A stretch of 64,000 nt of DNA from Macrostomum lignano. Its lineage: Eukaryota. Below, in pieces: positions 1 to 64,000 of this stretch. The stretch spans positions 186,001 through 250,000 of the forward strand of contig NIVC01000504.1 of NCBI GenBank assembly GCA_002269645.1. The letters run 5' to 3'. Position 1 is the stretch's first letter; each line of letters opens with the position of its first letter. The translations under genes were made by a program, and so were the position numbers. The notes below the pieces were generated by a model. That model searched no databases, had not been told where the DNA came from, and worked only from the letters and a program-made list of their open reading frames with translations.

Positions 1-760
1 CGCCAAGCTGACATGGCCAATTGCCAGTTGGCTTGAGGCACTAAATCGATGAGGCGGTCCAGCGATTCTGACTGAAAAATGTCAATGAGAGAGAGAGACA
101 GCAGTGAGACACTAGAGTTATGTGATCGCAAATAGTTCCATTTTCTTTTTTTACATCTGCCCCATTTGAAGGCTGCGTACGGCTGTTCAGTCCAAGGACT
201 GGGGGGTCGCCACACACACCGTCAATTACCCCAGCTAATGCTGGCACCCATTTTACAGCTGGGTGAACTGAAGCAATGCAGAGTCAAGTGTCTTGCTCAA
301 GGACACAAATTGTTCCAGTGGGACCGGGAATCGAACCCCCCCCCCCACCTTCAAGACATGATTGCGACGCTCTAACCACTAGGCTGCAACACCTAGGTCC
401 CAATGCGCAGTCAACAGGTGACCAAATAGAAACTGGTCACTTATTAACTCGGTCGCATAGCATTACCTTGTCTATCGTTTGTCCTTCATCATTAACCAAG
501 TCGAACGGGCAACATTCGTAAAACACTAGAAAATGATTGGCTGGCATGCGCAGATTGAGAACACTTCGAATCAGCTGATTTTGACTGTCGCCATCAGCTA
601 ACGGAGCGGCAATGTTGCACACTAGGCGACCGCGACTTGCTTCAACTGATCGAACGTCAAAGCTAGCTAAGCTCTCTAGCGCTTCATCGCGAGCCAGGTC
701 TTCCAAACCGGGCGGACAGGTGCACCAGAAGGTGAGACTGTCCGCAGCGGTAGACGACAT
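1..760 (-). CDS. THUMP-domain tRNA m2G methyltransferase (THUMPD3/THUMPD2-like), 5' part. Exon 1 is 760-467; exon 2 is 71-1 and runs off the window
   Basis: MSSTAADSLTFWCTCPPGLEDLARDEA...SRGRLV...LNLRMPANHFLVF resembles the THUMPD2/3 N-terminus. Donor AAG|GTAATG at 467/466. Acceptor ttttcag| at 72/71 continues in frame as SESLDRLIDLVPQANWQLAMSAW. Acceptor ttttaactttccag lies 6 nt before the ATG. Confidence 0.7.
195..390 (-). mobile_element. tRNA-derived CORE-type SINE in the THUMPD intron
   Basis: Minus strand shows an A box (tagtggttagagc), a B box (ggttcgattcc) and a MIR/CORE-like tgtgtccttgagcaagacact...cagctgtaaaatggg segment. A second copy lies at about 10058-10245. Confidence 0.8.
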
Positions 761-1185
761 CGATGGCTGGAAAGTTAAAACAAACATGTACTTAAAAAGT
801 TGTTAGAGCTTTTACATACCATGCAAATATTGCAACATACTAATGAGAGATCAAGGAGGGTGACAGGTCAATGGGTCATTGACAGATTGCAATCGATTAG
901 CAGACTAACCCGATCAAAACGGTACCTCTAGGCTAAGATGCGTCACAGTCACTTGCGTCGCCACAGGGGATCGTTTCAGAGTCGTTTTAGGTAACACTAC
1001 ACAGGCAAATTAGTGACTAACGAACTCTAAAAACACGAGATTTCGTGGTAAAAGACGCCAAAAGACGTCAAAGTGTTTAATTGTCTGCGACTCTAAAAAC
1101 GACTCTGGGGGCGACGGTATAACGACTCTGGGGCCGTAGAGTCGTATTTGAGACGTGCCTCTTTTACGATTCTACAACTCAAGTG

Positions 1186-3814
1186 CAGGGTGTCCGCGCG
1201 AAATTCAATATTAATTTCCAGGTTTTTCCAGGTTTTTCCAGGTTCAAATAAGTAAAGCTCCAGGTTGCTACCTGGTGAAGCTTTATAAAATGAAACGTAA
1301 AAAATGAAATGGAAAGTAAAAAATGGGTAAAATATACAGTCTATTGTCAATGAGCCGTCCATTAAAACTACAAGACTAACATTGAACGAAACTGAAACTC
1401 GCAAAATAGAACATAAAATGGGACATTTATGGAAGTGAAAATAAAGCAAAATATGCATGACAGTAAACGTTCCGCCAATGTTCAGCAAATAATTATGAGC
1501 TTTTTAAGTACTTGTAACTAACTGTCGTCAGTTACCAAATGTACTTAGGCGAGCCTTTTGCGCAACTCCTCGACACGAGCAAGCGCCTCTGTCTCTTCAG
1601 CCAACAGAGCACGTCGCTTAGCTTCGAGCTCCTGTTCGATTCGGAAAATCTCGTCAGTCGCTTTTCTCTTCTGGGATACGGTGACCGCTGTGTTCGATTT
1701 CTCCTCGTCTCGTTTTTCCTCCAAGGCATCACGGTAACGCTGCCTGGCCATTCTGACACTAGATAGGAGATTTTTGGAGAGTAAGATGTTCTTGCGGCCA
1801 CCAGCTACTGTTATAGCATCCTGGACTTGGCGCAGGGACACCAAAGAATCCTGCAGGAGGTTAGGCACCAGCAAGTCCTTGTTCACAGAAAATCCACTTT
1901 CAACAGTGGCATTGCCATGCGACATTATCAAGACCATGCTTATCGGCTTCCAGAGCGCATCTCTGGCTGCTAGCTGCAAGCCGTGAAGCACACTTGCAGT
2001 GGCTTCTGCACCAGCAAGCAGGTTCCAGTAGAGCGTGTCTACTCGCTCACTCGCGGCATTAAATGCGGCCATTGTTCTCTGAACCTCTGGACTCTCCACA
2101 AAAGTCCCAAAACTGCGTTGAGCAAGGTCGCACCCATCTGCAGATAGTCGATGACACTCCATGAGGTCCGTAAGTAGCATCCGAAAGCGCTGTTGGCTGA
2201 CTTCTGGAGAGCTGCAAATGAGTGTTGGCGAGAGAGAGCTAGCTCCGCGAACAATTGGATATCGAAGAGGCGACTTCTCTAGGAGTTTTTCAATCAATTT
2301 GCAGTAGAACTGCTTGCATTCCGAAAGGAATTTCAGTTTGTCCTGCTCTGAAATCGTCTTCTCAGCAAGAGCGACACCCAATTCTTTTCGTGCGGCGAAT
2401 CCAATGTCAATTAACTTTGCTGGCAAAGCAGCCTTATCCAGTTCCAAATTCGCCAGATCCGACACGGAAGCCTTGGTGACAATCTGTTGCGTAAAATAAT
2501 AAGACAATATATATACTATGGAACTACAGTTGAAGTCAGTCGGCTGCATTGAATTACCTACTTACCTCAGGCTTCAAAAAAAGGCGACCAACAGTAAGAA
2601 CGATGACGCTCAGCTTCTCATAGAGAAAGACAAACATCGGCTTCTTTGTCTGAAATTCGAGTAAGAATGGCTCAAGAAGCAGCGAAACACTGCGGAAGAA
2701 CTGAAGCTTAGCTGAAAGAAGCGGATCCTTGCACGCATCGCGAATCTCGCAATCAGTTGACTTCCTTCGCCTTTGACCTTAAATTTAAAGCGCAACGTTT
2801 TGACAGCTCCGATTCTGTTTAAACATACATATGTTTTGGCTACTGTGGATAATTAAGATATACAAAAAATGTTTTTCTCACCGCTGCTTTCCGGAGCCAC
2901 ATCTTAAGGTTAGGCAGAATGGCAATTGCTCGTGAAGCCACAGGAGAATTCTCTAGCCAGCGGACAAGGCAAAACTTCAGTGGAAATTGGGTGTCGTTAG
3001 CTTTCGTGAGAGAAATGTACTCGGCTCGACGTGCTGGACAGTCCTTAAGAAGCCGGTATAAGCTCCGCAAAAATCTGTTGAGCTCCCATGAAGTTGCAGC
3101 ATGGCCGCACTGAAAAGCTCGGCTGACGGTATGCAAGCCGCATGTCCCAGCTTCAACAGGAACCGGGCTTTCAGGAATAGCAGAAATTTTGCCTTTCAGC
3201 AGTCGTAGAGTCTTTAAATTTACATTTGGACCGTCCATTGATACTTGTAGTACGGATGAAAGTGGCAGGTTTTTTAAGACGGACTCGAGTGCTTCAAGCA
3301 GGTTTTCCGCCTTGGTCGAGCCTAAAAAAGCAGATCCAAGATACTGGGATTGAACCTGATGGCGTTTGTTATCCCAGAATCGAACATGAACGTCCATCTG
3401 ACTCTTTTGTGTAATCTTGTTTAGAGCCTCATCATAGCAAACTACGATGTCGGTACAGGCAGCCAGGTTCTTAAAAGTATAGAATAAAAGACTTTGCTAT
3501 AAATATACAATTTAATAAGAATATAACTATACAGGAGAGGTTGTATTTGTAACATACTATGACATGGTAGCAGCATTTTTTAACAACAAAGTTTCTATCA
3601 CATCATATAGCATAATGGCATGCATTACTAAATTATAGTCTATTTCCACTTTCACATTACACAGATCATAGGAAGAATGATAAATTCCAGGTTTCCCCTC
3701 CCACATTGGTGTATTTCCAGGTTTTTTCTTCTGTTTTGGGGCGTTTCCAGGTTTTTCCAGGTTTTTTTTGCATTTCCAGGTTTTTCCAGGTTTTTCCAGG
3801 TCGCGGACACCCTG
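1186..3814 (-). mobile_element. hAT-like DNA transposon, 2629 bp, internally deleted
   Basis: 13-bp TIRs CAGGGTGTCCGCG (1186) and CGCGGACACCCTG (ending 3814). Flanking direct repeat CAAGTG at 1180-1185 and 3815-3820. TTCCAGGTTT subterminal repeats. Spliced transposase inside. Confidence 0.85.
1545..3469 (-). pseudogene. hAT-like DDE transposase in 3 exons (about 3469-2881, about 2817-2568, 2483-1545), lacking the N-terminal DNA-binding part
   Basis: Motifs in order: VVCYDEALN (D), SMDGPNVN (D), CGLH (CxxH), RWLEN, DPLLSAKLQFF...EPFL, SHGNATVESGFS (E). Canonical GT-AG introns join the ORF pieces. There is no room upstream in the element for N-terminal exons. Confidence 0.75.
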
Positions 3815-4569
3815 CAAGTGACACGACTGTGACGCAACAGTCGCCTCTCCGTCTCACTACAGTTGTTTGACTCGTTAAAAACTTACAAGAGTCGCAAGAG
3901 TCCCTAGAAAGTTGATTGCAACGACTTTTTTAGCGATTCTTATCACGGTAAAGTTTTCAACAAGTAAACGCGCGCTTTGCGCCGTCACAAAGATGAAAAA
4001 TAAAGCAATCTGGAACATATACTGGTATATCATACGCATACATTTAACTGCAGGTTGTAGCGTCTATATATTTTACTAATAATATAAAAATACGTTACTA
4101 ACACGCATTTAATCAAAGTAATGAATTAACATTTCTCAAAGATATCATTATAGATTAACGCAATAGAAGCAACGGATGACACATGAATGACACCGATAAT
4201 TAATAACCACCTGGCCATGATTGTATAAAAGTTTATGACCAGCATATATTACTGTAGTTTTGAAAATTTTTCACTCTTTCAGCAACAAAACAACTTCACA
4301 CAAGCTGTTCATTATAATTATTAGTTGCCTTAAAATACTCGAAACGGAAGGAACATAGCAAACAATGGCATTGCTTTTGTCCATCAAAGTTTTCATTTGC
4401 ATGATGTCTATGTCTCAATCCCGAATTTAATATTCGACATTACACGCTTTTTTAGCTAGAGGCGGGGGCTACGTGCACCCTGGCGCACGCACTTTAAGCG
4501 ACATTGTTCAAAATTTCTATGGTAATTTACGTTACTCGTAAGGCTGTCGCCGCTCGTGTCTATGTATGG

Positions 4570-4890
4570 CCATTACCATGAATTCTCACTTCCAGACAAA
4601 CCCCCTTGTCACACAACCGGCGAGAGGGATATTAGTGCTCATTCTGCCGAGTCCCCTGAGCAGGCACACAGGCGCGCGGATACGTACGCAGTCATACGCA
4701 CAGGCACACACTCACTTCATTGTTAGGCATGTACACTTCACTGTGCCTTGTGGGTTGGCCCTCAAGAACGTTAATTGCACGAGCAGAGCCAAGCCGAGAT
4801 TTCAATTGAGCCCCAAATTAATGTGACTGCACTTGGAATCGAGCCTAGGCCACTGGGAGCGCCGCGCTTGACCACTGGGCTACGGGCCTA
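4570..4890 (-). mobile_element. tRNA-headed SINE of a second family
   Basis: Minus strand begins ggcccgtagcccagtggtcaagcgcggcgc...ggctcgattcc (A and B boxes), followed by a non-tRNA body. The 3' end is uncertain. Confidence 0.5.
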
Positions 4891-5111
4891 CGGCTGGTCT
4901 ATAACTAATAGGTTTGAGCCATAGATTAGGTCTAAAAAACAAAAAAAAACGATTTATTAGTATTATACTTAGCTAGTAAACAAAAATTCGACACCTGAAT
5001 TAATACAGCCATATTTTAGAATAACATCAACAGAACAGTCTGCAAAGCTAGTCCCATATAGACTAGTAGTAGAGGGTAAACAATTTTAACTGCCAAGTTC
5101 ACGCGCGAATC

Positions 5112-5570
5112 TTAAATTCCAGATTCAACGCCACTCAAACCCGAGCCGTCTCCGGCGTGACAGTGATCGTACACGATAATCCACAGCACCAGGAATGAAG
5201 CAAACGAAGTCATCAAGCCTTCCTTGAGTATTTCTCCCATTCCGCCATACTCTTCCTCGTCAACGCCTTGGAATAAGCAGGTGTAGGCGTACACAGCGGC
5301 GCAGTTGATCAAGAAGAACAGGCCCAATCCTACGATACCTTTCAATGGTAGCAGACCCCAGACAAGGCCTAGCACAGCTGACAGCAACTGTCTCTGCCAA
5401 TAGACCACATCTAACAGCTCGTCCTTGCTACTCCAATCGGCTTTGGGACGGAGGGAGCGAGCAAAGGTCTCCGATAAGCTGGGCTTCTTAGCGGCAGAGT
5501 CTGGACTGGTGGTGCCAGAGTCGTTAAAAGACGCGTTGGCGCCTCCGCCTCGGTGTCTGGTTGATGCCAT
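5112..5570 (-). CDS. RAB5IF: RAB5-interacting factor / C20orf24 / OPTI (GEL complex subunit, EMC6-related), single exon, 152 aa
   Basis: Family signature WSSKDELLDVVYWQRQLLSAVLGLVWGLLPLKG...VDEEEYGGMGEILKEGLMTSFASFLVLWIIVY. Acceptor ttacaaattgcag lies 20 nt before the ATG. Confidence 0.92.
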   Translation of the reverse strand: MASTRHRGGGANASFNDSGTTSPDSAAKKPSLSETFARSLRPKADWSSKDELLDVVYWQRQLLSAVLGLVWGLLPLKGIVGLGLFFLINCAAVYAYTCLFQGVDEEEYGGMGEILKEGLMTSFASFLVLWIIVYDHCHAGDGSGLSGVESGI

Positions 5571-5631
5571 GCTGCTGGTTCTGTTGCGAGCTGCAATTTG
5601 TAATAACGATATTTACAGTAGATAAGTGACT

Positions 5632-8600
5632 GTATGGGGTCACAGTCTACTGACCTCATGGGGTCACAGTCTACTGACCTCATGGGGTCACAGTCTACTG
5701 ACTTCATGGGGTCACAGTCTACTGACTTCATGGGGTCACAGTCTACTGACCTTATGGGGTCACAGTCTACTGACCTCATGGGGTCACAGTCTACTGACTT
5801 CATGGGGTAACAGTCTACTGACCTCATGGGGTCACAGTCTACTGACCTTATGGGGTCACAGTCTACTGACCTCATGGGGTCACAGTCTACTGACCTTATG
5901 GGGTCACAGTCTACTGACCTCATGGGGTCACAGTCTACTGACCTTATGGGGTCACAGTCTACTGACTTCATGGGGTCACAGTCTACTGACCTTATGGGGT
6001 CACAGTCTACTGACCTCATGGGGTCACAGTCTACTGACCTTATGGGGTCACAGTCTACTGACCTCATGGGGTCACAGTCTACTGACCTTATGGGGTCACA
6101 GTCTACTGACTTCATGGGGTCACAGTCTACTGACCTCATGGGGTCACAGTCTACTGACCTTATGGGGTCACAGTTTACTGACTTCATGGGGTCACAGTCT
6201 ACTGACCTCATGGGGTCACAGTCTACTGACCTTATGGGGTCACAGTCTACTGACTTCATGGGGTCACAGTCTACTGACCTCATGGGGTCACAGTCTACTG
6301 ACCTTATGGGGTCACAGTCTACTGAACTTATGGGGTCACAGTCTACTGACCTTATGGGGTCACAATCTACTGACCTTATGGGGTCACAGTTTACTGACTT
6401 CATGGGGTCACAGTCTACTGACCTCATGGGGTCACAATCTACTGACCTTGTGGCGTCACAGTCTACTGAACTTATGGGGTCACAGTCTACTGACCTCATG
6501 GGGTCACAGTCTACTGACCTTATGGGGTCACAGTCTACTGACATCATGGGGTCACAGTCTACTGACCTAATTATGGAGTCACAGTCTACTGACCTCATGG
6601 GGTCACAGTCTACTGACCTTATGGGGTCACAGTCTACTGACTTCATGGGGTCACAGTCTACTGACCTCATGGGGTCACAGTCTACTGACCTTATGGGGTC
6701 ACAGTCTACTGACTTCATGGGGTCACAGTCTACTGACCTCATGGGGTCACAGTCTACTGACCTTATGGGGTCACAGTCTACTGAACTTATGGGGTCACAG
6801 TCTACTGACCTCATGGGGTCACAATCTACTGACCTTATGGGGTCACAGTTTACTGACTTCATGGGGTCACAGTCTACTGACCTCATGGGGTCACAATCTA
6901 CTGACCTTGTGGGGTCACAGTCTACTGAACTTATGGGGTCACAGTCTACTGACCTCATGGGGTCACAGTCTACTGACCTTATGGGGTCAGTCTACTGACC
7001 TCATGGGGTCACAGTCTACTGACCTTATGGGGTCACAGTCTACTGACATTATGGGGTCACAGTCTACTGACCTCATGGGGTCACAGTCTACTGACTTCAT
7101 GGGGTCACAGTCTACTGACCTTATGGGGTCACAGTCTACTGACCTCATGGGGTCACAGTCTACTGACCTTATGGGGTCACAGTCTACTGACCTCATGGGG
7201 TCACAGTCTACTGACCTTATGGGGTCACAGTCTACTGACTTCATGGGGTCACAGTCTACTGACCTCATGGGGTCACAGTCTACTGACCTTATGGGGTCAC
7301 AGTTTACTGACTTCATGGGGTCACAGTCTACTGACCTTATGGAGTCACAGTCTACTGACCGTATGAGGTCACAGTTTACTGACCTCATGGGGTCACAATC
7401 TACTGACCTCATGGGGTCACAGTCTACTGACTTCATGGGGTCACAGTCTACTGACTTCATGGGGTAACAGTCTACTGACCTCATGGGGTCACAATCTACT
7501 GACCTTATGGGGTCACAGTTTACTGACTTCATGGGGTCACAGTCTACTGACCTCATGGGGTCACAATCTACTGACCTTGTGGCGTCACAGTCTACTGAAC
7601 TTATGGGGTCACAGTCTACTGACCTCATGGGGTCACAGTCTACTGACCTTATGGGGTCACAGTCTACTGACATCATGGGGTCACAGTCTACTGACCTAAT
7701 TATGGAGTCACAGTCTACTGACCTCATGGGGTCACAGTCTACTGACCTTATGGGGTCACAGTCTACTGACTTCATGGGGTCACAGTCTACTGACCTCATG
7801 GGGTCACAGTCTACTGACCTTATGGGGTCACAGTCTACTGACTTCATGGGGTCACAGTCTACTGACCTCATGGGGTCACAGTCTACTGACCTTATGGGGT
7901 CACAGTCTACTGACCTCATGGGGTCACAATCTACTGACCTTATGGGGTCACAGTTTACTGACTTCATGGGGTCACAGTCTACTGACCTCATGGGGTCACA
8001 ATCTACTGACCTTGTGGGGTCACAGTCTACTGAACTTATGGGGTCACAGTCTACTGACCTCATGGGGTCACAGTCTACTGACCTTATGGGGTCACAGTCT
8101 ACTGACCTCATGGGGTCACAGTCTACTGACCTTATGGGGTCACAGTCTACTGACATTATGGGGTCACAGTCTACTGACCTTATGGGGTCACAGTCTACTG
8201 ACCTTATGGAGTCACAGTCTACTGACCTCATGGGGTCACAATCTACTGACCTTATGGGGTCACAATCTACTGACCTTATGGGGTCACAGTTTACTGACTT
8301 CATGGGGTCACAGTCTACTGACCTCATGGGGTCACAATCTACTGACCTTGTGGCGTCACAGTCTACTGAACTTATGGGGTCACAGTCTACTGACCTCATG
8401 GGGTCACAGTCTACTGACCTTATGGGGTCACAGTCTACTGACATCATGGGGTCACAGTCTACTGACCTAATTATGGAGTCACAGTCTACTGACCTCATGG
8501 GGTCACAGTCTACTGACCTTATGGGGTCACAGTCTACTGACTTCATGGGGTCACAGTCTACTGACCTCATGGGGTCACAGTCTACTGACCTTATGGGGTC

Positions 8601-9370
8601 ACAGTCTACTGACTTCATGGGGTCACAGTCTACTGACCTCATGGGGTCACAGTCTACTGACCTTATGGGGTCACAGTCTACTGACCTCATGGGGTCACAA
8701 TCTACTGACCTTATGGGGTCACAGTTTACTGACTTCATGGGGTCACAGTCTACTGACCTCATGGAGTCACAATCTACTGACCTTGTGGGGTCACAGTGTA
8801 CTGAACTTATGGGGTCACAGTCTACTGACCTCATGGGGTCACAGTCTACTGACCTTATGGGGTCACAGTCTACTGACCTCATGGGGTCACAGTCTACTGA
8901 CCTTATGGGGTCACAGTCTACTGACATTATGGGGTCACAGTCTACTGACCTTATGGGGTCACAGTCTACTGACCTTATGGAGTCACAGTCTACTGACCAT
9001 GATGGAGTCACAGTCTACTGACCTTATGGAGTCACAGTCTACTGACCGTATGAGGTCACAGTTTACTGACCTCATGGGGTCACAATCTACTGACCTCATG
9101 GGGTCACAGTCTACTGACTTCATGGGGTCACAGTCTACTGACTTCATGGGGTAACAGTCTACTGACCTCATGGGGTCACAGTCTACTGACTTCATGGGGT
9201 CACAGTCTACTAACCTTATGGGGTCACAGTCTACTGACCTCATGGGGTCACAGTCTACTGACTTCATGGGGTCACAGTCTACTGACTTCATGGGGTCACA
9301 GTCTACTGACCTCATGGGGTCACAGTCTACTGACCTTATGGGGTCACAGTCTACTGAACTTATGGGGTCA
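5632..9370. repeat. 24-bp minisatellite (CATGGGGTCACAGTCTACTGACCT), about 155 units, with higher-order duplications
   Basis: Direct reading. It generates the SVDCDP, MGSQSTDL and WGHSLLT pseudo-ORFs. Confidence 0.97.
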
Positions 9371-10057
9371 AGCATGGCCTTGATGCATATGCAACTAAGT
9401 AATTTTATCATAAAACATTTGAACATCAATTATCTATGTTATCTATAACTATATTAAAAGTGCTAAACCACTAACTAATAGCTGTCTGATGTTTGCACTA
9501 AAATACCCAACAGCCACGAGGACCAACCACTAAGACAGGATCCAGTTCAAATCGGCGTCTAGCTAACCAAGCTAAACCCATCGATGAATAACATAGTATA
9601 TTCTTTCTGAGGCAAAGGATAATGTCGAATTGCACAACTAACATAAGCCAACTGTTGAAATAAAGAAGTTGAACTTTTGGCTTATCGCTTCGAAGCACAG
9701 GCGCAGTCATTAATTATATCACTCCTCCATTTCTTTCTTAGAGATTTCTTCTTAGCCTCTGTGGACTGTTCCAACCTTATCAGCAAATGAATGCCGCACA
9801 CACCACAGACCAACTGTTGCACCAATCTAAATTATGCACTGACCCATTCTTTCCACGTGACTTTATTTATCCTGCACTTAAAAAATACCTTAGCCTTAGC
9901 TACTGACACACTATAAGTCTATTGACTTTGAAAGGAATTATAAAGACAAGATACTTATGTTATGCAGTAATCTTATTCTTATTGTTATTTCTTTACATAA
10001 ATCAAAATCTTGACAGACAATATATAGGAAGTGTGTGCAAAAGTTTCTTTTCTAGAC

Positions 10058-10245
10058 GACTCTAGTGGTTACAGCTTCGGACTCACGACTTGAAGGTCAG
10101 AGGTTCGATTCTAGACTCACTCGGAACAATTTGTGTCCTTGAGCAAGACAATTAACTCTGCATTGCTTCAGTTCACCCAGCTGTAAAATGGGTGCCAGCA
10201 TTAGCTGGGGTAATTGAGGCTGTGTGTGGCGACCCCCCACCCAGC
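10058..10245 (+). mobile_element. tRNA-derived CORE-type SINE, second copy
   Basis: tagtggttacagc (A box), ggttcgattc (B box), then aatttgtgtccttgagcaagacaattaactctgcattgcttcagttcacccagctgtaaaatgggtgccagcattagctgggg, nearly identical to the copy at 195-390. Confidence 0.8.
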
Positions 10246-10789
10246 TTGAGCTGTCGGTTGTAAATCTGCTCATTAGGGCATGTGATCAATTATTAATGAC
10301 AGAAATATCCAAGATTCAGCTGATCTATTGAATGGTATTGAATACTGAACAAAAAACTTATAACAATATTGAACATGTAAGGAAACTTTTGCAACACACC
10401 TCATAGATGAACAGAAATCACTGAAAATTAAAGAAAAATTGTTATGGCGAAAGAACTAGCGCTAGAGAAAAAATAGTGTCATATTTGGCGTCAGTATTTT
10501 AATGGTAATGAATGCAATTGGGATATATTCATACTCGTAAAAATATACATACGAGCGTACAAAAATAGAACTTCTATAATAGTGTGCACAGAAATAATCA
10601 AATGTATAAAATTGGAAGAGTATTCTTCACAAACAGGCACCAGAGTGCATTTAAAGCTTGACATCATATTTATCATTTATATAATCAATATATAAATTAC
10701 GCGAAATTAAATTGTAAATTCGCAAAACGGCGAAAAATTCTTTTGTGAGAAAGACAACGCCAAAATTGAATCACTAAATAGGAAAAAAC

Positions 10790-11225
10790 TACTGACCTCA
10801 TGGGGTCACAGTCTACTGACCTGATTGCGCCTAAATGATCTCTGATAGTTAAACATGACCTATATGACCTCAGTTGGTCACACATGACCTATATGACCTC
10901 AGATGGTCACACATGACCTATATGACCTCAGATGGTCACACATGACCTATATGACCTCAGTTGGTCACACATGACCTATATGACCTCAGTTGGTCACACA
11001 TGACCTATATGACCTCAGTTGGTCACACATGACCTATATGACCTCAGTTGGTCACACATGACCTATATGACCTCAGTTGGTCACACATGACCTATATGAC
11101 CTCAGTTGGTCACACATAATCTACATGACTTCAGATGGTCACACATGATCTATATGACCTCAGTTGGTCACATATGACCTATATGACCTCAGATGGTCAC
11201 ACATGACCTATATGACCTGAAATGG
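10790..11225. repeat. 29-bp minisatellite (GGTCACACATGACCTATATGACCTCAGTT), about 12 units, preceded by an orphan copy of the 24-bp unit at about 10790-10823
   Basis: Direct reading. Confidence 0.93.
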
Positions 11226-11327
11226 CCACGCATTGCCTAAATGAGTTCAATTATCCGATAAATGAATCTATTGAGTATAAAATTTAAAAGGCAAACAGCA
11301 AAACTGGAATCTGTAAAACAAAACAAA

Positions 11328-14280
11328 TCAATTTTTCTGCAAATGATTTCTTAAACTAAGAAATTCTGCTGTCAGGGCAACAAAATCGACAGTCCAACTG
11401 TCGGCCTCATTGTTGTGACTCTGCGGATTATCGTGCAGCACTCTGCCGTCTAGCGACATCTGATGCTCTCGCTGCAGTTGCACGACCTCCTCGCAGGGCA
11501 CCGTCTCGTCTACTGAGACCCACCGAACCATGCGAGTTCGATGTTGGCGAATTAAGTCGCGAATTTTGCGATCATTGGTCAGCTCCTCGGGCAGGTGGCC
11601 ATTGTGCGTCCTCTGGTCCGGGTCGATCTGGAAATGCCATTAGATTAGGGATTAGCGGGGCGATTCTCTAATGACACCAAATGACGATTCTCTAATGGCA
11701 CTAGAGGCCGATTCTCTAATGGCACTAGATGGCGATTCTATAATGGCACTAGATGTGATTACTCTAGTGGCACTAGATGGTGATTCTCTAATGGCACTAG
11801 ACGGTGATTCTCTAATGGCACTAGAGGCCGATTCTCTAATGGCACTAGATGGCGATTCTATAATGGCACTAGATGTGATTACTCTAGTGGCACTAGATGG
11901 TGATTCTCTAATGGCACTAGACGGTGATTCTCTAATGGCACTAGAGGCCGATTCTCTAATGGCACTAGATGGCGATTCTCTAATGGCACTAGATGGTGAT
12001 TCTCTAATGGCACCAAATGGCGATTCTCTAATGGCACCAAATGGCGATTCTCTAATGGCATCAAATGACGATTTTCTAATGGCACTAGATGGCGATTCTC
12101 TAATGGCACTAGATGGCGATTCTCTAATGGCACTAGATGGCGATTCTCTAATGGCACTAGATGGTGATTCTCTAATGGCACCAAATGGCGATTCTCTAAT
12201 GGCACCAAATGGCGATTCTCTAATGGCATCAAATGACGATTTTCTAATGGCACTTGAGGCCGATTCTCTAATGGCACTAGATGGCGATTCTCTAATGGCG
12301 GCTTGAGGATGATTCTCAATACTGGGGCGTGTTAAAGGTCGATTTTAACCAAAGGAGCATGGGATTCGAGTTCGGGACCTTTCTACAAGCTTATTCACAA
12401 CAAACAGTTGTTATAATGCAAGCACTAACAAACAAACCTTAGCCACCTGCAGCAGCATCTGCACCATGTCGCGGTCGCCAAACTGGCAGGCCAAATGCAG
12501 CGCTGTCAGGCCGTTCTTGTCGCCAATTGATGCCAGACTTGGATCGCGTTGTACTAAGGAACTGGCTATACGAATTCTAGCCTGACAAATTGACTTACGA
12601 ACGCGTCTTCTGCTACTACTAGTAGCATTACTATGAAAATCCGTGCAACAATAATGCAGAGCGGTGTAGCCGAACATGCGACACTGCCGACTCAACAAAC
12701 AGATTGAAGCTCTGGAGTCGGCTAATTCAATAGAATGATCAACATATCGACTGACTCGACTATTCACGGCGCTATCAGCAAAAAACTCCGAGTCTGTAGC
12801 GTTGCTATAATCATTATCGTTAGCAATAATAATGTTACTATGCTTAATCGCATCAGACGGGGCCTGGCAACTGCCTGTACTGTCTAATAGACAGTTAACA
12901 ACAGATTCGGAGCCCAGCTCAACGGCAGCCATCAGGACGGTCCTACCGGCGCTGTCTACCAACAGCCAATCGGTAGCTGGCTGCCACAGTCTGGAAAACT
13001 CTTCTACAGGCTTAGCGGATTTCATTATAGTTACTAGGCGAGCAAATCTACTGAATCTGGCGGCTTCCAATGCGTAGCGAACGCCTTCGAATGGGGCGCC
13101 GTCGTAGAGATGACAATTGCCGCTTGCTGGCTCGGGTATGACCGGAGACGCGCCATTTGCTAGCAGGTATCGGACTAGGCTTAGGGAGCCTCGCTTAGCA
13201 GCCAGGTAGATTGGTCGCTCATTGCGATCGTTGGGCTGGTCAATCTGGTCCAGAGGCAGCTGGGGCGACTCCGGTTCGCTGCCGGCGCTGCCTAGTGACA
13301 GCAGGACTGTTACTACCTGGAATGCCAGGTGGTGAAATGAGGATCTCATGAGGAAAATGAACAAATATGAAGTTTTATAATAGTTCTAGTTGAGGCTCTG
13401 TAGGAATACGAGTATTGAAATCCCAAGCTTAAGCAATAGGGATTTGGGAAGATGTTTCTAACCTGGGGATTTGGGAAGATGTTTCTAACCTGGGGATTTG
13501 GGAAGCTGCTTCTAATCTGGGGATTTGGGAAGATGTTTCTAACCTGGGGATTTGGGAAGCTGCTTCTAATCTGGGGATTTGGGAAGATGCTTCTAATCTG
13601 GGGATTTGGGAAGGGGCCTAAATTGGGGAGCTGGGAAGATATCTAAGTTGGGGAGCTGGGAAGATGCCTAAATTGGGGATCTAGGAAGATTTCTAAATCG
13701 GGGATCTGGGAAGATGTCTGAATTGGGGATCTGGGAAGATGTCTAAAATGGGGATTCGGGAAGACTTCTAAGTTAGAGAGCGTAGATGCTGTTTATGACC
13801 AGCCAACCTGCAGGTGACCCTGCCGACAGGCCGCGTGCAGCACGCCAGATCCATCCGCGGGGTGCCGCAAATCCAAACGGACACCGGGAAAGTCAACCAG
13901 CAACCGAACAGCATCCACGTGACCATTGGAGCAGGCCAGGAACAGCGGCCAGTTGCCGCCCAAGTCTCGGCAGTTCAAATCGTCACCGGGTTCGAGCGAC
14001 ACTGAGAGGCTGGCCAGGCAGCCGGACACGGCTAGGCCGAACAGGCCGGGGTTCACCAGCTCCCGCTGGCGCCTGGCCGAGGCGGCAGTCAGCGCTCGGT
14101 CTATCGGAGTCTCCGCGGCGGATGCGGTGGCGGTAGCATCTTTTGATCGACTATCGCGAGGACTGCGGTGGCGATGCTGCTGCTTTTGAAGAGCTGACCG
14201 GGCTTCGGATAGGCCTGGTGTTAGTGGGAGAGTGTGCTTACTGTCTGCAGCTAGCTGCTGGCATGAACATACAGACAGAC

Positions 14281-14317
<37 letters not shown>

Positions 14318-14320
14318 CTA

Positions 14321-14392
<72 letters not shown>

Positions 14393-17300
14393 CGACAGAC
14401 AGACAAACAGACAGACAGACAGAGAGACAGACAGACAGACAGACAGACAGGCAGGCAGACATGCAGGCAGCCTCACCAGACAGACAGACAGACAGCCTCA
14501 CCAGTCAGACAGACAGACAGCCTCACCAGTCAGACAGACAGACAGCCTCACCAGTCAGACAGACAGCCTCACCAGTCAGACAGGCGGTATAAGCCAGCAT
14601 AGCCTGCACGCTGGCAGCATTCCCGGCAGACACGGCCAGTTCCAGAGCCAGCCGGTGCTCAAAGTCGCGCACAGCCGGGCAGGCACCGTACTCAAGCAGC
14701 AGTCGAACTGCCAAAGCATTGTCCTCAGCCGCGGCCATAGCCAGAGCAGTCCTGCCCGTGGCCGGATGCTGGCCGTTAATGGGACAGTCAGGCTGGTCTA
14801 ACAGGAACTGCAAGGCAGACATGGAGTTGCATTTGGCGGCCAGACACAGCGGCGTGAAGCCGTCAGGATCGGTGACGAACAGGTCGGTGTGACGGAACCT
14901 TGCAGCCAGCTGGTCCGGCAGACGAGAGACGAGTTCGGCTATGACGCGAGATCGTTGGTTGCGCCGTCTGCACAGATGCATGAGTATATATTTTGTGGCG
15001 TCAAATTTTAGGGTTACTACACCGATTTTATATATTATTTCTAATTCAAGCGGTCTCTAATCTCACCTGTTTGTCCCTAGTCTCATCTGCCTGTCTCTAG
15101 TCTCACCTGTTTGTCTCTAATCTCCACTGTTTGTTTCTGATCTCCCATTTTTGTCACTAATCTCACCTGTTTGTCTCTAGTCTCATCTGCCTGTCTCTAA
15201 CCCAATCTGCCTGTCTCTAGTCTCACCTGTTTGTCTCTAATCTTACCATCCTGTCTTTAATCTCCACTGTTTGTTTCTAATCTCACCTGTTCGTCTTTAC
15301 TCCCATCCGCCTATCTCTAATCCCATCTGCCTGTCTCTAGTCTCACCTGTTTGTCTCTAATCTAACCTGTTTGTCTTGGGTCTACGACGTTTGCCTGCGG
15401 GACGTTTGCCAGCCGACGTTTGCCTGCTGGACGTTTGCCAGCCGACATTTGCCAGCCGACGTTTGCCAGCCGACGTTTGCCAGTGGGACGTTTGCCAGCC
15501 GAAGTTTTCCTGCCGGACGTTTGCCTGCGGGACGTTTGCCAGCCGACATTTGCCAGCCGACGTTTGCCAGCCGACGTTTGCCAGCCGACATTGGCCAGCC
15601 GACATTTGCCAGCCGACGTTTGCCAGCGGGACGTTTGCCAGTCGGACGTTTGCCAGCCGACGTTTGCCAGCCGACGTTTGCCTGCCGGAAGTTTGCCAGC
15701 CAAAATTTGCTAGCCAATATAAAGCCAGTCAGTGAAAAATTTGATACTGAAACATTCGCAGTTTAGCGGTTTGACAAAAACCGTTTTTACTCCAACTTTC
15801 TGACGGTTATTCGCATGTATACAAGTTTGAATGTGAAAATATTAGATAGATAGATAGGATTTCACTTTGAATGTGAAAATATTGTTTACTTTTGGCAATT
15901 GTGTATCGTTTTTCCCAGTTTGAGATGTTTGATTTTTGATGTGCGAAAGAAGACGCGCAGATTTCAACGGGAATCTCCAGCGATTAAGTTATGAGGCAAA
16001 CAAAAAGAGCTGCTGAGCGGTAATTCTGGCTCATATATTTCTCAGTTCATTGGGAGATCCAAAAGTAAGCAAATTGATTCCAATTCTGTTGTATTACTAC
16101 TCAAGTAAGCCAGGAAACCGCGATCTCAACGTACATGTGTAGACGAGTCGAATGCGGTACGTTTGTATAGTAAGCTATATAGCTGAATAGCCAGACAAGC
16201 CGCCAGTAGCAAGCTAGTAGGATAGCAAGCGCTAGACACTACGTATGCAAAGCTTAGTCACGCCAAGGACTACTAAAGTAGAAGTACGCAGCACTCGAAA
16301 TCTATGAAAAATGTTTTGAAGGCCATAGGGAGATAGGAAGTTTTCATCTTTTCAGCACAACAATTGTTATTGCTTTCATACGAGGCAAACCCAATGTTCA
16401 TCTTTTGATATGTTGTGCCAAAATCGTTGTTAAACTAGATATTAGACGTTAGACTGATGAACTGCATAATTTATATATTTTGCTTTCAAACTTGTATACA
16501 TGCGAATAACCGTCAAAAAGTTGGAGTAAAAACGGTTTTTGTCAAACCGCTAAACTGCGAATGTTTCAGTATCAAATTTTTCACTGACTGGCTTTATATT
16601 GGCTAGCAAATTTTGGCTGGCAAACTTCCGGCAAGCAAACGTCGGCTGGCAAACGTCGGCTGGCAAACGTCGGCTGGCAAACGTCCGGCAGGCAAACGTC
16701 GGCTGGCAAACGTCCGGCAGGCAAACGTCCGGCAGGCAAACGTCTCACTGGCAAACGTCGGCTGGCAAACGTCGGCTGGCAAATGTCGGCTGGCAAACGT
16801 CCCGCAGGCAAACGTCGGCTGGCAAACGTCCCGCAGGCAAACGTCGCTATCCCGTTTGTCTTTAATCTCACCTGTTTGTCTCTAATCTCACCTGTTTGTC
16901 TCTAATCTCACCAGCCTGTCTCTAATCTCCACTGTTTGCTTCTAATGTCATCTGTTTGTCTCTACTCTAATCTGCCTGTCTCTAATCCCATCTGCCTGTC
17001 TCTAATCTCACCTGTTTGTCTCTAATCTTACCAGCCTGTCTCTAATCCCATCTGCCTGTCTCTAGTCTCACCTGTTTGTCTTTAATCTCACCTTTGTCTT
17101 TAATCACCTGTTTCTAATCCCACAGCCTGTCTCTAATCTCTACTGTTTGTTTCGAATCTCCCATGTTTGTCTCTTAATCTCATCTGTTTGTCTCTAATCT
17201 CATCTGTCTGTACTTCACTCCCACTCTCACCTGTCTTTCTCTTACTTAATCTACCTGTCTCTTATCGGACATTAAATCAAGGCTCTAATCTCAGATTTCT

Positions 17301-20300
17301 CTGATCTTAGCTACCTATATCTAATCTCACCTGTCTCCAGTTTTAACCTCTCAATATTTTGTCGCCTATCATGATATGCTTCTCAGGATAAAATGTCTAA
17401 ACCCCTACAAATACAATCAAGACTCGCACTAAGAATCACAACCTACCTTTCAATCAGCCTGGTGCAGGGATTATTTCCACCCGAACATTTAAATCCCAAA
17501 TGATCCGGCAAGGCGCCAGCCTTATCCGGCAAATTAAAATCCACTTCGTGTTGCAATAGAAAATTAGTTAGATCTTCATCAGCAGCCAGAGCAGCCAAAT
17601 GCAGAGCAGTCCGACCCAAACTGGAGTCTGCAGCATTTAAATCGGCCTTCAAAAGATGCAGATAGCAAGCTAAATAGTGCTGACGATATTCTGAATCCCA
17701 GCCTTGACTTAGATGAATTAACTGGTGAGACAGTGGCGACTCGGACTGATTATTTCTATTGATACTACTTGAATCGGTCAGTAGTAGCTTTCTGCGTAGC
17801 AAATTAGCAAGCAAAGCTAAGCTAGACAGGCCCATCTCTAAGCAGCGATGCAGCAGAGCATTGTCGCCGCCGTTCACTGCCGATATGTTGAGTTGGCCCT
17901 GTTTAAAGGTAATGATTGAATGGTGTTTTTAACCGACTTCAGTTGCTTTGACTTTAATAATTTTAACTTTACCATAAGTCTATCTTAACTTTTTAAGCTT
18001 GCCACACTTCTAGATCAGTATGTCACTCTATACTGTCATGTCCCTCCATTCCACCAGTTGTCACTTGAACACATCAGTGTCTCAACCCATTCAATCAGTG
18101 TGACACCAGTGACACCAGTGTATCACTTCATTTAATCAGTCTGTCACTTCATCTAATCAGTCTGTCACTCCATCTAATCAGTCTGTCACTCCATCTAATC
18201 AGTCTGTCACTCCATCTATTCAGTTTGTCATTCCATCTAATCAGAGTGTCACACTATCATACGAAAGTGTCACTCCATCTAATCAGTCTGTCACTCCATC
18301 TAACCAGTACTGTCACTCTATCTAATCATTCTGTCACTCCATCTATTCAGTGTGTCACTCCATCTCATCAGTGTCACTCCATCTAATCAGTTTGTCACGC
18401 GATCTAATCAGTGTGTCACTCCATCAAATATTTTTCTCACTTCATTCAATCAGTTTATTTTCACTTAATTCTATAATTGTGTCACTCTTTTAAGCCACGA
18501 TATGCTACTAAATATGTCGCTAAATAGTCCATTTAACTAGTGGCTACAAACTATTTTTTGATTATTGCACTCGAATATTCAGCCGATAGTACTCAATCTA
18601 GAACCTATTCATTACCTGATTAGCCAACACTAACAGCTCTTCGTGAGTAGCCGGATTAGTCACTAATCCCAGGGCGTGGATTCTTTGTTCAGGCGTCAGA
18701 CTAACCGGCCCAGAATTGAATTCAGCTTTCTGCTTCGGCTGATTGGAAGAAGGCGTTAAAAATTTAAACAAAGACAGCGGAGCTTTCACAGCCATAGACG
18801 TAGCCGCGGAACCAACTGAACTAGTTGATAAACGAACTTTACTGCGAACTGTAGGCGACGCCACGGCCGACAAAGACCTGCCGCTTGCATCTAGCAGTTT
18901 AACACAACTGGAACTGTCGAGTTTGTGTAATAAAGTGACGCACTGGACTGAATCGGCTAGACAGGCCGTGTGCAATAGAGTGAAACGGCTGGGTCCCGGC
19001 ATGCGGACTCGCGGATGCAGCAGACGAGACTGGAGCAGGGCTAATAGGTGCCTGCAGAGGTTTGAAGAAAATCGACAGATAAGTCAGATTTTTAAATGAA
19101 CTAAGCTTGTAACGAATGTCTACGACTTGAGATTTTAAGATAGGACTAGGAGATATGTAAGATTTTTAAGATAGGAGAATCTATTTAGTGTTAATATTTT
19201 GAAATTTCCAAATCTATTGATGAGATTTTTGAGACCGGCAACTCTAGTGGTGAGATTTTTAAGAGATTGTCAAATCTATTGATGAGATTTTGAGACCGGC
19301 AACTCTAGTGGTGAGATTTTGACATTAGGAAATCTGGTGGTGAGATTTATAAGCGATTGCCAAATCTATTAATGAGATTTTGAGATCGGCAAATCTAGTG
19401 GTGAGAATTTAAGATTGGGGAATCTAGTGGTGAGATTTTTAAGAAATTGCCAAATCTATTAATGAGATTTTGAGATCGGCAAATTTAGTGGTGAGATTTT
19501 GAGATTGGGAAATCTAGTGGTGAGATTTTTAAGAGATTGTCAAATCTATTGATGAGATTTTGAGATCGGCAAATCTAGTGGTGAGATTTTGAGATCGGCA
19601 AATCTAGTGGTGAGATTTTGAGATCGGCAAATCTAGTGGTGAGATTTTGAGATTGGGAAATCTAGTGGTGAGATTTTTAAGAGATTATCAAATCTATTGA
19701 TGAGATTTTGAGATCGGCAAATCTAGTGGTGAGATTTTGAGATTGGGAAATCTAGTGGTGAGATCTTTAACAGATTGTCAAATCTATTGACGAGATTTTG
19801 AGATTGGGAAATCGAGTGTCGAGATTTGAGAAATTAGGAAATCTAGGGGTGAGATTTTGATAATTAAAAATCTAGTAGTGAGATCTGAGCAGTCAATCAT
19901 AACAGTAGACAACAAGTGGTTCTACAACGCACCTCTCCAGATCCAGCATAATTAACAGCCTAGTCAGCGATATCAAACAGTCCGGCCCCTCAACCAACTG
20001 TTGTCTGTGCGCAGAAACAAAATCCGGAAAATCCTCAGCAGAAGGAAACCAATCGATAAAATTAGCGAACGCATTAAACGGTTTCGGTGGTCTTAAAAAT
20101 GACTGACAAATAAACAGATGCGACTGAGGACTATAAGGCTCTTCTATGGATTGAATTTGCCTGTCGATTGCTGCCACTTCAGCTGGAGGGAATGAAAGTT
20201 TAACTACAATGCGAGATTGCACTGGAGGCGGCGGAGGAGGTGGCGGAGGCGGTGGTCGTGCAAGAGGATGCTCACGATCTTCATTGGCAACGAGACCGTC

Positions 20301-20657
20301 ATTAAAGTGATTGCAATTAAGGTCAACGTCGGAATTAGCAGTACGATTATGCTTCTGTTGCTGTTGCAGTGCTAAATTAAGTTGACTGCCTAGAAGTGAT
20401 TCCTCTGGTCGATAGAACCATGTCATGGATTGTTGATGCTGATCAAGGTGAGAGCGTTGAGCCCGCGAGGACACATTGCCCTGAGGAGGCAGGGAAAGCT
20501 GCAAGAGACATCCTTGTTGTTGCTGATTTCCAAGAACATTGATCGACGAAGCAATATGCCTACTTCCAATATTCAAACTGGCGCCAACATTCGATGACGA
20601 GTGTTCCGGTGTTGCAGTACCGTTAAGAAAAACGCTTTTATCCGACTGGTTCTGCAT
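11328..20657 (-). CDS. Multi-ankyrin-repeat protein, 7 exons: 20774-19933, 19051-18616, 17898-17447, 14967-14573, 14250-13808, 13316-12438, 11627-11328
   Basis: Ankyrin motifs include [61 protein letters not shown] and [16 protein letters not shown]. All joins are GT-AG and phase-consistent. The first in-frame ATG after the 20775 acceptor is at 20657. No ortholog recognised. Confidence 0.8.
11655..12320. repeat. 24-bp minisatellite (GATGGCGATTCTCTAATGGCACTA) in ankyrin-gene intron 6
   Basis: Direct reading; contains the GGCGATTCTC core. Confidence 0.93.
13435..13775. repeat. G-rich 26-27-bp minisatellite (GGGGATTTGGGAAGATGTTTCTAACCT) in ankyrin-gene intron 5
   Basis: Direct reading. Confidence 0.9.
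14270..14580. repeat. (ACAG)n microsatellite plus five copies of CCTCACCAG(TCAGACAGA), filling ankyrin-gene intron 4
   Basis: Direct reading. Confidence 0.93.
15055..17340. repeat. 20-bp minisatellite (CTAATCTCACCTGTTTGTCT) in ankyrin-gene intron 3, split by the MULE-like insertion
   Basis: Units are present at 15055-15377 and 16854-17340. Confidence 0.88.
15378..16853. mobile_element. Non-autonomous foldback / Mutator-like (MULE) DNA transposon, 1476 bp
   Basis: GGG...CCC termini. 9-bp TSD GTTTGTCTT at 15369-15377 and 16854-16862. Long TIRs (about 15378-15830 and 16486-16853) made of an outer ACGTTTGCCAGCCG-type tandem array and an inner ~130-bp unique inverted segment. No transposase. Confidence 0.85.
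18080..18430. repeat. 21-bp minisatellite (TCTGTCACTCCATCTAATCAG) in ankyrin-gene intron 2
   Basis: Direct reading. Confidence 0.88.
19170..19890. repeat. 29-bp minisatellite (GAGATTTTGAGATCGGCAAATCTAGTGGT) in ankyrin-gene intron 1
   Basis: Direct reading. Confidence 0.9.
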
Positions 20658-21344
20658 CAAATTAAGCTGCTGATTTTTCAGTTGCCTCAATTTACTAACG
20701 CCATCAAGATTTTCCTTGCCGTTACCAACGACTACAACTATTGGGGCGGCTGTGCGAGTTTGAGCAGATGGCAGCTGAAATATTGAAACAAAATTTATTG
20801 ACAAATAATTACTAAGATATAGCGCTACAAAAAATGACAGAAACTTTATCAAACGTCGTTAGGATTAAACTTTCCTATGAATGAACAACTAACCTTAAAT
20901 TCTTGACAAATCAAATGAAAACAAGATAAAATTATTGATATTCTAATAAAAATCACTTGTGCCAGTTAGAATAAAATTCGTCAATATTATTGATTCTTAA
21001 AGGTATATTTCATAATGAAAAGCATCATTAGACTCGGTAGCACAACAACTGCCTGCGGCGACAACTTTGTTCGTGCGTGTGTGTATTCCCTGTTGCTTTT
21101 AAGTTAATAACTAAGTGAACCAATGTACTGTAGTATTAGCAAATAGTTTCTGTCTGCAAACTATTTGCATTGTAATCGATATTGTATTTTGGGGGGGGGG
21201 GTGCTGGTCTGGGTTATACATTCTATTTAGACAAATGCGCGTTATCTTTGTAAAGGCTTTTTTGTTGTATTTTTGTTACTTTTACAAAAAATGAGATTAT
21301 TGTTAAACATCTTTGTCCGTGACAATTTTACTCGAATAAGGTGA

Positions 21345-21464
21345 TCTATACATGTAAAACTAAGGTAGCAATTGGTCAAGAAAGTGTGCTTTATAATGGA
21401 TTTGAATCAATAATTTTTGCTCCTTGCTTATTGCGCGCCCCGAAGGGGGGCACTAGATTGCTAG
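21345..21464 (+). mobile_element. Putative 120-bp mini-Helitron
   Basis: A|TCTATA 5' end at 21344/21345. GC-rich hairpin (gcgccccgaaggggggc) about 9 nt upstream of a CTAG|T 3' end at 21461-21465. Confidence 0.4.
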
Positions 21465-21651
21465 TCAATACACTAAAACCGGTTTTTATTTCTCTGTTTG
21501 GTATTTTAAATTTTCTTTTTAACTAATAATAACTATGATGTTTCGCTCTGAGTTGCTGAACAAGGCAGTTGTCGCCGCAGGCAATTGTCGAAGAACCTTA
21601 AAATAAGTATAAAAGCCTCACAAACACCGGAACAATTACAAGAAAACACAG

Positions 21652-22834
21652 TTAATTCGCCTTAGCTTTAGAGCTGGAAACACTGCCACGAAATGGTAGC
21701 ATAAACTGATCAACATTGCCCAACTTTTGCAAAGCCTCGTAAGCCGGATTAGGCAACACTGTTTTCAAGGCGATGAAACAGTACACAATTCTAGGCACGG
21801 CTACTAGCGACTCTTCAGCCAGGATGGCGGCCACAGCTCTGTCAGCAACATAGGCCGGGTCAAGCGACGGGAACAGCCATTCAATTGGCGAGTTGCAGCC
21901 TTGGAACATGCCGGTGCGGATTAGGTAGGGGCACAGGGTGGTCACCGGGATGCGAGCGTTCGGGTAGCAACTGCGCAGCTCGCTTTGAAGGGATTCGGCA
22001 AAGATCACATCGGCCGCTTTTGATGCGCAATAGTCTGAGAGGTGGCTGGCCCCGATCCAACCTGCACAGGAGGCCGTGTAGAACAGGTGGCCGCTGCCTC
22101 TGGACAGCATGTGCGGCAGGAGAGCCTTGGTGATCCAATAGTGACTGAGCAGGTTCACTCGGTACAGCTGCGGGTTGATGTTTGTGACTGTGCGAACTAG
22201 CACCACGCACTCTCCCGTCTGTCCCCATGTATGTTTAATCTGTCAACTATTTCGTTTTAAGTCATTTCAAGCTGGTACTCTGAAGAGTCAACACTTACAC
22301 CCTGGAGCACATTTTCTAAATTCAGAATCAAGAATCATATGTCCCATTCTCAACTATTTCCCATATTCACCTGGTCACCCAGGCCTCCCTCACCTTCTCC
22401 GTCTTGTCATCGTCGGAGTCCAGCAGCTTCTTGCCCTGAACAATGCCCGCATTGTTAACCACAATGTCGACGCGGCCCATCCGGTTCAGGGTCTCCTTGG
22501 CAACCGAGTAGCAAGCCTCACGCGAGGCCACGTCGCAGATGAAGGACTCGAACTGGACGGAGCCGCTGCTGCCGCAGGCTTCGGCCACCAGACGGCGGGT
22601 GGCCTCCAGGCCTTCGCTGCTGATGTCCCAGGCGGCCACACGACAGCCGAGGCGGGCGAGCCGAACGCAGATCAGCTGACCGATGCCTGCTCCGGCTCCC
22701 GTTACCATGGCAACCTGGCCGCGAATCGATTTGCGCTTCGGTACAACGCAGCGGTAGAAGAACTGGACCCAGCTGATGGCGAACCAGCAGGGCAGGCGGA
22801 CAAGGAAAAACAGCACGTCCACGATGGGGTGCAT
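21652..22834 (-). CDS. Short-chain dehydrogenase/reductase of the SDR16C family (RDH10 / epidermal retinol dehydrogenase 2 / HSD17B11-like); exons 22834-22394 and 22167-21652
   Basis: N-terminal TM helix, TGAGAGIG, AWDI, NNAGIV, YCASK catalytic motif, TTLCPYLIRTGMFQG. Intron GAGAAG|GTGAGG ... cccgcag|CTGTAC. Confidence 0.9.
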
Positions 22835-22869
22835 GGCGGCAGGAGCGGGGAGGTGAGCAGCTTGAGTGC

Positions 22870-23460
22870 CGTGGGATTGATGGGGCTTGGGATTGATGGG
22901 GCTGGGACTGATGGGGCTGGGACTGATGGAGCTGGGATTGATGGAGCTGGGATTGATGGGACTGGGCCTGATGGGGCTGGGACTGATGGAGCTGGGATTG
23001 ATGGAGCTGGGATTGATGGAGCTGGGATTGATGGAGCTGGGATTGATGGAGCTGGGATTGATGGAGCTGGGATTGGTGGAGCTGTAATTAATGAAGCTGG
23101 GATTGATGGAGCTGGGGATGAAGAAGCTGGGATTGATGGAGTTGGGATTGATGGAGTTGGGATTATTGAAGCTGGGATTGATGGGACTGTGACTGATGGA
23201 GCTGTGGTTGGATGAGCTGTAATTAATGAAGCTGGGATTGATGGGACTGTGACTGATGGAGCTGTGGTTGGATGAGCTGTAATTAATGAAGCTGGGATTG
23301 ATGGAACTGGGGATGAAGAAGCTGGGATTAATGGAGTTGGGATTAATGAAGCTGGGATTGATGCAGCTGGGAGTGATGAGGCTGGTATTGATGGAGCTGG
23401 CATTGATGGAGCTGGGACTAATGGGACTGACATTAACGTAGACAGATACTGGGACTGATG
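22870..23460. repeat. 15-bp minisatellite (GGGATTGATGGAGCT) just upstream of the SDR start
   Basis: Direct reading. It generates the DGAGI and PAPSI pseudo-ORFs. Confidence 0.92.
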
Positions 23461-24510
23461 AAGCCGACTGAGGATTTTGGAGTCTGAGAATTACTATCTA
23501 CTAGGCTAGCAGAAAAAATACAGCACTAAGTATAGCCACATTTGAATATGTGCGATAGATATATATGTCGATGCAGGACGCGAAGCAGTATATTTATCGG
23601 ATTAAACTTACTCGAAAGTACAACAGAAACGGACATATGCTAATGGCTATGCAGGGGTTAAGTTACAATCCAACTGTAACAACAGCAGCTCCGATATAGA
23701 CATTCAGATTCAAAACCCTATTAAGTTAAAAAAACTATGAAATTAAGGACAAATTGAGGTGATAATCAAAAAACTTCTACAAAATCGTAGGTTTTAAAAG
23801 TGCTTTACTGAACTTACTACTGATCTAGTGGTTGCAAGTAGTATAGTAGTGGTATAAGACGAAAAAATCGATTATATCTAAATAAGTAGGTTACTTATAG
23901 AAGGCATCCATAATTAGTATAATCAGCTATACAGTTAAATTGGCTACTTTAAATAGTCACGCAAGCCAAATACTAGTAAAAATAACTATTGTTAAACAAT
24001 TAGTTTATACAATGGGCTACGTAAAGGTAATTGAAAGCGCACAAGGATATGTACAGGTTTTCAACAAAAATAAAAACTAATTCTAATATACAAAAAACGG
24101 CAAATCAAACATTCCAAACAAATAATTTATGCTTAACTTTGTTTCTAAAAAAGACCCTTTTATATTTTAACCCTTTTTTCCGCGTGTTAGATTGCGCTTT
24201 GAAAAACAAACTACGCTACATATCGGTGTTTTAAGATTTAATCAATATGCATAAGAGAAAAAATAGGAAACAACTTAATAATCAATATACAGATATTTTT
24301 GGGATAAAATTGAAAAAAGATCACTATTTACAATGAGATCTACTGATAGTAATGAAGCGCCATCCAACTAAAAAACTTCAAAAACCAAATTAATAAACTG
24401 TGAATTAGGAGTAGCTCGTATCGATAAATGATAAAAAGGCATAAATAATAAGAAAAAAGTGCGAAGCGTTCGAATATTTACCTATATACTTTAAGGTAGC
24501 ATAACATTGA

Positions 24511-25330
24511 TCTCTACCTATAAAAATCAAAACTCTGTGTGTGTGTGTGTGTGGACAATTTTGATCGCTATGGACTCCCAAACCGCTCAACCAAATTACA
24601 CCTAACTTTACACCCACCCTAAACTTACTACGGAGAATGTCTTAGGCTACCTTTTAATTTCCTAAATTTGAGTCTTCTTACCTAAAAGTACAAAAAACTG
24701 CTCAAAATGCGCGATTTTTTCACTAAATCCTCCATAGCGCCGCTCCACTTCTACCGATTCTCTTCAAATTTGACAGAGACAATTTTCAACTATTTTGACA
24801 CAATCGTGTAAAATTTCAAATCTCAAAGTTGATCCTGACAGCCACTGTGCACTTTTAAAGTTTGGCTGTTTTTTTCAGCGAGGCAGCCACCCCAACCTCC
24901 ACCCGTCTGCCTCTCTTTCCCGATCTGGGCAAAGGGTGCAAATAGGTTTTTAAATGACTAACTTTGGGCTGCCATAAGTTTGCTTCACGTGAAGCGATTG
25001 ACTTCAAATTTGACACAATTCTTGATTGACCCATTCTCTATCTAAATGTAAAGTTTCAACTCTCTAACTCAATCAGAACAGAAACTGTAAGCATGTGAAG
25101 TTTGTCTGCTTTTTCTGTTGTTTGTTTCACTCACTCATTCCCCCAGAGCCAGACGAAGGGTCAGGCGATAGGGCTCAATGTACATACCGAATGTACAGTG
25201 TTTTGGAATAACTTTTTAATAATAGCCTTCTCTGTACCCCCGCGAGTGGAGAGGCGTGGAGAGGAGAGAGTTTAGCGAGAGATTCAATTTCAAACCACTG
25301 TCCTCTGAATAGACAAGTCTGCAGCAGTTA
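24511..25330 (+). mobile_element. Non-autonomous Helitron-like element (3' boundary approximate)
   Basis: A|TCTCTACCTATAAAAATC start followed by (TG)n and internally repeated ccgatt..cttcaaatttgaca motifs. The agacaagtctgcagca motif near 25311 also occurs at about 44476. Confidence 0.4.
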
Positions 25331-25714
25331 AACAAGGATGGCAAATCAAGGCGATGTGGGATGGTTTGTAAAAATATCGAAAAATTAATAACTGATTACA
25401 ATGCAATCCTACTAAATTAGTTACACCATGAAAATTTTGACATTAAGATTCGCATAAGGTACTTTAAAATTTAAATGGCCTTCTAAGAAATGCGTATTTC
25501 CATGGTTGTTAGACTGCTGCAGACTGTGGTGGTGGAGCTGGAGATATACACATTCCTCTCAGGGCTGCTAATTGACCAGAAAGATGACGTGATTAAAGCA
25601 TGAGAAATGATAACAACCATGATAGTACTACGTCCCACAAACTGGCTTTCGAAGCAGGGATCGGCAGATTTTTATCTCAAGGCCAGATAAAGAATCCAGC
25701 TCATGGGTACGGGA

Positions 25715-27230
25715 CAGATGAGAGTGAAAAGGAAAAGGAATAGACTATTAGAAAAGGAGGAGGGGCGAGAGGGAATAAAAGAAAAGATAGAAGATAACAG
25801 GAGAGACGTACGAGGAGGTTGAGGAGAGAGCAGAGAATATGGGACGAAGAAGCGAGAGGAGGGGAGAGAGAAGGGAGAGGAAATAGTAGAGGTGAGAAGA
25901 TGGAGAGAGAAGAGGGGAGAGCTGAGACAGAGGATCGATGAGAGAGGAGAGTAGAGAAGAGTGAGAAGAGAATAGAGAATAGAGAACAGAGAGGAGATAG
26001 GAGGGGAGAGAGAGGGAGAGAGGAATGAGAAGAGAGAAGATAGAGATGAGAGAGAGAGAGTTAAGAAAGAAGAGAGGACAAAGGAGAGATGATAGAGTAA
26101 AGGGAAGAGGAGGAGAGAGGAAAGAGATGAGATTGTAGAGATGAGTGAGATGAAAGGAAATATGAGAGAGTAGAGTAGAGATGAGAGATGAAGGAAGAGA
26201 GAGCAGAGTGCGGAGAGACGAGAAAAGAGAATAGAGGGGGAAGAGTATAGAAAAGGGAAGAGAAGAGAGGAGTAAGGAAAGAGAGGAGTCAGAAGAGGGG
26301 AAAGAGAAGAGTACACAGTAGAGAGGAGAGTAGAGATGACAGAAGAGAGAGGGAAATGAGAGAGCAAAGATGAGAGTGAACAGACGATATAAGAGAGGAG
26401 AGAGGAGAGTGAGAGAGAAGAGAGAAGACAAGAGAGGGAGAGAGTATAGAAGAGAGAAGAGAAGAGACGAGAAGAAAGAAGAAAGGATCGAGTCCTCCTG
26501 AGTCAAAAAGGGGAAAGAGAGGAGTACAAGGGGAGAGAGGTGAGAGAACATATGAGAGTAAAGATGACAGATAAGAGAGGGGAGATGAGAGAGCGGAAAC
26601 GAGAGTAAACAGACGAGAGATGGGAGAGTAGAGAGAAAAGAGGAGAGATAAGAAATAAGGGATGAGAGGTGGAGACAAGGGAGAGATGAGAAGTGAGTGA
26701 GGAGAGAGGAGGGGAAGGGAGAGAATCGAGAGGACAGGGAAATTGGTGAAAAGGACGAGAGAGGAGAGGAAAGAGGGGAGAGAAGAGAGAGAAGAGAGAT
26801 AGGATAGGAGAGAGCAGAGAGATGAGAGGAGAGAGTGGACAGAGGAGAGGAAAGAGTTGAGAGAAGAGAGGAAAAAGGAGAGAGTAGAGATAAGGAAAGT
26901 GTTGAGAGAGGGTACAGTAAGGAGTGAGAAGAGAGGTGAGGGAAGAGAGAGCAGAGAGCAGAGGGAAGAGAGAGTAGAGAGCAGAAAGAAATGAGAAAAG
27001 ATAAAACAGGAGAAAGGAGATATGAGAGACCAGAGACCAGAGCGAAGAGAGAAGAGAGAGAAAAGAATAGAGGGGAGAGGGAAGAGATGAGAGAAGAGAC
27101 GAGAGAGGAGAGAAGAAAGAAAAGATAAGAGGGGAGAGAGAGAAGAGACGAGAGAGAAGATAGGAAACAGAAAAGAAGATGGAAGTTTCAAAGGATGCAA
27201 AGGACATAGGGAGAGGCAGAGGTACGTAGA
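25715..27230. repeat. ~1.5-kb low-complexity polypurine (GA-rich) tract
   Basis: Plus strand is almost purely G and A. It generates the L/S-rich pseudo-ORFs on the minus strand. Confidence 0.95.
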
Positions 27231-27959
27231 GGCCAGAGTTTGCCTGACATTCTGCGCAGCACCCCAGCCAACAATATCAATGTTTGCCTCAAATCCTAAT
27301 TTTACATTAATTTACACTATTTTATGTTTAACTCTATCCTAACTATTAACAAGGGAACAAGTTTTTGTTTGAGTTTTACCTCAGATTTTAGAATACATGC
27401 AAAAATAATTCCGGGGATTTTGTTCCCCGGGTTCAAAATCCGCGGGTTTCAACAGCTTGTTTAGAATATATAAGAAAGAGCATTATTTTTCGTTTTTCAC
27501 TTATAACTTTACCCTCCTAATTGCCAGTCTACTTTGAGTACAGCGATGCCGCTTTTGCCGATCTTTTCGATTGAGTTTTTATTCGCAAATTTTTTAAATT
27601 ATCTGTGTTCTGTTTTAAAAGCCTAAAATATTGTCTGAAATAGTAATTCTAAGAGTGAGTACAGTTACTAACGTAAATACAAATTTAAAGATTTGCAAAC
27701 TATTAGCTGAAACTTCTGATAGATTCTGTAAATAAAGAAATTACAACTACTGTAAGTAATAAACGACAGTTTAGGTTAAATATGCTATTACACTTACACG
27801 GTATTGCAGAATATTTAACTGTCACTAAATGAATCGAATAAAAACGTCCTACAAACAGACTGATCAAAGAAAGTGACCAAAACGAGAAGCGCCACTGGAG
27901 AGACCTGCAGATTCTTGAAATCTCCATACACAGAACTAATCAAGAATAACTCTATAGAC

Positions 27960-28568
27960 AGACTTGAGAATCATCCATAGAAAAACCATGAGAAACGCCT
28001 CATCGACAAACCATGAGAATTACGCTTCATTGACAAACCATGAGAATTACGCCTCATCGACAAACCATGAGAATTACGCTTCATTGACAAACCATGAGAA
28101 TCGGCCTGATAGACAAACGAAGAAAATCGCTTCATTGACAAACCATGAGAATCGGCCTACAGACAACCATGAGAATCGCCACATAGGCGAACGATGAGAA
28201 TCGCCCCATAGACAAATCATGAGAATCGCCCCGTAGACAAACCATGAGAATCGCCCAAAGACAAACCATCATGAGAATCGCCCATAGACAAACCATGAGA
28301 ATCGCCCCATAGACAAAGCATGAGAATCGCCCCATAGACAAACCATGAGAATCGTCCCCATAGACAAACCATGAGAATCGCCCCATAGACCAAGAGAATC
28401 GCTTCATAGACAAACCATGAGAATCGCCCCATAGACAAACCATGAGAATTAATCGCCCCACATACAAACCATGAGAATCACCCACATACAAACCATGAGA
28501 ATCACCCATAGACAAACCATGAGAATCGCCCACAGACAAACCATGAGAATCGCCCCATAGACAAACCA
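27960..28568. repeat. 24-25-bp minisatellite array A (CATGAGAATCGCCCCATAGACAAAC)
   Basis: Direct reading; it is the reverse complement of array B (28945-30178). Confidence 0.93.
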
Positions 28569-28625
28569 GAGATCAAGTCCAGCTGCAGTTTAGAATTGAC
28601 CCTATCTATCACAGCTGAAAACAGT

Positions 28626-31553
28626 TTAGCTAGATTCCGGATCTTCATTAGCATCAGCGATTCGATCTCCGCGATAGCGGAGAAACGAAACGGCGGCCGC
28701 GGCTGCCAGATTAGCCGAAGCGTCAGCAAACTGCTGCTGTTGCCGATTCTGCCGACTGCGGCTACCACCGTCGCCTGAGGCCGACGTCGGCGGCGCGACG
28801 GGTAGAAATGCCCGCAGCTCGTCCTCTTCTTCTTCGCTGCTCTCCTGGGTAATCTGGCGCTCGACTGCGGCTCTGATAAAGAGAAGAGCAAGATTATATA
28901 AAAATAATAGTCACCCGTGTGTTAGTTTTTAGAGCCAATCTCAGGTCCATGAAGCGATTCTCATGGTTTGTCTATGGGGCGATTCTCATGGTTTGTCTAT
29001 GGGGCGATTCTCATCCTTTGTCTATGGAGTGATTCTCATGGTTCGTCTATGGAGTGATTCTCATGGTTTGTCTATGGGGTGATTCTCATGGTTTGTCTAT
29101 GGCCTATGGGCCGATTCTCAATGTTTGTCTATGGCCTATGGGTTGATTCTCATGGTCTATGTCCTATGGGCCGATTCTCATGGTTTATCTATGGCCTATG
29201 GGCGATTCTCATGGTTTGTCTATGGGGTGATTCTCATGGTTTGTCAATGAAGCGTAATTCTCATGGTTTGTCGATGAGGCGTTTCTTATGGTTTGTCTAT
29301 GGATGATTCTCATGGTTTGTCTATGGGGTGATTCTCATGGTTTGTCTATGGGCGATTCTCATGGTTTGTCTATGGGGCGATTCTCATGCTTTGTCTATGG
29401 GGTGATTCTCATGCTTTGTCTATGGGGTGATTCTCATGCTTTGTCTATGGGCGATTCTCATGGTTTGTCTATGGGGTGATTCTCATGCTTTGTCTATGGG
29501 GCGATTCTCATGCTTTGTCTATGGGGTGATTCTCATGCTTTGTCTATGGGTGATTCTCATGGTTTGTCTATGGGGTGATTCTCATGGTTTGTCTATGGGG
29601 CGATTCTCATGCTTTGTCTATGGGGTGATTCTCATGCTTTGTCTATGGGCGATTCTCATGGTTTGTCTATGGGGCGATTCTCATGCTTTGTCTATGGGGT
29701 GATTCTCATGCTTTGTCTATGGGCGATTCTCATGGTTTGTCTATGGGGTGATTCTCATGGTATGTCTATGGGCGATTCTCATGGTTTTTCTATGGGGTGA
29801 TTCTCATGCTTTGTCTATGGGCGATTCTCATGGTTTGTCTATGGGGTGATTCTCATGCTATGTCTATGGGCGATTCTCATGGTTTTTCTATGGGGTGATT
29901 CTCATGCTTTGTCAATGGGCGATTCTCATGCTTTGTCTATGGGGCGATTCTCATGGTTTGTCTATGGGGCGATTCTCATGCTTTGTCTATGGGGTGATTC
30001 TCATGGTTTGTCAATGAAGCGTAATTCTCATGGTTTGTCGATGAGGCGTTTCTCATGGTTTGTCTATGGATGATTCTCATGGTTTGTTTATGGGCGATTC
30101 TCATGGTTTGTCTATGGGGCGATTCTCATGGTTTGTCTATGGGGCGATTCTCATGCTTTGTCTATGGGGTGATTCTCAGATCTGTTTACACAAAATATTC
30201 ACAGAACATAACCGAACTACTGACGTTGATTAAAAAGACAACTGTCTCACCTGATAGACGATGGCCTATCAATAAACTGAGTCTCCTCTCTGAGCACAAC
30301 AGCATCGTCTTCCAGCTTGCCGTGCTCAGCCAGATAAGCATTTAACTGTTGCAGATATGGCAGAACAACCTGCGGCCAACGATAGACTTTATAAGGCGGA
30401 TAGAGCAGCAGGGACATCATTGCCACGTAGCCCAACAGCCAGCCGTGAAAGAAGGTTCCCAAATAGGCAATCAAAGCTGAGGTTGCGGAGGTGGTTAGAA
30501 AAAACCTCAGTCGACGATTTCGACGCTGCCGACGAGCCCAAGCGACGAGGGCGAATAGTCTGCGAACTCGTTCGTCAACCCATTGCGCTACATCCTGGAT
30601 GGAGGCAAGATGAGCCTCAACTGGGACCCAGTCGTCTTCGCGATCGAATTCTTCGGGAACTATGAGGCGTATAACGGGTGGCTTTTTAAATGTATGCCGA
30701 TATGTATAGAAAAATATGACGCAGATATTAGTCCATTTTAATTTGCATTCTTAGGCCACTAACACTACTGATGTCATATTGATACTACTGATGCCACATC
30801 AGATCCTACTCGTGCCATATCAGATACTACTGATGCCATATCAGATGCTACTGATGCCATATCAGATGCTACTGATGCCATATCAGATACTACTGATGCT
30901 ATATCAGATACTACTGATGCTATATCAGATACTACTGATGCCATATCAGATGCTACTGATGCCATATCAGATACTACTGATGCCACATCAGATACTACTG
31001 ATGCTACATCAGATACTACTGATGCTACATCAGATACTACTGATGCTACATCAGATACTACTGATGCCATATAAGATACTACTGATGCCATATCAGATAC
31101 TACTGATGCCATATCAGATACTACTGATGCCATATCAGATACTACTGATGCCATATCAGATACTACTGATACCATATTGAGTCAACAAGTATATTTTAGC
31201 TTCTAATTAAGTGTCCTATAGTCGGTTTAAGAAATCCTACACACTAAAAGTACACACAGGTTAAATCTAAACTCACCTTTAATCTCCTTCCAAATATAAG
31301 TTTTCCACATATCGGCTATCACCAGTAGTAGTAGTAGAAAACTTAGAATAGTCAGAGTGCCATGATTGCACAGGTAGCAATAGACAAAGGTGACATGAAT
31401 AGCAACATAGAATGCTATTGATTTAGTTCCATCACGGAATATCAGCAGAGTTTGCAGTCGCATAAATGCTGGCTCCCACGGGCTGATGGCGTCTTGCAGG
31501 CATTTGCCAATACTGTCATGCCCAGACCAGTGCATTTGACCGCTTTTTGACAT
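28626..31553 (-). CDS. RETREG: FAM134/RETREG reticulophagy-regulator homolog; exons 31553-31277, 30660-30251, 28872-28626
   Basis: Reticulon-homology pattern LQTLLIFRD..SIAFYVAIHV...LLLVIADMWKTYIWKEIKVP..DWVPV; second hairpin FFLTTSATSALIAYLG..GWLLGYVAMMSLLLYP; downstream EEEEDELRAFLP motif. Phase-consistent GT-AG joins. Confidence 0.78.
28945..30178. repeat. 24-25-bp minisatellite array B (GATTCTCATGGTTTGTCTATGGGGC) in RETREG intron 2
   Basis: Direct reading. Confidence 0.95.
30770..31175. repeat. 21-bp internally palindromic minisatellite (ATCAGATACTACTGATGCCAT) in RETREG intron 1
   Basis: Direct reading; ATCAG...CTGAT stem in each unit. Confidence 0.93.
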
Positions 31554-32469
31554 GACTTGATAAAATTTATTCTTTGCAAATTGCCAGTAAGCTTTGCTTT
31601 ATATAAACACATGAATTGAGGTTTAATTAAATAATTACCTAGTTATTTATAGGTCAACTTTTGAGTCTCTCTTCTCTGACCCACAGAAAAATTTGCTGAG
31701 AAGTAAACAGACACAGTATTCACATCACAGATTACTAAACGCAAATTATACTACTTTCACTATACTACTGACAAGAAATATAGACGTAGAAAGGCGAATG
31801 TCAATATCTACTGTTATGAATGTACACTGCCTACTTTTAATTCTACTTTTCTACATATTTCTTGTCAATAGTATAATTTGCATTTAGTAGTATAATTAAC
31901 CATAGATAAAGCAGTCATGCAATAACAATAATCTCAATTGGTTATTAGAAGGTCAACTGCCGCTCTGACTTACGTAACCGCCAAAAACTTATCTACTGTA
32001 ATTAAGAACTGAAGGTCAAAGGCCTAGAAATAGAAAACTTTTCTAGAATTAAATAAAAAGGAAAGACTTGTTGCTTAAGTTAAAAATATAATTAATAACG
32101 GAATTGTGTCACATTGCTAAATACATAACCAGATAGAGGAAAATATTTTTAAATTGACATATTGTGTTATAAATAAATTTTTCATTTATAGTTAGCCTAA
32201 TCAGAAAGTCTAATATAGACATAAAATAAAATCCTGTGCAATAAAGACACGCAATTATAGACGCACAGCCAAGAATAACCGAAACAAGTATAAACTTTTA
32301 GGAGGTCCAGCCGCCTTTTTAATCGATGCCAAAAATATAACAAAATAACAACAATTAGTAAAATTTGTCAAAAGAAATCCAAAGATAAAAACGCAGCTAT
32401 TTTATGTACAGTAGAAGTAGCCATAGCCTTTTGGATGAAGACAGACGGGGAGCAACAGGGAGGGGAGAA

Positions 32470-33380
32470 TTTCCCAAAAAAACTTTTGTTGTTGACATTC
32501 TTGTTGATTTTGTTGCGGTTTTGTTGTTGATGTTGTTTTTTGCCATTTTGTTGTGGTTTTCGTCATTCTGTATAGTTGATGTTGTTTTTTGCCATTTTGT
32601 TGTGGTTTTCGACATTCTGTATAGTTGATGTTGTTTTTTGCCATTTTGTTGTGGTTTTCGTCATTCTGTATAGTTGATGTTGTTTTTTGCCATTTTGTTG
32701 TGGTTTTCGTCATTCTGTATAGTTGATGTTGTTTTTTGCCATTTTGTTGTGGTTTTCGTCATTCTGTATAGTTGATGTTGTTTTTTGCCATTTTGTTGTG
32801 GTTTTCGACATTCTGTATAGTTGATGTTGTTTTTTGCCATTTTGTTGTGGTTTTCGTCATTCTGTATAGTTGATGTTGTTTTTTGCCATTTTGTTGTGGT
32901 TTTCGTCATTCTGTATAGTTGATGTTGTTTTTTGCCATTTTGTTGTGGTTTTCGTCATTCTGTATAGTTGATGTTGTTTTTTGCCATTTTGTTGTGGTTT
33001 TCGTCATTCTGTATAGTTGATGTTGTTTTTTGCCATTTTGTTGTGGTTTTCGTCATTCTGTATAGTTGATGTTGTTTTTTGCCATTTTGTTGTGGTTTTC
33101 GTCATTCTGTATAGTTGATGTTGTTTTTTGCCATTTTGTTGTGGTTTTCGTCATTCTGTATAGTTGATGTTGTTTTTTGCCATTTTGTTGTGGTTTTCGT
33201 CATTCTGTATAGTTGATGTTGTTTTTTGCCATTTTGTTGTGGTTTTCGTCATTCTGTATAGTTGATGTTGTTTTTTGCCATTTTGTTGTGGTTTTCGTCA
33301 TTCTGTATAGTTGATGTTGTTTTTTCATTTTGTTGTTGTCGATGTTGTTTTTTGCCATTTTGTTGTTGTTGATGTTGTTG
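32470..33380. repeat. 49-bp GT-rich tandem repeat (GCCATTTTGTTGTGGTTTTCGTCATTCTGTATAGTTGATGTTGTTTTTT), about 17 near-identical units
   Basis: Period 49 measured between 32641 and 32690. Confidence 0.95.
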
Positions 33381-33590
33381 TTACTACTATTGTTGATTTG
33401 ATATTATAACTTTTACTGGTATAGTGACAGAAGCTAATTAAGATCAATATCAAACTGAACGTAAAACGTAATTCTATTTTTAAGACAATTAAAATGTTAA
33501 AATGGACGGTAAAAAAGGTCCTTGATAAATGTCAGTAACACATTAATTCACAACAGAGTCGTTCGCATAATTGCTATTTTGCTAAGCAGT

Positions 33591-35284
33591 TCAATACTGC
33601 CGCACATCCTGCTGCAAATGTCGATCCCGTTCGGTCTCCTGATCGCTCAGGTCGGCCTCGGCTGCAGCGGCTGCAGCGGCGCCCCAACCGCCTCGACTGC
33701 CCTGACCCAGACTGACCGGCTGGTCCACGGATGCCACGCCAGCAACTGCATCGAATCCTCCTCTAGAAGCCGGGACGCCCCGATTCTAACGGAAGGGAAT
33801 TGATGGAGCAAAATAAGGATGGCTCAGTTAATGTCTGATCAGCACTTTCCCTTTCAGCTTTGTTTGACCTCTGACAGTGATTCCCCTCGGAGCTGTGACA
33901 TCTGACAGCAATTCCCCTCGGAGCTTTGACATCTGACAGCAATTCCCCTCGGAGCTTTGACATCTGACACCAATTCCCCTCGGAGCTTTGACATCTGACA
34001 GCAATTCCCCTCGGGGCTTTGACATCTGACAGCAATTCCCCTCGGAGCTTTGAAATCTGACAGCAATTCCCCTCTGAGCTTTGACATCTGACAGCAATTC
34101 CCCTCGGGGCTTTGACATCTGACAGCAATTCCCCTCGGAGCTTTGAAATCTGACAGCAATTCCCCTCTGAGCTTTGACATCTGACAGCAATTCCCCTCGG
34201 AGCTTTGACATCTGACACCAATTCCCCTCGGAGATTTGACATCTGACAGCAATTCCCGTCGGAGAGTCGGAGATTTGACATCTGACAGCTCCCGTCGGAG
34301 CTTTGACATCTGACACCAATTCCCCTCGGAGATTTGACATCTGACAGCAATTCCCGTCGGAGCTTTGACATCTGACAGCAATTCCCCTCGGAGCTTCGAC
34401 ATCCGACAGCGATTCCCCTCGGAGCTGTGACATCTGACAGCAATTCCCCTCGGAGCTTTGACATCTGACAGCAATTCCCTCAAAGCTTTGACATCTGACA
34501 GCAATTCCCCTCGGAGCTTTGACATCTGACACCAATTCCCCTCGGAGATTTGACATCTGACAGCGATTCCCCTCGGAGATTTGACATCTGACAGTGATTC
34601 CCTCGGAGCTTTGACATCTGACACCAATTCCCCTCGGAGATTTGACATCTGACAGCAATTCCCCTCGGAGCTTTGACATCTGACAGCAATTCCCGTCGGA
34701 GCTTTGACATCTGACAGCAATTCCCCTCGGAGCTTTGACATCTGACAGCAATTCCCCTCGGAGCTTTGACATCTGACAGCAATTCCCTCGGAGCTTTGAC
34801 ATCTGACAGCAATTCCCGTCAGAGCTTTGACATCTGACAGCAATTCCCTCGGAGTTTGATAGCAATTTAAATTTTCATTTCCTTTAGCAACTGAAGCCCT
34901 TTCGTAACTTTCATAACTCACAGAACTGGCAGATCCGGTCGAATCGCGATGCTCTCTAGTCGACCGCTTCTGTTTAGACGCGCCAGAACGGCCGGTGCCG
35001 CCGCCCCAAGACGGCCTGCGAGGCCCGGTGACCTGGGAGGCGCTTTCAATATCCGTCACCTCCGTCATCGTAGCGTTGGTGCGGCCCGTGTTCGGAGCTG
35101 CGACTGTCGGGGTGTCACATAACACACATATTATATGCAGATTTTTTAAAAAGGGCAGACAGACAGAAAGACAGACAGACAGGCAGACAGACAGACAGGC
35201 AGGCAGACAGGCAGGCAGGCAGACAGACAGACAGACAGACAGACAGGCAGACAGACAGGCAGACAGACAGGAAGACAGACAGAA

Positions 35285-35321
<37 letters not shown>

Positions 35322-35364
35322 GGCAGGCAGACAGGCAGGCAGACAGGCAGGAAGACAGACACAC

Positions 35365-35427
<63 letters not shown>

Positions 35428-38400
35428 CACAGACAGACAAACACACAGACAGGCAGACAGACAGACAGGCAGACAGACAGACAGACAGGCAGACAGACAG
35501 ACAGACAGGCAGACAGACAGACAGACAGACAGGCAGGCAGGCAGACAGACAGGCAGACAGGCAGACAGACAGGCAGACAGGCAGACATACAGGCAGACAG
35601 ACAGACAGACAGACAGGCAGACAGACAGGCAGACAGACAGGCAGACAGGCACTTACACGGCTCCAAGTCATCGTCAAGCGTGTCGGCGCGAGCTTCGCGA
35701 CCATCCGCAGCAAAAGCGTCGCCTTCGCCGCTGCTGTCGCCAGAAGGTGGAAGGAATCCAAATCCGCCGCCCACACCGCCGCCGACGCCGCCAGCGTCTC
35801 GAGCCGAGTCCGTTCGCGAGGTGACAGCGGCCATGGCGGCGGCTTCCTCGTCGGAGTTGATCATGGCGAAGCAGCGGCCGCAGAAGGTCATGCGAACCTG
35901 CGGCTCGGGGCCATCAGGCTGGCCAGTGCCGGCCCGCTGGCGGCTGGTGGCCACGGCTCTGCCCACGCCGGCGCTGCGGCGGGAGACGCGAACGCCTTCG
36001 GCGGCCAGAGCGTCGGCGTCCTCTGAATGATTGCAGCGGTTTTTAGTTGCAACGTTCAGGGTATATTTGTAACAGAAGCCAGCTTAGTCTTAGCAACAGA
36101 ATCCCAATCTATGGCAACGCAAGCTACACCCTTAGCAACGGAATCCCAATCCATAGCAAAGCAAGCTACACCCTTAGCAACAGAATCCCAATCCATAGCA
36201 ACGTAAGCTACACTCTTAGCAACAGTATTCCAAATCATGGCAACGCAAGCTACACTCTTAGCAACAGTATTCAAAATCATGGCAACACAAGCTACACCCT
36301 TAGCAACAGTATCCCGACCCATGACAACGCAAGCTAAACCCTTAGCAACAGTATCCCGACCCATGACAACGCAAGCTACACCCTTAGCAACAGTATCCCG
36401 ACCCATGACAACGCAAGCTACACCCTTAGCAACAGTATCCCGACCCATGACAACGCAAGCTACATCCTTAGCAACAGTATCCCGATCCATGACAACGCAA
36501 GCTACATACTTAGCAACAGTATCCTGACCCATGAAAACGCAAGCTAAACCCTTAGCAACAGTATCCCGACCCATGACAACGCAAGCTACACCCTTAGCAA
36601 CAGTATCCCGACCCATGACAACGCAAGCTACACCCTTAGCAACAGTATCCCGACCCATGACAACGCAAGCTACATCCTTAGCAACAGTATCCCGATCCAT
36701 GACAACGCAAGCTACATCCTTAGCAACAGTATCCCGACCCATGACAACGCAAGCTACATCCTTAGCAACAGTATCCCGACCCATGACAACGCAAGCTACA
36801 CCCTTAGCAACAGTATCCCGATCCATGACAACGCAAGCTACATCCTTAGCAACAGTATCCCGACCCATGACAACGCAAGCTACATCCTTAGCAACAGTAT
36901 CCCGACCCATGACAACGCTAGCTACACCCTTAGCAACATAATCCCGACACATTGCAACACAAGCTACAGCCTTAGCAACGAATCCTGAACCATAGCAACG
37001 CAAGCTACACCCTTAGCAACAGTATCCCGATCCATAGAAACGCAACCAGACGCTTTAGCAACAGAACTTCAACATATAGCAACAGACGCTAAGGCCTCGG
37101 CAACAACAACTAAAAAAAGTTTGAAAGAATAAAACCAGACTGAGAAAAAACACCACAATTAGTAAACGCGCACCCATAAGCAGAACTCCATCAGCTTCAA
37201 AGTCGTCCTCATCAGCTCCGCTACCAATCGCTGAGTCTGTCGATTTGCCAGCAGCGGCAGCAGTAGTACTAGTCTCGGCTAACTGTCTCATTCGAGCTTC
37301 TCTAGCAGCTTGTCTAGCAGCCATAGCACTTCGATGCCGAGATCCTCTAGCAGAGAGTACAGCATCTGTGTCTCCGACACTGGAACCCTGATCTTTGTCA
37401 GCAGCGCCAGAGTTCGCATCTGGTGCTCCTCTAGCCAGACGGAATTCCGATCCGAGAATATCAGCTTCCGCCTCGGCTACTGCCGTCGCCGTTGTCGGCG
37501 CTTCAGCCGCAGAGGCAGCCTCCCCGGCTGACCATAAATAGTTGTTGCCAGCCGTAGCTGAGTTAAACGGGTCCGGCTGGGTCAGGGAGGCGCGAGGCTG
37601 CTTCTGCTGATGGCGCTGTCGCTGAATAGGTAGATTTGGGGCGATTCTCATAGGTAGGTTTGGAGCTATTCTCACAAGTAGATTTAGGGCGATTCTTACA
37701 GGTAGAGTTGGGGCGATTCTCATAGGTAGATTTTAGGCGATTTTCACAAGTAGATTTGGGGCGATTCACACAGGTAGATTTGGAGCGATTCTCATAGGTA
37801 GATTTTAGGCGATTTTCACAGGTAGATTTGGGGCGATTCTCACAGGTAGATTTGGAGCGATTCTCATATGTAGATTTTAGGCGATTTTCACAGGTAGATT
37901 TGGGGCGATTCTCACAGGTAGATTTGGAGCGATTCTCATAGGTAGATTTGGGGCGATTCTCATAGGTAGATTTGGGGCGATTCTCACAGGTAGATTTGGG
38001 GCGATTCTCACAGGTAGATTTGGAGCGATTCTCATAGGTAGATTTGGGGCGATTCTCATAGGTAGATTTGGGGCGATTCTCACAGGTAGATTTGGGGCGA
38101 TTCTCACAGGTCAGAGTTGGGGCGATTCTCACAGGTCAGAGTTGGGGCGATTCTCACAGGTCAGAGTTGGGGCGATTCTTAGAGGGTAGAGTTGGGGCGA
38201 CTATCACAGGTAGATTTGGGGCGATTCTCACAGGTAGGTTTGGAGCGATTCCCACAAGTAGATTTAGGGCGATTCTTACAGGTAGAGTTGGGGCGATTCT
38301 CACAGGTAGAGTTGTGGCGATTCTTAAAGGGTAGAGTTGGGGCGATTCTCACAGGTAGATTTGGGGCGATTCTCACAGGTAGATTTGGGGCGATTCTTAC

Positions 38401-39464
38401 AGGTTGATTTGGGGCGATACTAACAGGTTGATTTGGGGCGATTCTCACAGGTCAGAGTTGGGGCGATTCTCACAGGTCAGAGTTGGGGCGATTCTCACAG
38501 GTCAGAGTTGGGGCGATTCTCACAGGTCAGAGTTGGGGCGATTCTTAGAGGGTAGAGTTGGGGCGACTATCACAGGTAGATTTGGGGCGATTCTCACAGG
38601 TAGGTTTGGAGCGATTCCCACAAGTAGATTTAGGGCGATTCTTACAGGTAGAGTTGGGGCGATTCTCACAGGTAGAGTTGTGGCGATTCTTAAAGGGTAG
38701 AGTTGGGGCGATTCTCACAGGTAGATTTGGGGCGATTCTCACAGGTAGATTTGGGGCGATTCTTACAGGTTGATTTGGGGCGATACTAACAGGTTGATTT
38801 GGGGCGATTCTCACAGGTTGATTTGGGGCGATTCTCACAGGTTGATTTGGGGCGATTCTCACAGGTTGATTTGGGGCGATTCTCACAGGTATATTTGGAG
38901 CGATTCTCACAGGTTGATTTGGGGCGATTCTCACAGGTAGGTTTGGAGCGATACTCACAAGTAGATTTAGGGCGATTCTTACAGGTAGAGTTGGGGCGAT
39001 TCTCACAGGTAGATTTGGGGTGATTCTCACAGGTAGATTTGGGGCGATTCTCATAGATAGACTCTCACCTCAAAAGCGCTATAATCAGCCATAGAGGCGG
39101 CCACATTGCCGGAGCTGGACTTTCTCATGCCGCCAGGCTTGCTACTACTAGTAGTCAGCCAAGGTTTATCATAGGATCTGGTGCCGCTCGAAGCGCCGAC
39201 GCCTACAGTAGCCGACATCGATTTCGCCGGCGCCGCAGTCGACGGCCTGAGAGGCGCCGACATGGCCGGAGACGCGCTGAATTCCGACCCCTGTTTTAAA
39301 AGTCCCCGATCAGAGGCCTTGCGCTGCAGTGAACGCATCAGATGAAGCAGGGGCTCCTGCGGTTGATCGCGAATTAAACTAGCCATTAATTCTTCGAATA
39401 GGGCGCCAACTCGATGGTGTTGAAGGTAGGCTTGCGCGCTGGATTGTCTGACCGCCGAGCTCAT
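33591..39464 (-). CDS. C8orf34: C8orf34 homolog with an N-terminal RIIa/Dpy30-like docking domain; exons 39464-39069, 37621-37174, 36022-35657, 35103-about 34920, about 33785-33591 (last junction uncertain)
   Basis: AQAYLQHHRVGALFEELMASLIRDQPQEPL, RSYDKPW, EPQVRMTFCGRC and IESASQVTGPRRPSW match blocks I recall from vertebrate C8orf34. The first four exons join in phase. The phase of the exon 4/5 junction is unresolved. Confidence 0.75.
33865..34860. repeat. 31-bp minisatellite (CTGACAGCAATTCCCCTCGGAGCTTTGACAT) in C8orf34 intron 4
   Basis: Period 31 measured between 33902 and 33933. Confidence 0.95.
35153..35650. repeat. (ACAG)/(GCAG)n microsatellite filling C8orf34 intron 3
   Basis: Direct reading. 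Confidence 0.95.
36065..37035. repeat. 42-bp minisatellite (GCAACAGTATCCCGACCCATGACAACGCAAGCTACACCCTTA) in C8orf34 intron 2
   Basis: Direct reading. Confidence 0.95.
37630..39056. repeat. 24-bp minisatellite (GGGGCGATTCTCACAGGTAGATTT) filling C8orf34 intron 1, with a 366-bp internal duplication
   Basis: Direct reading; identical pseudo-ORFs at 38192 and 38558. Confidence 0.95.
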
Positions 39465-39644
39465 TGTCGGTTGTTATGGTTTATGATTGTATAGGCAAAC
39501 ATGAAATTATTTATTAATGATCAACATATTGAATTTGATTTCAATAGTCATACAGTATTAGAATTTTTTAAATCCAGTTTTCACACCTCAAGATGTAGCA
39601 AATGAGCGATAATAAAACTTAAACTCCACCTCTTTAATTAGCAA

Positions 39645-42600
39645 CGCAGCTATAATCATAAAACTTCCTCCTCCCCATATTTTCACACACCTGTACAATT
39701 AGCCTCAAAGCTATAATCATAAAACTTCGACCAACCCATATCTTCACACACCTGTACAATTAGCCTCAAAGCTATAATCATAAAACTTCCTCCTCCCCAT
39801 ATCTTCACACACCTGTACAATTAGCCTCAAAGCTATAATCATAAAACTTCGACCAACCCATATTTTCACACACCTGTACAATTAGCCTCAAAGCTATAAT
39901 CATAAAACTTCGACCAACCCATATTTTCACACACCTGTACAATTAGCCTCAAAGCTATAATCATAAAACTTCGACCAACCCATATTTTCACACACCTGTA
40001 TAATCAGCGTCAAAGCTATAATCATAAAACTTCATCCTCCCCATATTTTCACACACCTGTACAATTACCCTCAAAGCTATAATCATAAAACTTCGACCAA
40101 CCCATATTTTCACACACCTGTACAATTAGTCTCAAAGCTATAATCATAAAACTTCAATCAACCCATATTTTCACACACCTGTACATTTAGCCTCAAAGCT
40201 ATAATCATAAAACTTCGACCAACCCATATTTTCACACACCTGTACAATTAGCCTCAAAGCTATAATCATAAAACTTCATCCTCCCCATATTTTCACACAC
40301 CTGTACAATTACCCTCAAAGCTATAATCATAAAACTTCGACCAACCCATATTTTCACACACCTGTACAATTAGTCTCAAAGCTATAATCATAAAACTTCG
40401 ACCAACCCATATTTTCACACACCTGTACATTTAGCCTCAAAGCTATAATCATAAAACTTCGACCAACCCATATTTCACACACCTGTACAATTAGCCTCAA
40501 AGCTATAATCATAAAACTTCGACCAACCCATATTTTCACACACCTGTACATTTAGCCTCAAAGCTATAATCATAAAACTTCAATCAACCCATATTTTCAC
40601 ACACCTGTACAATTAGCCTCAAAGCTATAATCATAAAACTTCGACCAACCCATATTTTCACACACCTGTACATTTAGCCTCAAAGCTATAATCATAAAAC
40701 TTCGACCAACCCATATTTTCACACACCTGTACAATTAGCCTCAAAGCTATAATCATAAAACTTCGACCAACCCATATTTTCACACACCTGTACAATTAGC
40801 CTCAAAGCTATAATCATAAAACTTCATCCTCCCCATATTTTCACACACCTGTACAATTACCTCAAAGCTATAATCATAAAACTTCGACCAACCCATATTT
40901 TCACACACCTGTACAATTAGTCTCAAAGCTATAATCATAAAACTTCATCATCCCCATATTTTCACACACCTGTACAATTAGTCTCAAAGCTATAATCATA
41001 AAACTTCGACCAACCCATATTTTCACACACCTGTATAATTAGCCTCAAAGCTATAATCATAAAACTTCGACCAACCCATATTTTCACACACCTGTACATT
41101 TAGCCTCAAAGCTATAATCATAAAACTTCGACCAACCCATATTTTCACACACCTGTACAATTAGCCTCAAAGCTATAATCATAAAACTTCGACCAACCCA
41201 TATTTTCACACACCTGTATAATCAGCGTCAAAGCTATAATCATAAAACTTCGACCAAACCATATTTTCACACACCTGTACAATCAGCCTCAAAGCTACAA
41301 TCATAAAACTTCGACCAACCCATATTTTCACACACCTGTACAATTAGCCTCAAAGCTACAATCATAAAACTTCGACCAAACCATATTTTCACACACCTGT
41401 ACAATCAGCCTCAAAGCTACAATCATAAAACTTCGACCAACCCATATTTTCACACACCTGTACAATTAGCCTCAAAGCTATAATCATAAAACTTCATCCT
41501 CCCATATTTTCACACACCTGTACAATTACCTCAAAGCTATAATCATAAAACTTCGACCAACCCATATTTTCACACACCTGTACAATTAGTCTCAAAGCTA
41601 TAATCATAAAACTTCGACCAACCCATATTTTCACACACCTGTACATTTAGCCTCAAAGCTATAATCATAAAACTTCGACCAACCCATATTTCACACACCT
41701 GTACAATTAGCCTCAAAGCTATAATCATAAAACTTCGACCAACCCATATTTTCACACACCTGTACATTTAGCCTCAAAGCTATAATCATAAAACTTCAAT
41801 CAACCCATATTTTCACACACCTGTACAATTAGCCTCAAAGCTATAATCATAAAACTTCGACCAACCCATATTTTCACACACCTGTACATTTAGCCTCAAA
41901 GCTATAATCATAAAACTTCGACCAACCCATATTTTCACACACCTGTACAATTAGTCTCAAAGCTATAATCATAAAACTTCAATCAACCCATATTTTCACA
42001 CACCTGTACAATTAGCCTCAAAGTTATAATCATAAAACTTCATCCTCCCCATATTTTCACACACCTGTACAATTACCCTCAAAGCTATAATCATAAAACT
42101 TCGACCAACCCATATTTTCACACACCTGTACAATTAGTCTCAAAGCTATAATCATAAAACTTCGACCAACCCATATTTTCACACACCTGTACATTTAGCC
42201 TCAAAGCTATAATCATAAAACTTCGACCAACCCATATCTTCACACACCTGTACAATTAGCCTCAAAGCTATAATCATAAAACTTCGACCAACCCATATTT
42301 TCACACACCTGTACATTTAGCCTCAAAGCTATAATCATAAAACTTCAATCAACCCATATTTTCACACACCTGTACAATTAGCCTCAAAGCTATAATCATA
42401 AAACTTCGACCAACCCATATTTTCACACACCTGTACATTTAGCCTCAAAGCTATAATCATAAAACTTCGACAAACCCATATTTTCACACACCTGTACAAT
42501 TAGCCTCAAAGCTATAATCATAAAACTTCGACCAACCCATATTTTCACACACCTGTACAATTAGCCTCAAAGCTATAATCATAAAACTTCATCCTCCCAT

Positions 42601-44440
42601 ATTTTCACACACCTGTACAATTACCCTCAAAGCTATAATCATAAAACTTCGACCAACCCATATTTTCACACACCTGTACAATTAGTCTCAAAGCTATAAT
42701 CATAAAACTTCAATCAACCCATATTTTCACACACCTGTACATTTAGCCTCAAAGCTATAATCATAAAACTTCGACCAACCCATATCTTCACACACCTGTA
42801 CAATTAGCCTCAAAGCTATAATCATAAAACTTCGACCAACCCATATTTTCACACACCTGTACATTTAGCCTCAAAGCTATAATCATAAAACTTCAATCAA
42901 CCCATATTTTCACACACCTGTACAATTAGCCTCAAAGCTATAATCATAAAACTTCGACCAACCCATATTTTCACACACCTGTACATTTAGCCTCAAAGCT
43001 ATAATCATAAAACTTCGACCAACCCATATTTTCACACACCTGTACAATTAGCCTCAAAGCTATAATCATAAAACTTCGACCAACCCATATTTTCACACAC
43101 CTGTACAATTAGCCTCAAAGCTATAATCATAAAACTTCATCCTCCCATATTTTCACACACCTGTACAATTACCCTCAAAGCTATAATCATAAAACTTCGA
43201 CCAACCCATATTTTCACACACCTGTACAATTAGTCTCAAAGCTATAATCATAAAACTTCATCATCCCCATATTTTCACACACCTGTACAATTAGTCTCAA
43301 AGCTATAATCATAAAACTTCGACCAACCCATATTTTCACACACCTGTATAATTAGCCTCAAAGCTATAATCATAAAACTTCAATCAACCCATATTTTCAC
43401 ACACCTGTACAATTAGCCTCAAAGCTATAATCATAAAACTTCGACCAACCCATATTTTCACACACCTGTACAATTAGCCTCAAAGCTATAATCATAAAAC
43501 TTCGACCAACCCATATTTTCACACACCTGTATAATCAGCGTCAAAGCTATAATCATAAAACTTCGACCAAACCATATTTTCACACACCTGTACAATCAGC
43601 CTCAAAGCTACAATCATAAAACTTCGACCAACCCATATTTTCACACACCTGTACAATTAGCCTCAAAGCTACAATCATAAAACTTCGACCAAACCATATT
43701 TTCACACACCTGTACAATCAGCCTCAAAGCTACAATCATAAAACTTCGACCAAACCATATATTCACACACCTGTACAATTAGCCTCAAAGCTATAATCAT
43801 AAAACTTCATCCTCCCCATATTTTCACACACCTGTACAATTACCCTCAAAGCTATAATCATAAAACTTCGACCAACCCATATTTTCACACACCTGTACAA
43901 TTAGTCTCAAAGCTATAATCATAAAACTTCGACCAACCCATATTTTCACACACCTGTACATTTAGCCTCAAAGCTATAATCATAAAACTTCGACCAACCC
44001 ATATCTTCACACACCTGTACAATTAGCCTCAAAGCTATAATCATAAAACTTCGACCAACCCATATTTTCACACACCTGTACATTTAGCCTCAAAGCTATA
44101 ATCATAAAACTTCAATCAACCCATATTTTCACACACCTGTACAATTAGCCTCAAAGCTATAATCATAAAACTTCGACCAACCCATATTTTCACACACCTG
44201 TACATTTAGCCTCAAAGCTATAATCATAAAACTTCGACCAACCCATATTTTCACACACCTGTACAATTAGCCTCAAAGCTATAATCATAAAACTTCGACC
44301 AACCCATATTTTCACACACCTGTACAATTAGCCTCAAAGCTATAATCATAAAACTTCGACCAACCCATATCTTCACACACCTGTACATTTAGCCTTTAAA
44401 GCTATAATCATAAAACTCCCCCCCATATTTTCACACACCA
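39645..44440. repeat. 61-bp satellite (AAAGCTATAATCATAAAACTTCGACCAACCCATATTTTCACACACCTGTACAATTAGCCTC), about 78 units, with higher-order structure
   Basis: Direct reading; identical pseudo-ORFs 1216 bp apart (40354 and 41570). Confidence 0.97.
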
Positions 44441-45011
44441 TATTTTCTCCTCCAACGGAGAAGTTCCACTCGTAAAGACTAAGTCTGCAGCAATCTTAGT
44501 TTTGAAACCAAAACTACGCCCGTCAATTAATTTTAAATAACTAACAACACAAACAAAACAGGTGATAACACGAACAATAAAAACGAAGCAAACGATACGC
44601 TTGTATAATTTTTATTGCTAGGAGAAAAACGATTTTTTATCAACCGAGAAGACAAAAACGTACGCGGGAATAGAAATGAACTTTTTTTCTATATTACGAT
44701 TATTTTAACAGACTAACAACATTGAATCTGCTCAAAAAGTGATAAAAGAGGAAAACTTTTAAACGCGAACTGCAAAAAACGTACGCAACGAAACGCACAG
44801 AAAAATTATCGCATAATACTAAAAAACCGAACAAAACATTTGGAGATTGCGTTCAACAGATGATGCGGCATAATATAGGCAAACACAAAATAATACGACA
44901 ACTGTTAGTTAAAACACTGAAGCTCAGTATGCATTCATATTTGAAATTAGGCACTTATAATACATTGCCTAATTATCAAACATGCGTGTGCCATTATGAA
45001 AGTCTGATGGT

Positions 45012-45630
45012 TTAGCAACTGAGGATTTGGGAGGCTGGCTCAGCAACTGAGGACCAGGGAGGCTGGCCTAGCAACTGAGGACCAGGGAGGCTGGCCTAGC
45101 AACTGAGGATCTGGGAGGCTGGTGGCCCAGCAACTGAGGATCTGGGAGGCTGGTGGCCCAGCAACTGAGGATCTGGGAGGCTGGTGGCCCAGCAACTGAG
45201 GATCTGGGAGGCTGGTGGCCCAGCAACTGAGGACCAGGGAGGCTGGTGGCCCAGCAACTGAGGACCAGGGAGGCTGGCCTAGCAACTGAGGATCTGGGAG
45301 GCTGGTGGCCCAGAAACTGAGGATCTGGGAGGCTGGTGGCCCAGCAACTGAGGATCTGGGAGGCTGGTGGCCCAGCAACTGAGGATCTGGGAGGCTGGTG
45401 GCCCAGCAACTGAGGATCTGGGAGGCTGGTGGCCCAGCAACTGAGGATCTGGGAGGCTGGTGGCCCAGCAACTGAGGATCTGGGAGGCTGGTGGCCCAGC
45501 AACTGAGGATCTGGGAGGCTGGTGGCCCAGCAACTGAGGATCTGGGAGGCTGGTGGCCCAGCAACTGAGGATCTGGGAGGCTGGTGGCCCAGCAACTGAG
45601 GATCTGGTAGGCTGGTGGCCCAGCAACTGA
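45012..45630. repeat. 31-bp GC-rich minisatellite (AGCAACTGAGGATCTGGGAGGCTGGTGGCCC)
   Basis: Direct reading. Confidence 0.95.
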
Positions 45631-46199
45631 CGATCATGGAGGCACAATGACGTCGCACTACAGTAGACAGTTTTTTTACTGGAAAAAAAGTAAAGTAGAA
45701 AAAATACACATTAATATCTTTTATTAAAAAACGCCACACAGAAGTATTGCAGCATACTAACTGTTGTTATAATGCATTGAAAAAAAACTTGAGTCATAAA
45801 ACGCATTGAATTTTTAGTAGAAAACATTGATTCCAACGCTGGCTATTAGCTGGAGTGCTATGCATACTATATCAATATTTGATAAATACGGGAAAAATTG
45901 AAAAACAAACTTTCGAACAAACCGGGAATTAAAAACTGAAACAAAAATTATGAGCAAGGAATGACAGAGCAAGAACATACCGATCCACTCACAAAATCAG
46001 TCAGTAACTTTTGGAGTAATAGTATACTAGAAAAGATATACTACCTCAGACATAATTGCTTATGAATCCAGTGTCAATTGCAACTGATTTTTTTCTGCGA
46101 GACTTTTCTGCTGATATTTTTAATAGCGTATCAATTAATCAATAGTCCTACATGCATCTAACAATGTCTCAACATTAAAGTCAATTAATTTATCAGTAT

Positions 46200-46670
46200 G
46201 TAGTCTATCAACTTATCAATCTTCTAGTTTATCAACTCATCAATATTCTAGTCTATCAACTCATCAATATTCTAGTTTATCAACTCATCAATATTCTAGT
46301 TTATCAACTCATCAATATTCTAGTTTATCAACTCATCAATATTCTAGTTTATCAACTCATCAATATTCTAGTTTATCAACTCATCAATATTCTAGTTTAT
46401 CAACTCATCAATATTCTAGTTTATCAACTCATCAATATTCTAGTTTATCAACTCATCAATATTCTAGTTTATCAACTCATCAATATTCTAGTTTATCAAC
46501 TCATCAATCTTCTAGTTAACCAACTCATCAATATTCTAGTTTACCAACTCATCAATCTTTTAGTTATTAACCTATCAATCTTCTAGTTTATCAATTCATC
46601 AATCTAGTTTATCAACTCATCAATATTCTAGTTTATCAACTCATTAATCTTTTAGTTTATCAACTTATTA
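46200..46670. repeat. 24-bp AT-rich minisatellite (TCATCAATATTCTAGTTTATCAAC)
   Basis: Period 24 measured between 46261 and 46285. Confidence 0.93.
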
Positions 46671-46826
46671 ATCTTAATTTTCAAAAAAAAAATAATCAAA
46701 GCGTTTATAAACTTACGGCCTTTTTTACCCTAACTGTGAAGTAATAAAATAAAGAGAATAATGATTTTAGCCAAAATTATTTAGCATTAGCTGTCAATCA
46801 TTTAGAAACGGAAGGCTTCTTTTTCA

Positions 46827-49800
46827 TTACTTCTCACTGCAGCTGATCCGCGACTCCCTAGTAACGCTGAAAGTGCCAGAGAAGGTGAATCCCAGATTTC
46901 GCAGGAACTGATCCGCCTCAGGGGGCCCGTTCCTAGCGCCGTAGGCGTACGGCAGAGGTTTCACAGCTTTGGCATCTAACTCGTGCAGAATCGGCGTGAA
47001 TATGCGCCACGCTTCGCGCAGCTCATCGGTGCGAACGAAATTCACCTGAAAATTGAGCGCTTGTTTTCAGATTCAGATTTTTGAAAATACTAACTACTCT
47101 ACTGCTAGTAGAATCGCATTATTTATTTCTTCAATTGAAAATTAAAACATGATAAAAAATGAGCTTAATTTGGCATGAACATCTGCTACACCCTTTATGA
47201 TCCTTCAGTGACCGTCTGCTTCACCCTTTATGAACCTTCAGTGATCGTCTGCTACACCTTTTATGATCCTTCAGTGACCGTCTGCTTCACCCTTTATGAA
47301 CCTTCAGTGATCGTCTGCTACACCCTTTATGATCCTTCAGTGACCGTCTGCTTCACCCTTTATGAACCTTCAGTGACCATCTCCCACCCTTCTTTTCTTC
47401 ATTTTCTTTAGTGATTCTTCAGTGACCTACTATCTGCAATCATTCTATGATCTTTCAGTGACAATTAGCTACCACCTCTATGATCCTTCAGTGACAATTA
47501 GCTACCACCTCTATGATCTTTCAGTGACAATTAGCTACCACCTCTATGATCCTTCAGTGACAATTAGCTACCACCTCAATGATCCTTCAGTGACCATTAG
47601 CTATCAACTCTATGATCCTTCAGTAACCATTAGCTATCACCTCTATGATCCTTCAGTAACCATTAGCTACCACCTCTATGATCCTTAAGTGACAATTAGC
47701 TACCACCTCTATGATCCTTCAGTAACCATTAGCTATCACCTCTATGATCCTTCAGTAACCATTAGCTACCACCTCTATGATCCTTCAGTGACAATTAGCT
47801 ACCACCTCTATGATCTTTCAGTGACAATTAGCTACCACCTCTATGATCCTTCAGTGACTATTAGCTACCACCTCTATGATCCTTCAGTGACAATTAGCTA
47901 CCACCTCTATGATCCTTCAGTGACAATTAGCTACCACCTCTATGATCCTTCAGTGACTATTAGCTACCACCTCTATGATCCTTCAGTGACAATTAGCTAC
48001 CACCTCTATGATCCTTCAGTGACAATTAGCTACCACCTCTATGATCCTTCAGTAACCATTAGCTACCACCTCTATGATCCTTCAGTAACCATTAGCTACC
48101 ACCTCTATGATCTTTCAGTGACAATTAGCTACCACCTCTATGATCCTTCAGTGACAATTAGCTACCACCTCTATGATCCTTCAGTGACAATTAGCTACCA
48201 CCTCTATGATCCTTCAGTGACAATTAGCTACCACCTCTATGATCTTTCAGTGACCATCTATGGGCATACCAACCGCTATATATAAACTCTATATATTCTA
48301 TAATAGTATACAAAACTGTACATCTGTAGTATCCCAACTGGAATCATGTATTTTTAACCCCGTCCCAACTACAATACACAAACGCACCTGAGATCCGCAC
48401 AGTACATCCAATAGCAATCGTTCGTAAGCATCCGGCAGCTTAACCTTAGAGAATCGTTTACTATAGGACAGGTCTAGTTCGGTCTCCTCCGCGCCGAAAC
48501 CCATGCCTGGCCGCTTTGTCATGCACTTGATGTACACAGCTTCGTTCGGTTGCACTCGCATTACTAACTCGTTTCGGTGCACTACACCAGACTCGAATAT
48601 ATCGCCGCTAACGTCTTTAAATTGGATTCGAACTTCGCATTTAGTCTCGTTGAGAGCTTTGCCAGCTCGGATAATGAATGGAACTCCGTCCCACCGTTCG
48701 TTCTTAATGTACAGCGCCGCCATGCCGTAGGTGGCCGCCAGCGACCCGGCTGGTACAGTGGCGTCGTCAAGGTAACCGGGTTTGCCTGTTTCCGAATTGG
48801 CAACGTATTGCCCGATGACGATGTCTTTGAGTTCGATTGGCCGAATACTTCTTAGTACCTTCACCTGCGTCAGGCATATGTTTTAAGTGTTTTTAGCTAC
48901 CGATATGTTTCGAAATAATCATAATAAATGATAATATACTTTCCTAGAAGATGATAGGAAAGAAGGCACTTAGTAAGACTTTAATACACTACCGATATGT
49001 TTGGAAAGGAGCAATAACCAAGTATTTTGAGAGAAGACTGATAAAGCAAAAACAATAGTTAGGTATAAGCCTAATAGACTACCGATATGTTTTGAAATGA
49101 TTTTAATCAATGGCTAAATGCAGAACTAGTTATTTTAGAAAAAGAAAATTAGTAATGTTTTATTAGACTACCGATAAGTTTTGAAACTTCCAAACCTTTT
49201 CATCGCGAATATCATCGGCAGCCATTGACAGCGGCTTCTCCATAGCAATTAAGCTAAGCACCTGCAACAGGTGATTCTGCATCACGTCTCGAATAATGCC
49301 GAATTCGTCGAAATAACCGCCGCGGCCCTCCGTGCCAAAGTTTTCCTGCAAAATTTATTAGATTTTAATCAATATTTCAAGCGACCGATAGGGTGTCCAA
49401 GGTTCAAGTTAAGTTTAGGTTAACAATAAAGTCCAATGTGTATTATTTTTTGGCTGCTAAAGTTCAAGGTGTCCTATTGGCTGCTGAAGTTCAAGGTGTC
49501 CTATTGGCTGCTAAAGTTCAAGGTGTCCTATTGGCTGCTAAAGTTCAAGGTGTCCTATTGGCTGCTAAAGTTCAAGGTGTCCTATTGACTAATAATTGTT
49601 CCATGTGTCTTATTGACTGATAAGTTCCATGTGTCCTATTGGCTGTAAAGTTTAATGTGTCCTATTGACCGATAAGTTTAATGTGTCCTATTGACTAGTC
49701 ACAAGGTGTCCTTTTGACTGGTAAGTTTAAGATGTCCTTTTATTGGCGAAAGTTCAAGATGTCTTTTTTGACTAAAGTGTAAGGTGTACTGATTAAGTTC

Positions 49801-51354
49801 AAGATGTACTTTAGACTAAAGTTTAAGGTGTACTTTTGGCTAAAGTTTAAGATGTCCTATTGGCTTTTGGTTAGGTGTCCTTTTGAATTTGTCCTATTGT
49901 CTACTTAAGTTTAATGTGTCCTAAGTGCTAAACTTCATAGAAACCTAACTAATGGCTAAAGTTCACACTGAATGACTTACCTTAAACGTGACCAACACGT
50001 TAGCAATATTATCCCTATTCCACAATGGCGCCAAAATCCGATTAGCAAACCGCAGCACCACCACATTCTGGACCATCTCCTTGCCCAGATAGTGATCAAT
50101 GCGGTACACCTGATCCTCAGTGAACAGATTCGATAGGTGCTGGGACAGGATCTCGCTAGTGTGCAAATCTCTACCAAATGGTTTCTCAATGATCACCCTT
50201 GACCAGCCCTGTTGATCAGGACTGAAGCACTCGGATTTCAAATGAGTGGCCACGTGCATGAACAAGGAAGGCGGTATGGCCAGGTAGTACACTCGATTGC
50301 AACTGGCGTACTCTGTACTGCTGCGAATGTACTGCTCCAGTTTGGCGAAGTCTTCTCGCTTGTCGTAAGAGCCCTGGATTAAATAGGGCACACAGAGAGC
50401 TGCTTATTCAAAAACTAGCTTCACTGGTAAAGCTTATTGAAAAGAAAATAATGTTATAAACTCAAATATATTATCTCTCTGGTTTCAATATCTGATCTGA
50501 ATGACTTCTACCCCCGTCCTCTACCCTCCCCTACTGTCTTCTATCCTCCCCTACTGTCTTCTACCCTCCCCTACTGTCTTCTAGCCTCCCCTACTGTCTT
50601 CTACCCTCCCCTACTGTTTTCTAGCCTCCCCTACTGTCTTTTAGCCTCCCCTACTGTCTTCTACCCTCCCCTACTGTCTTCTAGCCTCCCCTACTGTCTT
50701 TTAGCCTCCCCTACTGTCTTCTAGCCTCCCCTACTGTCTTCTACCCTCCCCTACTGTCTTTTAGCCTCCCCTACTGTCTTCTACCCTCCCCTACTGTCTT
50801 TTAGCCTCCCCTACTGTCTTTTAGCCTCCCCTACTATCTTCTACCCTCCCCTACTGTCTTCTACTCTACCCTACCATCCCTTACTGCCTTCCAATCTCAC
50901 TTAACTGTTTTCTAAATCAAACAAGTCTGAATTAATCCTTCACCTGCACATAGGAATTCCTAGCAAAGAAAGCATCCAATCGTTCTTGTTCGCCATCAAC
51001 GGTGCGCAGATATGGCTTAGCATTGTCCCTGACCATTTGCACAGTCAGACTCGACCTAGAATAGCCAATAAAGAAAGTGTTTGGCGGCAAAAGCTTATCT
51101 TTGAATAGCCACCACAATGTCGGGTAGATTTTCTTCTTAGCCAAATCACCGGAAGCGCCAAATATTATAATAACAACATTTTTAGTGTCCTTCATGTGAC
51201 TGAATTCGGCTTTAGACTCAGCTCTGAGCAGCTGCAGAGTCTGCTCAGACATTGAGACCAGATGAATGCGTTGCATATCTGGGTCCGGTTTTAAGTTTTG
51301 CAACTCTTTATAAGGATTGCAAACATCATCAGCTGCGTGATGCTGAGATGCCAT
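46827..51354 (-). CDS. G6PD: Glucose-6-phosphate 1-dehydrogenase; exons 51354-50944, 50373-49981, 49345-49196, 48864-48388, 47045-46827
   Basis: [84 protein letters not shown]. All five exons join in phase 0 at GT-AG sites. Confidence 0.97.
47175..48260. repeat. 33-bp minisatellite (TATGATCCTTCAGTGACAATTAGCTACCACCTC) in G6PD intron 4
   Basis: Direct reading. Confidence 0.95.
49450..49920. repeat. 27-bp minisatellite (GTCCTATTGGCTGCTAAAGTTCAAGGT), progressively decaying, in G6PD intron 2
   Basis: Direct reading. Confidence 0.85.
50510..50890. repeat. 20-bp pyrimidine-rich minisatellite (CCTCCCCTACTGTCTTCTAC) in G6PD intron 1
   Basis: Direct reading. Confidence 0.93.
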
Positions 51355-52018
51355 TATGATGACTGATGATGCCAGACAGAATCTATATCGATTAACTTAA
51401 CTATATTTTAGTATTAATTCTTGCCTTGGTTGGTTGATCATGAAAAATATTTATTTAGGTGAATTTTTTTTCATCACAATATCTTATAGACATCTTAATC
51501 TAAGAACTCTTACAATAGATTTTAAATCCATAGAATACTAATGTGTCCTACAAATATAAATATATAAGTAAATTATTCAAATAATGACATGTTTACTGCT
51601 TTTTTAAAAAATATTTAAATCTATTTTGCAACAAGGCACAAAACAATTGTTACTTTAGGGAGAATATTGCCATTTATCTAGCTTATTGTTGGTGGACTAT
51701 ATTGCACAGTGTTAAATTATAACATTGTTATAATAACGGCGCCCCTAACGGCGCCCTCTGATTTTCCCATTAATGCCCTTAAAGCATGGGTATTACTATT
51801 ATTGTGCCATAGACATTTGTGTCCTTGACAAAGTGGGACAGAAAATACGAGTAGAAAGGGGGTGTGGGGGCGAAGCCCCCACCAAAAGCCATAGACAAAA
51901 CACGAAATAAGATTTTTAGCAGTAGTACAGTACTAACTTAAGCAGAGAAGAGAAGAGATTAGACTTATCACACCACATACTGCATAAGGTCTGACTAAGA
52001 CAAACTAGATTTAGAAGC

Positions 52019-53181
52019 ATGATCAACTATAGCGGTATCGCAGAGGGCGAGATAAGTGGATTGAATGCTGATGAATTGGAATTTGTAACTCATCAATCTG
52101 CTGGACGCAGTCATGAATCGGCTGTCTCACAATACGACGAACTTCCATTGGTCGACTCGAGATGCATCAACGAGTTCCTTCTGAACGTGACAGAGTTTCT
52201 TGAACTGGACGAGACGGACCTCTAGGAGATAACTAATCTGGAGAAGGCTGCCGTTGTAATTTATGCCAGTACCTGAGACTCTGGTTTTCTACTGTACTGA
52301 AAGCTGATGGCTCTGCCTACAGTTGCAGCACGCTAGTTTGCATGAGGGCTGCTATTCACCTTTTTCTGCTGGCCAAGCGGGGTCTGTCTCTGATTGGGAA
52401 TCCCGACTTCCTTGAACTAGAAAAAACCTTCAAGGCCGCTCTGACGTATTCACTTAAGCAGCCTACTTCCGTGGTTGATGGCGACGGTGGATACCGAGCT
52501 ATTGACGTCGTTGACTTGGCCAAGCTGTCTGCGTATTTCGACCGGACTGATCCTAAGAAGCTGCAACACGAGACGTTCTTCCTGATTGTGTATCACTTCG
52601 GATTCAGGGGACGTGAGTGGATTCGATCTCTGGACAAAAATGATGAGGAAACAATGAAAATGATTGTGTATCCTCATTTAAAAAAAAATGAGGATTGTAT
52701 TGACCTTGCGAAGGAAAAAAGGGAGAAGAACGTCTCGGCCAGAAGTGCAAGCACGAAGAAGGAGATTGGTATATTCCCGGTGGCGGACGAAGCCAAGTGT
52801 CCTGTTCAGGCAGTGATGCTCTACCTGTCTAAACTGCCGGAGGAGAATTTGAGCCTGTTTCCTAAGCCTCGAGCGAAATGGACCGACAGGGAGTGGTACT
52901 GCAAGAAAGAAGTCATCAGCAAGAACACCCTGGCCGAGCTAATGAAAGAAATATCTAAAGCTGCCGGCCTTTCCTACATGTACACTAATCATTGCATCTG
53001 CTCGACAATGATCATGAACCTGTCGGAGCAAGGTTTCAATCTGGAGCAGATCCAGACCGTCTCCAGTCACAAGAAGGTTGAAAGCGTGCTTTGCTATACG
53101 AAACGAGTCTCGGTGGAACAGAAACGCAGTCTGTTGAGTGCAATGACATCCGGCTTGCATGGTCTGGACTCTGGAGGATGA
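52019..53181 (+). pseudogene. Crypton-type tyrosine recombinase (DUF3504 / KIAA1958 / ZMYM-related), disrupted; element extent about 51760-53690
   Basis: LRLWFSTVLKADGSAYSCSTLVCMRAAIH, DLAKLSAYF..DPKKLQ, YHFGFRGRE, CPVQAVMLYLSKLP, TNHCICST (HxxR changed to HxxC), SSHKKVESVLCY. Stop and frameshift near 52225-52260. Hairpins flank the ORF. Confidence 0.8.
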
Positions 53182-53699
53182 AGTCCCACTGAAGCGCGCA
53201 AACTTGGATCTATTGCCTGCTTCTAGTGCGTCCAACGGCGAGTCCACACCTACTGTGTCGAATGAGCGTCAGGGGGACCTGACTGTCGTGTTGGAAAAAA
53301 ATGGCCTAAAGGTGTCCATATTTATGTAGCAGATAAGTGTAACTGGTGGATTGAATTAAATTGACAATTGTTGTTTTGTTTTTGTTGCATTTATGTTCTA
53401 GTCTTCACATGTTTCATGCTGAGTTGTTCTACAAATAAAGCAGTTGTGTAACTGTCTGCAAATTAGCGGGCAGTTAATGTCATTATCTGCCCACTATTTG
53501 CAGGCATTTAATGTCATTAACTGCCCACTAATTTGCATTAAAGTAAGGTTGACATAGACTTTTTGTTCAATATTTCTTTCCTGCAAGCGGGCTTTAATGT
53601 AGTCTATGGCATTAAAAGGCAAGAATAAGTGCCCAGCGGGCACAAAGGTCATGGTACAATAGAAGTGGAATTCATTGCTAGCCAATGATGACAATTAAA

Positions 53700-56600
53700 A
53701 TTATTCTAAATTACAACTGGGGAACTAATTGATATAAAAATGTTATATATGTAAAAATGTTGCTTTTAAGCTTTATTTATTTACTAGGCCTATAGAATCA
53801 TTTTCGTCAAAAAAGTAAATTTTATTATTGAATGTATTGGCCCATAATATATATTAGCTCTCTCCTTTATGCTCAATAAAGCTTACCTTTTCTATTCTTA
53901 TGTAAGGGGCATCTCAGTTCTATGTTTCTATGATTATAATACATTTGAATGTGCCAAAAACTAAGAAAAACAATTTGCTATAACATATATATATATTTAT
54001 AATATTTTACAAGTCTAATTTTTCTTAAAACCAACACAAAATTTAGTATAAATAGAAGCAAATCTCAGTGGAGGAAGTACCAACCTCACACATTGTGGTT
54101 CATTGAGAGAGAAAGCTAGTAGCCAATAATAAGAGTTCCAAGTAAATATAATTGAAGACTATTTTCTAAGATAATTCATTTTCTATTGAAGTGAAATAGG
54201 ACAATATACTGTATATACTACTGAAAAGTAAAGAACCAGAAAGGAGAAATATGAAGTAGATCTTAGCAGTATATATAGAGTACTAGAAGCTATGACCCTT
54301 TGATCCTGGAAATGCTCAGGATTGGAAAGATCATATATGTAGTACATATACCGAATAACAATAAGAATGCTACCAGAATAATAGTAAGAATACTACAAGA
54401 ATAACAGTGGAATGCTACCAGAATATTAATAGAATGCTACCTATGAGAGTTAGCTAATACTTAGAACAATTCTCAGACTAATACTCAGACCTATGCTTAG
54501 ATAAATACTCAGACCTATACTAAGAACTTTTCTCAGACTTATTCTAGGAAAATAAATTCATAATAGAATAGTCTTGGTGGCAGCAATAGAACATTTAAGG
54601 GACAAAAGGAAAGCCTTGTACAACTTTGGTGGCAGCTTTTAGGATACTCACAAGGTGAAAAGCAGTATCCCTACTATAGCTAGGCCTAGTGGCAGTTGTG
54701 AGATTTCCTAGCATATAGGAAACATGCCTGTAACACTTATAACTTATTGTTAGCTATTTTTAAATCATTAAAAACCATAAATCATAGTTTATAGATATAG
54801 ATTAGCCATTGCTTGTATTGGCCATAGCTAGTCCATATAACTAATCTGAAAATGCTTTCTAATCCAATGCTTTTCTAGCACTAAGGAAAGCAGTCTCAAG
54901 AAATGAATAGACCTCTTTAGGCTGGATATATAGTGCCAAAGGGGTTAGGTCAATTGGCAAAGCAGTGCAATAGAAATTGTTTATGACTATTTTGTCATTC
55001 TAACAATTATTGTGGCTCAATGCCAAGGCAAATAGATTAATTGTGGCCTATTAGGAAATAAGAAGCTTATACTAACTAGAGTGCAACTGACCAAGGATAG
55101 GCATTGATGATAGCTGAGGAGACACTTGGAGATATTGATAATAGGTATGCAAGCCAAAAACTAGGTTAAGTAAACATTCAATACTATCCTATAATTATTT
55201 TAAATATATAATAATACTAAGAACATTGACTTCAATAGACAAATATTAAAGTTATAGCACTTTTACTTTAATTTTTCTTTACAAAAAGTGCTATATTTTA
55301 TATGCATTAAAAATAAATAGGCCTAAAATGCTTCTTTATATCATAATAATATAACTTTCTTGATTACTTGATCAATTTCACAATTTTGTTTCTACATTCA
55401 TAACATATCTAGGCCAAATAATTTTGCCTTGCAGCTAAGTCAAAGTCTAAAGGCTAAATAATTGAAATCATTAAAACTTGCAAAATATCTAAAAATAAAG
55501 ATATATCTTATCATTGAAAATTTGCAAATAAATAACTTTGCAGTTGCGATGCAATTATATCAAAGAAAAGGAAATATAACTTTCTAAAAAAAGTATATGT
55601 TCTATAAAGCAAAAATTTAAAAAATATTTATCTACCCTTTATTTATTGGAATAATAAACCATATAGGCCTAGTCTTTTTCATTGAAAGACTTAGTGAAAA
55701 CTGTGATACAAAAATAAAAGCTTTTGAATTTTGAAATTTATCAAAAAAGAAAGTTTTAAATTGGCCTAACATAAAACTAAAAGTAATTTTAAAATGCAAC
55801 TTGGTAATTAAATTTTTTTTCAATTCTTAACCAATCTTCTTGGGTGCTGACTAATTTGGTAACAAACTAATTCTATGACAAAGATTCATAATAGACATAT
55901 TTGATGAATTTTTGGCAAATTTGGTGAAAGCAAGTTCAGCACAATCTAGGCAAATTTGGCAAAAATTAATGAAGGAAAAACAGTTGTATATAGTTTTATT
56001 AATTTATTTAATATAAAGATATTAGTCAAAACGTAATAGCTATCTTTTTTTCAATTGAGTTTTTTTAATTTAATATTTATTGTTTTGCCTTTTCAATAGT
56101 GATTTCTAAGGAATGTTTGTTAATTTAAGGTCTGATCAAAGCAGCCTTGAAAGCAAAAACCTTTGGCTTTGAGAGTTAGGAAAAATGAGAAAATTACTTT
56201 TTTGTATACTTACTGTTTCTACTTACTAAAGGATCTACTAATCCTATGGCATATTTGTTATAATAAGTGACTAATTTAATGCATAAATTAAACTTTGCAA
56301 TTGAGAAATATACTTGGAACGATTGTAGACAAAAACCAAAAAAAGCTAGGCCTATAGCTTCTCACTTGTCATTTCTTTCTTTCATTCTAAATGAAAACTA
56401 CTTGACAGATATATTTTATTTATCAAAATTTGTAATACCTTTAATATTTTTTAATCTTATCTTATCTTGTCTTAAAATTTTTTGACTTTAGACTTTTCTT
56501 GTCTCAAATCTTGTCTTGGTCTAAATCTTGATTTTTAAGAGCTCTAATCTTGAACAACTCTTCTAGATCATGGCTAGATGCCCTGCAGTACTTATTAACA

Positions 56601-57570
56601 TAAGCCCAGTTCATAGCCATGTATGGCACATCTAATGCCCTATTGGATACACTTAGATGAGTTTCTATAGTACTTTTGTTACCTAGGTAACACTTTTGGC
56701 ACATTTTTCTAGGTGGTACACTACTATAATGTCTAATGCAATGACCAAATGTGACAACAAACTTGCTAACTATTGTTTAACTTTGTTAAAACTTTGTTCA
56801 AAATTCCTTAAATTCAAAAACATAATTAAATGAAATGTTTATCCCCACAGTCCTATGCCAATAATTCTAATTTTATTCACATGGATCCATCTGTATTGAT
56901 AATTTTTAATATATTTTTTGAATAAACTAGGCCTACAGAATACTAAATTAGTAAATAGTATTGAGTACTTTATTACTCTTTAGTACTTTAGTAGTTAAAG
57001 GAGTTAATTTGAAATATTTCCCTAGCTGCCAGCTTTGCTTAGAATGACTGAAGGACCCTGAAGATTAAGGTAAAAAAGACTTGCAAAATTCAAAATTTGA
57101 TGGAGAATGAATGGGAAGTTAGCAAGATGTTAAAATGATAAGGAAGTCACACAATATTGAATAACAAGTACTTAAATAAGATTGGAATTGATTGAAATTG
57201 AAAGAAAGATTGAAAAATAAGTTGAAAATTAGATAGGGGGACAGGCCTACACTACAGAAAGAGTTTTGCATTCTATTAACTGAACTCAGGAAAGTAAGAT
57301 TTATTAAATGGAATAAAACATTGCTAGAAATACGCCATGTCCATGCGGAGGCCTACTTTCAAAATAAGGCCTATCATTGGAGAATGGAGTCAAGTAATGG
57401 ATGGTTGCTGTAGGATCTAACTTTAGGGCCCTATGCTGCATAAAAATATGTTAAACTCAAGTTTAAAGGTTAGAAAATTCAATTTAGATTAAAAAAACTG
57501 TATATTTTGTATGTATTAGTTTTATATTTCGTAAATCTCATAGTGACTAGCTGTCTAGGCCTACTTAACA
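53700..57570. other. CpG-depleted, TAG/CTA-rich AT-rich block, possibly a hypermutated fossil element
   Basis: Hand count of 8 CpG in 53701-57540 versus about 26 in the similarly AT-rich 23521-24480. Ten AGGCCTA sites. Confidence 0.7.
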
Positions 57571-57744
57571 ACGTCTCAACTGTGTGCCGTCTGCCGCCTG
57601 ATATCTCTCAACCCCTCTAAGCTAGCATTGTTCGACTTTTTTGCGATTCAAATTCGCACGGAAAGATTATTATTAAAACATTTGCGAAGATAAGTAAACA
57701 TCCTTACACAAACAACTTGGTCTACTAAAATTCAATAATTGTAA

Positions 57745-58330
57745 ATGCTGTGGGATCAATTTCGGTTTCTTGGGTACATTTACAAGCGTTAGGCAAGACT
57801 ATACTAAAGTAGTAGGACGCAACACTCCAAATCTATGGAAAATGTTTTGAAGGCCACTTTTCCAACAATTTCACTTTTGAATGAATGCACATAGAAATGT
57901 CGTTTTTCGCTGAGAACTTCGACATTTATTCCCCTTTATGATAAAAGAGCATTCCGGCTTTAACATACTTTTTAGTTTTAATTCAAATTTTTAAGCCTAA
58001 ATAATTTTTTATTTCACTTTTCTGAAGGCCAACCCCCATATTTTAACAAGGTTGCCTTGCTATCTGCCTATCTAAAATTAGTTACGGGCCTTAAACTTCA
58101 TTTCTAACTCTTCGAAAAGTTCGATTAGCCATGTAGGATCTGAAAACAGTATAAATTAATGTTAATTGCAAAGCGTTAAATCCAGCAAATTATTTATTTT
58201 AGGTGCCCTTCAAAACTTTTTTCCATGAAACGTGGGTGTCGCGTCGTGTACATTACATAGCTTTAGTTGTTCTTGGCATTAGGAAAACTCAGTGGGATGG
58301 TCCCAGGATAAACGAAAGCACAGCAGCATG
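57745..58330. mobile_element. Degenerate MITE-like inverted repeat
   Basis: Arms at about 57745-57860 and 58200-58330 are diverged reverse complements (actaaagt...tggaaaatgttttgaaggcc versus gcccttcaaaacttttttcca...ctttagt). No TSD identified. Confidence 0.4.
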
Positions 58331-58429
58331 CTGATTCGATTTCTGAGATACAAAAGGCTCACGGGTGTGGAGTTGCTGAGATTTTAAGGCTCACGGGGAA
58401 TTGCTGAGATGCCAATACTCATAAATGTA

Positions 58430-60875
58430 CGAGTATTGATTTACAACAAGTATGTTTCGCTATGCTATAAAAGACAAACTAGTGAATCAACATGACAATT
58501 AATCAACAAAACTTTGCGACCGCATAATGAACTCATAGTAACTCTAGCTAGTTGCCGCCAAGGTCAACGCACTTCTGCCAGCGGCGCACCCACGCCTTAA
58601 AGGCACTGGGCAGGGCTTCAACCGCCAATGGCCAGATGTCGGAAAGCTGATGAAGCGCTGTTATTAGTTTGTTCCACTGAAGCAAAACGTTGACCACGAA
58701 GACTATCCTTCATTCTTGGAAAAACGTAGAAGTCCACCCGAAGCCAAGTCAGACGAATAACACGGCTGAGGCAGAACTTCCCAGTCCCAGAACTCCAAGA
58801 GCTCTTCCACTCTTCTGGCGCAGTGCACAGGCGCATTGTCGTGATGAAAGATGACGCTTCTCTCCAGCAAGCCAGGTCGCTTCTTTCTGATCGCCGGGAT
58901 CGCAGTTTCTCCTGCAGAATCCATTTGTAATATTCGGCGTTCACCTGGTACCGACTGACACAGGCCAGTCCACCAGAATGCCATGGACGTCGAAGAAGAT
59001 GATGTCCATCACCTTCGTTGAACTCTGCTTGCGCTGCACCTTCTCCGGGCTTGCTGATCCCCTTGGAAGCCAAGCCACTGTGCTGACTGCCGCTTCAGCT
59101 AAGGATCCCATTCGTAGGTCGAAGTCTCATCTCCTGTCACAATCCTGCTGCTGAGGAAGTCATTGCCTTCTCGATGAAATCGACAAAGGTGCACTCTGGA
59201 CAGCCTCACCCGCTCCTCCATCTGCTCTTCTGTCAGCAGGTGGGGCACCCATTTGGCGAAGATCTGGCATTCTTTCGGATGACGATCACCTGAAAAGTGA
59301 CGATCACCAATGTAAAAGTTCTGGGTAATTGAAATTGAAAGTAAGAAAGCGAGTCAAACAAATTGTCCAGAAATAAAAAACCCAACATTGGGGCTATCAG
59401 TCGTGAATCGTGTATTTCGTAGTAACCGCCACGTGTATTAAATCAATTTCGGATGGAATGATCGTCTTCCGAAACTACAGCTTGGCAATTCTAGAAAAAA
59501 ATTAGTGTCTCAAAGTTTAACATCTAGTGAACGTAAGTCAGTTTCGGAAGACGATCATTTTAATATGAAGGTAGCCCTGAAATGATTGCGTTCCGAAAGT
59601 ACAGAGTTTTTATTGTCTTAGGAGCAGTAATCATTGAATGAAGTGGCCCCATTGCACAGCTGCCTCCGCTTCAATGCCGTACATGGCGCGCAGTGAACTG
59701 TGGGTTATAATATGGATGCACCCCCCCTCAGTTTCGGAAGGCGATCATTCTTAATGTAATTTGTACATTGTAATGATCGTCAACCGAAAGTACATGGCTT
59801 ACCTTTGCGGAGTGTTCAGAAGATAACCAATGCAGTACCCAATGATGTCCATTGGATTCAGTTTAGAATTCTCGAAAAAAGTTCCCCTTCTAATGGAGAC
59901 TCTTTTTTCATGTGCTCCAAATGGCGAACCAGCTCCCTTCTTGCACCGGAACACGACGCCGTCTGTCGAGCATGCCATAGTGAGTGCTACTGAAATATGA
60001 GAAAGAAAAGCTGTAGTTTCGGATCACGATCATTTGTATTCAAAAGTATCATTGAAATGATCGCATTCCGAAACTGATTATATACACGTCCATGACAGAA
60101 ATAATGCTATTGATGTTGCTGGTTTTAAATTGGAAAGTTTCTCTGTTTTTCTGTAGTTTCGGATCGCGATCCTTTCTATTCAAAACTTATATTGAAATGA
60201 TCGCCTTCCGAAACTAATTATATAGTTGCCGTTTTACCATGATTTCTACAGCACAGTATACCATTTTCATAGGTGATCGTCAACCGAAACTTGTAAGAAA
60301 CGGAATGATCGTCATCCGAAAGAATGCCGAAGATCTTCTGCATGCCCAAGTTCTCAGTTAGGATGCGATGCACCGTGATGTGGGGGATGTCTAGAAGTTC
60401 CTCTCGAGCTCAGCGCAAGTCAGCCTGCTGTCCTCTGTCACCGCATCCTCCACACGCTTGGCATTTGCGTCGGTTGTTGCTGTTCTTGGCCTTTCGGAGC
60501 GCTCTCTATCTTCCATACACAGCCTCCCTCCCTGGACCTCACGAACCCACTTGCGCACTGTCTGAATTGATGGAGCTTCCTCTCTCAAAACATCTCCAAG
60601 CTCTGGAATAGCAGTTGCCGATTTTCCAGCCAAAACTCCAAACTTGATGATGTTCCGAACGCCAAACCGAGTGAACGAAGCTGACGTGGCCATCTTTGCA
60701 AAAGTCTATTTGAATAAGGCGGTGATGCTCTGCGGCTTGTGAGCTTGACAGCACTCTGAAACTTGTATTCTCCTTTACCATAGACTATAGGTTAGTACAT
60801 AGCTAGTGTCTCCTGTCCAATGTACTTTTAATAAATTTTGGAGAATAGCGAACCATACTTTTGGAATAGCCCTCG
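58430..60875 (-). mobile_element. Mariner (DD34D-type) transposon, defective, interrupted by a 1063-bp insertion
   Basis: TA flanks at 58428-29 and 60876-77. Diverged TIRs (cgag...aagtatgtttcgctat and atagcgaaccatactt...ctcg). Transposase motifs: HTH region (60391-60693), KWVPHLL, IVTGDE, FHHDNAPVH, YSSDLA, DFYVFPRMK. About 1.37 kb once the insertion is removed. Confidence 0.88.
59266..60328. mobile_element. Non-autonomous DNA transposon (Merlin- or MULE-like) with modular internal hairpins
   Basis: Perfect 23-bp TIRs GGCATTCTTTCGGATGACGATCA and TGATCGTCATCCGAAAGAATGCC. 8-bp TSD GAAGATCT at 59258-59265 and 60329-60336. Removing it restores the mariner frame GMQKIFAKWVPHLL. Confidence 0.9.
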
Positions 60876-61587
60876 TACTCCTACTCATAACGGCTGAAAT
60901 GATGTGGCTCATATGGAGGGGGTTTGCTGAGATGCTGAGGGCCAATTAGTTCGAAGTTGTCATTATTGTACGTGCAGCCGAAACCAAAGTTGGTAGATCA
61001 AAATGAGATTTAGGTTGAAGCAATGGCTAAAAGGGAGTTGATGAGGACGCACTTTTTTCCAAATCCCGCGCTAGCACATGGGTTCTAAACTTACTAGCCT
61101 ACTAACAGCAGGCTATGGGCATTTTTATTATTTTCCTGCAAATTGTCATAGAATCTATACTAGATATAATGTTTGGTCATACTAGTAGTCATAATAACAT
61201 AGGCGCAGCTTTTTGGGTCATAAATCATCGCTTTCGAAGCTGATCTGACAGCCACCTGCGCCTCACTCAGTGTTAAGACTGGCGCCAGATGGTCTGAGGG
61301 GATGCAAATGATAGCTTTTTTCTCATCATTTTGACAGGCCATCAAGATTTATGAGGTCAGAGCCTATTGTTCGTGTTCACTCAAGCGTGTGAAAGCTTTG
61401 ACAGCTATGCGTTTTACCCTTAAAAGTAATTTGGGATTAGCGATTAGCGATTTCTCTTCATTATCTTCACTTTCTATTTAATAAGAGCTTTCTAATGTAT
61501 ATTTTTTCATTAATTTCTGTCAATCCTACGCGAAAAGTCATAAATCATTTTGTTGCGAATTTGATTGATTTTTTGCCGCACCTGCCA

Positions 61588-63070
61588 TGTTTTTACGACC
61601 CCGAGGGAACTGATAGGATCTCCCGGTCACGTGACTTTGGGTGGCAACAAGCTTAGCCAATCAGAAAATTCGACGCTCATTTTAACAAATCGGCTCAGCC
61701 AATCAGAATCGATGTGTTCCATTATAACAAACTGCGGTCCAGTTCGCGGCTATTTTAACCGGTGTTTTTGGCTCGCTCGAACTTCAACCGGTTCAACCCC
61801 TGCAAACCCTTTCTGGAGACCGGCCAGGAACTTGCTCTCTCTCTGGCCTGAGCGTCGTTTCTTGATCCCCGGATTGCGACTCCCCCCCTCATCATCAAGG
61901 ACGAATTCCCCCGTTCATCAGCAGTGAACATCAAAGTTAAGAGCATCACCTGCTAGCTATCTGCGAAGGTTGTGACATCAGCATCATCCCGGGTCTACAG
62001 CTGCGAAGCACTAATCCGATTCGGTCACTGTGGATTACCTGGTCTCCGGCTGTTGAGTTTCTGATTGGTTGGGTGAGAGGCTACCTAGACTTGCTTGATT
62101 GGGTGATTCCTTATCTGTCCCCTGTTTCAGTAGCTGGATTAGGCGCACACTTTTGCTCATTTTGTTCAGTAGTGCTGTTACTGAGGCAGAAATCATTCAA
62201 TAATACTGCTAGTAGTCTGAAGCTCCAATTTAATCTGAGGCGTGAAGTGGTTCAAGGAGAAGGTTAAATCTGACAGTTACTTTTATCGGCTTTATTTCTT
62301 TGTTCGCCGATGGCTCAGATGAGTGGCTAAGCTAGTAGGCGCCGGTCATAGTGGACCAATGGCAAGGCAGTTCTCAGTCGATCAATCTATCAAATCAGTT
62401 AGCAAAATTGCCAGTAGTGCAGAATCGGTGCCAGAGATGTACTCTGTGCACTCTAGGTTAGCCAAGCGGCTCAGGTAATGAATCATGCGGTCTCTGAGGT
62501 TCGAGTTAGTCTATCATCAGCGCTACGAGAGGCTGGTTGGCGCGTTGAAGGCCAAAAGTACAATTCCTCGTATTTAGCAATGTAATAGTACATGTAGCTA
62601 CCCCATAGACTCGCCACTGCAAGAATCCCCTGCACAAGTCCCCTCTGTACCTGCATGGCCAATGCGATCTAGTCCCAGCAGTGTCCCTTATCATCGGCTA
62701 TGACTTCGAGATTGACAGCAAAAAGACACTAGTTGGCAGGTAAGTGCAAAGCCCCTTCTAGTCGGAAGCCAGATTTCGAAAGTTCCGGTTTGGTGAGCCA
62801 GAACGCACAGGCTGGTGGCAGCGAGTTAGCTAATCTGCAGATTAACTAATTTCTACCTTAAAAATTCTCCCTGCTTGTCTCTCGCTGTCCCTCTCTTAGC
62901 TATAGGACCTAGACTGCTCGCCACACGATCAAGCTACCATGGGGCTGACCATCTGACAGGAGGGGGGGCCAGGACTCTAATTGATTTATTTCTGAGACTT
63001 GAGGCTCGAAGGCTTCCCCACAAGGGGGCTGAAAGGTCGAAACCCATCAGGAGCCCTTGATGCCAAAGCT
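61588..63070 (+). promoter_or_regulatory. LTR-like or promoter-like segment
   Basis: Starts TGTTTTTACGACCCC. GTCACGTGAC E-box at 61626-61635, two AGCCAATCAG boxes (CCAAT at 61657 and 61699), TATA-like ctattttaa near 61750. No TSD or matching second LTR found. Confidence 0.3.
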
Positions 63071-63615
63071 CACAGGGATGCTGATATCTTAGGCTAGATA
63101 TTTGGCTTATATTCTTGAGATGATTTTTTGTTTTGATATCATTAACTTTCTTAGGACACCATGCACTATAGTGACTTGTACAAGGGTCAAGAAGCTACAT
63201 GTACATGTAGTTTATTAAAAAAAATTATTTCATTCTTTGTTGCCGCAACAACGGAGGGAGCTGTTTTCTAGAATTGCAGCTCCCAAAGCAGCTTTTATAT
63301 AGGATTCTGCAAAGCTGGAATACATTCGCAGTCGGCAACACTTACTGTAACTCATCAGCTAAGGTACATTGTATATGCATATGTTATAAAAAGCAAAATC
63401 ATTTTAATTTATCCATGCATGCGTCCTTGGCAGTATGTACAATAAAATGTCAAGCTGGAGTAACATGTATGCTTGACAGCAAACAATTCTTGAAGTGTTT
63501 AAGTATTATTTAGCAAACTTTTACTGTCGGTCATATAAATTGATTGTTCGCATTTTCAGAGACTTTAAGCCGAATTGATCGGCATACATCGGCATTGTTG
63601 CGTATCCACTCTTCT

Positions 63616-63960
63616 TCAAGACGAATACGACTCTTCTTTTGGTAGTAAAAGCTGACCTTCATCGCTGGAAACAGCACTAACACGGCGCGTAGGTTCGACT
63701 TCACTATATTGGCTGTAGCTTTCTGCTCTCGCCTCTTCAAAGTCGACGTCATGTCCGTCGCTTTCATCGTCAACTACTCTATCAGCCGCCATGTAGTCGC
63801 AATCATCATCAACTTCTGACAAACGCTTTACTAGTTGGACGCAAAAACAGCGATAATAAAGCATAGCCAGCGCTAACTCGACAAACATCACCGCATAAAC
63901 GATACGAAGATCATTCGACTTTCCGTACACTTGCGGGATGATAGGTCGATCTCTAGGGAA
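63616..63960 (-). CDS. Probable terminal coding exon of an unidentified membrane-protein gene lying right of the window
   Basis: Acceptor ttattatgtcaaag| near 63961. Open frame with one hydrophobic helix (IVYAVMFVELALAMLYY) and an acidic tail ending at a stop at 63616. Confidence 0.5.
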   Translation of the reverse strand, partial: FPRDRPIIPQVYGKSNDLRIVYAVMFVELALAMLYYRCFCVQLVKRLSEVDDDCDYMAADRVVDDESDGHDVDFEEARAESYSQYSEVEPTRRVSAVSSDEGQLLLPKEESYSS

Positions 63961-64000
63961 CTTTGACATAATAAGTATTTTTAAACCAGTAATGAAGCCG

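Follow-up and report, generated by a model that had tools for sequence, protein, structure and literature searches.

What has emptied one block of the Macrostomum lignano genome of CpG dinucleotides, and why at that place? Within the 64-kb stretch of DNA analyzed here (the window), the initial annotation had described positions 53700–57570 as a sharply bounded CpG desert, and had suggested that it came either from an ancient gag-like element, methylated or hypermutated in the manner of fungal RIP, or from foreign DNA poor in CpG. Its account of the composition holds. On recounting, the block (3871 nt, GC 29%) contains 8 CpG against 80.6 expected (observed/expected ratio, o/e, 0.10; Poisson P ~5e-25, or 2e-19 against the o/e of 0.82 of other AT-rich DNA), which places it outside the normal AT-rich range. 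There are 0 CpG in 54361–55540 and 26 in 23501–24500 (GC 31%), matching the ~26 per kb given for AT-rich DNA at 23.5–24.5 kb, and the noted abundance of TAG and CTA recurs in pooled deserts at 24/kb vs 16/kb in other AT-rich DNA. The block is the sole non-tandem desert in the window, the other CpG-free stretch (5.6–9.4 kb) being a 24-nt minisatellite.

We find that the desert is non-coding and lies 5′ of G6PD, a trans-spliced gene of M. lignano; it is probably the outron of that gene. With a probability of roughly 0.7, we propose that its CpGs were lost by C-to-T change under germline methylation of the first transcribed kilobases of housekeeping units.

The desert and the G6PD gene

Contigs from 4/4 runs (four studies) end at 51442 with an identical 20-nt foreign tail that matches the published M. 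lignano leader, placing a spliced leader at the 5′ end of the G6PD mRNA. From the gene to the far edge of the desert, the locus is laid out as follows:

48385–48862, minus strand: G6PD exon 4 (splice joints and Pfam match); mapping stops here and the gene continues 3′
49194–49344, minus strand: G6PD exon 3 (splice joints and Pfam match)
49980–50372, minus strand: G6PD exon 2 (splice joints in 4/4 runs; Pfam match)
50943–51442, minus strand: G6PD first exon, with the spliced leader at 51442 (G6PD_N Pfam match; contig ends)
51443–51727, minus strand: proximal remnant of the desert, from the trans-splice junction to the insertion (0 CpG in 285 nt; the C3741 copy joins this remnant to the core)
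51747–53660, plus strand: young tyrosine-recombinase element, which we take to be Crypton-like (ORF at 52237–53178 matches Phage_integrase; DUF3504 falls below the cut-off)
53661–57570, minus strand: core CpG desert, AT-rich and non-coding, 5′ of G6PD; putative outron, presumably under dense germline CpG methylation (8 CpG vs 81 expected)
57571–57700, minus strand: CpG-retaining patch at the far edge, a candidate promoter or start site (8 CpG vs 5.2 expected)

An AG acceptor at the leader junction is absent in all three genomic copies of the locus, making the junction either a non-canonical site or an assembly artefact. The core desert is near-identical in the two other copies (C31 and C3741), both of which lack the insertion. 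Of the sharp bounds first described, the left edge is indeed sharp, but this is because the young transposon ends at 53660; in the insertion-free C3741 copy, CpG-free DNA reaches the G6PD trans-splice site (0 CpG in 572 nt). Near the far edge, position 57491 is covered by one run's low-depth contig only. Within the gene, CpG depletion fades from intron to intron (0/5.0, 2/5.7 and 5/6.3, found over expected), and the G6PD body has no excess of CpG transitions (1/184).

CpG loss in a young insertion and in locus copies

The insertion, present in one of the three locus copies, records how mutation proceeds at this site. Compared with its only other locus (two independent loci in total), it has lost 24/92 CpG by transition, with 1 reverse change; other C/G transitions number 8/620, and the donor locus has kept its CpGs. 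The losses affect both strands (15 TG, 9 CA) and rise towards the desert (5/30, 4/26 and 15/34 from left to right; P=0.003), the last of these in DNA that is otherwise only ~1–2% diverged. Because this gradient is accompanied by fading depletion across the G6PD introns, the source appears to lie near 57.6 kb.

Three-copy comparisons also revealed an excess of CpG transitions in CpG-poor zones (23/213, vs 16/1238 elsewhere), where zones were defined by local CpG o/e, the "normal" zone includes selected exons, and polarity was taken from the majority of three, which is imperfect. An independent three-copy set, zoned by the same rule, repeated the excess (10/118 vs 44/2956). The suggested loss of CpG by C-to-T change is thus borne out in the insertion and in both three-copy sets, as a CpG-specific excess in the target zone of the kind that characterizes gene-body methylation and that dense germline 5mC would give. 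A further suggestion, CpA-to-TpA loss, fared less evenly: it agrees with the first set (29/1468 vs 10/2250, P=2e-5) and weakly with the second (32/877 vs 31/1352, P=0.07), but not with the young insertion, where CpA/TpG changed to TpA at 1/226. At 2.0% and 3.7%, CpA change in deserts lies below that of CpG and is only 1.6–4.5 times that of CpC/CpT; all C-to-T classes are raised in the deserts of the three-copy sets.

Deserts at other genes

Taking the 8.5 kb upstream of each first matched exon as the search span, we found deserts at 11/14 proteasome genes and 12/13 translation GTPases (leaving 3/14 and 1/13 with none within reach), compared with 1/20 GPCRs and 5/34 unselected stretches. One GPCR "desert" (L136) was a run of N. 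The GPCR control is weakened because GPCR start sites may be more than 8.5 kb from the domain. The combined difference is pronounced (23/27 vs 1/20, P=2e-8), after five desert-negative rows were left out, namely two copies of EF1a and three matches to GTPases starting inside the domain (internal exons); with all five restored it becomes 23/32 vs 1/20 (P=2e-6). Deserts therefore favor constitutive genes, with constitutive status taken from gene family and with EF1a and most Ras genes negative. Both flanks of the validated EF1a promoter are free of deserts. The Ras family has deserts at 3/20 loci (two being copies of one gene), or 3/6 of the intron-bearing ones; Ras-family loci are mostly divergent intronless paralogs.

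In two genes, the desert coincides with the beginning of the gene. The Rab11 desert begins at the first coding exon; intron 1 of this gene has 16 CpG vs 101 expected, and intron 2 has 57 vs 75 expected. A proteasome alpha gene (L152) has the same layout. In both, the desert is the first cis-intron and is therefore transcribed. CpG persists in later introns and in most coding exons; synonymous C3-G1 o/e is 0.84 for exons next to a desert, compared with 0.99 for GPCRs. The cover of exons and most of the gene body that is canonical for gene methylation was not found, which suggests a 5′-restricted variant. We regard the deserts at housekeeping genes as likely scars of germline DNA methylation that probably reaches no further than the first few kilobases of transcribed DNA.

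Competing explanations, mechanism and known systems

The methylation could be real but lie over untranscribed DNA upstream of the G6PD promoter rather than over an outron. This would suit the near absence of contig cover across 53774–57292, the lack of a consistent strand skew as a sign of transcription (19 gene-adjacent deserts and that of the window), and EF1a, where a mild shortage of CpG is seen upstream, not downstream, of the putative start. However, outrons are quickly removed, and the missing cover (4 runs, RNA status guessed) is neutral as evidence; moreover, the Rab11 and L152 deserts begin at the first coding exon and fill intron 1, and CpG loss in the insert climbs away from the leader junction while depletion in the G6PD introns fades. 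We consider this placement unlikely. The agent might instead be some CpG-preferring mutagen other than 5mC decay that targets the 5′ portion of active genes, such as a cytidine deaminase linked to transcription, a different base mark or a gap in repair. This would account for the rise of every C-to-T class in deserts and for a loss as high as 15/34 in so little-diverged DNA. The per-base excess here (~10-fold, up to ~20-fold), however, falls in the range known for methylated CpG; both strands are affected; and the M. lignano genome encodes DNMT1 and DNMT3, with a match to DNMT2 as well, while low 5mC is reported for the species. Such a mutagen thus seems quite improbable. Selection might also have favored outrons or first introns that are rich in AU and free of CpG, with no methylation involved. 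This would agree with deserts that are AT-rich (GC 0.32) and end near splice acceptors, but selection could hardly have fixed each of 24 CpG transitions within a single young insert whose other sites hardly change, and equally AT-rich DNA elsewhere has an o/e of 0.82. This makes it very unlikely.

The repeat-based and foreign origins first suggested have to be weighed against what the desert is made of, namely a mosaic of at least four unrelated repeat relics (70–80% identity, 41–44% of its length):

53935–54640, no strand: relic A, with 22–24-nt internal repeats (24 non-self loci, 70–80% identity)
55841–56212, no strand: relic B (against the CpG-rich copy L062, 16 CG read TG 8, CA 3, TA 2, other 3, CG 0)
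56546–56831, no strand: relic C, containing the minus-strand peptide of the initial annotation (76–79% identity)
56822–57097, no strand: relic D, with inverted ends (repeat matches elsewhere)

Relic A lies just left of the first "knuckle" strings, and most CG sites of its other loci read TG, CA or TA in the window. The matches to repeats elsewhere, the position of 23/28 independent paralog loci in deserts, and some CpA-to-TpA excess would all be compatible with a gag-like element that was methylated or RIP-mutated as a repeat. The peptide strings read as zinc-knuckle relics do exist, but a Pfam search of all six frames of the desert, stops being read as X, gave no family at E<=1 (very decayed relics could escape it) and none for five short desert ORFs, and several unrelated families take the place of the single element proposed. 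A gag/LTR relic was rejected for want of gag, zinc-knuckle or pol homology and of any single element with full-length paralogs outside the gene neighborhood: full-length desert copies all share the whole gene neighborhood, and other matches are pieces of 150–750 nt. RIP is recognized by a low substrate index and a composite index above 0, whereas the desert has values of 1.29 and -0.24 (TpA/ApT 1.05), and its loss tracks position, not repetition. RIP by duplication of linked copies was discarded, as the donor locus of the insert and the other, CpG-rich repeats of the window keep their CpG; so was RIP with CpA as its main target, given 1/226 in the insert and CpA change below CpG change in deserts. 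The notion of foreign CpG-poor DNA gives way to the finding that similar blocks make up 9/178 unselected non-tandem 1-kb windows and lie at gene 5′ ends. With deserts following gene starts, these origins are largely refuted, and we rate them lowest of all. Pfam searches of 77 flank ORFs of the paralog loci named host genes at only 3 loci, the CpG-poor side being 5′ each time. A mariner relic within one desert had no usable paralog.

Under the preferred reading, germline methylation of early transcribed DNA, DNMT1 and DNMT3 likely keep the first transcribed kilobases of housekeeping units densely methylated in the germline, with 5mC as the presumed cause of CpG loss. Methylation would begin just behind an unmethylated promoter (for G6PD, a start near 57.6 kb) and fade over ~2–6 kb, which would spare later introns, the majority of coding exons and the downstream genes of operons. 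Repeated CG-to-TG/CA change, together with a general, partly CpA-biased C-to-T excess, would lower GC to ~30% and raise TAG/CTA. The PWWP domain of the M. lignano DNMT3 is degenerate, and we speculate that this may uncouple the enzyme from H3K36me3 and leave a 5′ (H3K79me-type) cue; the mark might also silence and erode transposons that land in outrons or first introns. A broader and decidedly tentative proposal, which we would not expect to hold as a whole, joins these steps: with a DNMT3 that no longer reads H3K36me3 through its degenerate PWWP, methylation would have shifted from the exon-rich gene body to the outron or first intron (start site to roughly the first splice acceptor), where, dense and partly at CpA too, it could act as a germline mutational shredder of transposons and leave a CpG-free scar that flags the hidden starts of trans-spliced genes and operons genome-wide.

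The closest known pattern is the mosaic gene-body methylation of invertebrates such as Nematostella, annelids and molluscs (PMC13345969, PMC11292947). The M. lignano pattern resembles it in CpG context, DNMT1 plus DNMT3, housekeeping targets, an apparently spared promoter and affected in-zone transposons, but its footprint ends after a few kilobases, leaving CpG in place in later introns, in genes inside operons and in most coding exons. The first three exons are methylated in some insects (Planococcus citri and N. vespilloides; PMC7343188), a likeness in its confinement to the 5′ end of housekeeping genes; insect methylation, however, is exon-enriched, whereas the M. lignano footprint is deepest in the non-coding outron or first intron (o/e ~0.1) and rewrites base composition. 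Remethylation in Nematostella is described as 5′-first and linked to H3K79me2/3 (PMC13345969), and there, too, the 5′ gradient does not track H3K36me3, although it reflects different speeds of recovery across a fully methylated body, and the M. lignano one, known from sequence alone, is apparently a steady state. Fungal RIP shares C-to-T change on both strands, lower GC and more TpA, but the M. lignano loss is positional, prefers CpG over CpA and does not reach the substrate and composite index values of RIP.

The deserts offer a testable map read directly from the genome. The low global 5mC of M. lignano is predicted to gather directly behind the promoters of housekeeping genes, in a few percent of the genome and for the most part not in coding exons, so that coding-sequence CpG screens would miss the pattern. 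The species would also allow one to ask, in a natural setting, whether DNMT3 can find its targets when H3K36me3 does not guide it, as has been asked for Nematostella (PMC13345969). Mature mRNA hides the promoters of trans-spliced genes and operons, but the edges of deserts would indicate where they lie, and as M. lignano is a flatworm model with transgenesis, such a promoter map would be of practical use. A motif search at 25 far edges returned only TAGGCCTA-like words, themselves desert-wide. Deserts 6–8 kb off directly precede another gene on the same strand (HMG-box, EMP70), as does one at 3–5 kb (PEX13), and between the members of a head-to-head gene pair a desert is followed by a weak CpG bump and a second desert.

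A CpG desert at the head of a G6PD-led gene run

The block at 53700-57570, which lies 5' of a minus-strand G6PD gene, holds 8 CpG against 80.6 expected and none at all across 54361-55540, while the comparably AT-rich DNA at 23501-24500 has 26, counts that confirm those of the initial annotation. This scarcity is far beyond the norm, since pooled AT-rich DNA outside such deserts has a CpG observed/expected ratio (o/e) of 0.82. With deserts defined by 1-kb windows of CpG o/e <0.2, tandem repeat <30% and N <50, no non-tandem desert other than this block occurs in the 64-kb window. In an unselected sample (two 100-kb blocks and 13 scattered stretches), o/e fell below 0.2 in 9 of 178 non-tandem 1-kb windows, so that deserts are not rare genome-wide, and a desert was present in 5 of 34 stretches of 8.5 kb. 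Roughly extrapolated, a share of 5% of non-tandem DNA corresponds to some ten thousand deserts, similar in order of magnitude to the number of trans-spliced units reported in PMC5730564 (18,894 + 4,596).

Exons of the G6PD gene (from spliced contigs and Pfam)
50943-51442, minus strand, G6PD exon
49980-50372, minus strand, G6PD exon
49194-49344, minus strand, G6PD exon
48385-48862, minus strand, G6PD exon

In 4 of 4 runs (four studies; presumed RNA), the spliced G6PD contig stops at 51442, where it carries an identical 20-nt foreign tail. This tail matches the published Macrostomum lignano spliced leader (PMC8629364), and the desert is therefore situated 5' of a trans-splice junction. No genomic AG is present at this junction (51439-51442) in any of the three genomic copies; the genome instead agrees there with the last four letters of the leader, so that the acceptor is non-canonical or else the polishing of the assembly introduced an artefact. 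G6PD heads a 51-kb minus-strand gene run (440-51442) that includes DUF5586, RETREG-like, SDR, ankyrin and EMC6 genes, and the sole desert of the run sits at its head. Judging from its shared strand and lack of a further desert, the run is possibly an operon headed by G6PD.

The entire neighbourhood is present three times in the genome at ~97-98% identity, and duplicated chromosomes have been described for M. lignano (PMC8629364). The right edge of the desert is common to all three copies; just past it lies a 130-nt patch that retains CpG (8 vs 5.2 expected), a candidate promoter. On its left, the desert is bounded by the end of a 1.9-kb tyrosine-recombinase element (~51747-53660), which we take to be Crypton-like and which only the window copy carries. 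In the copy on C3741, there are 0 CpG in the 572 nt between leader junction and desert, and the original desert was thus ~4.4 kb. At window position 58016-58027, where there is an overlap of 12 nt, the C31 copy has a ~12.7-kb insertion. The window also contains mariner-like remnants (58.6-60.7 kb), and minisatellite blocks at 15385-16846 and 27954-30178 form long inverted, foldback-like arms.

Composition of the desert and its mutation process

The block had been read as a methylated or RIP-mutated gag-like element, or else as foreign CpG-poor DNA; of this, the methylation part is supported and the rest is not. Pfam searches of all six frames (X at stops) returned nothing at E<=1, and the desert is not one element: it is a mosaic of at least four unrelated relics (150-750 nt each, 70-80% identity) that cover at least 41-44% of it. 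RIP is not indicated because TpA/ApT is 1.05, the substrate index 1.29 and the composite -0.24, judged against the usual thresholds. Foreign origin found no support. Paralogs of the relics reside in deserts themselves at 23 of 28 independent loci (among L006-L030 and L053-L079), compared with 3 of 81 like-sized unselected pieces, a figure subject to the caveat that CpG-poor copies may be picked up more readily; preferential insertion, retention or a bias of the search could account for it. At another locus (L024 1501-2505), the 22-23 nt repeat inside relic A, one of these relics, has grown into a minisatellite. The motif TAGGCCTA, with 7 copies in the window's desert, is ~6x commoner in deserts than in other AT-rich DNA (0.87 vs 0.14 per kb; 113 loci pooled).

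The Crypton-like insert serves as a natural reporter of the local mutation process. Relative to its only other full locus, 24 of its 92 CpGs have changed, 15 to TG and 9 to CA, against one reverse change (binomial P=1.5e-6), while the remaining C/G transitions number 8/620 and CpA/TpG>TpA changes 1/226. CpG loss climbs towards the desert (5/30, 4/26, 15/34; P=0.003). As this donor locus is CpG-rich, position, not repeat status, decides CpG loss (two independent loci). When the three G6PD-region copies are compared with each other, no CpG excess is seen downstream (6/658) or in the gene body (1/184). In pooled three-copy comparisons, counting only sites with invariant flanks, CpG transitions amounted to 23/213 in CpG-poor zones vs 16/1238 elsewhere (9 sets), and to 10/118 vs 44/2956 in a second, independent 10 sets. 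Together with the insert, these sequence comparisons argue for methylation. Deserts also have a general C>T excess when both three-copy sets are taken together. Within deserts, CpA transitions were 29/1468 vs 10/2250 for CpC/CpT in the first set and 32/877 vs 31/1352 in the replicate (P=0.07); given this weak replicate and an insert that shows no CpA excess, a contribution from CpA is possible but unproven.

Deserts across genes and their relation to transcription

In the 8.5 kb that precede the first matched exon, a desert was present for 11 of 14 proteasome genes and for 12 of 13 translation GTPases, compared with 1 of 20 GPCRs (P=2e-8), each gene being represented by one hand-picked copy from a subset of the matches listed. 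Two EF1a copies and three matches beginning inside a domain, all negative, had been set aside; restoring them gives 23/32 positive (P=2e-6). Ras-family loci mostly lacked a desert (3/20 positive; 3/6 among intron-bearing loci). Far-off deserts were found immediately 5' of another same-strand gene (HMG-box, EMP70, PEX13), and one unselected desert immediately 5' of a CAF1 exon. At L142 (oriented 3000-8400), head-to-head proteasome and ubiquitin/AN1 zinc-finger genes are separated by a desert, a weak CpG bump and a second desert; this is a candidate bidirectional promoter. From copy to copy of a given gene (L211-L230), desert length varies, and deserts often fail to align or are interrupted by inserts rich in CpG, pointing to rapid turnover; every insert of this kind is possibly a further mutation reporter.

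Whether deserts are transcribed or upstream DNA is settled for two genes. The first coding exon of Rab11 is at the desert start and the desert occupies intron 1 (CpG 16 vs 101 expected; 57 vs 75 in intron 2 and 110 vs 102 in the upstream DNA); in the proteasome alpha gene at L152, the first coding exon is ~300 nt inside the desert, which extends to exon 2. For G6PD, the gradients in the insert and in the introns (CpG observed/expected 0/5.0, 2/5.7, 5/6.3) lead us to infer that the desert is transcribed DNA. For seven genes the next intron was mapped; summed over them, these introns hold 30 CpG vs 41.8 expected, and the kilobase before each exon 38 vs 154.7. The o/e at synonymous C3-G1 sites is 0.84 for 15 exons next to a desert, 1.08 for six genes whose desert is distant and 0.99 for 20 GPCRs. 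Counting against the transcribed-zone reading, EF1a has no desert on either side of its 1.3-kb promoter, validated in PMC5730564; genes with very high expression or without trans-splicing may be exceptions. The EF1a promoter (L234 7146-8484) has a small CpG cluster ahead of a short 5' UTR intron. Searches for strand skews in deserts and motifs at their edges found nothing.

Comparison with known methylation systems

We favour, with a probability of about 0.72, a reading in which deserts are mutation scars of 5'-restricted, mostly non-coding gene-body methylation. The pattern works like invertebrate gene-body methylation, but the canonical form covers the whole body and is exon-enriched, features that deserts lack; the 5'-restricted form would thus be a departure from it. 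The closest parallels are exon methylation with a 5' bias in some insects (PMC7343188) and Nematostella recovery, which is 5'-first and H3K79me-linked (PMC13345969). Low 5mC, DNMT1 and DNMT3 have been reported in M. lignano (PMC11292947, PMC10658182), and its methylation pattern was termed unknown in 2022 (PMC9246332). Among the papers listed by our literature searches, none was seen to describe a 5' desert pattern, though a description may be present in Wasik et al. 2015 or the supplements to that paper.

Genes of DNMT1, DNMT2 and DNMT3 type are present in three copies each. DNMT3 (846 aa) has ADD and catalytic domains; its PWWP is without a Pfam match at E<=10, and a degenerate, intron-split PWWP (L251 5516-6115 and 6480-6875; entry P0001) aligns weakly to those of human DNMT3A/B. 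Relative to human, one aromatic of the methyl-lysine cage is gone (Phe to Gln), and the WW pair is down to one Tyr, with the distal Trp retained; cage residues were mapped onto DNMT3A numbering. Cage residues of DNMT3B are named in PMC10618690, which also describes honeybee PWWP domains with an altered cage that bind other marks. From these substitutions, we hypothesize that M. lignano DNMT3 may no longer read H3K36me3. The DNMT3 gene is itself preceded by a short CpG-poor stretch.
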